This document shows, piece after piece, positions 1-64,000 of a stretch of 64,000 bases of DNA. The notes under the pieces are model-generated. The model worked only from the letters and a program-made list of their open reading frames with translations, was not told where the DNA came from and made no database searches. Each line of letters opens with the position of its first letter. Within the stretch, counting starts at the first letter, position 1. The position numbers and the translations under genes were made by a program. This DNA is from Dendrobates tinctorius (Eukaryota), in contig NW_027361688.1 of the NCBI RefSeq assembly GCF_039654945.1, positions 54,870,001 through 54,934,000 on the forward strand. Direction: 5' to 3'.

Positions 1-266
1 CTTCCAGGAACTTGCTGATGGCCCAATCTGAGCTGCTTGAGGATCTGAGCATGTGACCTCTGACGACCAATGAGCGGTCATCTCACGGTATAGCTATAGC
101 TGAACCTGGGGCAGCAGCAGCAACCAAACACATAGCATTAGCCTGAGCAAGACGCTGGGACCGACGTCTCTGCTGAGCAGGAATCTCTGCAGCTGAAGAA
201 TGGGAGACCACAGAGGACATGGCTTGAGATTCCCTCTGTGCAGTGGCGGGAACTCGACGCCTAACA
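1..266. mobile_element. Probable LTR end, truncated by the window edge
   Basis: GC-richer block ending in ...GACGCCTAACA (TGTTAGG on the minus strand). The other end is not visible. Confidence 0.4.
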
Positions 267-3011
267 CCTGAACCCCTCATTGATTACTCAAAAGTCCTAC
301 TAAAATTGAGCAGTATAGGTGACCGGAATGCACAACTCCTGACTGAGCAGAGTACAGATTCAAAAATAAGTATAGGCTTTCTCCACTCTAACTGTGCCCT
401 TAGACAGGAGATCTGAGCTCTTGATGCCTAAGCCGCATATTTCTCAGGTGACTTATGAGCATGTAGTTAGTGTTTAAGGAACAGGACTCCCGATCAATCT
501 GCAAGTAGTTAAAGTCCCTGCAACACATAAAAATATTGCTGGATGTTTAGTTACTCATTAAGGAAAACTGTTAAGTAGTTAACTATGCAATGTAAGAATT
601 AATTAAAAAAAGTTTAAGGTTTTGAGCGAATTTTTCAAAATTCGGTTCCGATGACGATCGGTCAATATTTTGCAATATTCAACGAACAATGCCAAACATC
701 ATTGGAGTCAATGGGAGTAGAAATGATCAAATATGTTTGGAACTGATCATCAAACATAAATTTGGCACAAGTAGAGTACCAATATGGCACAAATATGGCA
801 AATTCAGATACGGCGACGGATTCTGAACATATTCACTCAACTCTAATAAATATCCCTAAGGCTATGTGCACACCTTGTAAATTTCTGCTCCATTTCTGCT
901 TTCCTTGGCATGTCAATCCAAGCTAAAACAGGCTTTATTGGCAGGACCCAAATACATTCAGTGTTGCCAAAGCAAGGAAAATAGATGTGACGGGGAGGGG
1001 ATTGGGCATTTTGGGAATGAGGTGTTGGGGGCACAATTTGGGAAATAATAGTCCATTTGGGAGTTTTAAGTTCCTCTCAGCTTATGACATATGCTGACAT
1101 ATTGGGCTGCATGTTTTTGATGCATTTTTGCCTGATTTTTTTCCTTTTGTTTTTTGACTGATTTGAGTGAAGTCAATGGTGAAAAATGCTGGCAAAAACA
1201 CATAGAGAATTGAAATTCTCCAGATTATTTTCTACACAAAATCTGCAAGTCAAAAATACTCAACGTGTGCATGACACTTTAGGTTTCTCATTCACTTTGC
1301 TGGCATCAGGATTGCTTCAGGTTTTGCTAGCAAATCTGCATGGCAAAAATAAACCAAATCTGCAACATATGCACAAGTCTAAATTTTACCAATTTAGTAT
1401 TAGCTATGGTTTGATTTTCTTTTAAATTAATATTAGATATGCTTCAGGAAAATTGCCTAGTTTAATGGCAAGATATATTAAAATAGTCAATATCTGGTAT
1501 ATTTAAATAAAAAAATCTACTGGTCTATGAACACAGGCTTATGCCTCATTGTCAATACAAGTGTACAATACTGTTTAGGAAATAAAACATTTTAGACGTT
1601 TTCCACTTTTAGTAAAGTTGTCCCCAAACACTAGAAAATAACTAAAATAACAAACAGATCAGGTAGTCTTTCTCCCCAGGTCTAGTGCCTTATCCCGGCT
1701 GTTACTTGGGTCTGGGTGCTTTGGCTTCAGCACTGAAGTCACATCAACAGTACACTTCAAGGTTATAGCCAGTCACTGAGCTCAAGGGCTAATGCCATCT
1801 ACTGCTACACAGTCTCTGTGCTAGTTGATTGGCTACCACAATGATGTGTGCTGTTGACAAGATATCACCGCTGCAGCCAAAAACACTGAGACTTGAGCAG
1901 TCATAGTCAACTGGTGCTGCATCTGGTGAGTGTGAGTACTGGATCTTTTTTTGCATTCTAGATATTTTAGAACTGTTGACAAGTACTTTTCAAAAAATAA
2001 AAACCTAATTTAAAGCTGACCAAACACAATAAATACAGTAGCTGTCATCTGAACACTCGTTTGACCAGTATTTCACATACCCACTGACACCATAACATAT
2101 GCACACTTTACTTATAGAAAGAGCAGAGTAAGCTATCACTGTCCAAACTGGAAATATCACCAATAAGATCCAATATGTTTTTCTGAAGTACCTCATAAGA
2201 TATAAATTCTTGAATCAAGTGATTGGCTTCAAAGTCAGCTACAAAAAAGATGTCTTTTTCTAGACTATTGGAGACTATTGGAGCTTGCAACTGTATCAAC
2301 GCCTGGGCCCACCAGAGTATTTTGGGGAACTTTATTAGTCCAATGTCACCAAGTCTAATGAGAAAAAAATATGTATTTACAGAGTAACTATTGCTTAATT
2401 TTTTATCTAATATATAGTCTTTTCCTAACATGATAAGTCCATCAGTTGGGGTCTGGGCTCTAAAACCTCCATCAATCACTCAAAAAAACAATTCTGCAGC
2501 TCAACAGGATCCAGATCCTCTACCGATGTGCTGCACATGTTAGGATTTGACTAGTTATTACTGAAAATGAAAAAATGAAAGAGCACCTTCCATAGCTCGT
2601 CTAATAAGAGTAATACAGTAACATTTCAATGAAAGATTTATTCAATGACAGCAATAAAGCTAAGCTAAATAACAACAAGCCAGGTGAGAGGAACATGGAA
2701 AGCTATGATGTAAAAACTGTTGTTTGTTTGTCGACTGACTGAATTGTAAAATAAGCAAATAATATTAGATCCCATATATTGATCCTTGAAAATATTCTAA
2801 ACATATTCTATTCTTTGAAATCTTTGCATTTTTCACATACATTACACAAGACATCGTCAAAAAGGTTGAATAGGCTACTTCTAAATAATTCTATATCAGA
2901 ACCTCCTTAATATACTGTTTACAAAAAGATATTCTCTTCAATATGCTTTGATAATATAATATTTTATGGCATCTTGAAACATAGTATATTTCACAGCATG
3001 TGAAAACATAC

Positions 3012-5438
3012 CTGTGGTAAAAGATTTTCTGCAGGTGTTGAGCTCTTAAAATTTTCATTTCCAATCCCTGAGTCATCAGCATCTAATAGACTTTCCACTG
3101 GAACATTATGTTGAGGTGGAACAAAAGAAAATTCTCGCTCACTGGGGTCCAGAGTTACACAAACATCATAGGAATATGGCAGAGGTAATGTCCCAGGGTT
3201 AAACTGGGAAATAAATCTGGGATCAATCTGTGGGTACAGACTTGTACTCAGGGATTCAAATGTTTTAGTGGACTTAGACTCTTTATATTTGGAAACAACT
3301 GCAATAATCACAGTCAACATAAAGAAAAAGAAAATCAGCGCCAAGGCGATAACCAAGTAGAACTGTAGGTTGGACTGAGATTCTTCTTTGTTAGGCTGAC
3401 TGCTCAGCTCAGGAAGGACCTGATGAAAATGATCAGCAATCACCATGGTTAGAGTGACTGATGCTGAGCGGGAGGGAATCCCATTGTCTTTTACTAGAAC
3501 CACAATTCCATGTTTCATGATGTCCTTATCATGAAATCCACGTGATGTCCTGATCTCTCCTGTGTGATGGTCAATGTTGAAGAGTGATGGTTCTGAAGAT
3601 TGTAAAAAGTAAGACAACCAGGCATTGTGTCCAGTGTCAGCGTCCACTGCCACCACCTTAGACACTAGCGAGCCTTGTTCAGAAGTCCAAGGAACCATCT
3701 CAAATGTTGAGCTATCAACCTCTGGTGATGGGTACAGAATGACTGGAGAATTATCATTCTGGTCTACTATACATATTCTTAGTGTTGTACTGCTGTTCAG
3801 AGATGGAGATCCATTGTCTCTGGCGATGATTTGGATATTAAATTCTTTATTCTTCTCATAGTCAAAAGACCTCTGAGCATAAATAACCCCAGTTACTGGA
3901 TTCATGGAGATATAGGAAGACAGGGGATCTTCTTCATTATTTTTACTAAGTATAGAGTATGTTATCTTAGCGTTATCTTCATTGTCCAGATCTCTTGCTT
4001 GAATAGTAAATATTGAAGCTCCTGGAGCATTATTTTCTTGTATAAGTGCAGTGTAACCTAATTTATCAAACAATGGAGCATTGTCATTGACATCTGATAT
4101 ATCAAGCCTAAACCATTTTCTCGAAATCTTTTCTGGAGACCCTTTGTCTGAAGCTTGTAAAGTAATATTGTAGGATGATAATTTTTCCCTATCTAGACTA
4201 CTTTTTGTTACAATTTTGTAAAAATTACTTGCTGATGATAATAGTTGAAATGGTAAATCCTCTGTTATTATACATTGAATTTCACCATTTTCTCTAGAGT
4301 CACGATCATGAACTTGAATTAGTGCCACCACAGAACCAGGGGGAGAATCCTCAGGAATAAAATCTGATGCTGAGGTTATAGATATCTCAGGAGCATTGTC
4401 ATTTTCATCTGTTATTTCTATTAACACCTTTGCATGAGCAGCGAGGCCTCCTCCATCTTTGGCTTCTATTGAAATTTCATAGTATTTACTTTTTTCATAA
4501 TCTAATATTTCTTTAGTTTTAATCTCTCCATTTCTGGGATTTATAGCAAGTTTCTGAAGAATGCGATTTTCTTTTGTACTGAATGAGTAATTGATCTGTG
4601 CATTGACTCCTTCATCTTCATCACTTGCACTGACCTGCAGAATTGTAGAATTCACCGGTATATTTTCTCTGACACTTACTTTATATACATCCTGTGTAAA
4701 TACTGGAGAATTATCATTGAAGTCAGTGACAATGATATTAATTAGGGCAGTGCCTGTCTGTACAGGATTTCCTCCATCAGAAGCTGTGAGAATGAGTTCA
4801 TGCTTGTTCTGTGTCTCTCGGTCTAGAGGTTTCTCTAGTATCAGCTCTGGAAATACACTGCCATCAGTGCTGACCTTCTCTCCAAGAGCAAAATACTGGT
4901 TCTCACTGAGTCTGTAGCTTATCAGGGAATTAACACCGACATCCAGATCTTCTGCTTTTTGTAATAAAAATTTTGCTCCTGGGGAGGTAAACTCACTCAT
5001 TTCTAATGCCAAAATGTTATGGACAAATGCAGGAGGATTGTCATTTATATCCTGAATATAAATCTTTATACTGAAGACATTTAGTGGATTTTCAGCAACA
5101 ACATCAAATGTAAGGACACAATCAGCTGCTGTTTCACACAATGTCTCCCTGTCTATCCTATCAGCAATGTACAGGTTTCCATTATCTAGGTTTATGATAA
5201 AATATTTCTCAGAGATTTTAGATACAATTCTTAATTTCCTTTTGGAGAGATCCTTAACATTTAGTTCAAGATCCTTTGCTAGATTTCCCACAATAGAACC
5301 TTTTCTTAAGTCTTCATTAATGGAATAATGAATCTGACCAGAGACTGAAAGACACAGCCAGGAAAATAAGAAGGGAAATATTACTTGCCATCTGAGTCCT
5401 TGCACTGATTGTCCTTCCTGCAGTTGTAATCCAGCCAT
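3012..5438 (-). CDS. pcdhg: Protocadherin-gamma variable exon 1 (signal peptide, EC1-EC6, TM, variable cytoplasmic domain)
   Basis: ORF 2991..5534 has cadherin motifs (DRE, DxNDN, AxDxD), a TM helix and GTLPLPYSYDVC. Likely start is ATG 5438 (MAGLQ...GLRWQV). Donor CAG|GTATGT at 3012/3011. Confidence 0.95.
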
Positions 5439-5624
5439 CCTTCTTCTCCCAGAAATATAATGGTAAAAATCCTTCTTATATTTATAATCCAGCAGAAAAT
5501 AATCCATCTTCTTTATGAGTCCTGATCCCTGCACATCCCAGTGTGAAATGCTGTGATTTTCTTCTTGCAGTTGAACACTGTCTGCATCATGGAGGCGATT
5601 CTGGATTTGCAGAATATTTTCTTT

Positions 5625-5667
5625 ATTGGTGAACAGCGGCGCTCTGAGGCCAATATGGGAACTGCAG
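5625..5667 (-). promoter_or_regulatory. Pcdh promoter CSE (CTCF site with CGCT box) plus CCAAT box, exon 1
   Basis: Minus strand CTGCAGTTCCCATATTGGCCTCAGAGCGCCGCTGTTCACCAAT, about 200 bp upstream of the ATG. The motif recurs before every exon. Confidence 0.9.
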
Positions 5668-6549
5668 CGTCAGTGACTTAGATTCCTTTCTACCAAGTAT
5701 TACTTAAAATATGATTTTAACTACAGATATGAAGTTACATATAGATTCCCATATACAAAAGTTATTATTTCAATATCTTTTTTAAAATCTTTAAATTCAT
5801 TACATAGTTTAAGAGATCTGACAGCAAAATCATTTTGGGTTGCATTTTTAATCTCAACTAGGAAAATGAAAATACTTCTAAATTACTTATTAATTAAACT
5901 ACAGATGACAGTAGTAAAATGTGAATATTGTGTCTTTGTGTTAGATTGGCTTTCATTTTCTTGTCCTTGAAATTTTAAAAGTGATTGCTGATGGTAGTTT
6001 CAAATCTCCTATTGGAATATTTATGCTTTTGTTAATAGTACTATGTGCTGTGGAATTCATGGTTCTCATTCTTAATAAAAGATTTTTAAAATATAATTGC
6101 CTGGCCTAGTATACCAGGGCTTATCAATGAAAAAAATCCAGCGATCACTTGAATGATTTATTTATTTATTTTTTTAATTTATCTAGACTTGACAATTAAT
6201 CTTAGTAGTAACGTACTCCGATAAATTCAAGTCACACAGTTAAATGCAGTTCTAGAAAAATAGACGTATAGACAAGAAATAAGAGGTGATGGTGTGAAAA
6301 TGTATAAAATTGTAATAATGAAAAGTGCTATTGAATTCCAGATCTCAGATGGTCGTGTAGCCATGGATCACGCTATGACAGTTCAGATATGGTTGCACTC
6401 TATCATTAAAAACTTTACATCTTACTGTAAATTTACTCTCACAAAATGGAAAACTAGTGTTAGTAAATTTATGGGTACCATATGTTCCAACAATTTCAAA
6501 TATGTAATAGCTCAAAGATTAGATCCACTAGTATGTGTGAGTGCATTAA

Positions 6550-6989
6550 AGGGGTTGTCCACTACTAGAACAACCATTTCTTAAACTAAATGTTCTGCCC
6601 AGATAAAATAATAAAGCCTATATTCACCTCCCATGCCGGCGCTGTTCTCATGGTGTCAGCACTTGTGGTCCTGGGTCTGTGATTTGGTGGAATGACGTGT
6701 GATGCCCTGAGCTCAATCAGTGCTGGTGTCATAGTCTCCGTGTTCGAACAAACTGAACATGAAGAGGCAGTCCGAGCTGCAGCTGATGCCAGGCTTCCTC
6801 TTCAGGTTTAGTCCAAAGGTGGGAATAGAGATGGCAGCGCTGATTGGGCACCAGCGACACATGTCACAACACCTCATCACAGCACCAGGAAGAGTGCATA
6901 CCAACACAGCGGGAATGGAGCCGACACAGGAGGTGAGTATAGGCTTCATTATTTTATCTTGGCAGAACGTTTAGTAGTGGACAACCCCT
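6550..6989. mobile_element. Kolobok/T2-type MITE
   Basis: TTAA TSD, TIR AGGGGTTGTCCACTACTA and internal palindromic arms. Confidence 0.85.
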
Positions 6990-8523
6990 TTAATACAGTA
7001 TGTCTACTACTTCTACTTTTGAAATACATATTAACAAAAAGTCTCTCCACAAACAATAAAATATGCATTTATGATAAATTCAGAGTTTCATGAGAACATG
7101 TCTGTGCATGACTGCTAGGAACATCCCTGTTCCTAACCAGGTGCTACAATCATGGACCTACTGTTCAAACTGAAATAAACACAGACACCACATCTATATT
7201 TGAAGGGATTCCGTCAGCCACAGCATTTTGTTATCAAAACATTTTATTATTAACCCATAAAAAAATGGAAAGCCCAAGACCAGAATCTCCTACCCCCGAG
7301 CTGTAACGACATATCCAGTGAGTAACCTGTTACCCCAATATACCATAATAAATATTTAATACATTTTGTAAATTTCTTTTTGTAAAAAAATCAAAAAGTC
7401 TTAACTCTTCTCTTCCCAGAACATATGCATATATCCTTAACTCATTTTAACTTTTTTAAAGGTTTTTCCTACAAAGTACATATTATTTAATAGACCTTGC
7501 AATAATAATAAGTTCTACAACTGGATGTATATAGTTTTCAGGTGATCTACATTAGATGATCTATTTCAATTGTCATTTGACCTCGGGAATATACCTCTAT
7601 ATTTAATATCATATAGTTTATATTTAAGGTTTACACATAGTTTCAATTTCTTTTATGTAAAGGGGATGTCCACTACTGGTTAACCAACTTTATCAATTAG
7701 ATAATGTAGTTGAAAAACAAGCAAACTAAAAAATCCCCAAAGAATATCTTCCAGATCGGGACCTTATGACCCTACAGACTTTGTTGGGTCATAATCTTTA
7801 TTTTACATTTTGCGGCCTCCAAAAGACTCTTGAGAGTGAAACTGTTTTCTTATGGGTCACAGTACAGCTGTTTCCTGTGCTGCCCACCTGGTGATTCATA
7901 TTAATACTGCCATAACCAGCACTGGCTTCAGTAGTGGCCTAGTAGATGACTGTAAATATTCTCTGAAAATGAGAATTAATTATGCTTAGCAAAACTTTGT
8001 CCTAGCAAAAAGCTTAATATTCATGTTTTACCTGAAGTTCATAGATGCCAAACCAAATGACACTTTATATATTTTAAGCAACGCACATGTAATGACTTTC
8101 ATTTACCTGCATTGTTCAATATATTTTACTTCATAGGGTATTAACATCTGGTAACTTTAAAGCTTATCCACAGATAAATGGAATAAATGAAGAGTACAGT
8201 AAGGTTCCCCAATGGTAACCACATTTTTCTGGAGAGAAGGGCATTGGTGTATGCTGCTTTCACTGAGGAGGTGTTCGGTGTTCCCTTGGTAATAGGAATT
8301 CCAACCACCTCTTCACTGACAGCGACGGTAGTCAGACCATTGTTCTGCACATAAATGCAGGGCCCAGTAGTGGGATTCACATCCACTATACATTTAGTGC
8401 ATATCTTTTGTATGTGACATGAATTTATGAAATGGGACTACAGCTTAAAGTAAAGAATACAATTAAAAAAATATTTCTGAACTTCCAATATAAAAATATA
8501 GGAAAAATACTAAAGCTAGGTAC

Positions 8524-10941
8524 CTGAGAGATAAGATTTTCTGCAGGTGAAGAGTTCTGTAAACTTTCATTTACGATTCCTGGATCATCAGCATCTATTA
8601 GACTGTCCACAGGAACATTGTGTTGAGGTTTGAGGAAAGCAAATTCCCGCTCACTTGGATCCAGAGTTACACAAACATCATAGGAATATGGCAGAGGTAA
8701 TGTCCCAGGATTAAACTGGGAGATAAATCTGGGATCAATCTGTGGATATAGACTTGTACTCAAAGGCCCAAAGGAAGTATTGGATTTGGAATCTTTACAC
8801 TTAGTGACAACTGCAATAATCACAGTCAGCACAAAGAAAAAGGAAATCAGAGCCAAGGCAATTACCAAGTAGAATTGTAGGTTGGACTGTGGCTCTATTT
8901 TACCAGATTGACTGTTCAATTCAGGAAGAACTTGTTGAAAATTAAGAACTACCACAATATTAACAGTGACAGAAGTTGAAAGAGAGGGAATCCCATTGTC
9001 TTTTACTATGACCACAAGTCCATGTTTTACTGTATCTTTTTCTTGAAAAACTCTTTGGGTCCTGATCTCTCCTGTGTGCTGGTCAATTATGAAGAGTGAT
9101 GGTTCTGAAGATTGTAAAAAGTAAGACAACCAGGCATTGTGTCCAGAGTCAACATCCACTGCCACCACCTTAGATACTAAAGAGCCTTGTTCAGAGATCC
9201 AAGGAACCATCTCAAATGTTGAGCTATCAACCTCTGGTGATGGGTCTAGAATGACTGGAGAATTATCATTTTGGTCAACAACAGAAATTCTTAGCATAGT
9301 ACTGCCATTTAATGATGGAGATCCATTGTCCCTGGCAATGATTTTGATATTAAATTCCTTATGATGCTCATAATCAAATGACTGCTGTGCATAAATCACT
9401 CCAGTTACTGGATTAATAGATATGTAGTTTGACAATGGTGTTTCTTCCTTTTTTATGGTGGATATAGAATAAAATACTTTAGCGTTGTCTCCACTGTCCA
9501 TATCTTTTGCTTGAATACTGAATATTGAAGCTCCTTGTGCATTATTTTCTGGAACAAATGTTGTGTAAGTCAATTTCTCAAACATTGGAGCATTGTCATT
9601 GATGTCCGATACGTCCAGTTGGATCATTGTTCTTGAAGTCATTTCTGGAGAACCTTTATCAGAGGCTTGTACTGTGATGTTATAGGATGATATCCTTTCT
9701 CTGTCCAGATTACTTTTTGTTATAATTTTATGGAAATTACTTACTGAGGACACAACTTGAAATGGCACATCACCTATAATTAGACACTGAACTTCTCCAT
9801 TTTCTCCAGAGTCTTGATCACGAATTTCCAGTAGTGCTACAACTGTGCCCAATATGGAGTCCTCAGCAATAGGGGTCGATATTTAAGTAATGGATATCTC
9901 AGGAGCATTATCATTTTCATCTATTACTTCTATTAAAACCTTGGCATGAGCAGCGAGGCCTCCTCCATCTTTGGCTTGAACAGAAACTTCATAGTTTTTT
10001 GTCACTTCATAATCTAAAAGTTTTCTTGTTTTTATTTCTCCATTTTCAGGATTTATAATAAAAGTTTGGAGAATATTATTTGCCATTGTACTAAATGAAT
10101 ATATAATCTCTGCATTGACTCCTTCATCTTCATCACTTGCACTGACATGTAGAATTGTAGAGTTCACCGGTATATTTTCTTTCACAGATACTTTGTATAA
10201 GTTTTGAGTAAAGATAGGAACGTTGTCATTTAAATCTGTAACCAATACCATTATTTTTGTTGTCCCAGATTGTGCAGGTTTTCCACTGTCAAAAGCAGTA
10301 AGAGTGAGTTCATATTTGCTTTCTGTCTCACGATCTAAGGACTTTTCTAGAATAAGCTCTGGAAATACATTGCCATCAATGCCTGTCTCCTCTCCCAACA
10401 TAAAATGCTCATTTCTACTCAGTCTGTAGCTGATCAGAGAATTAACACCGACATCCAGATCTTCTGCTTTTTGCAAAACAAACCTTCTTCCTGGGGAGGT
10501 TGCTTCACTCAATTCTATTCTAACAGTATCATGTATAAATGTAGGAGGATTGTCATTTATATCCTGAATATCAATCTTTACATTGAATACATTTAAAGGA
10601 TTTTCAGCCACAACATCAAATGTAAGGACACAATCAACTGCAGCTTCACACAATGTCTCCCTGTCTATCCTATCAGCAACATACAGGTTTCCATTATCCA
10701 AATTTATGCTGAAATATTTCTCAGAAATCCGAGAAACAATGCGAAATTTCCGATTTGAGAGCTCCTTAACATTTAATTTAAGATCCTTTGCTAGATTTCC
10801 CACAATAGAACCTTTTCTTAATTCTTCATTAATGGAATAAGGAATCTGACCAGAGACTGAATGACACAGCCAGGAAAATAAGAAGGGAAATATTACTTGC
10901 CATCTGAGTCCTTGTTTTTTCTTCTTCCATAGCATTTTCAT
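8524..10941 (-). pseudogene. pcdhg: Protocadherin-gamma variable exon 2 with in-frame premature stop (TAA 9883-9885) after EC3; probable pseudogene
   Basis: ORFs 9883..10941 and 8425..9852 are in the same frame and read EISIT*ISTPIAEDSILGTV; paralogs have Ser at the stop. Promoter CSE is degenerate and the donor CAG|GTACCT is weak. Confidence 0.85.
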
Positions 10942-11132
10942 CCTTGTCTATGTTTGAAATGTTAAAATCTTCTTTTTTTCATGTAATCCAAGTGTAAAAT
11001 ATCCTTAGCTTTCTTCTTTATGCAACCAGCATCAGGCACATCCGAGGCAGAAATAACGGTTGGTATTCCTCTGTACATCTATGCATTTGTTTTTCCCTAG
11101 CAGAGCTTTTCTAGAGCCTATCTCTTTTCCTT

Positions 11133-11176
11133 CTTGGTAAACAGTGGCACTATGAGGCCAAAGTGGGGTACTGCAG
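11133..11176 (-). promoter_or_regulatory. Degenerate Pcdh promoter CSE, exon 2
   Basis: Same position and spacing as the other CSEs, but the + strand core is CAGTGGCACT instead of CAGCGGCGCT, and CCAAT reads CCAAG. Confidence 0.85.
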
Positions 11177-11829
11177 CACAATGATTATTTCTTATTGTAA
11201 ATTACTACATTTTCAGTATCTGAGATATAAAGAACCTTAAACAAATAATAATAAATAATAAAAAATATTAATATGGTTAAATCCATAACGACAGAAAAAA
11301 AATTATATATCACTGTACCAAAACTTTTCATGTAAAATACATTTTCTATAAGAAAAATATGTGACATATTTTTTAAATAAAAATGATGAATGTTATATTA
11401 CAGAAATTCTGTTTATATATTGTATATTAATAAATTCAGTATGAATGCTGAATGTTAAAGAAAATAAAATACACAATACTAATTTACATTAATAATTTAA
11501 ATAATAATAATAATTATTATAATTAATAATTTAAAACTTGTTGCCGACAATGAAAAATCTGTACAAAAATGCATAATATTGAAGGTCTCTGATGCACAAA
11601 ATGACTTATTGGGTCCTCCATTATGCCTTGTTTAAAGGGAATATGTCAGAACAATCAACCCTAGTAAGTCATCAATATGGGCATGTATGTCGTAAGAAGC
11701 TGAAAAAGTCGACACCTCGATATCTGTGATCTGATGACTTATTACAAAGAAATCCCTGTTTTTCTTATGTGTAAATGAGCTGTTTCCCCAATATTTTCCC
11801 AGACGTAATTCACACTTCTAATAGGACCT

Positions 11830-12280
11830 CCTCCACCCTTATACGTTCATTACTCAGTCTCCCCCAAGACTTCTCCCGAGTATCTCCATCCTCTAGAATT
11901 TGTGCCCCAACACATACGATTGTCTCCCTCATTTTGAACATCCAGACAAAGCTTGAAAACTCATCTATTCAAGATAACTTATAGCCTGCAACGACCCCAC
12001 TGCCACCTCACCATTGCTAGAGCTGCCACAACCTGCAACCTATAGTCTCCTCCGTCTGCACCCTTTATACTGTAAGCCTTTAAAGGCAGAATGCGCGCTC
12101 TCACTCTACGAGTCCTTCATTGTTGTTTTGTTCACTGCAATATATATTTAGATTTTGCATGCAACCCTTATCATGTACCACACCATGAAATCAATGGAAC
12201 TCTAAAAATAAATAATAATAATGATATTAATAATGATGATGAAAAAAAAAAAAAAAAAAATAATAATAATAATAACAACG
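11830..12280 (+). mobile_element. Older L2 3'-end fragment with microsatellite tail
   Basis: Similar to 14860-15298 (caagacttctcccga; catgtac..caccatg.aatcaatgg) and ends in an AAT/A-rich tail. Confidence 0.7.
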
Positions 12281-13140
12281 ACCACTATGAGACTTTTTCT
12301 TGTCCAAATCTAAAAAATTCAAGTATCATACTTATACACAAATTTGTACCTAAATATTAATATTTACATGATTAGACTAATAAGAGGTCAGTTTGTGACA
12401 GCAGAGACTTAAGAGAGACCAGACAGTATCTGCTCTTGTTGAGAGGCTTGTAGCACTAAGAATTTCTTCATTAGGATTTCCCACATCTTTAAAAACTTTT
12501 GTATTAAAATATTGTGCTTGGCAAAGTGATTCTCATATCTCTAGATTCTACGATCATAGTTTCAAAGAGTAGGTCCCCTTTTAACCAGATTTCTGCACTC
12601 TAGATTTATAATTTACTGAATTAATAATAATTATGTATTTAATGTACTTTCATGCCATGAGAGGTAACAGGCAGTCAGAGTTATTTCCTCTTTGTTCTGT
12701 TCATCATGTATTTTTTCATGTACATTTGTTACTTATTGCTAATTAAAAGTTAAAGTACAAATTTAGTTTAAATCTCTGAAGCTATAGATTTAAACAAGAT
12801 TTAAACAAAATTTTTACTTTTAACTTTTTGTCTCTTGCATACTGTTGTGGTATAAAAAATTACTTTAGTTGGAGCACTGAAGTGTAAATCTAACGTAGAA
12901 GGTATATCAGTAACATTTACAGCATTTAGAAAAGCTCTATCCACAAGAACAATATCTACATATTATTACCAACTGTAAAATATAAAAAAATGACCAGCAA
13001 CTATAGGAGATCTCTATAGCAAAAGCTTTAAAATACAATCTGATGTATATATTTTATATTTTTTAAGCAAAGAATGAAAGTATTTATACAACTGGTAGAA
13101 ATAAGGAAAAGGGATGATGCCCAACCTCTTATATTTCTTC

Positions 13141-15298
13141 CAGCGGCGCTGGAAGAAAACAAATTCGCAAAATGACTTCACCACATTCAAACAGGCAACA
13201 CTCGATTTCAAATCTGCCCTCACCTCTGCTAAACAGGACTACTTCACAACCCTCGTATCTTCCCTATCTTACAACCCAAAACAGTTATTGAAAACTTTTA
13301 ACTTCCTCCTCCGCCCACCACTGCTTCCTCCAACCTCCCTCATCTCTGCCGATGACTTTGCCACACACTTCAAAAACAAGACTGACCAAACAAGGCAAGT
13401 CTTCATCATTCAACCACCACAACCCCTTTGTATACCAGACCAATGCCCAAACCCCATAACCTCACTCTCCAACATTACTGAAGGGGAGCTTAATCGCCTC
13501 TTCTCCAAATCGCACCTCACAACCTGTGCACTTGACCCCATCCCATCCCACCTCCTCCCCAACCTCACCACCACATTTATCCCATCCCTAACCCACCTCT
13601 TCAACCTATCACTAACGTCCGGTACCCTCCCTTCTGCTTTCAAGCAGGCCACAATCACACCTATCCTTAAAAAGCCAACCCTCAACCCAACCGCTATGTC
13701 CAGCTATCGCCCAATATCATTGCTTCCATTCGCTTCCAAACTCCTGGAACAGCATGTCCACACTGAACTTTCCTCCCACCTATCATCTAACTTGCCCTTT
13801 GACAATCTGCAATCTGGTTTCCACCCCCATCACTCTACTGAGACAGCCCTGACCAAAAATACTAACGACCTACTTACAGCCAAATCAAATGGACAATACT
13901 CTATACTCCTGCTTCTAGACCTGTCCGCTGCATTTGACACAGTTGACCACTGCCTCTTACTACAGATCCTCTCCTCCTTCGGCATCAAAGGCCTTGCCCT
14001 ATCCTGGATCTCCTCATACCTTTCCAACCGCACATTCAGCGTCTCCCACTCCCACACCACCTCCTCATCCCACCCTCTCTCTGTTGGAGTCCCCCAAGGC
14101 TCTGTTTTAGGACCCCTACTCTTCTCAATCTATACACTTCGTCTGGGGCAACTCATAAAGTCCCACGGATTCCACTACCACCTTTATGCTGATGACACTC
14201 AGATCTACCTCTCTGGCCCAGAAGTCACCTCTCTGCTGTCCAGAATCCCAGAGTGTCTATCAGCCATATCCTCCTTCTTCTCCTCTCGCTTCCTCAAACT
14301 CAATGTAGACAAATCTGAACTCATCATCTTTCCTCCATCTCACAGACCTTCTTTACCCGACCTAGCTATAACAATTAATGACATCACACTTTCCCCAGTA
14401 CCAGAAGTCCACTGCCTCGGAGTAACCTTTGATTCTGCCCTGTCCTTCAAACCGCACATCCAAGCTCTTTCTACCTCCTGTCGCCTCCAGCTCAAAAATA
14501 TTTCCAGAATGCGTCCTTTCCTCAACCCTCAATCTACTAAAATGCTTGTGCCTGCCCTCATCATCTCCCGCCTCGACTACTGCAACATCCTTTTCTGTGG
14601 TCTCCCTGCTAATACCCTCGCACCTCTCCAGTCCATCCTTAACTCTGCCGCCCGACTAATTCATCTCTCTCCTCGCTACTCCTCCGCTTCTCCCCTCTGC
14701 AAATCTCTTCACTGGCTCCCATTCCATCAGCATATCCAGTTCAAATTACTAATTCTGACCTACAAGGCCATCTGTAACCTGTCTCCCCATATGTCTCTGA
14801 ACTAATCTCCCGATACCTTCCCTCACGTAATCTCCGGTCCTCCCAAGACCTCCTTCTCTCCTCCACACTTATTCGCTCCTCACCCAACCACCTCCAAGAC
14901 TTCTCCCGAATAGCTCCTATTCTCTGGAATTCTTTGCCCCAACAAGTCCGACTATCAACCACATTTGGATCCTTCAGACGGAACCTGAAAACCCACCTCT
15001 TCAAGAAAGCCTACAGCCTGCAATGACCCTGCTACCTCCTTCTCTCTCACCACTACCAGTGATATCACCTCAACCAACACCGGAACTGCTGCAACCCACC
15101 AACCTACTGTCTCCTTCCCCACCATCCTGTAGCATGTAAGCCCGAAAGGGCAGGGTCCTCTCTCCCCTCTGTATCAGTCTGTCATTGTTAGTTTGTTTAC
15201 TGTAAGTGATATCTGTAATTTGTATGTAACCCCTTCTCATGTACAGCACCATGGAATCAATGGTGCTATATAAATAAATAATAATGATAATAATAATA
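13141..15298 (+). mobile_element. 5'-truncated L2/CR1-group LINE with a largely intact reverse transcriptase frame
   Basis: ORF 13114..14805 has [37 protein letters not shown] and YADDTQ. It frameshifts near 14790, lacks the endonuclease and ends in a (TAA)n tail at 15270-15298. Confidence 0.92.
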
Positions 15299-15520
15299 CC
15301 TCTACCTACCACCTCATCCAATAAACTGGGCCATTCTGGCATCACTGCCATTCATTGCCTCATCCCACCGTTTGCCTTACAGTCTAAATGTTCCCCCGTT
15401 AAGACAGAGTGGTTGCTGCAAAACTGGACAGCAGATGATTTTTAAAAAATATAATATGAGGCCAACAAAGAAATAGGAAATATGCCAATATGCAACCCTA
15501 TGCAGTAATTGGGTGAAGAA

Positions 15521-15817
15521 TAGGAATGAGCGAACCTTTTGAAGTTTGGGTTCTGGTACACGATCCAAACTTTATTCCAAAGTTCAGTTCGAGTGCCAGA
15601 ACTGTACCCAAACATGAACTGTCCCAATCCCCATTTACAACAATGTTGACCCGAACTTTTGAGCAGAGAAATATTTATCTCTCTGTAACTGATTTCCCCC
15701 TGAATCCCGAACATTTCAATGGACTACAATGAGAAGTATGTATTCGGCATGTCGCAGCAGACACTAACTGTCCGGTAAAAAACCCTGAACTTTCAAGTTC
15801 GGATTTGCTCATCTCTA
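15521..15817. mobile_element. hAT MITE
   Basis: TAGGAATGAGCGAA...TTTGCTCATCTCTA; 8-bp TSD GTGAAGAA. Confidence 0.8.
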
Positions 15818-16979
15818 GTGAAGAACTAAAACATTGCCCAAGAAATCTTGTGGGCAAAAACCCTTCACAAAGAAGAAAGGCACACAGAAGGCTCACAAGA
15901 ACAGGCATCAGTCACCTAAGTGTTTTGCTTTTTTTTAAAACCTTGCCAATATTTAACCCATTCCCGACCCATGATGCCTACGTAGGCGTCATGAAAAGTA
16001 GTGCCCAAACGACCCATGTTGCCCCCGTAGGCGTCATGCTATAAATAGCGCTCCTGCAGGTTGGGTGACCGGGGTCAATGAAAGGTCACCCGACCCGTAC
16101 ACAAAGGACCCTTTGTGCTTCACCACGGGGGGGTGGCTTAGCCCCCACGTGGCTACAATTGCTCTGATTGGCTGTTGAAAGTGAAACAGCAAATCAGAGT
16201 GATAGTAATATTTCATCAATGAAATTTGATGAAATATTACAATCCAGCCATGGCTGATGCTGCAGTAGCATCGGACATGGCTGGAGACTCTAATTTAACT
16301 CCCCCACACCGACTGGTGGGGGCGATCAGCCTCCGCAATGGACTGACAGCAGCAATGGGCTGCTGCTGTCACGATCTGCCCCCCTCCCCTTCCCTCCGAT
16401 CCCCCTACAGTCCGATCCCCCCTCACCCTCCCTGGTACCTGTCACGTCTCGCTCTGGCTCCCGGTGTCCCACCGTCCCTCCTGCATGGGCGCCGCCATCT
16501 TTGAAAATGCGCAGTACGATTGTAATATTTCACCAATTAAATTTGGTGAAATATTACAATCGGTCCATGGCCGATGCTGCAATAGCATCGGCCATGGCTG
16601 GAGACAGCAATCAGACCCCTCACCCATCGACTGATGGCGCCGATCAACTGCCACCACCGACTGACGGCAGTGATCAGACACCGCATTCATCATCAGGTCC
16701 CCTCCCCCTTCCCTCCTCTCCCCCCAGCCTTCCGATCCCCCCACCGGCCCCGGTACCTCCTGTCCCTCTGGCCATCCCGGTGTCCTGCGTCATGGGCGCC
16801 GCCATCTTGGAAAATGGCAGGTGCATGCGCAGTGCGCCGGCTGCAGATTCATTCATTTATTTTGATCACTGTGAGAAACTCTCACAGTGATCAAAATAGA
16901 AAAAAGTAAATAAACCCCCATTATCACCCCCATAGGTAGGGACATATAATAAAATAAAGAAAATATTTTTATTTTTCCA

Positions 16980-17335
16980 TTAGGGTTAGGTTTGGAATTA
17001 GGGTAAGGGTTGGAAATAGGGTTAGGGCTGAAATTAGGGTTAGGGGTGGAATTAGAGTTAGGGCTGGAATTAGGGTTGGGTTGGAATTAGGGTTAGGGTT
17101 GTGATTAGGGTTATGGTTGGAATTAGGGTTAAGGTTGTGATTAGGGTTAGGGTTGGAATTAGGGTTAAGATTAGGGTTAGGGGTGGGTTGGGGTTGGGAT
17201 TAGGGTTAGGCTTGTAGTTAGGGTTAGAGTAGGGATTAGGGTTAGGGGTGTGTTGGGGTTAGGGTTGTTGTTAGGGTTATGATTAGGGTTGGATTAGGGT
17301 TAGGGGTGAGTTGGGATTAGGGTTGGAGTTAGAAT
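16980..17335 (+). repeat. Degenerate interstitial (TTAGGG)n telomere-like array inside the piggyBac-like element
   Basis: Many TTAGGG units interspersed with TTGGAA/TTGTGA/TTGGGA variants; recurring 18-mer GGAATTAGGGTTAGGGTT-like period. Confidence 0.9.
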
Positions 17336-17339
17336 TGAG

Positions 17340-19260
17340 GGGTTTCCACTGTTTAGGTACATCCGGGGGTCTCCAAACGCGACATGGCACCACCATTTAT
17401 TCCAGCCAATTTTGCGTTTAAAAATTCAAACAGTGCTCCCTCCATTCCGAGCCCCGATGTGTGCCCAAACAGTGGTTTACCCCCACATATTGGGTATCAG
17501 CATACTCAGGAAAAATTGCACAACAACTATTGGGGTCTAATTTCTCCTGTTACAATTGGAAAAATAAAAAATTGGGGGCTAAAATAATTTTTGTGGAAAA
17601 AAATGATTTTTTATTTTCACGGCTCTGCGTTATAAACTTCTGTGAAGCACTTGGGGGTTCGAAGTGCTCACCAGACATCTAGATAAGTTCCTTGGGGGGT
17701 CTAGTTTCCAAAATGGGGTCACTTGTGGGGGTTTCTACTGTTTAGACACATCAGGGGCTCTGCAAACGTAACATGATGCCTGCAGACCATTCCATGAAGT
17801 CGGCATTTTAAAACGTCACTACTTCCCTTCCGAGCCCCGACATGTGCCCAAACAGTGGTTCCCCCCACATATGGGGTACCAGCTTACTCAGGACAAACTG
17901 TACAACAACTTTTAGGGCCCAATCTATCCTGTTACCCTTGTGAAAATAAAAAATTGTGGGCTAAAAAATCATTTTTTGAGAAAAAAATATTTTTTATTTT
18001 CATGCTTTTGCGTTATAAACTTCTGTGAAGAACTCGGGGGTTAAAATTACTCACACATCTAGATTAGTTCCTTTGGTGGTCTAGTTTCCAAAATGGGGTC
18101 ACTTGTGGGGGGTTTCCACTGTTTAGGCACATTAGGGGCTCTGCAAATGTAACATGATGCCCGCAGACCATTCCATCAAGTTGACATTTCAAAACGTCAC
18201 TACTTCCCTTCCGAGCCCCCACGTGTGCCCAAACAGTGGTCCCCCCACATATGGGGTACCAGCATACTCAGGAGAAACTGGACAACAACTTTAGGAGTCC
18301 AATTTTTCCTGTTACCATTGTGAAAATAAAAATTAGCGGGCTAAAAAATCATTTTTTGAGGAAAAAAATATTTTTATTTTCACAGCTCTGCGTTATAAAC
18401 TTCTGTGAAGCACTTGGGGGTTCAAAGTGCTCACCACACATCTAGATAAGTTTCTTTGGGGGTCTAGTTTCCAAAATGGGGTCACTTGTGGGGGAGCTCC
18501 AATGTTTAGCACACAGGGGCTCTCCAAACGTGATATGGTGTTCGCTAACGATTGGAGCTAATTTTCCATTCAAAAAGTCAAATGGCACTCCTTCCCTTCC
18601 GGGCCCTGCCATGCGTCCAAACTGTGGTTTATGACCACATATGAGGTATTGGTGTACTCAGGAGAAATTGCCCAACACATTTTAGGATCCATTTTACCCT
18701 GTTGCCCATGTGAAAATGAAAAAACTGAGTCTAAAAGAAAATTTTTGTGAAAAAAGTACTTTTTTTTTTAAGGATCAATTTGTGAAGCACCTGGGGGTTC
18801 AAAGTACTCACTATGCATCTAGATAAGTTCCCTGGAGGGTCTAGTTTCCAAAATGGGGTCACTTGTGCGGAGCTCCAATGTTTAGGCACACAGGGACTCT
18901 ACAAATGCGGCATGGCAATGCTAAATATTCCAGCATATTTTCCATTCAAAAAGTCAAATGGCGCTCCTTCCCTTCTGAGCCCTGCCGTGTGCCCAAACAG
19001 TGGTTTATGACCACATATGAGGTATCGGTGTACTCAGAAGAAATTGCCCAAAAAATTTTAGGATCCATTTTATCCTATTACCCATGTGAAAATGAAATAA
19101 ATGATGCTAAAAGAAAATTTTTGTTGGAAAAATTAAAATGTCCATTTTTTCCTTCCATGTTGCTTTAGTCCCTGTGAAGTACCTGAAGGGTTAATAATCT
19201 TCTTGAATATAGTTTTGAGTAGCTTGAAGGGTGCAGTTTTTAGAATGGTGTCACTTTTGG
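17340..19260. repeat. About 380-bp tandem repeat, roughly 5 diverged copies, inside the piggyBac-like element
   Basis: Anchor ctagtttccaaaatggggtcacttgtg at 17701, 18081, 18463 and 18841, with a degenerate copy near 19240. Confidence 0.85.
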
Positions 19261-21191
19261 TCATTTTCTGCCATATAGACCCCTCAAAGTGACTTCAAAT
19301 GTGAGGTGGTCCCTAAAAAAAGGTTTTGTAAATTTTGTTGTAAAAATGAGAAATCGCTGGTCAACTTTTAACCCTTATAACTTCATAGCAAAAAGTTTTG
19401 TTTGCAAAATTGTGCTGATCTAAAGTTGACATGTGGGAAATGTTATTTATTAACTATTTTGTGTCACATAACTGGTTTAACAGAATAAAAATTAAAAATT
19501 TGAAAATTGTGACATTTTCAAAATTTTCTCCAAAGTTCCATTTTTTCACAAATAAACGCAAAAATTATCGACCTCAATTTACCATTAATATGAAGCCCAA
19601 TATGTCATGAAAAAACAATCTCAGAATCGCTAGGATGCGTTGAAGCGTTCCTGAGTTATTACCTCATAAAGGGACACTGGTCAGAAATGCAAAAAATGGC
19701 CAGGTCATTAAGGTCAAAATAGGCTGGGTCATGAATGGGTTAAATAATACAACATATTTAAACTGTATTAAAAGAAAACTGTAATGCCTTTCATTATCAC
19801 ACAAATATGTGCATAAGATTTACTACATATAATTGTCTTTTCTATCCCTTTATCACAAAGAAAATCAATTTTGCAAGTTAGTTTAGCCACAAGAGCTGTA
19901 ATCTGAAATATAATTTTCTGCAAATTATTACTGTTCCTGATTGTGCATCCAAAATTAACTATTAACATCTTTCATTATAATATAAAATGTAAATAAAAAA
20001 ATATAAGATTTACAAAACAGAAAGATTCGATTACAGAATATAAATCTTTATAAGAATATAGACATATTAACTCAAGAAGTGATCACAGGAGACAACATTT
20101 CCCCAACAATAACCTCGCTTAATTTCATTGCAAAGCCTAATAAATAAGTGTGATTGTGAGCCCTTCCATGAGTAGGCTTCCTGCCAAATCTAAATCCCTC
20201 AATGACAAACATGTATCATTGGATCACCATGAGCTCTAAACCTGCCCAAAACAGACAATGAACTTCGCAATAAATGTTTTAGTCTCTCTTAAAATGTTCT
20301 GTGCTATAGTCATTTCCATTTCAATGGTGTTTTGCATTTTCTACATTGACTATTTACATATAGAATTATCCGGATGCCACAAAGCGTTTATTAATCTAAG
20401 GACACTTAACTGATGATTTAGTTTTGTCACAGAAACTACAGTATAATAGATTAGTGGGCTGATTCATCAGGACTGGCAGAGTTTATGCTCGTGCTACACC
20501 AGTCTTACTGGAGAACAAGGCACCAAATTCATTGAGGCACATAACACAGTAAATTCAGCACCTCTTCTAAGCCGTATGCACCTACTTGCTCTGCACCAGA
20601 AATGCTACTCCTGTCAACACCTGGAGTAGCTCTTCTGACGTATAAAACTCATTGTTCACCAGCTCTTCACATCTGTCCATTTTGGTGAAGCCCATTAAAA
20701 TTGGCGTGAAAATTCAAAAAGTTGCCAAACTCTTCATTGTGCAAAAATTTTGCAAATTTCATGGTTTTCACACCAGTTTTCTGGCATAAAAGTTTTGATG
20801 AAATTCCCCTAAGTTTTTAAAACTATTTAAAAAATCTGCAGGATGTGCTACAACTTTTTAAATTATTTTAATGTGACCTTTAAAAGGCAAAATCTGTAGC
20901 AAACTCAGCAAAATGTGCAACAAAATCCACATATAACATGATGCAAACAATTTTAGTGGCAAAATAGTCAGCTACTTTATACAGTTTGCTTTTTCATCCA
21001 TACAACGTGCCATTCTTTGATATGTCTTGTATTGCATCTTAGATCATTCTGCTACTATGGAAAATAACAACTTTACTACAGCAGATAGCAATTTGGTGTT
21101 GAAACCAACACTTGGTTGTTATTGGCTAATCAATAAAACAATAAGTTTACAACATATGATTTTGAGCTCCCATCATATTTTTTGCACTCAC

Positions 21192-23615
21192 CTGCATATA
21201 ATTATTAGTAGAATCATTCTTATTCTCATTTCCAAGTCCTGGATCATCAGCATCAATTAGATTCTCCACCGGAACTTCTAGGTTTGATTTCATATAAGTG
21301 AAGTCATTTTCACAAGAATCCAAAGCCACACAGACATTGTATGAGTTTGTCAGAGGTAGAGATCCATCACTGTACCAGGAGAGAATTCTTGGATCTATTG
21401 GAGGATACAGGTTTGTCCTCAGAGATCCAAATTCTGCTGTAGGTTTTGATTCCTTGCATTTCGAAATGATTCCCAGCAGGACGGTTACAATGAACAGCAA
21501 GGAGATAAGGGCCAAAGAAATGACCAAATAGAATTGCAAATTAGATTGAGTATCTTCAATAATTTCATTGATAAATTTTGGAATAACTTGTTGGAAATTA
21601 TCTGCAATTGCAAGACTAACTGTCACTGTAGCTGAAAGTGATGGAAAACCATTGTCCTTCACCATTACCACAACCTTATGATTCAAAGCATCCTTTTCTT
21701 GAAACATACGTGCGGTTCTTATTTCACCAGTTTGCTGATTAATGGTAAAAAATGTTGATTCTGCTACTGACAAAAAATCATAGGAGAGCCAAGAATTATG
21801 ACCAGAGTCTATGTCCACTGCAACCACCTTTGCTATCAAAGAACCTGGTTCAGATGCAAAAGGCACCATCTCAAACGAAGACAACCCTCCAATATCTGGA
21901 GATGGGTACAAGATCTTCGGCGCATTATCATTCTGGTCTACTATACGGATAATCAATGTAACATTGCTGCTTAGACATGGGAACCCATTGTCTGTAGCAT
22001 TTACTTGTATAACAAACTCTTTATGCTTCTCATAGTCAAATGATCTTTGTGCGTAGAGATCTCCAGTCTCCATATTGATGGAAAAATAGGATGAGATCGG
22101 TGGATCTTCCGCTATGGTATTGAAAATTGTGTAGATTATTTTAGCATTGTCTCCGGTATCAGGATCAAAGGCTTGGACACTGAATATTGAAACTCCTGGT
22201 AAATTATTTTCTGGCAAATAGGTAATATAAGTAGATTTCCTGAATAAGGGTAGATTGTCGTTAATATCAGATACTTCTAAAGTGATAGATTTTTGGCTGG
22301 AGAGCAAAGTAGATCCTCTGTCATTAGCTAATATGGTTAAGTTGTAAGTGGATACTTTTTCTCTGTCAATGGAACCTGCAGTAACAATTCTATAATAACT
22401 ATCAGATGTTAAAATCAAATTGAAGGTTATTTCTTCCATGAGTTTACAATCAACTTCTCCATTTGCTCCAGAATCTTGATCATGGACTCTTATGAGAGCT
22501 ATTACAGCACCAGGTGGAGAGTCCTCGGGAATTGGAGAAAACAATGATGTGAGGGTTATCTCAGGAGCATTGTCATTCACATCTATTACTTCTATCAATA
22601 GTTTGCAATGGGCAACAAAGCCTCCTCCATCTTTAGCTTGTATGGAGAGTTCATAGTTCTTTACAACTTCAAAATCTAATGGTTTATTGGTTGTAACGTC
22701 ACCACTTCTTGGGTGGATGGTAAACATCCCTGTATGATGGACATTAGCAGATGTTTTACTGAAGGAATATGAGATTTGGGCATTTACACCTTCATCTCTA
22801 TCAGTTGCATTTACTGTAATTATTGTGGTATTGATTGGTATGTCTTCATTTACACTGACTTTATAGACTTCATGAGTGAATGTGGGCACATTATCATTTG
22901 CATCAGTAACAATAATCCTTAATAATGTGGTTCCAGATCTCACAGGGTTTCCTCCATCCATAGCTGTTAACAATAATTCATGGATATGCTTAGATTCTCG
23001 ATCTAAAGGTTTCTCTAGCACAAGCTCTGGAGATTTACTCCCATCATTACTTATCTTCTCACTGAGTGTAAAATACTGGTTATCGCTGAGCTTGTAGGAT
23101 TGTATAGAATTTAGACCAATATCTGGATCTTCTGCAGTCTGTAAAGCCAATCTAGTACCAGTTGTAGTTAATTCTATCATTTCCACAATAAATGTTTCAT
23201 GAAAAAATCTAGGAGAATTATCATTTATGTCCTGAATTTCTACAGTCACTTTGAAAACATTAAATGGTTTCTCAACCACAGCATCAAAGCTTAGGAAGCA
23301 AGATGGTGCTGCCCCACACAATGTATCTCTGTCTAGCCTGTCCTTAATATACAGATTTCCATTTTCTAGACTGACATAGAAATATTTCTCTGATATTTTG
23401 GATAGAATTTGCAGCTTACTAGATGAGAGCTGCTTCATATTTAATCCAAGGTCATCTGCAATATTTGCTATAACAGAGTCTTTCCTCATTTCTTCTACAA
23501 TTGAATAATGAATCTGACCAGAGATTGAATGACACAGCCAAGCCCAAAGAAAATATAATGTTACTTGCCATCTGAGTCCTTTGTATTTCTGCCTATATTG
23601 TTGCATCTCAGTCAT
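21192..23615 (-). CDS. pcdhg: Protocadherin-gamma variable exon 3
   Basis: Intact 822-aa ORF with six cadherin repeats and TM. Donor CAG|GTGAGT at 21192/21191. Confidence 0.95.
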
Positions 23616-23853
23616 CTTATGTCAGAATCTTCTCTTCTCTAATCCTTTGGATTGTCAGCATTAATAATCCAGCAGAACAGATATCAAAATATAAATTGTG
23701 GTTAAAGGATAGCAAAAATCCAGAAAAATATTCATAAAATCCTTTGTTATGTTTAGACAGAATCCAGAATACGTCTGTATCTCTCTTGCAGACCTTCAGT
23801 GTGTCTGAAGAAGAAAAATACCAGTGGCTCTCCAGTTCTGTATTCTTCTCCTT

Positions 23854-23898
23854 ATTGGTTAAACAGCGGCGCTCAGAGGTGAAAGTGAGGAACTGCAG
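23854..23898 (-). promoter_or_regulatory. Pcdh promoter CSE plus CCAAT box, exon 3
   Basis: + strand attggttaaacagcggcgctcagaggtgaaagtgaggaactgcag. Confidence 0.9.
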
Positions 23899-25996
23899 TA
23901 CTTACTTTCCCTGTTCATCATTAGTGTGAAATATTCCATATTGTTTGTTTTATAGATTAAAATGATTTTATTTTTCAATGTAAATATCTATAAACATCTT
24001 ACTGAGTAAGTAATGAATTGCTGCCTTTATCAAAAAATATCATTTTGATTTTTTTTATTAATTGTTGGAATGACAATGTAAAACCTCTAATAAAATTAAT
24101 TTGATGTATCATGTATTCTTGTTTTTAAAATAAGAAACGTCGTCTGGCAGACATTAATTTTTTCAAAAGGCTGAGAATACCATTAAAAAAGTAATGGTCA
24201 TCTCATCCCCCACTCTTCCCTTAGCTACCCTTCACTAGTCCATACCTTTGGGGTCACCTTGAAGAACAAGCAGCTCAGCCAATCAGTGGTGGCAGCAGTG
24301 ACCCGCCTCTGACAGTGATTGGCTGAGAGGTTATTTCCTGTGTAATATGATTTGATGGACCAAGAAGTAGAGAGCAAGGTAACCTAGTGAACATTGCAAA
24401 CCTAGTGAACATTGCAATGCACGTGGCAGGAGATTAAAACAAATCTCAACAGGACAACTGTAAATATAAAATCATGAGTCTTTCATTATAGTAGTAAGAA
24501 GACTTTAGTACTTTTGAATATAATAATATCAAAAGTAAGCATTGTTTTTTGGCACTCAGGTTACAGTTCCCAATCACTGTTGAGCATAATGTCCTGTAAC
24601 AGTACCAGTAGGATCTATATGCTTTCCCCATGCTTTGCTTTATGGCTCATAAGAAGGGTTGCACTCTTGATTTTTTTCTCCATTTCTTGATGAATTATCT
24701 GAAAATCATGGGCAAATAACTCATGGGCAAGGCCTGTTCACCTTTATGAAGATTACAAGATCAGGCATACTTTTTGTGTATATGTTCTCATTTAAAAACC
24801 TTAATGTTCTGTAAGTCCAACTCAAGTACTAAACATAAATACATACATACCTACATACATACTTCCATGCCATTATATCTGCCCACCCTATTGCAAAATG
24901 TATCGACAAACCAGTAGAACATAGGATGTGACATCAAACATGTTTTTCTTTTTGACAATCCACTTATGTTATTATATGGACCTGCAACATCAAATGATCC
25001 TATAGATATGATCAAGCTTATCAAATCACCAACAGCGAGTGCAATTAAAGAATTGCTTTTACATTTAATTTCAATTATATTAAGTCTCTGAGCTTTTTAT
25101 TATACCAGAGTACATAATTATGATAAAAAGGTCTCAGAATGAGGAAAAACAGCACCATATTTTTATAGGGTTCCATATATTTGCTGGACCAAATGAGATT
25201 GAAGGACCAAGGGATCAAGGGTGCCCACAAAGAATTAGACTGTGGATTAGAATGAAAAGAAAAGGTGGCACTCACCATCCCTTTAAACACTTTCCTAATT
25301 TTATCGAGACATCACAATAAAAAACTGGAGTGAATATAACACGCCAGTGGAAGATGGTCGCTTTGCACCTCACTGTGCTTCAACTAGTCCTAAGTTGAAA
25401 CAGTCATCATCCACTGGCATGTCACTTTCACTCCTGCAACCAGTTTATAATTGTGATGCTTCAATAAAATTAAAAAAGTTGGGTGTAGTAGGGTGAACAA
25501 CCAGTACTCTTTTTTCGTCAAGATAAATATAACGCAAGGGTCAAGGGAAAGGTGCATAAAGTCGGCCATATGTTCCAAGCTCCGTTCAGACAACACTTCC
25601 TTGTCTCCACCTAGATGACAACTCTCCACCTCCTCCTCCTTCCTCTCTTCCTCCTCAGACCTTCCATGTAGTAAATATGGGATGAAGGTTAAGTGGTTAC
25701 TAGCCAGCTCCTGTTCCTCCATCTCCTCTTTGTTATGCAATCCACCCTGAGCAGATGAGATGAGGCTGGTTTGGATAGTATCTCCCTGTCTCATGTCTTT
25801 CTCCATCCACACCAGGTCCGCATGCATAGCTTCATGTTAAATTGTGAGCAGCGACTGTTTAAGCAGTTGACTATAGTGTCTTCACCACTCACCATCTTTG
25901 TGGACTCCTCTATGTCTTAGAGAACAAATGTCAAACATCCATACTCACTCTTCAGTTGCTATGTGCGGAGGCTGACCAGAATACTAATGGGCATAT

Positions 25997-26275
25997 TAAT
26001 AATAATAATCTTTATTTTTATATAGCGCTAAAAAATTCTGCAGCGCTTTACAGTTTTTGCACACATTAGCATCGCTGTCCCTGAAGGCTCACAATCTAAA
26101 TTCCCTATCAGTATGTCTTTGGAATGTGGGAGGAAACCAGAGTGCCCGGAGGAAACCCACGCAAACACGGGGAGAACATACAAACTCCTTGCAGATGTTG
26201 TCCTTGGTGGGATTCGAACCCAGGACTCCAGCGCTGCAAGGCTACAGCGCTAACCACTGAGCCACCGTGCCGCCC
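25997..26275 (-). mobile_element. tRNA-derived SINE (V-SINE-like) with L2-type tail
   Basis: Minus strand has A box GTGGCTCAGTGG, B box GGTTCGAATCC, central TTCTCCCCGTGTTTGCGTGGGTTTCCTCCGGG and an (ATT)n tail. Confidence 0.85.
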
Positions 26276-26821
26276 TATATTGGAGCTGGTATTCCACAAC
26301 TGGCCTCTGCTGCTCACAAAGCCTTGCCAGCATATGCAGTGTGGAGTTCCAGTGCATGGGGATGTCACACAACAGGCAGGAAGCTGGCACTTGCATGCGC
26401 TGCTGCTGCACTGTCAGAGTGGCAGCAGCTATAGTGGAAATGGGTGCTGATGCAAAGTACCTTGACCAGAAGCTATGGCAAATCTGGATAGGCTTTCAGA
26501 AACTGCTGAATTACCAAGTTCAGCATGTGTGCCAAGCATGGTATGCACAGGTGCATCTCACAAAATTAGAATATCATCAAAAAGTTAATGTAATTCAATT
26601 CTTCAATACAAAAAGTGAAACGCATATATTAGATAGAGTCATTACAAACAGAGAGATCTATTTCAAGTGTTTATTTCTGTTAATGTTGATGATTATGGCT
26701 TACAGCCAATGAAAACCCAAAAGTCATTATCTCAGTAAATTAGATATCAAAGAAATAATTTTCGGATTAACCGTGCGCTGCTAGACAAAACGACTCCTTT
26801 CCAGATTGTGTACTTTTATTT

Positions 26822-26862
26822 TCCCAACGCGTTTCGAAGTTTCAAACTTCTTCCTCAGGGGA
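26822..26862 (-). ncRNA. Minimal Penelope-type hammerhead ribozyme motif
   Basis: Minus strand TCCC-CTGAGGA-A-GAAGTT(TGA)AACTTC-GAAACGCGTT-GGGA. Confidence 0.65.
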
Positions 26863-28064
26863 TGATATGTACAAACAGACAGAGTAGCTCCCAGTTTTAT
26901 ACATACAAATTTCAAATATTGGCGCCAATGGTCACATGTTACAGGGAAAGAATGTCAAAGGTCATCAGTACCAAAAAAATGTACAGAAAAATGTTTAAAA
27001 CTGCATTGTTTCTACCTTAATACATTCTCTTAAATTATTTATTTGCAGGTCATAAAAAGAAAAAGAAGAATAAATGAAAAAAGCAATGAAATAAATATAT
27101 AAAAATATGCTAGAACTTATAAAAAAGGAAGAAGGAGCAGTAAATCACAGCTCAGACCATCATCCTAAATGGGCAGACGAAAGAGAACGAGAAAAAAAGA
27201 AAAGAAGAAAATGATGGATAATGAATATACATATATATATATATTAAAAAGATTCTTTTATTCAATATAATAAAAATGTTTTAAAAGTTTTATATAAAAA
27301 TATTCGCATAATATGTACTTAATAAAAATTATTAGAGATAAAAATTTTTTTTTTTATGTGTATTTTGTATTTAAAAATTTCTTCTTTTTGTCTTCTTTTT
27401 CTGTGAGCCATTGAGTTTTCACAGATGTCTTTGCAAACTTTTTTCATTAACCCCTATCATCCTGTACTTGTAAACGTGTACCTATAACTACAGTTTTTTA
27501 TCAATCACTTTTTAAATTGGTTAAATTTTTAAATACAAAATACACATAAAAAAAAAAAATTTTTTTTTTTTATCTCTAATAATTTTTATTAAGTACATAT
27601 TATGCGAATATTTTTATATAAAACTTTTAAAACATTTTTATTATATTGAATAAAAGAATCTTTTTAATATATATATATATGTATATTCATTATCCATCAT
27701 TTTCTTCTTTTCTTTTTTTCTCATTCTCTTTCATCTGGCCATTTAGGATGATGGTCTGAGCTGTGATTTACTGCTCCTTCTTCCTTTTTTATAAGTTCTA
27801 GCACAGGTCTATCATTTTATATTTTTATATATTTATTTCATTGCTTTTTTCATTTATTCTTCTTTTTCTTTTTATGACCTGCAAATAAATATTTTAAGAG
27901 AATGTATTAAGGTAGAAACAATGCAGTTTTAAACATTTTTTTGTACATTTTTTTGGTACTGATGACCTTTGACATTCTTTCCCTGTAACATGTGACCTTT
28001 GGCGCCAATATTTGAAATTTGTATGTATAAAACTGGGAGCTACTCTGTCTGTTTGTACATATCA

Positions 28065-28106
28065 TCCCCTGAGGAAGAAGTTTGAAACTTCGAAACGCGT
28101 TGGGGA
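28065..28106 (+). ncRNA. Minimal Penelope-type hammerhead ribozyme motif (mirror copy)
   Basis: tcccctgaggaagaagtttgaaacttcgaaacgcgttgggga. Confidence 0.65.
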
Positions 28107-30049
28107 AATAAAAGTATACAAGTACACAATCTGGAAAGGAGTCGTTTTGTCTAGCAGCGCACGGTTAATCCGAAAATTATTTCTTTGATATCTGATGATT
28201 TATGGTCACGGAGTGGCCATTTGGATGTGCAGCAGCTTTGACTTCTATTCCTTTATGCCTCCAACTCTCCTGCTATTGGTGAGTATAACAGCTTGAACTA
28301 TATCTCTTTTACCTGGGTAAGACCCTATTGCGCTCTTTCTATTTTAGTTTTAACCACTATCTCTGTAAATTAGAATACGTTATAATACCAGCTTGAAAAA
28401 ATTATTTTAAAATCTGAACTGTTGGCCTATGGAAATGTATGTTCAGTAAATGCACTCAATACTTGGTTGGGGCTCCTTTTGCATCAATTACTGCATCAAT
28501 GTGACATGGCAGGGAGGCAATCAGCCTGTGGCACTGCTGAGGTGTTATGGAAGCCCAGGTTGCTTTATAGCAGTCTTCAGCTCATCTGCATTGTTGGGTC
28601 TCTGGTGTCTCTCATCTTCCTCTTGACAATATCCCATAGATTCTCTATTGGGATTAGGTCAGGCGAGTTTGCTGGCCATCCAAGCACAGTGATACTGTTG
28701 TTTTTAAACCAGGTATTGTTCCTTTTGGTTGTGTGGACAGGTGTAAAGTCCTGCTGGAGAATAAAATTTCTGTCTCACAAAACTATCAATGATTGTGGAT
28801 ACTTCACACTAGACCTTGGGAATCAAGGTTCCAGAGTCTGGAGGAAGAGTGGAGAGGCACATAATCCAAGCTGCTTGAGGTCTAGTATGAAGTTTCCACA
28901 ATCAGTGAAGGTTTGGGGAGCCATTTCATCTGCTGGAATAGGTACAATCTGTTTTATCAAGATGAAAGTCAGTGCAGCCGTCTACCAGGAAATTTTTAAA
29001 GTACTTCGTGCTTCCCTCTGCCGACAAGCTTTTTGGAACTGGAAATTTCATTCTCCAGCAGGACTTGACACCTGTCCACACAACCAAAAGTACCAATACC
29101 TGGTTTAAAAACAACAGTATCACTGTGCTTGATTGGCCAGCAAACTATCCTGACCTTAACCCCATAGATTCATATGGGGTATTGTCAAGAGGAAGATGAA
29201 AGTCACCAGACCCAACAATGCAGATGAGCTGAAGGCTGCTATCAAAGCAACCTGGGCTTCCATAACACCTCAGCAGTGCCACAGGCTGATCGCCTCCATG
29301 CCACGTCACATTGATGCAGTATTTGATGACAAAGTAGCCCCGACCAAGTATTGAGTGCATTTACTGAACATACAGTTCAGTAGGCCAACATTTCGGATTT
29401 TAAAATCATTTTTTCAAGCTGGTGTTATAAAGTATTCTAATTTACTGAGATAATGACTTTGGGGTTTTCATTAGCTGTAAGCCATAATCATCAACATTAA
29501 CAGAAATAAACACTTGAAATAGATCACTCTGTTTGTAATGACTATATCTAATGTATGAGTTTCACTTTTTGTATTGAAGAACTGAAATAAATTAACTTTT
29601 TGCTGATATTCTAATTTTGTGAGATGCACCTGTATGTGAGCTTCACTGCCATCACCAGGTTATGCCCATTTTAACACACAACCATGCATGGTTTGAGGCT
29701 CATCAGCAAAAGCCACAGATCTATATGGTCTGTTATTCCTATAACTAACTGTGCCGCAGTGTGCAGCTTGTCTCCTTGACAAATTAGCTTCAGCGGAGCC
29801 TGAAATCCTCTATGTTGACAAGCCTAAACGGTAATATTTCAGCATCAAGCAGCCTGGAAATGTGTCTGTCTAGCATTTGGGCCTGTTGGTGGTGGCTGCA
29901 ATGTTTCTTTTTTATTTCAAGGCCTGGGGAAGGGACAGCTGAATGCTGTGTTGGGATAAAGACTTGGAAGTGCGTGATGATGCGTCAGAATATGCAAGAA
30001 GGTGCAAGGTGGGAGGCATTTGACTGATACATAGCCCTCATGTTTTTAA

Positions 30050-30500
30050 GTGTGCTTTAAAACACATCTCTTTAAACAAGCCTATCACCTCAACTCACTA
30101 ATCTTACTCTCCCCTGTTCCCTCCTTCTAAAAATTATTCAGAATCTGCTCCCTTCTATTCATCTGTCTCCACATCCTCCATATGGTAACTGCACTTGATA
30201 ATTGCACGTAAACATACTGGCTGATGATGGAATCTTGCAGCTTTATATGAAAATCCCTATTTATTAAAATTGCTGGATCTGAAATAACAAGCACTTTTCA
30301 CATATTGTATCCCACTCCCTCTTTCCTTGTACATTGTAAGCTTGCAAGCAGGGCCCTCAGTCCTATTGTATCTGTTTAAACTTTCTTACATTGTATTTAT
30401 TGTCTGTATGTGTCATTGGTTAATTGTAAAGTGCTGCGGCATATGTTGGCGCTATATAAATAACATGATTTTTATTATTATTATTATTATCATTATTAAA
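30050..30500 (+). mobile_element. L2-type 3' UTR fragment
   Basis: attgtaagcttgcaagcagggccctc...gtgctgcggcatatgttggcgctatataaa followed by an (ATT)n tail. Confidence 0.6.
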
Positions 30501-31682
30501 ATGAGCCCTTAGAAGAATTGATAGTATGATGGTTCAGCTTCAGCACCATTATCAACACTACAGGACTCAGATTCGTTATACTGTGCACAAAGGCCTAGAC
30601 AAGCACTCTCTCCCTCCTATAAGAACTGTCCCTGTGCTGTGCAATGGTATTAGTGTTGATCTTGGTGGCGCCTGTCTGTTTATAACCTCTGATGAGATAA
30701 TGCGGCCGGCCAATCACAGTAATGCCACTACCAAGTTGTGTATGGTATTCCAGTGGCTGGCAGGCAATCCTTGCATACTTAGTTGCTGTGTAGCAGGTGC
30801 CAAACATGTGTGACAGGGATTTGAGTATATTCAATCTGAGCACCAGTTAATGCTCGCCGAGTACCAAGCCCATGCGAGCACCCAGATACTGAAGTGATAT
30901 TGGAGTATCACCAAGCACGTTCGCTGATCCCTATCAATCACCATGTCCCACATTTCTTTATATCTTATAACCTAAAACCATATTTACATATACAGTGAAG
31001 CATTTTTAAAAGACTATGAGAGAATCACTCACATGCCAGAAACAGAAAACATCTCATGCACATCTCTCAATTGTCTCAAAACTCAAATTTGTCATGCAAA
31101 AACTGTACATTATATCAAGGATGCATGCAATTTACTAATACAAAAATGGGTTCTAGGCATCTTAGACCCTTCATCACTTTGAATACATACTCCAAGCACT
31201 TTTTCTGCTTTAAAAAAAAGCTTTACACATCTGCTAAATGTTTAACTTTTACAAAATACTATAAACTTTCAGTTGTAGTTAATTTACAGTATTAACATTT
31301 CCTAAAAATCCATATTAACACAGTCCATTATAATGAATTACCATTAAGAAAAATTTTAACATTGTCTTTGGGAAGTCCTTTACAAAGTTTTTCATAGAGG
31401 ATCCTTTAGAAAGCTAGAGGAAAGTTAAAAAGTGAGCTGTGGAAATTAGGAAATGTGAGCTCATTGTGTTTTCCATAATGTCCATTGTGCAAATGATGGT
31501 TACATATGCTCAAAATAAAAACAGAGTTAAATAATATTCTATTGTCATCACATGAAAAGCTGATAACCATAATTTTACTGCAAGTACATTCTGATTTTAA
31601 AATATTTCCTTCAGCAAATTAAATCTATGTTTATAAGACTTCAATAGGTAGAATCTGTAAGTCAAGTTTTACAATGACTCAC

Positions 31683-34106
31683 CTGTAAAGAGTTGTTAGC
31701 CGGCAAATAGTCTTCCAACATTTCATTACTGAGCCCAGAATCATCAGCATCAATGAGGTTATCAACAGGGACATTCTGATTTGCTTTCATGTAAGTAAAG
31801 TCATTTTCCGTAGAATCCAAAGCCACGCAGACATTGTATGAGTAGGGAAATGTTAATGTTCCTGTTGGGTTTTGAGTTAACATTCTAGGATCAACTTGTG
31901 GATATAAGTTTGAACTTAGAGGTCCAAACATTGGTAATGGCTTGGACTTTTTATACTTTGATATAATAACTAACAAAACTGTTATAATAAATAGTAAGGA
32001 TATTATAGCAAGACCAATTACTAAGTATAACTGTAAATTGGAATGTTGATCTTCATCGGTGAGTTTGTTCTGAAATTTAGGAGCAACTTGTTGGAAATTG
32101 TTGGCAATAACAAGATTAATGGTGACAGAAGATGAAAGACAGGGATGCCCACTGTCCTTCACAATCACCACTACCTTTTTGTGTAATGTATCCTTCTCTT
32201 GAAAGATGCGTGATGTCCTGATTTCTCCATTATGCTGGCTGATTGTGAAGTATGGTGACTCAATAACTGGCAAAAAAGTGTAAGATAGTAACGCATTATG
32301 GCCAGCATCTGCATCCACTGCCACCACCTTGGTAATCAAAGAGCCTGGTTCAGATGCAAAAGGGACCATCTCAAACATAGTTGATCCATCACTTTCTAGA
32401 GATGGGTACAAGATTTTGGGAGCGTTATCATTCTGATCTACTATACGTATAGTTAGTGTTGTATTGCTGCTCAGCGATGGGGATCCATTATCACTTGCTG
32501 ACACTTGTATTAGAAACTCATTCTGTTGCTCATAATCAAATGATCTCTGAGCATAGAGAACTCCAGTCTCAATATTAATGGAAAGGTAAGCCGTGACTGG
32601 AAGATCAGTATCAACATTGGAAATTGAATAAATAATTTTAGCATTGTCTCCAGTATCAAGATCATTGGCTTGAATACTGAATATTGAAGCTCCTGCTAAG
32701 TTGTTCTCTTGCACATAAGCTATGTAAGTTGATTTATTAAACATGGGTGGGTTGTCATTGACATCTGATATCTCCAAGATGATGGATTTTCTACTGGAAA
32801 GTGGAGGTGATCCTCTATCAGTAGCTAAAATTGTGATATTGTAGGTAGATACTTTTTCCCTGTCCAAAGAACCAACAGTAACAAGTCTGAAATAACTGGC
32901 AGATGATGATAATAAACTAAAAGCTCCTCCATCCGTAAGTTTGCAGTCCACTTCTCTGTTTTCCCCAGAATCCCGATCATTCACTTTAATGAGAGCGATT
33001 ATGGTTCCTGGTGTAGAATCTTCAGGAATCGGAGAAGACAATGATGTGAGGGATATCTCAGGAGCATTGTCATTCTCGTCTACAACTTCTATCAGTACTT
33101 TACAATGCGCCATGAGGCCTCCACCATCCTTTGCTTGAACAGATATTTCATAATTTTGTGTTAATTCAAAATCCAATTTACTATGTGTTTTAATTTCTCC
33201 GGTCACAGGGTGGATACTGAATATTCCAGAACGATGGACATTTCCAGATGTTTTACTAAAGGAATATGTGATCTGTCCATTGACCCCTTCATCCTTGTCT
33301 GTGGCATTCACTGTGATTATTGTGGTATTTATTGGTGTATTCTCATTTACACTGACTTTATATATTGACTGGGTGAATATTGGGAAGTTATCATTAGCAT
33401 CAGTAACAATGATGCTTATTAAGGCAGTTCCAGATCTCACAGGTTTGCCTCCATCCATAGCTGTTAATATAAGCTCATGAAGACTCTGTGTCTCCCTATC
33501 TAATGGCTTCTCTAGAACAAGCTCTAGAAATTTACTACCATCTGCATTTCTGTCTTCACTCAGTGTAAAATACTGATTATCACTGAGTTTATATGTCTGC
33601 ACAGAATTAGAGCCAATATCTGGATCTTCTGCCATCTGTAAAGCAAATCTGGTCCCTGCTGATGTTAGTTCAATAGTCTCTACAGAAAACATGTCAGGGA
33701 AGAATGCAGGAGAATTATCATTTATATCCTGAATTTCAATCTCAACACTGAAAACATTTAGAGGGTTTTCAATCACAGCATCAAAAGTTATGTAGCACGG
33801 AGCTGCTGCCCCACACAATGTCTCTCTGTCTATCCTGTCCTTAGTATACAATTTTCCATTATCCAGATTTACATAGAAATATCTCCCTGGAGCGTCAGAT
33901 ACAATCCTCAATTTTCTAGATGAGAGTTGCTTAATATCTAATCCAAGGTCATCTGCAATATTTGCTATAACAGAGTCTTTCCTCATCTCTTCTACAATGG
34001 AATAGTGAATCTGACCTGAGACTGAATGACACAGCCAAGAAAGCAATACAGAAATGGTTACTTGCCATCTGAGTCCTTTGTATATTTGATGGAAAGGATG
34101 TGTCAT
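31683..34106 (-). CDS. pcdhg: Protocadherin-gamma variable exon 4
   Basis: Intact 814-aa ORF with six cadherin repeats and TM. Donor CAG|GTGAGT at 31683/31682. Confidence 0.95.
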
Positions 34107-34315
34107 TCTTCAACCTTGCGATTTTCTGCAGAGCAATCCACTTGATTGTAATCCACTGGTAAATCAATCCAAAGAATCCACTTGTTTGATAAGAAAAAAG
34201 GAAATATCCAGTTTGCTATAGAGAAAATCTAAAATGTGTCTGTGCCTCCTCTTGCAGATCTTCAGTGTGAGTGAGAAAAATACCAGTGGCGCTCCAGTTC
34301 TGTATTCTTCTCCTT

Positions 34316-34360
34316 ATTGGTTAAACAGCGGCGCTCAGAGGTGAAAGTGAAGAACTGCAG
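34316..34360 (-). promoter_or_regulatory. Pcdh promoter CSE plus CCAAT box, exon 4
   Basis: + strand attggttaaacagcggcgctcagaggtgaaagtgaagaactgcag. Confidence 0.9.
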
Positions 34361-35245
34361 CACTGAATTACTATATTTATATTACATGTTTATAAAACCA
34401 TGTTTTAGCATTTTTTGAACTTAAGCAATGTATGCAATAAAAAAGTTGCATAAAGTAAATAATTATTTGAAATAATTTGTGATCGCTGTACACATTTTAG
34501 GATGTGGCAAAAGAAAATCTTAGCGATTTGCTACATGACTTTCATCAACATATTTACACAATTCAAACAGTTCAGTGTTTGACTAAACATTTATAAGTAT
34601 TCAACTTTGATGAAGGAGTTATTATTTTATTTTTTAATATTTGCAATCTTTTTTAAGTAAAATTAAATTATAAGTCTGTTATTATATCTTTATACAGTCA
34701 ATAATATCTTATAACAAGAATCCCATCGAAACCATTCTCTGTTATAAAGTTGAAGAACCTGTTAAAGCGTATTTTCTCATGATCATAAATGGGTAAAATT
34801 GTAATAGGAAGCAACATTTCATTTTATTATTTAAGAACGGCGAGGATTTTAAATTATGTATATTGTTCATTGCCTAGAGAAAATATCTGACTGCTAGAAA
34901 CATTGAAGACTGCTCTGTTTGGAGGAACACAACAACCATGGTGGTGTCCGAAATATCAAGTAGGAAGGCAGGAGGGACCGGAATGTTGCGCTCCTGAAAA
35001 TAAGAAATTAGAAAATCCCTTTTAATTTAATTAATTTAATAATGTTATTTAAGCTGCAGAGAAGGAAAATGTAATATCACATTCCTTTTTACAGTACACA
35101 ATAGTTGTGTCCATATAATGTACAATTTCGTATCAGAAACTAACAATGTTCGGAATGAAAACTTATTTTTCATTTTATTTTACTTCCATAATATAGTCTG
35201 AAAATAAAATCTAGATTTAATATGAAATATTACTACAATTTATAA

Positions 35246-35745
35246 GGCTGGTTTCACATTTGCGCTTTATAGCGCAGCGACGGCCTGCGCACGGCTGCCG
35301 CTAAGCCCCGCCTCCTCCCAGCTCCCTGCCCGCCCCATCCGGTCATCGCCGCCTACTAGCGCACATGGACGCTTGCGAACTGTGCCCCCTGTCTTTAGCA
35401 TAGGGTGCACAGATCGTGCGCTGGCCGTGCGCTAGCAGGATTTTGCCGTGTGCTGCGCACTTTTGAAGGTGCGCCGTGCGCGCCGAAATGCAACATGCTG
35501 CGTTCGGCGCACACGGGCGCACCTTCAAAAGTGCGCAGCGCACGGCCAAATCCTGCTAGCGCACGGCCAGCGCACGATATGCGCACCCTATGCTAAAGAT
35601 AGGGTGGGCAGATCGCAAGTGTCCATGTGCGCTAGTAGGCGGTGATGACCGGATGGGGCGGGCAGGGAGCTGGGAGGGGGCGGGGATTATCGGCGGCCGT
35701 GCGCAGGCCGTCGCTGCACTATAAAGCGCAAATGTGAAACCGGCC
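35246..35745. mobile_element. PIF/Harbinger-type MITE, 500-bp CpG-rich palindrome
   Basis: TAA|GGCTGGTTTCACATTTGCGC...GCGCAAATGTGAAACCGGCC|TAA; arms are complementary almost to the centre. Confidence 0.85.
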
Positions 35746-37678
35746 TAAAATATACAAAAGCTATTAAAGGATTTTTATTCTTATAAATTAACTTTTTTCT
35801 TCACATTTGTCTAGTTGGATTGGAATAGCTTTGATTAAGGGCTTGCCATCACTGATGAAATTTAGCAAATTGCATACGTGCGGTCATTTAATGATCCCTG
35901 GAATATTCAAGTTTTGCAGCATCCTAACAGAGTGAGCATTACGCACAGCTATGATTTTGCAATGAAAGTGGATATCTATGTGTTATGTTGGTTTTGCTAG
36001 TATGGAAAGAGGTCTCTGTTATATTTGTATGTAATAGATATATGAAATCAGTCTCTTACTAATATCACTTTCAACTAGGCTTATACAGTTATGGAACAAG
36101 ATACTGTGCTTAGCAGATTACTGGGAATGCTCTGATGTTCACCCTTCCACACCTAAAAGAGATCTGGCCATTGTAGCAAAGGTCCACAAAGTAGCTACTG
36201 GCTGGTGGAACAAATTGGCAGCAGGACTTTCAACAAATTAGAGCACGTCAGTAGGATAGTCATGGTCATGTCCAAGTCATTAGGCAGAGCCAGTTGGCTA
36301 GAGAAAGGTCACACAAATAAAGATCAACCCAAATAAGCATTCAAGTAAACAGATGAGTTGTGATTTTATGAGCCAACTCAGGAAGCAGAATATCAAATGG
36401 GAAATTTGGCACCAGAGAAGTAATACAACTCAGTAACTGGCATCAATATGTTGTCAAGACAGGACTTAAAGTACCATGCCCTAAACTAAGTCCAGCTATT
36501 GGTCAGATATTGCACATGCTCGTGGGCCCTGCCATTAACAACTACCTATTTAGCATTCTTAAAAATAGAACTAAGTGGCTAAGAAGTGTTAATTCCCCCC
36601 CAGCAAGGGGCAAAGATAATGGGGCTTGTCTGGCCATGGTATTGAAAAGAGCAGGACATTGGTGGGCGATATCTGTTATGCTCAGCCAGAGGATAAATCT
36701 CGCTGGTCAGGAAGCGCTCAGCAGAGCTATGGTGTCACTGCCACAACCTTGGTGCCAAGCATCGCCTGCCGAATCAGAGCCACAGTGCCTGACAGCGGTG
36801 AATAGGTGACAACATGTATTTGTTTTCTAATACAAGAAATTAGTATAAAAAAGATAGAACAAGTCACAATATGATTAAATACATAATAACAGGTACAAAG
36901 CCAATATTATGATACAGCTATCTGCTAAAGACAATTTAACAGCTTACAACATTACTAAAATTGTTTAATTTCTTTCTTAAAATAAAAAACACTCCACATT
37001 TTTCTTTGCCTATTTCTTGTGTAATGTTTAATTGCACAGAGGCTTTCTTGAAAATCCCTTTATTGTTTTCATGTAGTAAAAAGAGATAGTAGACCATAAT
37101 ACTGACAATGTTATATGATGTCTTCATAATGTGCAAAAACTGAGCTTTTAACCAACTTTTGCTGTTGTAGTTTTTTGTCCCGCTTTATCTACTTTCATTC
37201 TGGAGATCCCCTGCTATCTTCCACATGGCTTGAAATGGCCCCGAAGTGAGTGTAGAAGATAGCACAATTGTCACTGCACAACAACTATATCATTACCAAG
37301 CAAGACTGTCTTGACAAAACCAGGATTCTGCATCTCTATAACTCCTTTTGTGACTACCAATGAGCAAAAATTTACAACAATGGAGGCTGTCGTTGAAGGA
37401 TCAAAGTAAAAAAATGTGGAATTTATTCACCAATCTAGGTACAATGCTTTCATCTTTACTTTATTAACAATTAATAAAGGCTTTATTTGGAAAGCTGAAA
37501 CATTGCACCTAATAAAGTAAAATTTTTTTTCACTTGGATCCCTTGAAGGCCACCTCCATTTTTGTTTTTTTCTATATCTAGAAATCTACAGCCCTAGGAG
37601 GGATTACACCATTGACAGAAAACTATGCTTCTATTTTTCATTTCATACATCAGTGAGCACAGATATAAATGTTAAGAA

Positions 37679-37989
37679 TAGTGATGAGCGAGTATACTTG
37701 TTACTCGAGTTTTCCGAGCATGCTCGGGTGTTTGCCGAGTATCTTGGGTGTGCTCGTAAATTATGTTTGTGTCTCCACAGCTGCATGATTTGTGGCTGTT
37801 AGACAACCTGAACACATGCAGGGATTGCCTGTTTGTTAGAGAATCCCCACATGTATTCAGGCTGTCTAGCAGCCGCAAATCATGCAGCTGCAGAGACACA
37901 AACATAATATACGAGCATGCCCAAGTTACTTGGAGAACACCAGACAATACTCGGAAAGCTCGAGTAACGAGAACACTCCCTCATCACTA
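37679..37989. mobile_element. hAT MITE (palindromic)
   Basis: TAGTGATGAG...CTCATCACTA; 8-bp TSD GTTAAGAA. Confidence 0.9.
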
Positions 37990-38506
37990 GTTAAGAAGAG
38001 TAAAGTATCAGAATATTCACTAGCAGGGGGTAAATGCACAACTGTTGAGTAGTCATACTAAGCATCTCTTAAATTTAAAATGTAAAAATGCTCATTGGAT
38101 TATTTGTTTATAGGTCAAAAGTCTAAAACTGCACTTTTGACTTCTGTCAGATGGGCTTAAATAATGATGGGTTTATATAATGATTAATTTCAATATTTGG
38201 ACACACACAAATATACACTTTAACTTGCAAGCTTGTCATCCAGGAGGTGAATTGATAGGAACAAATTGAGGTGTAGAATTTTTCTTTTATTGCCAAATTA
38301 CTTATTAAGATCCCACTTTTCCCTAACTAGTTCACCTTCTCAACTCCCCATTTCTCCCTCCTTTATGTCCCCATTTCTTGCATTTACACACTCAGTCCCC
38401 TCCACTCAAATGAAGACATTGCTTGTTTCTTGGAGGACTTTGGTGGTTTTAGCAGTGATATGAATTTTTTTCCTATTCTTTCAGAAGCCCTGGATGTCTG
38501 CCCTTA

Positions 38507-38887
38507 AGGCCCCGCCTCATTTAGTGATGCACCAGCAATCCCGACCACGATATGACCCGGTCAGGATTGCTGGTCCATCGCTAAATGGTCGCCAGTGAGC
38601 AGCCAAACAGGCAGATCTCACAAGCGATGCAGCAGCGGTCAGCAGTCGATACTTACCTGTCGCATGCAGCGAGGGTGACGTTTCTGCCCGCGTCCATGGC
38701 TCGCTCGTCGGCGCCAGCAGGAAGCCGACGACGAGAAATGGACCAGGCCGATCTCGTGCGATCACCGATAACCAGCGGGGGAGCCGGTCGGAGGTGAGTG
38801 TCACATGTAGTGATATTGCTAGTGATATCGCTGCTGCGTCACAAAATCGGTGACACTTTAGCGATATCGCTATTTGTAAAAGACCCT
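38507..38887. mobile_element. Decayed Harbinger-like MITE (CpG-rich)
   Basis: TTA-flanked AGG...CCT ends and repeated gcgatatcgct motifs. Confidence 0.5.
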
Positions 38888-39135
38888 TTACTCTGGGAAA
38901 CTCCAGGTCATTCTGGGAGATTTGGCAAATATTTGGTTACTGAATCTGGCAGATTTTACACACAAGAATGTGAATAATGTATCAAAAATAATTTATCTTC
39001 TCCATCTGGACAGTAAAATTATTGAATATATATTTGGAAGAGCAACAAGCTAAAGGAAATACTATATATCTCAATACTTAGATAAATAAAACTACTCAGC
39101 ATTGAATGTAGAAAATCTCATCCGGTTTCACTTAC

Positions 39136-41556
39136 CCCTGTAGGGTTACTCGCAGGCAAATTGTTTTGTAGGCTTTCATTCCCGAGTTCAGAATCTTCAG
39201 CATCAATGAGATTAGCCACAGGGACACAGGGATTTGGTTTCATGTAAGTAAAGTCATTTTCACTGGATTCCAGAGCCACACAGACATTATATGAATAAGG
39301 CAAAGTCATTGATCCATTTGTGTACTGAGAAATCAAACTGGGATCAACATAAGGATATAGGTTTGAACTTAGACCATCCAATACTGGGGGTGGTGAAGGC
39401 TTCTTGCATTTTGATATAACGACCAACATAAAAGTTATTATGAACAAAAGCGAAATGAGTGCAAGAGAAATGACTAAGTATAACTGCAAATTGGACTGAG
39501 GGTCTTCATTACTGATTTTATCATTGAATCTGGGAACCACTTGCTCAAAATTGTTGGCAACAATGAGATTTAAGGTAACTGTGGATGAGAGCGAGGGGTG
39601 TCCATTGTCCTTCACCATCACTATGATCTTATGATTCAATACATCCCTTTCTTGAAAGATATGTGATGTCCTTATTTCTCCAGTATGCTGACTGATGGCA
39701 AAATAAGAATGTTCTGATTCTTGTAAAAAGTGATAAGAGAGCCAAGAATTATGTCCAGAGTCTATGTCTATGGCCACCACCTTGGTAATTAAAGAACCTT
39801 GTTCACAGTCAAAAGGGACCATTTCAAATGCAGCCGTACCTCCACTATCTATCGAGGGATATAAGATTTTTGGTGAATTATCATTTTGGTCTACTATGTG
39901 GATAATTAATGTAGCATTGCTGCTCAAAGATGGCGATCCATTGTCTTTAGCAGTGATATGTATCAGAAACTCTGATCGCTTCTCATAATCAAATGATCTT
40001 TGAGCATAGAGAACTCCAGTCTCTATATTTATAGAAAGGTAAGAAGAAGATGTCTGGTCTTCTGTCACATTGCTGGAAATTGAGTAAATTATTTTGGCAT
40101 TGTCTCCAGTATCAGGATCTGATGCTTGTATACTGAATACTGATGCTCCTGGTAAATTATTTTCTTGCACGTAGGTATAAAAGATGGATTTAGAAAACAA
40201 TGGTAGATTATCATTGACATCTGATATCTCCAGGATTATGGATATTTTACTAGACAGTGGTGGAAATCCTCTATCAGTTGCCAGAATAGTGATATTATAC
40301 CTAGATACTTTTTCTCTGTCCATGGGGGCAGCAGTGACAACTTTGTAATAAGTATTAGAGGATGATATCAAACTAAAAGGTGTTTCTTCCAACAATTTGC
40401 AGTCCGTTTCTCCATTTTCTTCCGAATCACGATCATGGACTTTAATAAGAGCTATCATTGCACCAGGTGAAGTATCCTCAGCTACGGGACTCAATAATGA
40501 ATTAACTGATATCTCAGGAGCATTGTCATTCTCATCTATAGCTTCTATCAGTACTTTACAATGGGCCATGAGGCCTCCGCCATCCTTTGCTTGGACAGAT
40601 ATTTCATAATTTTTTGCTAATTCATAATCTAATTTATCATTTACTTTTATTTCCCCAGACACAGGGTGGATACTGAATGTTCCAGAACGATGAACATTTC
40701 CTGATGTTTTACTAAAGGAATATGTGATCTGTCCATTGGCCCCTTCATCCTTGTCTGTGGCATTCACTGTGATTACTATGGTATTTATTGGTGTATTCTC
40801 ATATACACTGACTTTATATACTGACTGGGTAAATATTGGGAAGTTATCATTAGCATCAGTAACAATGACCCTTATTAAGGCAGTTCCAGATCTCACAGGT
40901 TTGCCTCCATCCATTGCTGTTAATATAAGCTCATGGAGACTATGCGTCTCCCTATCTAATGGCTTCTCTAGAACAAGCTCTAGAAATGTACTACCATCTG
41001 GGTTTCTGTCTTCACTCAGTGTAAAATACTGATTATCACTGAGCTTATATGTCTGCACAGAGTTAGAACCAATATCTGGATCTTCTGCCGTCTGTAAAGC
41101 AAACCTGGTCCCTGCTGATGTTAATTCAATTGTCTCTACAGAAAGCATGTCAGGGAAGAATGCAGGAGAATTATCATTTATATCCTGGATCTCTATTTTT
41201 ATTTGAAAAATATTGAATGGATTTTCAACCACCGCATCAAAGGTCAAGAAACATGAATCCTCTGTCCTACACAATGATTCTCTATCTATCCTGTCCTTCA
41301 CATGCAGATTTCCATTATCCAAATTTACATAAAAATATTTTTCTGAAACATGTGACAAAATCCTCAACTTTCTAGATGAGAGCTGCTTCATGTCTAATCC
41401 AAGGTCATCTGCAATATTTGCTATAACAGAGTCTTTCCTCATTTCTTCTACAATGGAATAATGAATCTGACCGGAGACTGAATGACACAGCCAAGAAAAT
41501 AAGATAGAAATTGTTACTTGCCATCTGACTGCTTTCCAGATCTGTGGAGGTTCCAT
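39136..41556 (-). CDS. pcdhg: Protocadherin-gamma variable exon 5
   Basis: ORF 39118..41634; first ATG at 41556 (MEPPQIWKAVRWQV). Donor GGG|GTAAGT at 39136/39135. Confidence 0.95.
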
Positions 41557-41779
41557 GTCTTTCCTTTCTGTCTTAAATCTGATATTTAGATAGCAAAATG
41601 TATAATCCACTGAAGAAGAAAATGTATAAATCAATCCCCTGTTTTCTTAAAATAACATTCAATATCCAGTATTTTTCATAGAGAAAATCCAGAATCTGTC
41701 TGTGTCTTTGCTTGCAGTTGTGTATTGTGTGTGAATGATGAAACTACCAGTGGATCTATAGTTCTGTTTTCTGCTCCTT

Positions 41780-41824
41780 TTTGGTCAAACAGCGGCGCTC
41801 AGAGGCGTAAGTAAGGAACTGCAG
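41780..41824 (-). promoter_or_regulatory. Pcdh promoter CSE, exon 5
   Basis: + strand tttggtcaaacagcggcgctcagaggcgtaagtaaggaactgcag. Confidence 0.9.
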
Positions 41825-43225
41825 TACTGCATTATAGTTGGTATATTTTAAGCCCAAAATATCTGTTATTTACTTTATGTTTAAAAGTGAATGCATCTCT
41901 TCATGATTTTATATAATATATATTATAATGTGTACATAGTTTTTATGAAAATTGATATACAACATAACATTGATAAGAAATATTATTAAAATAATGTGCA
42001 TCTGAATGGTCATATACAGTATAAAATAACATATATATATTACACTGTACATGATATTTCACATACACTTTATTGTAATATTTCTTAATGTTATGTTTTG
42101 TATTCATTTTCATTAAAAATATGTGCATACTATGATATATAAATTTTTAAATATGTAAAATCATGGATAAATGCATTCATTTTTAAACATACAAAAATAT
42201 ATGTATTGTCTCCCCTACTTTTATATTTTATTTTTTAAATTATGGTTATATAATTTTATTAGTTTAAAAGTCCAAATTATACTTCAACTTATATGTTTCT
42301 GAGTTTCATAATCTTCCCTATTTCTTGCTTTAACAAGTAACTAATATATGATTCAATTTGCAATTTTTGTAAATCTTTCATCTCCTAATTATGAACATAC
42401 ATGTTAGTGTAAAACTGAAAAGGTATAATATTAAGCTGACAGCATTGACATATTTTACAGTTTTCGATACTTATAAAGGTTTCTAAAAACTTTATATAAG
42501 TTAACCTTCTTAGAATGTTAACATAATGAGATAATGAGATAAATGAAAAGAGATTCCTTGTCTGTTCTTTCTTTATGATTCATTTTAATGTACTTTCTTA
42601 GTACAAACTAAAATAATATAACTTAGAATATGTTGTTGATGATGATTATTACAATAACTGTTAAATGACAATACAAACAATATTAAAACATCTGGACAAA
42701 CTCTAGAACTGCTCCTTTCAAATTGCCTTTTCATTAGTGATTATAATACATTTTTTGTATTTGATTTCTGAAGACGCAAAAGCAACTTCGTAGATAAAAA
42801 CGTATATCAACTAAATAAGTGGCCCCAAATAATCTTAAACATTGTCTATACAACTTAAATAAATTTCATATTTTAAAATCATATAAGTATATTTTGTTTT
42901 AATTGTATTTTTTATTGGATTTTTAAATTTACATGATTTACACAAGTTTAGTTTGAAAATGGCATAGAAAAAGCGGCATTCACTTGGGTATAATTGGTTG
43001 GTGAGGGTTCGACCGCTGACAGAATGGAGAATTTCTATACTTGATGGTTCACTTTTATCTGCCTTAGAAATTGCAGCAGAAGGTCAGATATCCCGCCAGC
43101 GATCGTTTCATTTTATATGGGGCTGCACATTTTTCTAAATCTAAATATGGTAGTAACGTCTTCTCTTTTTTTCAGTAATTTATTTTATATATTTTAATAT
43201 TTAATTTGCAAAATTCACTGTTTAA

Positions 43226-43534
43226 TAATGATGACCGAATGTGCTTGGATGACGTCTTATCCGAGCATGCTTGGGTGTTATCCAAGTATCTTGGGCGTGC
43301 TCGTATATTATGCTCAAGTCCCCGCAGCTGCATGATTTGCGGCTGTTAGACAGTCTGAACACAAGAGGGGATTGCCTGTTTGGTAGGGAATCTCCACGTG
43401 TTGAGGCTCTCTAACAGCCGCAAATCATGCAGCCACAGGGACTCGACCATGATATACAAGCACACCTGAGATACTCGGACAACACCCGAACATGCACGGA
43501 TAAGACATTATCCAAGCATGGATGCTCAACACTA
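43226..43534. mobile_element. hAT MITE related to 37679-37989
   Basis: Shared cagctgcatgatttg.ggctgttagaca core; TSD CTGTTTAA/CTGTTCAA. Confidence 0.75.
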
Positions 43535-44506
43535 CTGTTCAATTTACAAAGCACATACTAGAGATCTGTTTACAAAGGCACATAATAAAATTCCATATAA
43601 TATTTTAAAATATTTCTTTAAAATGATGTGGAAACATTCACTTTAAAAGTAAAATGCCCATGTCTTCAGTATGACACAGAAGGCTTTCACATCCTCAGTT
43701 CACAGCTCTTTTCTCAGTCTAACTCTGCCCTAAAATAATTGATTGATATATTGCAGCATAGCTAGCTGTCCATCCCCTAATAGAGGGAGGACTTTGGCTG
43801 ATAATGAAGAGAGGAAGTGAAATTGCACCATCCTGTCCAGTGCACTTCCACCTTCATTTGAATATCACTTCTAAAGTGGATTACTCTGCAACAGTGCTGA
43901 GTTTTGGTTAATAAAGGTATGGATTTACTTGTGTTCTTATTTTGTAAACTTGCATTGAATTAGACTATGGGGAGGAGAGGGAGGAGGATTAGGAAGAAAT
44001 TACAGAAAGTTAAAAAGTGAAACGTATGATATGCCTTTCCACGATGTTCTACTGTTACTAACCTACTTTGTCTGGAAAAAAGTGTCATAGTTTCCTCTTC
44101 TTTAGGAACCTCCATCAAGCATTAAATGGTCATTTGGCCACTTCCCCAAGTTTTCATAGGTTAGTACACCTGAACATCCCTGCCCTATCACTAACCATTG
44201 GAAAGCTGACTCTAAGGGTTTGAACCCAAATTGCAGATGGCCAGATGACCAAAGTTCTGCCACAAGCAGCTGGTTGGTGATGGCACAACTGAGAAAGAAA
44301 ATTGTTCTGCAATTGGCTATCACAGTGGGCAGAATTTTATCCACATGAGACCACATATAGTATCACAAAAAAAGCCTAGAGTTTGAGACCAGAAGTCTAG
44401 ATTTACTGTTAACTTTCTAAAAGTAAGCAGACCATAGGCAATAAAGAGATTGAAAGCACCAAGTGCATTATTTTCTAAATTTCTTTTTTTACTGCATATT
44501 CTTTAA

Positions 44507-46624
44507 CCCCTTTCCGACATCGGGAGTAATAATATGTCGATGTCGGACTCCCTCCCTTTGATGTGGGCTCCAGCGGTGAACTCACATCGTTCTTGGGACA
44601 TGTCAGCTGTTTTGAACACCTGACAGGTGCCCGCAATAGCCGCAGGTGGAATCACGATCCACCGGCAGCTATTAACTAGTTAAATACTGCTGTCAAACGC
44701 TGACAGCGGCATTTAAATGGGGCTTCTGGCAATCGCACCAGAAATACGCACACCATTGGCCAGCATCACATGATCGCGGGTCACTGGTGTGTCGGCATGG
44801 TAATCTGAGTTCTCCTGGAGACCTCTATGGCTGTTAGTGCCAGATTGCTGTGAGTGCCACCCAGTGGTCGACGCTCGTAGCAAGTCAGCAATTCTACTAC
44901 ATAGAGACAATGGTCAGATTTGGCTATGGCAGCTTCTTGTCTCCTATGGAGACTATTGAAGCATGCTAAAAGTTATAGAAAAATATTTTTAAAAATTAAA
45001 AAAATAAAAATATAAAAGTTCAAATCAACCCCCGTTCACCCCATTCAAAATTAAACAATAAAAATAAAATCAAATATACACATATTTGGTATCACCGCAT
45101 TCAGAATTGCCCGATCTATCAATCAAAAAAGTAACCCAATTGCTGAATGTTGTAGTGAGAAAAAAATTCAAAATGCCAGAATTACATTTTTTTGGTCACC
45201 GTGACATTGCATTAAAACGTAATAACGGGCAATCGAAAGATCATGTCTGCACCAAAATAGTATCATTCAAAACACCAGCCTGGCACACAAAAAAATGCCC
45301 TCACCAAACCCGAGATCATGAAGAATGGAGATTGTTATGAATGAGTCACCGAGGAGGAATAAACAAAAAGCAAGCTAAGCCCTGAAAACCGGAGAGGTTG
45401 GTAACTAGCGGATTGCAGACCCCTGATCCTATCCACAACAACTAGCAGTAGCCGTGGAGCGTGCCTACTGTGGTCCTAGACGCCTCGTCATGGCCGGAGA
45501 ACTAAATAAGCCTAAAGAAAGGGAAAATCTAAACTGCCCTAGAGCAGACCCCAAAGCAATAGACAGCCCCCAACATGTATTGTCTGTGAAACAAGATGAA
45601 AACACAGACACAGAAAGATAGGCTGAGCAAACGATGGGGCACTCACTAACTAGAAAGGACAGGAAAGAAAAGCTGCTGTCTGCAATCATGTAAAAAACCC
45701 TGCCAAAAAAAATGTCCAACACATCTGATTGAAAAAGGCCCTGAAGTCGCTAGACTTCAAATCACTATATCAGCTCCCAGGTATATTCTGAAGACAGAGC
45801 AAAAGAGATCAACTGATCAGAGACAAAATGGGGATTCAGCCCAGTCCCAGCCAGGGCTGGCTGAACACAAAAACTAAGTAAACCAGACAAAACTCATATG
45901 AACAATAGCAGAGAAAACTTAGCTTTAGGAAGGCAGGAACCAAACTGGAAACCAGAAGCCACAGTCAGGAAAAATCACCAGCAAGAAACTAGGGAGTCGG
46001 CTGACTTAAATACAATCAGAAACTCCTGATGACCAATCGCAGTCCTCTTCCTCAGGTGGCCGGTCTCTGCCATTTAGATCAGCTTCATTACCTCCCTTCA
46101 CCAACAGAGGGAGTCCAGATAGAGAACTCACTACTCCTCTGTCAGCACAGCCAGCTCCATAATCCTCACCAGAAGCCAGAGGCAAAACCGAAAATGAGCT
46201 CACAACAGGAGATGCTACGGGTATCGGAAATTGATGCAATTTTTTTTAGCAAACTTTGGAATTTTTTTTCACCACTTAGATAAAAAAGAACCTAGACATG
46301 TTTGGTGTCTGTGAACTCGCAATGACCTGGAGAATCATAATGGCAGGTCAGTTTTAGCATTTAGTGAAACGAGCAAAAAAGCCAAACAAAAAGTAAGTGT
46401 GGGATTGGACTTTTTTTTGCAATTTCACCGCACTTGGAATTTTTTTTACCATTTTCTAGTACATGACATGGTAAAACCAATGGTGTCACTCTAACGTACA
46501 ACTTGTCCCACAAAAAATAAGCCCTCACATGCTCATATTGATGGGAAAAAATTATGGCTCTGGGAAGGAAGGGAGCAGAAAACAAAAATGCAAAAAAACA
46601 AAAAAAGCTCCTGGGGTTAAGGAG
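44507..46624. mobile_element. Non-autonomous piggyBac-like element interrupted by a solo LTR
   Basis: TTAA|CCCCTT at the left end and AAGGAG|TTAA at the right end. Confidence 0.65.
45333..46207. mobile_element. Solo LTR (875 bp)
   Basis: Termini TGTTATGA...TCACAACA; direct repeat GGAGAT at 45327-45332 and 46208-46213. Confidence 0.75.
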
Positions 46625-48278
46625 TTAAAGAAGACCTATAACCACATGAAATTTATCCAGTATTTACTTTTATTTTTTCTCCCCTAAGTATGACATTTTT
46701 TGCTTTTCTTAAGGGGTATTCCCATCTCCAAGATCTTAATCCCAATATGTAGTAGGTGTATTAATAATATTAGCAAATATCTTCAATTAGAAATGTAATA
46801 TAGTTTTTCTTATTTGTTATGTCTCTTTATTCATTGACAGGCATTGCAAGACCATAGGTATCCATCATTTTGAGTTTTATGACCATTAGCAACTAACTAA
46901 CAAACTGTCACTTTATTAGTGGAAGTAACCGTGGATAGCTAAGGTCCTGCAATGCCTGCACATGAGGAAAGAGATATAGCGAATAAAAAAACTATACTGC
47001 CAGTTTATCCAGAACCATAAGGTGGATTTTAAAAAACAGAAACCAGAAAACTCAGGGGAACCATGGAAATAATATGAGAGCAAAATCTAGACGTTTAATC
47101 TTGTGACAGGTCTTTTCAAATGTGTAATACAGTATGTAATACACATTTACATTTGAGAGATATCTAAGTAAATATATTTCTATATATTTTTAAATATGCT
47201 ATTGATATGAAATCTCACCAGATGTCAGCAACCCATTCAATTCACACAGGAAAAGAAATCAACCCAAAGATATCCATAAATTAAGCTATATGTTATAATG
47301 AGAAATGACACAGGGAAAAAGTATTAAACATATGAAGAAAAAGATGTAAAAAGCCATGGAAAGTCATAAAACATGATGAAATCTATCAATAATAAGAAAG
47401 TAATTCTGTCACATACTAAAAAAATATAAGGTGGTTCAACTGATGGCCCATAAAGCTTCCTTATTACCAAGGTGCCACAAAAAAATCATCTCATGATGGG
47501 TAAAGCCAGTGAGCTGTCTCATGACCTTCACAACCTTATTGTTGCTAGTAAAACATACTAATAGCATTGGTTACAGAAGAATTTTTAAACTACTAAAGGT
47601 TCCAGTGAGCACTGTTGGGGCTATAATCTGAGAGTGAAAAGAACATAATTTCACCATAAACCGCCATAACCAGGTGCTCCTTGCAAGATTTCAGACAGAG
47701 GAGTAAAAACAATTTTCAGAAGAGTGGTCCAAGGGCCAAGGACCACTTAAAGAAAGCTAAAGAAACATCTGGAATCAGTAAGTACAATAGTTGTGGGGGC
47801 TTCCTTTTTATCCCCATTGGCACCCTGAAATCATGACTGTGTGGTCCTGTTTGCCATGGCAATTCAAGAACAAATAGCGGCCTTAGAGTCTGATGGCTGT
47901 TGTAACCTGTTCAGAAGTTAGCAGCATTTCGGTGGTAAAAATACACATTTTCATTTCTGTCATGCCACTTTGCATTAATTCCTGAAAATCACCTGAAGGG
48001 TTAATAAACTACGTGACTGCATTTTTCGATATGTCAGGGGGTGCTGTTTTTAAAGTGGCATAACTTTTGGGGGTTTTCCAATATATAGGACCCCAAAGGC
48101 CCTTCAAACCTGGATAGGTCCCTAAAAACATAAATTTTGTAAATTTCCTTGATAAAATGACGAGAGCCAACAGCTCGAAACACCGTGTCTGCAAATTGAG
48201 ATTCTGATTTGGCTTGTATCCTAAGTCATACTACAAGACTCGTTAAAGGGTTGATTGTGACTTGTAGGATCGCTTCTA

Positions 48279-48294
48279 CCAATAGGTGGCGCTG
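48279..48294 (+). promoter_or_regulatory. Candidate CTCF motif inside the retrozyme monomer (second copy at 48610-48625)
   Basis: CCAATAGGTGGCGCTG is close to the CTCF core consensus CCASYAGRKGGCRC. Confidence 0.6.
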
Positions 48295-48462
48295 TAGAGT
48301 AAAAGTCCTCTTTCTTTCTGAAGAGGCAATTTGCATATTATTTTCCCAGAGGAGCATTGCACGGCGAATAAGTCTCCTTACCTTGACAAGCCACAGCTGG
48401 CATGTCACTCTCCGCAAGGAGAAACCTTACTTCTTAGACCCTAGTCCAGAGCCTCTCACCTT

Positions 48463-48544
48463 GCCAAATCAGATCTCATACTTTGCACTGACGAGAGCCA
48501 ACAGCTCGAAACACCGTGTCTGCAAATTGAGATTCTGATTTGGC
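48463..48544 (+). ncRNA. Type I hammerhead ribozyme (predicted cleavage after GUC at 48520)
   Basis: TTTGCA-CTGACGA-GAGC(CAACA)GCTC-GAA-ACA(CCG)TGT-C-TGCAAA. Stem I extends via TCTCA/TGAGA and GCCAAATCAGA/TCTGATTTGGC. Confidence 0.9.
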
Positions 48545-49469
48545 TTGTATCCTAAGTCATACTACAAGACTCGTTAAAGGGTTGATTGTGACTTGTAGGA
48601 TCGCTTCTACCAATAGGTGGCGCTGTAGAGTAAAAGTCCTCTTTCTTTCTGAAGAGGCAATTTGCACTTGATAAAATGAAAAATTACTGCTACATTTTTA
48701 ATCCTCCTAAAATGATAACAAAATAAAAGAACATTTTACAAATCGTGCTGATGTAAAGCAGGCATGTGGAAAATGTTATTTATGAATGCTTTTCTGTGGT
48801 ATGACTGTCTGGATTAAAGGGATAATCATTTAAAGTTTGAAAATAGCTAATTTTTTAACATTTCTCTCAAATTTCTGATATTTTTTATAAATAAAAACAA
48901 AACATATTGACCTAAATTTACCATTATAATAAAGTACAATGTGTCACGAAAAAACATTCTCAAAATCACTGGGATTTGTTGAAGCGTTCCAGAGTTATTA
49001 CCGTATAAATTGACACTGGTCAGATTTAAAAAATGTGGCTCTGTCACTAAGGGGTTAAAAGAAAACTATGAGTAATGCACTCAACTTCCATGACCTGTAT
49101 GCACGTTCACCACACAAGACTCCATTGCTGAACAAAAAGCATGTTCATGCACATTTAAAATTTGTTCAACAACATTTAGACAAGCATATGGGAGAATACT
49201 GGAAAAATACAATACTGTTTTTTCAGATGAGACCAAAATTGAACCATTTGGATGCCATAATACACACCAAGTTTGGAATACAAAAGACACTGCATATCAC
49301 CATGCAACACCATATCAACAGTTAAGTTTGGAGGTAGGAACGTCATGGTTTTGGCCTTTTTTCAGTAAACGACATTGGCAAACTTTATATTATTGAAGGA
49401 ATGGCCAAATGTACCAACATATTCTTGAAAAATGTCTGATGCCATCTACCAGGATGATGTAGATGAAAT

Positions 49470-51516
49470 TATTATTATTATTAATTATTATTGCGCCATT
49501 TGTTCCATGGTGCTTTACATGTGATGGGGTATACATAATAAATGCAAGTGCAGTAATCTTAAACAATACAAGTCATGACTGATACAGGAGGAGAGAAGAT
49601 CCTGCCTGTGAGGGCTCACAATCTACAAGGGATGGGGGGAGGATACAGCAGGCAAGGGGTAGAGCTGGTCGTGCAGCGGTTTTGTGGATTGGTGGTTACT
49701 GCAAGTTGTAGGCTTATCGGAAGAGGTAGGTCTTCAGATTCTTTTTGAAGGTTTCCATGGTAGGTGAGAGTCTGATATGTTGTGGTAGAGAGTTCCAGAA
49801 TAGAGGGGATGCACGGGAGAAATCTTGTATGCGTTTGTGGGAAGAGGATATAAGAGGGGATATAAAAGGAGATCTTGTGAGGATCGGAGGTTTCATGCAG
49901 GTAAGTACCGGGAGACAAGATCACAGATGTATGAGGGACTCAGGTTGTGGATGGCTTTGTATGTCATGGTAGGGTTTTGAACTGGAGTCTTTGGGTAATG
50001 GGGAGCCAGTGCAGGAATTGACAGAGGGGAAAGGCCAGGGAATAGTGGGGGGAAAGGTGGATTAGTCAGACAGCATAGTTTAGAATAGATTGGATGGGTG
50101 CAAGAGTGTTAGAGGGGAGGCCACAGAGCAGGAGGTTTGTAGTAGTCAAGGTAGGAGATGATGAGGGCATGGACTAGTGTTTTCGCAGATTCTTGGTTGA
50201 GGAATGTATGGATCCGTAAAATATTTTTGAGTTGAAGTTGGCAGGAAGTGGAAACGGCTTGGATATGTGGTTTGAAAGAGACATCAGTGTCAAGGATAAC
50301 CCTGAGGCAGCGAGCTTGTGGAACTGGAGAGATCTGTGTGTCATAAGCATAGAGGTGATACTGAAACCTGTGAGATTCTATGAGCTGTCCAAGGCCAAAG
50401 GTGTAAATGGAGAAGAGCAGGGGCCCTAGGACTGAACCTTACGCGACTCTGACAGATAGGGGAGTGGTGAGGAGGTGGTGTGCAAGTGGCAGACACTGAA
50501 TGTCGTGTCTGTTAGGTATGATGTGATCCAAGATATGGCCAAGTCTGTGATACCAAAAGATGATAGGGTCTGTAGTAATAGGGAATGGTCCACTGTGTCA
50601 AAGGCAGAGGACAGGTCCAGGAGGAGAAGGACAGAGTAATGTCGCTTGGCCTTCGTGGTTAATAGGTCATTGTTGACCTTAGCTAGGGTAGTTTCAGTGA
50701 AATGGTGTGGCCGGAAGCCAGATTGTAAGTGGTCAAAGAGGGAGCAAGAAGAGAAGTTGGAGGACTGTTCAAGATGGACGTGTTATTTCAGTAGTTTTGA
50801 GGCATAGGGGAGAAGTGATATAGGGTGATAGCTTGATACAGAGGATGGGTTAAGAGAGGGCTTTTTGAGGATAGGTGTGATTGAGGCATGTTTAAAGCTT
50901 GAGGGGAAAACACCAGTTGTTAGTGATAGGTTGAAGAGAATGGTTAGGGTTGGGATGAAGACTATGGTGAGGTTTGGGATTAAGTGGAATGGGATCTGGT
51001 TAAGTGCACAGGAGGTGAGATGTGATCTTTAGAGTGGAGAGTCGATCTTCTTGTAATGGTGGAGAAGTTGGTTTTGGGGGAGGAGGGCTGGGGAGTTAGG
51101 AGGAAGGGCTCTGGGGGTTGTCAACCAAAACTATCTCTGATGTTATCAATCTTCTGCTTGAAAAATGAGGCAAAGTCTTCAGCTGAGATGTGTGGGGAGG
51201 GAGGAGGTGCTGGGGGACAGAGGATAAAATTGAAGTTGTTGAATAGCTGTTTAGGGTTGTGAGACAGGGAGGATATGAGAGATGAAAAGTAGGTTTGTTT
51301 TGCTGCAGCGAGTGTGGCCTTGAAAGTAGTGAGGGACTGTTTAAATGCGATGAAGTCCTCATTGGAGTGGGATCTTTTCCATCTTTGCTCAGCATGGCTG
51401 GAAGCTCACCTCAGTTCTTTGGTCAGGCTGGCGTGCCAGGGCTGTCTGTTGATTTTGCGAGCTTTGGTATGTGTGAGAGGGGCAACTGATTCCAAAGCTA
51501 CAGCTATTGTGGTGTT
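49470..51516 (-). mobile_element. Decayed, 5'-truncated L2 LINE inserted into a Tc1 element
   Basis: Minus-strand fragments LLLDLSSAFDTVDH and IQDFSRASPLFWNSLP...KKNLKTYLF. Tail reads (TTA)n on + at 49470. Flanked by ATGAAAT at 49463-49469 and 51517-51523. Confidence 0.85.
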
Positions 51517-52551
51517 ATGAAATGAGGGTGGACATTTCAGCAAGACAATTATCCCAAACACACAGTTAGGGAAACTCACAATTAGTTTCAGAAAAGAAAA
51601 TAAAGTTGCTAAAATGGCCCAACCAATCACCTTGCCTGGACCCAATAAAATATTAATTGAAGGAACTAAAGCTAACAGTTGATAGAAGAAGCTCACTGAA
51701 CCTTCAGAATTTGAAGAGTTTTTGTGTAGAAGAATGAGACAAAATTACACCTGACCAATGCATGCGACTAGTTTCTCTATACTGGAGCCGTCTTTACCTT
51801 CACTGCAAATTTATATTCACTGAAATTATCTTTTCTCTTAGCCAATCCAGAAAAACACTCTAATTATGTCACTTCCTAGAAAAACACAATGGTATTCTAA
51901 TATTACTGAAGAAAAAAGAGACATAGAACACACAACCAAAAATCATACATTAATCTACTGCAAAAAATAAATGGAAATTCTTAGTTAACATACTCTTACA
52001 AGCACTATGATGAAATAAAAGCATGGTCTTGATGTAACAGCACAACATGATAAACAGCAGACGTGAAAATTCATATTATTTTAGATACAAGTAGCTACTG
52101 TGTGCTATTGCAATTACTCCAGCTTTCTGTTGATCATATGACAAACTGCATTTTATGTGAATACTGTATATTTAAAGTCATTGCTTCTTTCAAATAATCT
52201 TCGTGGGTCCCACCAGGCCAAAACAGACCAGCCTAAAGTAACTTCCAGTTTTTTTCCTACATTTTCTAGATTCTGAAACAAGTGAGATTGCAAACCTATG
52301 CTTCAATGTCTTAAACATTAAAAATCATTCCATTATTCCAGAAATAATAGAAAGCACGTAAGTGCCACAGTAGGTTGTGCTATGGTTGTCAGATCATCAG
52401 ATTTTAGTCTTCACATTTTGGTGCATACGGTATATTAAAAACATATGGCAGATCCTATCAGTGGCTTTAGCTTAGAACATTGTTTATTTAGAAGGCTCAT
52501 TATGCCTTCTGAATATCACAAAGCTTTTAGTTTCATCCTTAATTAACTAAC

Positions 52552-54975
52552 CTGTGGTGGATCTGAGGTTGGTAAAGCTTCTTTCACATTTTCACTTGTA
52601 GGTCCAGGATCATCAGCGTCAATGAGCTTATCCACAGGAACATCTTGATTTGGTTTCATATAAGTAAAGTCACTTTCACTGGCATCAAAGCCAACACAGA
52701 CATTGTAGGAGTAAGGAAAAGGTAATGTTCCATTCTCATAGTGAGAAAGGATTCTGGGATCAACTGGAGGATATAAATTGGAGCTGAGGTTACTGAACAT
52801 TGGTACGGGTTCTGATTTCTTGCACTTTGAGATAATGGCCAACATCACAGTGATAATAAAGAGCAGTGAAATTAATCCAAGGAAGATGATTAAGTAAAAC
52901 TGTAAATTAGATTGTGGATTTTCTTCCGTTCTTTCCTCATGGAACTTGGGAAACATCGGTTGTAAGTTGTTTGCAATAATGAGATTTAGGGTAACGGTAG
53001 ATGAGAGAGAGGGGTGTCCATTGTCCTTCACCATCACCACGATCTTATGATTCAATACATCCTTCTCTAGAAAAATACGAGATGTTCTTATTTCTCCAGT
53101 ATGTTGAGTAATGGCAAAATAAGAAGGCTCTGATAGTTGTAGAAAATGGTAAGAGAGCCAAGAATTGTGTCCAGAGTCCGGGTCTATGGCCACCACCTTA
53201 GTTATCAAGGACCCTTGTTCAGAATCAAAAGGGACCATTTCATATGCAGTCACACCTCCACTGTCTGCTGATGGGTATAATATTTTTGGTGCATTATCGT
53301 TCTGATCCACAATACGGATAAGCAATGTTGTGTTGCTGCTCAGAGGTGGAGATCCATTGTCTCTGGCATTTATTTGTATGTAAAACTCTTTTTGTTGTTC
53401 ATAATCAAATGATCTCTGGGCATATATGACCCCAGTCTCTATATTGATGGAGAGGTAGGAGGTTGCTGTGAGTTCTTCTATATCAGCAGTGTAGATGGAA
53501 TAAAATATTTTTGCATTGTCTCCAGTATCAGGATCTGAGGCTTGTATGCTGTATATGGAAGACCCTGGTAAATTGTTCTCCGGGACATATACAATATAAG
53601 TAGTTCTGATAAACATTGGAGGGTTGTCATTGACATCTGATACCTCCAGAGTGATGGTTCTTCTGCTGGAAAGTGGAGGAGATCCTCTGTCAGTGACTAA
53701 AATAGTAATGTTATAACTAGAAACCTTCTCTCTGTCCAAAGAACTTGTGGTAACAATTCTGTAATAATTGTCAGATGATAGCACTAAATTAAATGGCATT
53801 TCTTCCAAAAGTTTACAGTCCACCTCTCCATTCTGTCCTGAGTCTTTATCATGAACTTCAATCAGAGAGATCATTGTACCCAGAGCCGAATCCTCAGGAA
53901 TTGGAGAAGACAATGATGTGAGCGATATCTCAGGAACATTGTCATTCTCATCCATAACTTCTATCAATACTTTACAATGGGCTACAAGACCTCCTCCATC
54001 TTTTGCTTGTACAGAGAGCTCATAAATTTTAGTTAGTTCGAAATCTAACTTATCATTTGCTTTAATATCTCCGGATATGGAGTGAATGCTGAATGTTCCT
54101 GTATGATGGACATTTCTAGATGTTTTACTAAAGGAATACATGATCTGTCCATTGACCCCTTCATCCTTGTCTGTGGCATTCACTGTGATTATTGTGGTAT
54201 TTATTGGTGTATTCTCATTTACACTTACTTTATATACTGACTGGGTGAATATTGGGAAGTTATCATTAATGTCAGCAACAATAACCCTTATTAAGGCAGT
54301 TCCAGATCTCACAGGTTTGCCTCCATCCATAGCTGTTAATATAAGCTCATGAAGACTCTGTGTCTCCCTATCTAATGGTTTCTCTTGGATAAGCTCTAGA
54401 GACCTACTACCATCTGGATTTCTGTCTTCACTCAGTGTAAAATACTGATTATCACTGAGCTTATATGTCTGCACAGAGTTAGAGCCAATATCTGGATCTT
54501 CTGCCGTCTGTAAAGCAAACCTGGTCCCTGCTGATGTTAATTCAATAGTCTCTACAGAAAACATGTCAGGGAAGAATGCAGGAGAATTATCATTTATATC
54601 CTGAATTTCTACCTTTGTCTTAACAATATTGAATGGATTTTCAACCACAGCATCAAAGGTTAGGTAGCAAGAAGCTGCACTGCCACATAATGTCTCCCTG
54701 TCTATCTTGTCCTTAATATAAAGATTTCCACTGTCAGGATTTACATAGAAATATCTCTCTGCTGATCTGGATACAATCCTCAGTTTTCTAGATGAGAGCT
54801 CCTTAACATCTAATCCAAGGTCATCTGCAATATTTGCTATAACAGAGTCTTTCCTCATTTCTTCTACAATGGAATAATGAATCTGACTGGAGACTGAATG
54901 ACACAGCCAAGAAAATAAGATAGAAAATGTTACTTGCCATCTGAGTCCTTTGTATTTTTCTGTATAAGGTTTCAT
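52552..54975 (-). CDS. pcdhg: Protocadherin-gamma variable exon 6
   Basis: Intact 810-aa ORF. Donor CAG|GTTAGT at 52552/52551. Confidence 0.95.
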
Positions 54976-55180
54976 CTCATTTATCAGCTTCCGAATTCTT
55001 CCAAGAAATAGTATTTGGTAAACCAGTATTGAAATTCCAGAATATTATAGAAAATATTCTTATAAATCCAGTAAATATTGTAGAGAGCATGCAGATAATG
55101 TCTGCCCCCTCCTTGTGCAGATCTGCAGTATGTGTGCAAAGAAAACACCAGTGGATATCCAGTTCTGCATTTCTCTTTTT

Positions 55181-55225
55181 ATTAGGCAAACAGCGGCGCT
55201 CTGAGGTGAAACTGAGGAACTGCAG
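55181..55225 (-). promoter_or_regulatory. Pcdh promoter CSE, exon 6
   Basis: + strand attaggcaaacagcggcgctctgaggtgaaactgaggaactgcag. Confidence 0.9.
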
Positions 55226-55414
55226 TTTAGATTTTTTTTAGCATTCCATATTAGCACTAGGTCTTTTTAGATTTATAGACAATAAATATATTGAAATACT
55301 AATTTTACATTTTCAGAATCTCAATCAATCAATTAGTTTGTATACAAAATCTGCAATGGTTCTTTTCACCTAGAAAGTTGCCTTAAAGGTATATAGCTTT
55401 GCTTTCAAAACAAT

Positions 55415-55595
55415 ATAATAATAATGATCTTTTATTTATATAGTGCCAACATATTCCGCAGGGCTTTACATATATTATCATTGCTGTCCCCAATGGGGCT
55501 CGCAATCTAAATTCCCTCCTTGCAGATGTTGACCTTGGGATTTGAACCCAGGACTCCAGCACTGCAAGGCTGCCGTTCTATCCACTGAGCCACCA
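55415..55595 (-). mobile_element. Internally deleted SINE of the same family as 25997-26275
   Basis: Shares gaacccaggactccagc..tgcaaggct, cactgagccacc and caatctaaattccct with the full copy. Confidence 0.75.
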
Positions 55596-56709
55596 TTTTT
55601 TATAATTTCAACATATTTTTTAATTCCTGGAATTCTTCTAGTTACTTTTCTACATATTTAAATAGATTTACATTGATAAATAATTTCTAAAGTGTATTAT
55701 TCTACTTACAAATTAAGAGGAGCCTAGTAAGACATAACTCCCAACCAGCAACGTGTTTCTTGGCTTGCCATTTAATAACCTTTTTACACAGGCTGACCCC
55801 GCTTTAAATGAGCACTGAACCTTCAGTAATAAACTGTTCTGCTGCCATTGTCCTCAGCACTGCAGATCCTATTCACACGGGAAGATGTTCTGCCAAGGAT
55901 GATCATCTCTTGTGCAGCACAATCATTTCACCTATAGATGAGCATCATTGGGTGTTTGTTGGCCTGTTTAGACTCCACAATTAAAGCGAATGAGTGTTTG
56001 ATATAATCGTGGATTTCAAAAGAACCTTAGGACCTTTAGGATAATTTCAATCATAACTCAATTATATATGCACAGTAGGAGGGTGAATGGGTTCTCAGCG
56101 TATCACAATGACAGATCACAAAAGTTCCCATTGTTAGGAACCCCAAGGATCTGTTGGGAAATCTTATAGCAACAGTTCAATTTCCCAAAGCACCACTACA
56201 GGGTAAACTAATCATTACAGAGAAACCTACAAGTAATGTGGGAAAAAAAATTACCTTCAAATCTTGGTCCTTTGTCATTGCTGACTAATCTGGTGAAGAA
56301 ACAAAGGGCTCATTTAGATTAGACAATCTTCGGTGTTAAACAACCAATGATCACCTACATGTTTGCTGATCGATGGTGGTTTAACAACCTGCTTAGTCAC
56401 ATTGAGTATGCTTAAAATATGTTGTAAATGATTAGGAATAGATCATTCTGTGCTCATTGTTCCCGGCAGCACGTTCCTGATTACAGAGGATGATCTGATG
56501 TCAAGAATGGTGGCTTTTTGTAAAGCAAATTTAAAAGAACATTATGCCTTCCGAATAAGTAACGGAAAACCAAGAGCCTATTTACATTCGTTCGTGACAA
56601 TCACTCAAAGATACGTGACAGGGAACTCCTCTTTGTTAACTGAAAATTCCTTCATGGGTAACTAAAACAAGTTCTTTAAACTAAACAATAGTTTTAATAT
56701 GTATATATA

Positions 56710-58243
56710 CAGGGTGGGCCATTTATATCGATATACCTAAATAACATGGGAATGGTTGGTGATTAGAGTTGAGCGACTTTGGTCGGATCGGGTTTCATGA
56801 AACAAAATTCGTTTCAGATGAAACTGGTCCGACTAGGGCAAAAAAAGTCGGAGTTTCATCCGAAAGCCGACCCCAATGCAAGTCAATGGGGAATAAAAGT
56901 CGGCATTGAGTGGATGAATGTCATCCACTCAATGCCGACTTTTATTCCCCATTGACTTGCATTTGGGTTGGGTTTCAGATGAAACTCTGACTTTTTTTGC
57001 CCTAGTCGGACCAGTTTCATCTGAAACGAATTTTGTTTCATGAAACCCGATCCGACTAAAGTCGCTCAACTCTATTGGTGATATCAACTTCCTGTTTGCA
57101 GAACATTAGTATATGGGAGGGGGAAACTTTTCAAGATGGGTGGTTACCATGGCGGGCATTTTGAAATTTGCCATTTTGGATGCAACTTTATTTTTTCAAT
57201 GGGAAGAGGGTCATGTGACACATCAAACTTATTGAGAATTTCACAAGAAAAACAATAGTCTGCTTGGTTTTAATGTAACTTTATTCTTTCATGAGTTATT
57301 TACAAGTTTATGACCACTTATAAAATGTGTTCAAAGTTCGGCCCATTGTGTTGGATGGTCAATTCAACCCTCTTCTCCCACTCTTGACACACTGATAGCA
57401 ACACCACAGAAGAAATGTTAGCACAGACTTCCAGTATCCGCTGGTTCAGATACTGCACATCTCGTATCTTCATAGTATAGACAATTGCCTTCAGATGACC
57501 CCAAAGATAAACGTCAAAAGGGGTCAGATTGGGAGATCATGGTGGCCATTCAACTGGCCCATGACAGCCAATCCACTTTCCAGGAAACTGTTCATGTAGG
57601 AATGCTCAAACATGACACCCATAATTGATGGTATGTTGTGGTATATGGGGTACAAAGATAGTGGGGCCATTCTTCATCAATGGAAACATCAATGCCACTG
57701 GATATCTGAAATTTCTACATGATGATGCATTGCCCTCTTTATGCACTGAAGATGGCACGCTCCCCGAGTTTTTCCAGCAAGATGGTGCACCACCACATTC
57801 ATGGGTGTCAGGTCTGAGCAGTCCTACAAGGAAGCTGACCCCCTTAGGCTAGCATTTCTTCTGCGGTGTTGCTGTCAGTGTATGAACAGTGGGAGAAGAG
57901 AATTGCATTGATAATCCAACACAATGGGCAGAACTTTGAACACATTTTATTAATGGTCATAAACTTGTAAATAACTCATTAAAGAATAAAGTTACGTTAA
58001 AACCAAGCATACCATTGTTTTTCTTGTGAAATTCTCAATAAGTTTGATGTGTCATATGACCCTCTTCCCATTGGAAAAAATAAAGTTGGATCCAAAATGG
58101 ACAACTTCAAAATGGCCACCATGGTAACCACCCATCTTGAAAAGTTTCCCTCCTCCCATATACTAATGTGACATAAACAGGAAGTTGATATCACCAACCA
58201 TTCTCATTTTATTTAGGTTTATCCATATAATTTGCCCACCCTG
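56710..58243. mobile_element. Tc1/mariner-superfamily non-autonomous element with long inverted repeats
   Basis: TA|CAGGGTGGGC...GCCCACCCTG|TA. Transposase fragment VCCGIWGTKIVGPFFI...FFQQDGAPPH at 57625-57800. Confidence 0.8.
56764..57074. mobile_element. hAT MITE, near-perfect palindrome, nested in the mariner-like element
   Basis: TIR TAGAGTTGAGCGAC; 8-bp TSD TTGGTGAT. Confidence 0.9.
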
Positions 58244-59980
58244 TATAATATATACATATATATATATATATCCATATCCCATCATACAGTAGCGTGGACA
58301 ATCTTGTTTAGAGTTTACACTATACTAACACAAAAAATGTAAAATAAATATATTTTAAAAGATCAATATAATTCAGTGTGTTCTTTATATCTAAATACAA
58401 AGATAGAGAACAGAAGTTCTAATAGGACAACTACTTTGCTAGAATAAGAACAATATAATGTGCTAGAATTTTATAATATGTGGGATTAAAAAAGGTAAGA
58501 AAATTAAATATGTAGTGGAACTGACACCCACCCATAATATGCCATTTATAATACTTGCGTGTTCTTGCTGTATATGCCAGGGGTGCTTTTGGGCACCATC
58601 AGCCATCATGCATATATTTTTACATCTGTACCTATTAACAGTGTGCACCTGATAAAGTGCACAAACTAATTACAGAATAGATTTAAACAGCATTTTAAAT
58701 GCTTTACAACTTATGCAAATTCTCCACCAAATGTTTATGAATCTCCCCTAGCAAAACAAAGTATATAACCAAAAAGAAATGTCTACCTCACAATAACAAT
58801 ATCATACAAAATCATAAATAAAGATATATTTAAATAGAGAAAGGCATAAAGCAAGAAACTAAGGTAACATAATAAACTCAATATTCCTCTCCCAAAAATT
58901 AAAATATAAGCATTAGAAATATAAACTTTTAATTTGTAAACCAAAATAGTCAAACCAAATCCACAAGGTCAAAATATATAAAGCAATAGGTAACAGAAAA
59001 CTGTGGACCTACATATGTACCAGTATGTCAAGGCAAGGTTTAGAAGCACAATATTGTGACCTTGCATAAATAACATGCATATCATATGTGTCATGTGCAG
59101 ATTAAATAGAGTAGATATTTCACAGGGAATAATAACATATTTTCAATGGTCAATATTATTAAATAATATTATAATATAATATTCAATTTTATATTAATAT
59201 AGCTGTTTAGCACAACAGAACTTATTCATCTAAGTTATGTAGCTAGTGCCTGTACTTCTCAGGTAGACACAATGAGGGTGCAAGAGCACCTCGACGCGTG
59301 TTTCACAGCACTGGTTTTTGTCGGGAGGCATTTTATATACTTTTTAGCATCTGCTTTAAATAGAGAACTAATTGTATATAATACCACATGAATTACAAAT
59401 GAAAATACTTTTTATGCATGTTTTCTTACAGCAAAATGGACATTATTGTGACTGCCATCACCCATCTTTGCATCTCCATTATAGATACAAATAAATAATT
59501 TAATTGATTTTAGTTCTTATAGAAGAAAAATGGAAATAAAAAAGAATGTTTTTATGTGAGAAAGACAATGAGCTGCTATTTTACAATTATGTAATGCTCT
59601 GTCCATCAGAATGTACTTTATTTTTATAATTAACAAACTGCAAAATGATAAAATAAAATATTACTTAAATTGATAAAAACCTTGTTGCCCTCCTGTCTTT
59701 GTTTCCCTTGCAATTTTCTGTTCTCTTGGTTGTTTTGATACAAACCCAACTACTGCCCATTACATGCTACAGCTGTCACACGCATGGTATATCCATGTTT
59801 GAGCTCAGTAGACAGAATGGTGGGGAAAAATGGAAGCCTTGGTACCGGGGATGCAATGAATTGGTAAGGTGAGTATTTCTTATTTTTATAACATTGTAAG
59901 GCTAAAAAAGTGACATGGAGCACAATAACCTCTTCAATTTTAAAAATGTTAATAACAGTTTATTTTTTAGTTAAGCTCAC

Positions 59981-62404
59981 CTGCAGAGCATCTGAGGTCG
60001 GTAAAGCTTCTTTAACACTTTCATCCCCAAGTCCAGGATCATCAGCATCAATGAGATTGTCCACAGGAACATCTTGATTTGGTTTCATATAAGTAAAGTC
60101 ACTTTCACTGGCATCAAAGCCAACGCAGACATTGTAGGAGTAAGGAAAAGGTAATGTTCCAGTCCCATACTGAGAAAGGATTCTCGGATCAACTGGAGGA
60201 TATAAATTGGAGCTGAAGTTACTGAACATTGAGATGGGTTCTGATTTCTTGCATTTTGAAATAATGACCAACATTACCGTGATAATAAAAAGCAGTGAAA
60301 TTAATCCAAGGAAGATGATTAAGTAAAACTGTAAATTAGATTGTGGATTTTCTTCAATGTCTTGTTCATTGAACTTGGGGACCATCTGTTGGAAATTGTT
60401 TGCAATAAGGAGGTTTAGGGTAACGGTAGAGGAGAGAGAGGGGTCTCCATTGTCCTTCACCATCACCACAATCTTGTGATTCAATACATCCTTCTCTAGA
60501 AAGATACGAGATGTTCTAATTTCTCCAGTTTGCTGAGTAATGGCAAAATAAGAAGGCTCTGACAACTGTAGAAAATGGTAAGAGAGCCAAGAATTGTGTC
60601 CAGAGTCCGGGTCTATGGCCACCACCTTAGTTATCAAGGACCCTTGTTCAGAATCAAAAGGGACCATTTCATATGCAGTCACACCTCCACTGTCTGCAGA
60701 TGGGTATAATATCTTTGGTGCATTATCGTTCTGATCTACAATACGGATAAGCAATGTTGTGTTGCTGCTCAGTGGTGGAGATCCATTGTCTCTGGCATTT
60801 ATTTGTATTTGAAACTCTTTTTGTTGTTCATAGTCAAATGATCTCTGGGCATAGAGGACCCCGGTCTCTATATTGATGGAGAGGTAGGAGGTTGCTGTGA
60901 GTTCTTCTATATCAGCATTGTAGATGGAATAAAATAATTTTGCATTGTCTCCAGCATCAGGATCTGAGGCGTGTATGCTGTATATGGAAGACCCTGGTAA
61001 ATTGTTCTCTGGGACATATACAATATAAGTAGTTCTGATAAAAATTGGAGGGTTGTCATTGACATCTGATACCTCCAGAGTGATGGTTCTTCTGTTGGAA
61101 AGTGGAGGAGATCCTCTGTCGGTGGCTAAAATAGTAATGTTATAACTAGAGACCTTCTCTCTGTCCAAAGAACTTGTGGTAACAATTCTGCAATATTTGT
61201 CAGATGATAACACTAAATTAAATGGCATTTCTTCCAAAAGTTTACAGTCCACCTCTCCATTCTGTCCTGAGTCTTTATCATGAACTTCAATCAGAGCGAT
61301 CATTGTACCCATAGCTGAATCCTCAGGAATTGGAGAAGACAATGATGTGAGGGATATCTCAGGAGCATTGTCATTCTCGTCCATAACTTCTATTAATATT
61401 TTACAATGGGATATCAGGCCTCCTCCATCTTTGGCTTGTACAGAAAGCTCAAAATTATCAGCTAGTTCAAAATCCAGGTTAAGATTTATTTTAACTTCTC
61501 CGGTCACAGGGTGGATACTGAATATTCCTGTATGATGGACTTTTTCTGATGTTTTACTAAAGGAATATGTGATCTGTCCATTGACCCCTTCATCCTTGTC
61601 TGTGGCATTCACTGTGATTATTGTGGTATTTATTGGTGTATTCTCATTTACACTGACTTTATATACTGACTGGGAGAATATTGGGAAATTATCATTAGCA
61701 TCAGTCACAATGATGCTTATTAAGGCAGTTCCAGATCTCACAGGTTTGCCTCCATCCATAGCTGTTAATATTAGCTCATGATGACTCTGAGTCTCCCTAT
61801 CTAATGGCTTCTCTAGAACAAGCTCTAGAAATGTACTACCATCTGGATTTCTGTCTTCACTCAGTGTAAAATACTGATTATCACTGAGCTTATATGTCTG
61901 TACAGAATTAGAGCCAATATCTGGATCTTCTGCCGTCTGTAAAGCAAATCTGGTCCCTGCTGATGTTAATTCAATAGTCTCTAAAGTGAATACATCAGTA
62001 TAAAATGTTGGAGAATTATCATTTATATCATGAATTTCCATCTTTATCTTCAAAATATTGAATGGATTTTCAACCACAGCATCAAAGGTTAGGTAGCAGG
62101 AAGCTGCTCTGCCACACAATGTCTCTCTGTCTATCCTGTCCTTTATAGAAAGGTTTCCATTATCCATATTTACATAGAAATATCTCTCTGCTGATCTGGA
62201 TACAATTCTCAGTTTTCTAGATGAGAGCTTCTCAATATCTAATCCAAGGTCATCTGCCACATTTGCTATAACAGATTCTTTCCTCATTTCTTCTACAATG
62301 GAATAATGAATCTGACCGGAGACTGAATGACACAGCCAAAAAAAGAAGATAGAAAATGTTACTTGCCATCTAAGTCCTTTGTCTCTCTCTGTATAAGATT
62401 TCAT
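59981..62404 (-). CDS. pcdhg: Protocadherin-gamma variable exon 7
   Basis: ORF 59960..62482; first ATG at 62404 (MKSYTERDKGLRWQV). Donor CAG|GTGAGC at 59981/59980. Confidence 0.95.
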
Positions 62405-62612
62405 CTCAATTACTGGCTTCTCAATTCTTCTAGGGAATATTCCTTGATATATCAGTATTGGTAATCCAGAATGTTCCAGCAAATGTAAATTTACATCCAG
62501 TTTTTTATAGAATAATGTAGACAGAATCCAGGAATGACTGCGTCTCCTGCAAATCTGCAGTATGTGTCTGAGAAAGGAAACAGTGGATCACCAGCTATGT
62601 ATTCCTCTTTTT

Positions 62613-62657
62613 CTTGATTAAACAGCGGCGCTCTGAGGAGAAATTGAGGAACTGCAG
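62613..62657 (-). promoter_or_regulatory. Pcdh promoter CSE, exon 7
   Basis: + strand cttgattaaacagcggcgctctgaggagaaattgaggaactgcag. Confidence 0.9.
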
Positions 62658-62918
62658 TCTACTTGTATTTCAGACTTACACACTAATAGCTGCTTAGAGA
62701 TACATAAGCATACATGATAAAGTCTCATTGTAAAATGTGCATACAAGCAAACCTACGCAGACATACATATATATATGTATAACATTTTACATATATTATT
62801 GTATCTAGAGATAGAAAGTGAGAATAATTTTTTGCATCTATTTTCTTATTTATTTACTCATTTTCAAATACATAGAAATAAGTTTAAATATATATTATAG
62901 CACATAAATATTTAAAGA

Positions 62919-63810
62919 CAGTGGGGAAGTAAGTATTCAACATGTCATCTATTTTCTAAATAAATATTTTGCTAAAGGTGGTATTGACATGAAATTCAAA
63001 TGTTGATAACACGATCCAATCCACACAAACCATAGATGTCCATAAACTAAGATATGCATAATAATGAGAAATAAAACAGGGAAAAAGTATTGAACATATT
63101 TACTGAAATTTAATTAATACTTTGTACAAAAGCCTTTGTTGGTGGTAACAGTTTCAAGGCGCCTCCTGTATGGAGAAACTTGTTACAGGAATTTCTCAGG
63201 TGTGATTTTGGCCCATTCTTCCATGCAAACACTCTACAAATCCTGAAGGTTCCATGGTCTCTTTCTCTGAACTCTGAGCTTTAGTTCCTCCCATAAATTT
63301 TCTTTTGGATTCAGGTCAGGTGATTGGCTGGGCCATTCAAGCAGATTTATTTTATTTCTCTGAAACCGATTGAGAGTTTCCTTGTCTGTTTTTGTCTTGC
63401 TGAAATGTCCTCCCTTGTTTCATCTTCATCATCCTAGTAGATGGCAGCAAATTTTTATCAATAATGTTTAGGCACATTTTGTCCACTCATCCTTCCTTCA
63501 ATTTTATGAAGTTCGCCAGTATTGTATGCTGAAAAACAGCCCCACATCATGATGTTCCCACCTCCAATCTTTCTTCACTGTTGGTCTAGTGTTTTTTGGG
63601 GTATTATGGAGTGCCTTTTGGCCTTCAAATAGCTTTTGTATTATTGCATCCAAAGAGTTCAATTTTGGTCTCATCTTACCAGACTATATTCTCCCTGAAT
63701 TTCACAGGTTTGTCTGCAGGTTGAACAAACTTTAAATATGCTTGAACATGCTTTTTATTCAGTAATGGAGTCTTGTGTGGTGAGCATGCATACAGGCCAT
63801 GGAGGTTGCT
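62919..63810 (-). mobile_element. Decayed Tc1-family fragment related to the 47200 element
   Basis: Starts CAGTGGGGAAGTAAGTATT and shares ataatgagaaat..acagggaaaaagtatt with about 47300. Minus-strand transposase-like remnants ([15 protein letters not shown]). Confidence 0.7.
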
Positions 63811-64000
63811 ACATATACTACAATTCCATATATTCAATTTACATATCGCAGCATTTCAGAGTGCAGCTTTAATTTGTTAGTTACAGTATGTACATTGGCT
63901 CTCTTAGCTTGCACTTGTTCACATTTGTATTTTTCTGTTTAGAAGTGTGGGTTCAATTTTTTTTATTTGTAATACACGTCCTCCAACTGAGCACTCCTAG

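Follow-up and report, generated by a model that had tools for sequence, protein, structure and literature searches.

A probable hammerhead retrozyme insertion of 1.53 units in an interspersed repeat of the poison frog Dendrobates tinctorius

The retrozymes of the axolotl, with units of 331 and 353 nt (Rtz331 and Rtz353), produce circular RNAs, and the target-site duplications (TSDs) on their flanks exceed 4 bp (Cervera & de la Pena 2020; PMC7229834). Published work shows that circles of these axolotl elements form via host tRNA ligase. Dimers are needed for good cutting, as salamander hammerheads act as dimers through a weak helix III (PMC7229834). Satellite 2 is a further such element of newts and salamanders (Epstein & Gall 1987, as cited in PMC7229834). 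Among frogs, non-LTR retrozyme families have been described in Xenopus (Li, Clavereau & Pollet 2026; bioRxiv 10.64898/2026.07.22.740005); the same study reported non-LTR retrozymes in all seven of the seven amphibians sampled and related 57 Xenopus families to the pLTRs of Penelope-like elements (PLEs). Dendrobatids are not named in its text. Insertions of PLEs take the form of partial tandems, truncated on the 5′ side and flanked by TSDs whose length varies (Craig et al. 2021; bioRxiv 10.1101/2021.04.23.441226), and a model in which circular RNA is copied into tandem cDNA by target priming has already been published (PMC7229834, Discussion and Fig. S9; Li et al. 2026). Here we describe an insert in a 64-kb stretch of the genome of a dendrobatid frog (hereafter the window). 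The kind of element that it represents is not a new one, having been described before from salamanders and from clawed frogs.

The insert occupies positions 48161-48666 of the plus strand, and a direct-repeat search resolved its 506 bp into 1.53 copies of a 331-nt unit. One full unit, measured between successive GUC cleavage sites (48190-48520, plus strand), is followed by a partial second unit of 146 nt (48521-48666, plus strand). The partial unit lies within the second arm of a 178-nt direct repeat, in which 48158-48335 equals 48489-48666 at a spacing of 331 and the overlap is identical at 178 of 178 positions. Followed along the monomer, the insert starts at position 303 (or 300), makes one full turn and stops at position 146, with a unit-to-unit junction of GUC-UGC (the hyphen marks the join). 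An exact 13-nt direct repeat, CTTGATAAAATGA, abuts the insert on both sides (48148-48160 and 48667-48679); the probability that this 13-mer would recur by chance exactly where it abuts the insert’s other end is ~5.5e-8. The final 3 nt of the left 13-mer, TGA (48158-48160), also extend the element (the full copy reads C-TGACGAG), and because this TGA fits the element too, the TSD is 10-13 bp long with a 3-nt microhomology at the junction. An earlier reading made from the sequence alone (the sequence-only reading) had described a 506-bp insert, consisting of a 331-bp monomer and an identical 178-bp overlap, between 13-bp TSDs, and our repeat search recovered the same structure.

The 331-nt unit has a GC content of 45% (45.3%), and is predicted to fold into a branched, self-paired structure (-100 kcal/mol, z = -3.7). 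Apart from the unit itself, the direct-repeat search found no terminal repeats in the insert, and neither poly(A) nor a reverse transcription signature was seen in it. Its longest open reading frame, of 109 aa, had no homologue among 5.8 billion proteins, and the insert is without coding capacity. The octamer ATTTGCAT lies within the unit at 48329-48336 (plus strand), and a second copy is cut by the 3′ end of the insert after ATTTGCA (48660-48666).

A complete type I hammerhead with an extended, bulged helix I spans 48463-48545 on the plus strand. Its match to Rfam family RF00163 (Hammerhead_1) is full length (48482-48526, plus strand) and scores 34.7 bits, 0.7 bits above the Rfam gathering score of 34. 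The E value is 3e-6 in 3 kb and 6.4e-5 over the whole 64-kb window, where this is the sole full-length match above threshold. All invariant core positions are present (CUGACGA...GAAA), helix II is GAGC/GCUC with loop CAACA, and helix I (48463-48487 paired with 48521-48545) folds at -34.2 kcal/mol, with z = -5.3 against shuffles. Helix III comprises 3 bp and a triloop only; it is absent from the nearest-neighbour minimum free energy (MFE) structure, and the predicted active fold is 3.3 kcal/mol less stable than the MFE. Cleavage is predicted after C48520. The GUC triplets end at 48189 and 48520, exactly 331 nt apart, and the first of them closes a truncated upstream hammerhead (48158-48189, plus strand) that spans UGACGA to GUC and matches RF00163 at model positions 8-39 only (19.5 bits). 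Since core C3 and the entire 5′ strand of helix I are missing from it, the upstream hammerhead is predicted to be inactive. The Rfam and fold results thus agree with the sequence-only reading, which had proposed both the complete ribozyme and a second one cut off at the junction. In a contig of a related subfamily, helix II is GGGG/CCCC where ours is GAGC/GCUC, amounting to two compensatory pair changes. Elsewhere in the window, a hammerhead pair picked out by a regular expression (26826-26858, minus strand, and 28069-28101, plus strand) had no Rfam support even at E up to 10 and was rejected. The literal ribozyme sequence found no match in the text of papers, and a degenerate 40-nt hammerhead pattern found none in metagenome_contigs or viral_contigs, collections without animal genomes.

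The insertion lies in an older interspersed repeat, delimited at 47806-49053 (insert excluded) from contigs of four public runs (X1, X5, X9 and X15), in all of which it is highly repeated. A paralogue of this host repeat within the window (19117-19713, plus strand; 72% identical over 611 nt) crosses the equivalent site uninterrupted, with a single target, GTTGTAAAAATGA, at ~19337-19349 and no retrozyme. In contigs from other copies of the host repeat in the same four runs, 48147 runs straight into 48667, and 13 letters at the join fit either side. Empty paralogous sites with a single target, in the window and in the four runs, therefore identify a true insertion. The sequence-only reading had named, as a finding that would speak against it, related copies carrying the same sequence; the copies that we found carry one CTTGATAAAATGA-like site and no insert, which favours insertion. 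We considered the X1 joints of 48147 to 48667 as a heterozygous empty allele of this locus and rejected that interpretation, as their shorter side has only 33 letters and lies in repeat, where the locus and its paralogues are indistinguishable. At locus L001 of Ranitomeya imitator, which belongs to a sister genus, the Pcdh exon matched at 87-88% and the intergenic DNA gave no alignment, and so no orthologous site.

The 331-nt family is very abundant, dispersed and multi-copy in dendrobatid frogs. Some 15,000 contigs aligned across the stretch, host repeat included, and ~1,600 of them were at least 99% alike; these are assembled contigs from low-coverage runs whose depths are summed over copies, without a reliable single-copy baseline, which rules out depth as a gauge of copy number. 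Contigs of the retrozyme family came by the thousand, 90-100% alike, from four runs under three organism labels, although most were only 90-99% alike. One near-identical contig continues past 48666 into the remainder of the unit, and contigs of X15, a run guessed to be RNA although none of the runs is on record as such, cover both the retrozyme and the repeat that flanks it. Within the 64-kb window, blastn found no copy of the retrozyme besides the insert. Because many copies are near-identical (at least 99%), the family has been active recently, and the earlier description of a recently active, non-coding family fits these data. The accompanying label of “young” holds in the sense of fairly recent, with the age bounded only at less than ~4-10 million years. 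On the evidence of these contigs, dendrobatid frogs, a group not named in the literature examined, harbour a hammerhead family that is abundant and was recently active.

Set beside the published description of the salamander elements, the frog unit of 331 nt compares with ~330 bp for newt satellite 2 and 327-331 for the axolotl. The host is a dendrobatid frog here and a salamander for Rtz331/Rtz353 and satellite 2. Frog and salamander elements have in common a type I hammerhead in which helix I is extended and helix III very short, as well as a non-coding unit, a GC content below 50%, a TSD of more than 4 bp and a very high copy number. The frog family also combines what characterises metazoan non-LTR retrozymes, that is, a complete type I hammerhead, GC below 50%, a TSD of more than 4 bp and a dispersed multi-copy family built on a non-coding, head-to-tail unit of ~170-400 nt without LTR, PBS or PPT. 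Like satellite 2, it has a unit of ~330 bp (331 nt) whose helix III is predicted to be too short for efficient monomeric cleavage. The helices differ in detail. Helix III has 3 bp and a triloop in the frog, compared with 1 bp and a palindromic tetraloop in HHR_Amex1 and 2 bp and a tetraloop in HHR_Amex2, and helix II with loop 2 of the frog ribozyme (GAGC-CAACA-GCUC) departs from the Rfam consensus. The frog octamer ATTTGCAT fits the internal snRNA-type promoter, built of an octamer and a PSE, that is reported for newt satellite 2 (Coats et al. 1994, as cited in PMC2220036), and by this analogy it may be part of such a promoter. We raise as a doubtful idea that, given its unit length, weak helix III and putative octamer-containing promoter, the 331-nt poison-frog family could correspond, among anurans, to salamander satellite 2/Rtz331. 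If this were true, a mobile ribozyme RNA would have retained its size and organisation since the frog/salamander split.

The Xenopus families, anuran like the present element, occur as monomers, dimers and multimers, with a mean consensus length of 316 bp across amphibians; 44% are intronic and 56% intergenic, and a role as non-autonomous partners of PLEs has been proposed for them (Li et al. 2026). A link to a particular PLE pLTR was found for 24 of the 57 Xenopus families and for none in the present case, with no similar PLE within the window. The window holds no Penelope reverse transcriptase (its sole reverse transcriptase ORF, 13114-14805, is LINE-type), and a blastn comparison within the window found no sequence similarity between the retrozyme and a Penelope-like palindrome at 26739-28196. 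With PLEs that carry pLTRs, the insert shares a partial tandem in which a 5′-truncated copy stands ahead of a full copy, a variable and fairly long TSD, and a hammerhead in the repeated part (see also Cervera & de la Pena 2014, as cited in that literature). It differs from them in having no ORF and in its canonical looped hammerhead with a long helix I, where PLEs have a minimal variant, and the 30-40-bp “tail” or inverted arm of PLEs was not seen at this site. We therefore rejected the insert as a PLE fragment, as it has no RT/GIY-YIG ORF and its hammerhead is not of the minimal form with a 1-bp helix III, but it may nonetheless use PLE enzymes. The LTR retrozymes of plants are likewise non-autonomous retroelements whose RNA is hammerhead-cut and circularised, as predicted for the frog element (Cervera et al. 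2016; PMC4918200). The plant hammerheads, however, are of type III and lie in LTRs, and the plant elements also have a PBS and PPT, 4-bp TSDs, circles of 600-1000 nt and Gypsy machinery (PMC4918200); none of these was found in the frog element.

Taken together, these comparisons bear out the sequence-only identification of a hammerhead retrozyme, with its full-length Hammerhead_1 match and 331-nt partial tandem, and it is very probable that 1.53 units of such an element entered the older interspersed repeat as one event. By extension from what has been published for related elements of amphibians, transcription of source copies at other places in the genome would come first, and the RNA would be cut after GUC by the type I hammerhead, probably as a dimer in view of the weak helix III; the resulting 331-nt monomers would then be ligated into circles by host tRNA ligase. 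For the insertion itself, we infer by analogy, in line with the sequence-only reading and the published model, that a circular or multimeric RNA would have been reverse-transcribed by target priming for more than one turn with Penelope machinery. The reverse transcriptase and endonuclease of an autonomous element, most likely Penelope-like, would nick the target and copy the RNA from an internal start at monomer position 146 through 1.53 turns. The 5′ end of the cDNA would be joined via the 3-nt microhomology (TGA), and a staggered second nick would produce the 10-13-bp duplication, leaving a 5′-truncated copy ahead of a full one in the partial tandem typical of Penelope-type insertions. A minus-polarity RNA primed from the left junction would account for the microhomology equally well.

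It is possible, if on balance unlikely, that the same element and enzyme worked from a template other than a closed circle, either a linear multimer transcribed from an array or two linear monomers between which the enzyme jumped, with reverse transcription beginning inside one unit and ending 1.53 units upstream. Multimeric RNAs are seen in salamanders (PMC7229834), PLE insertions of ordinary linear elements are likewise partial tandems (Craig et al. 2021), and the junction GUC-UGC would be identical for array, circle or template jump; because it is the same in each, circular and multimeric linear templates are indistinguishable from one insertion. The 178-nt overlap, however, is 100% identical whereas most family contigs are 90-99% alike, and neighbouring units of an older array would often differ whereas one circle read twice always gives identical units. 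The cDNA start at position 146 is, moreover, not the 3′ end left by hammerhead cleavage of a linear monomer, and it therefore counts against a linear monomer cut by the ribozyme but has no bearing on a multimer left uncut. On a more doubtful reading, an internal cDNA start combined with a perfectly identical product of 1.53 turns would attest directly, at the sequence level, to rolling-circle reverse transcription on circular RNA.

Capture of DNA at a staggered break, either an extrachromosomal circle or a piece cut out of a satellite-like array, would dispense with reverse transcription altogether, and the insert’s lack of poly(A) or another hallmark of that process and the 3-nt microhomology at one junction would suit such a route, as would the satellite-like array growth of these repeats discussed by Li et al. 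(2026). We nevertheless regard it as very unlikely, as the clean 13-bp duplication without filler or deletion resembles the product of endonuclease-staggered nicks and a partial tandem led by a 5′-truncated copy is a PLE signature (Craig et al. 2021), and retrozymes co-occur with PLEs across vertebrates (Li et al. 2026). We attach hardly any credence to a decayed or chance hammerhead motif within an ordinary, non-catalytic SINE- or satellite-like repeat. The narrow Rfam score (0.7 bits over threshold) and the absence of helix III from the MFE would be expected of one, but the invariant core is complete with GUC sites one unit (331 nt) apart, the match is the only one in the window (E 6e-5), the long helix I is far more stable than shuffles (z = -5.3), the related subfamily has compensatory changes in helix II, and a weak helix III is a known amphibian condition (PMC7229834).

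As a retrozyme insertion, the locus is a very clean case; its boundaries are exact, its TSD is perfect and its overlap identical, and empty paralogous sites demonstrate insertion. Such cases bear on the way in which retrozymes are copied, namely the point on the unit at which cDNA synthesis begins, the number of turns completed and the manner in which the 5′ end becomes attached; the current view of retrozymes is unchanged by the present insert. With a single complete hammerhead, the locus could therefore cut its transcript only once, at 48520, and would yield no unit-length RNA by self-cleavage. Judged by its predicted ribozymes, the insert is a dead-on-arrival copy of a recently active family.

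The large ORFs near the insert are all protocadherin variable exons on the minus strand, with relatives named protocadherin gamma-B-like, which matches the Pcdhg cluster assigned from sequence alone. The insert sits between two of these protocadherin-gamma variable exons, antisense to Pcdh transcripts, and because of this orientation and its single working ribozyme (predicted) it is probably inert for the Pcdh cluster.

The 331-bp monomer plus repeat, the 506-bp insert and the 13-bp target-site duplication (TSD) that a sequence-only reading had described were all recovered by a repeat search of the window. A 178-nt exact direct repeat occupies 48158-48335 and 48489-48666 at a spacing of 331, and a 13-nt exact direct repeat, CTTGATAAAATGA, lies at 48148-48160 and 48667-48679, leaving 506 bp (48161-48666), or 1.53 units, between the two 13-mers. 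Given the base composition of the window, the probability of the 13-mer recurring at the single position abutting the other end is ~5.5e-8. The final TGA of the left 13-mer is also what the element itself is expected to carry there (TGACGAG, preceded by C, in the complete copy), and since these letters fit target and element both, the duplication is 10-13 bp, and 3 nt of microhomology mark the left junction. Strong self-pairing is predicted for the full 331-nt unit (-100 kcal/mol, z = -3.7).

Contigs from four public sequencing runs were mapped onto 47650-49180, and both the retrozyme and its flanks (about 47806-49053) proved to be highly repeated. Contigs joining 48147 straight to 48667, with 13 letters matching both sides, were found in all four runs; these are other copies of the repeat that received the retrozyme, with a single target and without the insert. 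One such copy lies in the window itself: 19117-19713 shares 72% identity with the insert's flanks, and its alignment runs unbroken across the insertion site, where GTTGTAAAAATGA occurs just once (about 19337-19349). Given these empty paralogous sites, the retrozyme is a true insertion, and the earlier question of whether related copies would carry the insert rather than a single target is settled in favor of insertion. The flanking DNA (47806-48147 and 48680-49053) is part of an older, highly repeated interspersed repeat, a second diverged copy of which lies at 63494-63808 (75%, opposite strand). At 47848 and at 49024 the loose contig ends share a consensus, which suggests that this host repeat extends further elsewhere.

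The complete type I hammerhead with its GUC at 48520, read from the sequence and proposed for checking against Rfam, was borne out by a match to the whole Hammerhead_1 model (RF00163) at 48482-48526 (+). The match scores 34.7 bits, just above the curated threshold of 34 bits (E = 3e-6 when 3 kb were searched, 6.4e-5 for the whole 64-kb window), and Hammerhead_1 is the only Rfam family to reach its own threshold in the 64-kb window. The plus-strand sequence contains the core CUGACGA ... GAAA, helix II as GAGC/GCUC with a CAACA loop, and the cleavage triplet GUC, whose end at 48520 is the predicted site. The upstream hammerhead, as had been noted, is cut off at the junction: its partial match (48158-48189, 19.5 bits) covers model positions 8-39 only, starting at core U4 and lacking C3 and the whole 5′ strand of helix I. 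A transcript across the locus could thus be cut once, after 48520, and with one complete hammerhead only, self-cleavage cannot trim it to unit length. The insert copy is a dead end, though its family was active recently.

Helix I of the complete ribozyme is predicted to extend as a long bulged stem (48463-48487 paired with 48521-48545), and the 98-nt stretch folds at -34.2 kcal/mol versus -17.6 ± 3.1 in shuffles (z = -5.3). Helix III has only 3 bp, closed by a triloop, and the catalytically competent secondary structure is predicted at -30.7 kcal/mol versus -34.0 for the MFE. A similarly weak helix III is described for the hammerheads of salamanders, whose cleavage is poor in the monomer and good in the dimer (PMC7229834). 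In a related subfamily contig, helix II reads GGGG/CCCC rather than the GAGC/GCUC of the insert copy, two compensatory pair changes that lend a small piece of support to a selected ribozyme fold.

Hammerhead retrozymes are a kind of element already known from salamanders and clawed frogs. The axolotl elements have units of 331 and 353 nt, GC < 50%, TSDs > 4 bp and weak hammerheads acting as dimers, and they yield abundant linear and circular RNAs, with circularization by an RtcB-type ligase (Cervera & de la Pena, PMC7229834). Li, Clavereau & Pollet (bioRxiv 10.64898/2026.07.22.740005) reported non-LTR retrozymes in seven of seven sampled amphibians and linked the 57 families that they describe in Xenopus to Penelope-like pseudo-LTRs. 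The features of our insert agree with those published for metazoan non-LTR retrozymes; what the sequence-only reading observed is confirmed, and its interpretation as a hammerhead retrozyme insertion is supported. At 331 nt the unit matches axolotl Rtz331 and newt satellite 2 exactly in length; if the poison-frog and salamander 331-nt families are homologous, unit size would have been kept since frogs and salamanders diverged. Dendrobatids are unnamed as hosts in the retrozyme literature searched, and what is new here is this host together with an unusually clean insertion, proved by empty paralogous sites.

The sequence-only reading had suggested target-primed copying past one turn of RNA, which equals the model of Cervera and de la Pena (PMC7229834), in which a target-primed circular RNA would be copied to tandem cDNA and integrated by the enzymes of an autonomous element. 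The insert's features fit this model; here cDNA would have started at unit position 146 (counting from GUC to GUC, 48190-48520), corresponding to the insert's 3′ end at 48666; copying would cover 1.53 units, and the 5′ end of the cDNA would be joined with help of the TGA microhomology. A minus-polarity RNA primed at the left junction would account for that microhomology equally well. Taking the unit to end at ...ATTTGCA (48666), the insert consists of a truncated copy preceding a full one, which is the architecture of Penelope-type insertions; these are typically 5′-truncated partial tandems in that same order, and their TSDs vary in length.

A circular, or at least endless, template is favored because position 146 is not the hammerhead-made 3′ end of a linear monomer, and because both readings of the overlap are identical despite a heterogeneous family. 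Both observations are also compatible with a multimer that came from a young array and was never cleaved. A single insertion cannot prove reverse transcription, and a DNA route, whether by captured circular DNA or an excised array fragment, is a minor rival. No Penelope reverse transcriptase (RT) was found in the 64-kb window. The only RT ORF in the window (13114-14805, +; 563 aa; RVT_1 at 3.6e-37), which lies inside the Pcdh cluster, was rejected as Penelope: it is LINE-type, with L1 (LINE-1) ORF2p and R2 as its closest solved relatives. Separately, a 1.46-kb near-perfect palindrome at 26739-28196, with arms up to 98% complementary, recalls in its layout the head-to-head arms of Penelope-like insertions and carries a hammerhead-like string (CTGAGGA...GAAACGCGTT) near each outer end (26826-26858, -, and 28069-28101, +); with the E cutoff relaxed to 10, Rfam still gave no hammerhead match at the palindrome.

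Within the unit, the octamer ATTTGCAT lies at 48329-48336; a second copy (48660-48666) is cut one base short by the insert's 3′ end. According to PMC2220036 (citing Coats et al., 1994), newt satellite 2 uses an snRNA-type promoter, and by analogy the octamer may be part of a putative promoter of this type.

In each of two large runs, ~15,000 contigs were placed across the stretch, host repeat included, with about 1,600 at least 99% alike, about 4,000 at 95-99% and about 9,400 at 90-95%; contig depth pools all copies and has no dependable single-copy baseline in these runs, and no copy number is given. One small-run contig follows 48463-48666 with one difference and then continues into the full unit's next letters, revealing a near-identical copy that extends past this point. 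At several positions (e.g., 48275/48606, 48373 and 48394) the insert copy departs from what most of the family carries. Segments at least 99% alike occur in runs labeled as organisms A, B and D (coded names). Two of the four runs, X9 and X15, carry the labels of two organisms other than the insert's host, and in both, many retrozyme contigs are at least 99% like the insert and occur with the same host repeat; between these labels, either the family or its hosts must be very closely related. Under coded names, vertical and horizontal spread fit this pattern alike. With zero differences in the 178-nt overlap plus duplication, calling the insertion young is fair, but the age bound is not tight, at no more than roughly 4-10 million years (95% upper bound; 2e-9 to 0.8e-9 substitutions per site per year).

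Placement within the Pcdhg cluster also held: the window's large ORFs, which all lie on the minus strand, are variable exons of protocadherins, and their relatives are named protocadherin gamma-B-like, and the best foreign matches of the window's protocadherin product are from Ranitomeya (86-87%). The insert sits between variable exons 39118-41634 and 52543-54975, a position that is intronic for transcripts from upstream variable exons. As the hammerhead is on the plus strand, Pcdh pre-mRNA carries the complement of the ribozyme rather than the ribozyme, and it would escape cleavage. In a Ranitomeya imitator locus (L001), the exon most similar to window 52547-55227 occurs twice in tandem (9765-12427 and 16351-19012; 87-88% identity), and the inter-exon DNA of this locus gave no alignment with the window, which points to rapid turnover of intergenic sequence in the cluster. 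Variable exon 8425-10941 (-) looks interrupted, with two ORFs (9883-10941 and 8425-9852); the other six variable exons are open across 810-847 aa.

What the first reader, a model, noticed from the sequence alone, without database searches (positions are those of the whole stretch)
48279..48625. The retrozyme delivers two tandem CTCF motifs oriented opposite to all Pcdh promoter CSEs
Seen: CCAATAGGTGGCGCTG on the + strand at 48279-48294 and 48610-48625, whereas all seven promoter CSEs read on the minus strand. Known: clustered Pcdh promoter choice depends on CTCF-site orientation and cohesin loop extrusion towards downstream enhancers. Inference: these sites are convergent with the promoters of exons 6, 7 and any further upstream, and lie between them and the expected downstream constant region. 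They could act as a new loop anchor or insulator that biases isoform choice, linking a ribozyme retroelement to neuronal identity coding.
Basis: partly seen in the sequence, partly recalled or inferred. Interest (0 to 1): 0.75.

Follow-up and report, generated by a model that had tools for sequence, protein, structure and literature searches.

The report
Retrozyme-borne CTCF-like sites in protocadherin cluster
A recently inserted, non-coding "retrozyme" repeat between two frog protocadherin exons carries two copies of a strong match to the CTCF docking sequence. They point the opposite way to the gene promoters, but every copy of this very abundant repeat has the same motif and nothing yet shows that CTCF binds here.

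Summary
CCAATAGGTGGCGCTG occurs exactly twice, on the + strand, at 48279 and 48610. With its flanks it scores 20.3 of 30.8 bits on the vertebrate CTCF core matrix (p about 9e-8; 0.012 hits expected per window).

The two copies are one event. The motif lies in the 178-nt part of a 331-nt hammerhead retrozyme unit that this 1.5-unit insertion holds twice. The insertion is young: its repeats are 100% identical, it has a 13-bp target duplication, and an empty paralogous site lies at about 19.3 kb.

The orientation claim also holds, but not for the reason given. The promoter CSE core is nearly palindromic and scores 2 bits or less on either strand. All seven promoters do carry the CTCF upstream motif CTGCAGTNCC on the minus strand, at the canonical distance from that core.

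The motif belongs to the repeat family as a whole. Contigs of two species keep it, and other notes of this scan report it at other loci, so the scan has seen it before on other DNA.

Published insertions of reverse-oriented CTCF sites into mammalian Pcdhα make the insulator idea coherent. Binding, methylation and any effect remain untested. Most likely this is a passenger motif. I put a real effect on isoform choice at roughly 10-15%.

The parts
48161..48666 (+). Retrozyme insertion: about 1.54 copies of a 331-nt non-coding hammerhead unit. The first three bases before it (48158-48160, TGA) could belong to either the element or the target.
   Evidence: Direct repeats 48158-48335 and 48489-48666, 100% identical, spacing 331. 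Hammerhead hit. Contigs skip exactly 519 nt here.
48148..48160 (.). Left copy of the 13-bp target-site duplication CTTGATAAAATGA.
   Evidence: Read. Joints 48147->48667 with 13 letters fitting both sides in runs X1, X5, X9 and X16. Alignment with the uninterrupted paralog.
48667..48679 (.). Right copy of the 13-bp target-site duplication.
48276..48294 (+). CpG of the CGCT box at 48290-48291.
   Evidence: PWM 20.3/30.8 bits, p=9e-8. No CTGCAGTNCC upstream motif beside it.
48607..48625 (+). CTCF-core-like 19-mer, copy 2, identical to copy 1.
48482..48526 (+). The only complete type I hammerhead ribozyme. Its short, near-palindromic helix III is of the amphibian type.
   Evidence: Rfam RF00163, 34.7 bits, E=6e-5, full-length model match.
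48158..48195 (+). 5'-truncated hammerhead copy. It lacks the 5' strand of helix I because the insertion starts inside CTGACGAG.
   Evidence: Repeat register, sequence, no Rfam hit.
48329..48366 (+). Octamer ATTTGCAT followed by a TTCCCAGA..GCATTGC stretch that resembles an SPH/Staf site. This is a possible snRNA-type distal promoter element of the retrozyme.
   Evidence: Sequence read. The resemblance is from my own knowledge of snRNA promoters and of newt satellite 2, and was not tested.
55192..55225 (-). Exon 6 promoter element: upstream motif CTGCAGTTCC, 9-nt spacer, then CSE core with CGCT box. It is convergent with the retrozyme motifs, 6.6 kb away.
62624..62657 (-). Exon 7 promoter element, same architecture. 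Convergent with the retrozyme motifs, 14 kb away.
41791..41824 (-). Exon 5 promoter element, same architecture. Divergent from the retrozyme motifs, 6.5 kb away.
34327..34360 (-). Exon 4 promoter element (upstream motif with one mismatch, CTGCAGTTCT).
23865..23898 (-). Exon 3 promoter element.
11143..11176 (-). Exon 2 promoter element. Both CpGs of the core are mutated (AGTGGCACT). The exon itself is interrupted.
5635..5667 (-). Exon 1 promoter element (spacer one nucleotide shorter).
44852..44870 (-). The only other strong CTCF-core match in the window (20.8 bits). It is gene-sense ('forward') oriented and lies between the exon 5 promoter and the retrozyme. Together with the retrozyme sites it gives a divergent reverse-forward arrangement.
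   Evidence: No paralog in the window.
19119..19685 (+). Paralogous copy of the host repeat without the retrozyme, i.e. a paralogous empty site.
   Evidence: blastn at 71-77% identity to both flanks. Alignment runs uninterrupted across the insertion point.

Best explanation
A young retrotransposed copy of an abundant frog hammerhead retrozyme (satellite-2-like, 331-nt unit, 1.54 units) landed inside an older repeat. The site is 6.5 kb upstream of the promoter of protocadherin variable exon 5 and 3.9 kb downstream of exon 6. Every unit of this family contains one strong match to the CTCF core motif. In the RNA the same bases fold as a small hairpin (CUACC/AAUA/GGUGG). Because the motif lies in the part of the unit that this insertion holds twice, the locus gained two co-oriented CTCF-type cores 331 bp apart. 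They sit on the strand opposite to the seven promoter CTCF-type elements. Shown: the anatomy, the motif strength, the orientation, the family-wide presence and the recent insertion. Inferred: this copy is most likely a passenger. As in other high-copy repeats that carry CTCF motifs, most copies are expected to be silenced (CpG methylation of the CGCT box, heterochromatin). The expected effect on protocadherin promoter choice is therefore small or none. If the sites were occupied, they would act as reverse-oriented loop anchors that compete with the downstream enhancers for promoters 6, 7 and those further upstream.
For: Retrozyme anatomy. Target duplication and empty paralogs. Motif strength. 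Family-wide motif: thousands of contig pieces of organism A and of a second species B cover the element. Among the 40 best-supported differences shown (183 not shown), the only one inside the motif is T>C at 48614, which keeps or improves the CTCF match to 21.4 bits. Six other notes of this scan report the same pairing at other loci (unchecked notes). RNA hairpin and stable fold of the unit, z=-3.7. Silencing expectation: SINE B2 CTCF motifs are restrained by H3K9me3 (PMC9067402), and methylation of the CpG in the CGCT box precludes CTCF binding at Pcdh promoters (PMC7811963). The retrozyme motif has that CpG at 48290-48291. Core-only sites without the upstream motif can bind poorly (PMC11417384), and the retrozyme site has no upstream motif.
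Against: At p about 1e-7 the core is as good as many occupied vertebrate sites. It is far better than the promoter cores, which are the presumed natural CTCF sites here. The copy is young and its motif intact. Retrozymes are transcribed in amphibian tissues (PMC7229834), so some copies sit in open chromatin. Ectopic reverse sites do insulate in Pcdhα. I have no methylation, ChIP or Hi-C data for this frog, so 'passenger' is a prior and not a result.
Confidence: 0.62

Rival explanations
1. The two retrozyme-borne sites are occupied by CTCF in neurons and stall cohesin coming from the upstream (higher-coordinate) side. They form loops with the convergent promoters of exons 6, 7 and beyond, and so act as a new insulator or decoy anchor that lowers those isoforms' access to the downstream enhancers and biases isoform choice.
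For: Strong core match, twice, co-oriented. Opposite orientation to all seven promoter elements. Position between promoters 6-7 and exons 1-5. Reverse-oriented sites inserted in human Pcdhα compete with the enhancer and insulate, and tandem sites strengthen the effect (bioRxiv 10.1101/525543). Frog domain borders show convergent CTCF motifs (PMC8270788). A forward-oriented strong motif at 44852 gives a boundary-like divergent pair.
Against: No occupancy data. The motif is shared by a very high-copy family, most copies of which cannot all be functional anchors. There is a CpG in the CGCT box and no upstream motif. The frog enhancer layout is unknown and outside the window. It is not known whether the insertion is fixed or polymorphic.
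Confidence: 0.13
2. The motif is kept because it serves the retrozyme itself. It may act as an RNA structural hairpin of the circular or linear RNA, or as a DNA element of the unit's own snRNA-type promoter, possibly even recruiting CTCF to keep source copies open. Its landing in the protocadherin cluster would then be incidental.
For: The motif folds as a 5-bp hairpin within a unit RNA that is more stable than its shuffles (z=-3.7). The common family variant T>C falls in the hairpin loop. An octamer and an SPH-like stretch lie 35-70 nt downstream. The motif is kept in two species. Hammerhead elements of unrelated organisms lack any such motif, so it is specific to this family.
Against: The two species' family copies differ from this copy at roughly 2-3% of listed positions, so an unchanged 16-mer is expected by chance. 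No covariation test was possible, because no other copies could be fetched as sequence. The promoter reading rests on recalled consensus sequences.
Confidence: 0.2
3. The match is a pure chance resemblance with no meaning for either the element or the host.
For: Many repeat families and many transcription-factor motifs were implicitly scanned. The CTCF core is partly self-complementary and GC-rich, and the unit is GC-richer (45%) than the window (38%).
Against: 6e-5 hits are expected per unit. This does not exclude chance origin followed by amplification, which overlaps with the best explanation.
Confidence: 0.05

Closest known systems
CTCF motifs dispersed by retrotransposons, e.g. rodent SINE B2 (PMC9067402, PMC5880236, PMC6979391)
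   Same: A non-autonomous, high-copy retroelement whose consensus contains a CTCF core motif, so every new insertion delivers an oriented candidate site. Use of such sites is restrained by heterochromatin.
   Different: The carrier is a hammerhead retrozyme (satellite-2-like, circular-RNA-forming), not a tRNA-derived SINE. No paper in the library links retrozymes with CTCF. Binding has not been shown for any copy.
Metazoan or amphibian hammerhead retrozymes and newt/salamander satellite 2 (PMC7229834)
   Same: Type I hammerhead with weak helix III, unit of about 330 nt, head-to-tail partial multimer, non-coding, very abundant.
   Different: This is a dispersed 1.5-unit copy with a 13-bp target duplication in a frog gene cluster. 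The CTCF-like motif is not described in that paper.
Engineered reverse-oriented CTCF sites inserted in the human Pcdhα cluster (bioRxiv 10.1101/525543)
   Same: Position (inside the variable region, between promoters and downstream enhancers) and orientation (opposite to the promoter sites). The predicted consequence is competition with the enhancer for upstream promoters.
   Different: Those sites were verified by ChIP-seq, 4C and RNA-seq in a human cell line. Here there is only sequence, in a frog gamma-type cluster whose enhancers are unknown.
Clustered protocadherin promoter CSE/SSE elements (PMC3333863, PMC4978886, PMC7811963)
   Same: The frog promoters have the CGCT-box CSE 100-250 bp upstream of the start codon, preceded by a second required element at fixed spacing.
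   Different: In this window the 'specific' upstream part is a shared, perfect CTCF upstream motif. The core is degenerate (2 bits or less on the core matrix), so it is much weaker than the retrozyme's core.

Membership tests
Vertebrate CTCF-binding site | Match to the 15-19 bp core motif (JASPAR MA0139.1) | tested here: met
   20.3 of 30.8 bits, p=9e-8. The only weak position is A at matrix position 7.
Vertebrate CTCF-binding site | Upstream motif TGCAGTNCC 8-9 nt before the core (present at a minority of sites, strengthens binding) | tested here: not met
   No match upstream of either retrozyme core. This feature is optional: about 15% of sites have it (PMC11417384).
Vertebrate CTCF-binding site | CTCF and cohesin occupancy in vivo | not testable with these tools
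   No ChIP or CUT&Tag data are reachable. The listed runs were contigs of DNA or of uncertain kind.
Vertebrate CTCF-binding site | Unmethylated CpG in the CGCT box | not testable with these tools
   CpGs at 48290-48291 and 48621-48622. No bisulfite data. The unit's CpG observed/expected ratio is 0.53 against 0.33 for the window, which fits a young copy but does not decide the question.
Hammerhead retrozyme (metazoan, non-LTR type) | Type I hammerhead ribozyme in each unit | tested here: met
   RF00163, 34.7 bits (gathering score 34), full-length match. The second copy is truncated by the insertion start.
Hammerhead retrozyme (metazoan, non-LTR type) | Short (170-400 nt) non-coding unit in head-to-tail copies | tested here: met
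   331-nt spacing, 1.54 units. The only ORFs are mechanical TTG-start ones of 109 aa or less.
Hammerhead retrozyme (metazoan, non-LTR type) | Dispersed insertion with a target-site duplication; many copies in the genome | tested here: met
   13-bp duplication and empty paralogs. More than 13,000 contig pieces were laid on the 1-kb stretch (retrozyme plus its repetitive flanks) in one run.
Hammerhead retrozyme (metazoan, non-LTR type) | Expression as linear and circular RNA | tested here: inconclusive
   Runs guessed to be RNA from a second species hold the element at high depth, but the kind is a guess and no unit-length circular joint was listed.
Clustered protocadherin promoter CTCF site (CSE), forward oriented | Conserved element with CGCT box about 200 bp upstream of each variable exon's start codon | tested here: met
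   Seven elements, 101-250 bp upstream, with 47 invariant columns in the alignment. The exons are cadherin-repeat proteins with Cadherin_2 and Cadherin_C_2 domains.
Clustered protocadherin promoter CTCF site (CSE), forward oriented | Recognisable, oriented CTCF motif | tested here: inconclusive
   The core matrix gives 2 bits or less on either strand, and the core is near-palindromic. A perfect upstream motif on the sense strand at canonical spacing in 7 of 7 promoters does set the orientation.
Repeat family that disperses CTCF sites (SINE B2-like) | Motif is part of the family consensus, not private to one copy | tested here: met
   Contigs of two species keep it; T>C is the only listed variant inside it. 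The supporting notes of the scan are unchecked.
Repeat family that disperses CTCF sites (SINE B2-like) | A measurable share of genomic CTCF peaks lies in the family | not testable with these tools
   No ChIP data for this or a related frog could be queried.

The most novel reading that the evidence does not exclude
An abundant frog hammerhead retrozyme family is a genome-wide disperser of functional, oriented CTCF sites, an amphibian counterpart of rodent SINE B2. On this reading the young copy is an occupied reverse-oriented anchor inside the protocadherin cluster that lowers enhancer access of exons 6 and upward. A ribozyme-bearing retroelement would then rewire neuronal identity coding and could create heritable differences between individuals that carry or lack the insertion.
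Probability: 0.1. Interest if true: 0.75.

Novelty: new member of a known kind. Interest (0 to 1): 0.4.

Why it matters
Protocadherin isoform choice is the best-understood case where the orientation and position of CTCF sites decide which promoter fires. Engineered reverse sites in the mammalian cluster change that choice. A natural, recent, datable insertion of two such sites would be a ready-made experiment in a non-mammal.

More generally, if this very abundant retrozyme family carries a usable CTCF site in every unit, it would be a major and so far undescribed source of chromatin-boundary turnover in frogs.

As it stands, the sequence facts are solid and the functional claim is only a prior. 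The useful by-product is the finding on the promoters. The frog promoter elements are bipartite CTCF-type sites with a perfect upstream motif and a degenerate core. That explains the old SSE-plus-CSE spacing requirement and fixes their orientation.

Tried and rejected
1. Orienting the promoter CSEs with the core matrix. This failed: all seven score 2 bits or less at the CSE itself on both strands. No hit above about 10 bits lies within -1000/+500 of any start codon. I replaced it with the upstream-motif test.

2. Fetching other retrozyme copies from public metagenome contigs with a hammerhead-core pattern. The 17 loci found (L001-L017) share only the ribozyme core with this element. They belong to unrelated hammerhead repeats and have no CTCF-like motif.

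3. Looking for an allelic empty site in sequencing runs. The flanks are themselves a high-copy repeat. The precise 519-nt skips also appear in the second species, so they come from paralogs. Polymorphism remains undecided.

4. Looking for circular-RNA joints. Only contigs were available, the RNA status of the runs is a guess, and no unit-length back-joint was listed.

5. Similarity look-up of the motif region in the scan's own index returned nothing.

6. Wu et al. 2001 and Guo et al. 2012 are not held in the library, so the mammalian CSE sequence could not be compared directly.

7. Other readings of the 19-mer (YY1 site, Pol III A box, CCAAT box) were considered by eye only. Each misses key positions, and I dropped them.

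Full report
**What is there**

The 16-mer CCAATAGGTGGCGCTG occurs exactly twice in the 64-kb window, both times on the + strand, at 48279-48294 and 48610-48625. No other match turns up even with three mismatches allowed. Both copies lie in two 100% identical 178-nt direct repeats, 48158-48335 and 48489-48666, whose starts are 331 nt apart.

Rfam finds one complete type I hammerhead ribozyme at 48482-48526 on the + strand (RF00163, 34.7 bits). The first repeat begins inside the CTGACGAG box, so its hammerhead is truncated. The element is therefore about 1.54 head-to-tail copies of a 331-nt non-coding unit. It has only mechanical TTG-start ORFs. This is the anatomy of the metazoan and amphibian retrozymes, or satellite-2-like repeats, described in PMC7229834.

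**A real and recent insertion**

The insertion is flanked by a 13-bp target duplication, CTTGATAAAATGA, at 48148-48160 and 48667-48679. Its flanks belong to an older repeat. A diverged copy of that repeat at 19119-19685 runs uninterrupted across the insertion point.

Contigs from four public runs, including a second species, join 48147 to 48667 with 13 letters that fit both sides. Because the flanks are repetitive and the second species shows the joint too, these are paralogous empty sites, not an empty allele. Whether the insertion is polymorphic stays open. The perfect identity of the two repeats and of the duplication shows the insertion is recent.

**How good the CTCF match is**

That is a weakness. 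Its column sums (908-913) look right, and it gives 24-30 bits to the three designed CTCF sites printed in PMC11194110.

- The 19-mer at 48276-48294 and 48607-48625 scores 20.3 of a possible 30.8 bits. Only one position is poor, an A at matrix position 7.
- The exact p-value is 9e-8, so 0.012 such hits are expected in the window and 6e-5 in one unit.
- Only one other site in the window is comparable: 44852-44870 on the minus strand, at 20.8 bits.
- The retrozyme site has no CTCF upstream motif.
- Its CGCT box contains a CpG at 48290-48291. That is the position whose methylation is reported to preclude CTCF binding at protocadherin promoters (PMC7811963).

**The gene context**

Seven long ORFs lie on the minus strand. 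One of them, exon 2, is interrupted. The two I scanned are typical clustered-protocadherin variable exons, with Cadherin_2, five cadherin repeats and Cadherin_C_2.

The insertion lies between exon 5 (39118-41634) and exon 6 (52543-54975). It is 6.5 kb from the exon 5 promoter element, 6.6 kb from the exon 6 element and 14 kb from the exon 7 element.

An alignment of the seven upstream regions shows a conserved block of about 60 nt, 100-250 bp before each start codon. This is the CSE.

**The orientation claim**

The CSE core alone does not show this. It reads AGCGCCGCT on one strand and AGCGGCGCT on the other, which is nearly a palindrome. It scores 2 bits or less on the core matrix on either strand, and no promoter has any hit above about 10 bits.

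The conserved block does, however, begin with CTGCAGTTCC. This is the CTCF upstream motif: the sites quoted in PMC11194110 start with TGCAGT[T/A]CC, 8 nt before the core.

- Exact CTGCAGTNCC occurs six times in the window, all on the minus strand and all in these promoters. The seventh promoter has one mismatch.
- The best, weak core alignment starts 14-15 nt after TGCAGT, against 14 nt in the published sites.

The frog promoter elements are therefore bipartite CTCF-type sites, with a perfect upstream motif and a degenerate core, oriented with the genes. This fits the old finding that an element just upstream of the CSE, at fixed spacing, is needed for CTCF binding (PMC3333863).

The retrozyme motifs point the opposite way. 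They are convergent with promoters 6 and 7 and divergent from promoters 1-5.

**Is the motif special to this copy?**

No. When contigs of public runs are laid on the stretch, the retrozyme part is covered by thousands of pieces from the same species and from a second species. Among the 40 best-supported differences listed (183 not shown), the only one inside the 16-mer is T>C at 48614. That change raises the CTCF score to 21.4 bits.

Six other first-reader notes of this scan report a CTCF-like site in retrozyme copies at other loci of the same genome. Those notes are unchecked, but they concern independent DNA. According to the scan's notes the genome is a poison frog; I did not verify the species.

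Hammerhead repeats fetched from metagenomes are unrelated and lack the motif. The motif is therefore a property of this frog family, not of hammerhead elements in general.

In the unit RNA, cut at the ribozyme site, the motif forms a 5-bp hairpin (CUACC, loop AAUA, GGUGG). The whole unit folds better than its shuffles (z=-3.7). The common T>C variant falls in the loop. An octamer ATTTGCAT and an SPH-like stretch follow 35-70 nt downstream. From my own knowledge, they recall the snRNA-type promoter reported for newt satellite 2.

**How it most likely works**

If CTCF bound these two sites, its cohesin-blocking side would face the higher coordinates, that is, upstream in gene terms. The sites would then pair with the convergent promoter elements of exons 6, 7 and beyond, and compete with the downstream enhancers.

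This is what was seen when reverse-oriented sites were inserted into the human Pcdhα cluster. They looped to promoters, competed with the enhancer and acted as insulators, and tandem sites acted more strongly (bioRxiv 10.1101/525543). Frog domain borders also show convergent CTCF motifs (PMC8270788). The inference is coherent.

Several points count against it:
- The motif rides on a very high-copy family.
- In the best-studied parallel, rodent SINE B2, use of such motifs is held down by H3K9me3 (PMC9067402).
- The site has a methylatable CpG in the CGCT box and lacks the upstream motif. In one reporter study, removing that motif almost abolished binding (PMC11417384).
- No occupancy, methylation or contact data could be reached.

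I therefore hold the passenger reading at about 0.6 and the functional-insulator reading at about 0.13. A reading in which the motif serves the retrozyme itself (RNA hairpin or promoter element) gets about 0.2. That last reading is compatible with either of the other two at this locus.

**Novelty**

Repeat families that spread CTCF motifs are well known. A hammerhead retrozyme as the carrier is not in the searchable literature: no paper holds both words. I class it as a new member of a known kind. The scan has already noted the same motif in this family at other loci.

Noticed in passing
window 5635-5667, 11143-11176, 23865-23898, 34327-34360, 41791-41824, 55192-55225, 62624-62657 (minus strand): Each protocadherin promoter carries a perfect CTCF upstream motif (CTGCAGTNCC), a 9-nt spacer and then a degenerate, near-palindromic CSE core. 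The frog 'SSE-CSE' therefore looks like a bipartite CTCF site whose strength rests on the upstream motif and not on the core.
   Followed up: yes
window 44852-44870 (minus strand): A strong, gene-sense CTCF core match (20.8 bits, p=6e-8) in a GC-richer stretch between the exon 5 promoter and the retrozyme. With the retrozyme sites it forms a divergent, boundary-like pair. Whether it lies in a repeat is unknown; it has no paralog in the window.
   Followed up: partly
window 8425-10941 and 11143-11151: Exon 2 is split into two ORFs (475 and 352 aa). Its CSE core has lost both CpGs (AGTGGCACT), as expected for a dead, methylated promoter. Another reader noted this too.
   Followed up: partly
window 13114-14805 (+): A 563-aa ORF with a reverse transcriptase domain (RVT_1, E=4e-37) between exons 2 and 3, antisense to the cluster. 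It is a non-LTR-type retroelement of the kind that could supply the enzyme for retrozyme insertion.
   Followed up: partly
window 47900-48157, 48667-49024 and 19119-19685: The retrozyme landed inside an older, very high-copy repeat that is also present in a second species. A 71-77% identical copy lies between exons 2 and 3. A Tc1-like transposase remnant seems to follow from about 49040.
   Followed up: partly
window 48158-48666 (+): The hammerhead strand is antisense to the protocadherin genes, so the ribozyme is not part of the long pre-mRNAs that start at exons 6 and upward. If the unit's own promoter-like motifs (octamer at 48329-48336 and SPH-like stretch) are active, they would drive antisense transcription towards exon 6. 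In mammals, antisense transcription through a promoter is linked to promoter choice.
   Followed up: no
window 48209-48538 (+): A mechanical TTG-start ORF of 109 aa spans almost exactly one 331-nt unit. It is probably meaningless, since 331 is not a multiple of 3.
   Followed up: no
L001-L017 (metagenome contigs): Several metagenome contigs hold near-identical type I hammerheads (GCACTGCACTGATGAGGGCCAACAGCCCGAAAC...) with longer helix III. These are presumably invertebrate-type retrozymes of host or environmental eukaryotic DNA.
   Followed up: partly
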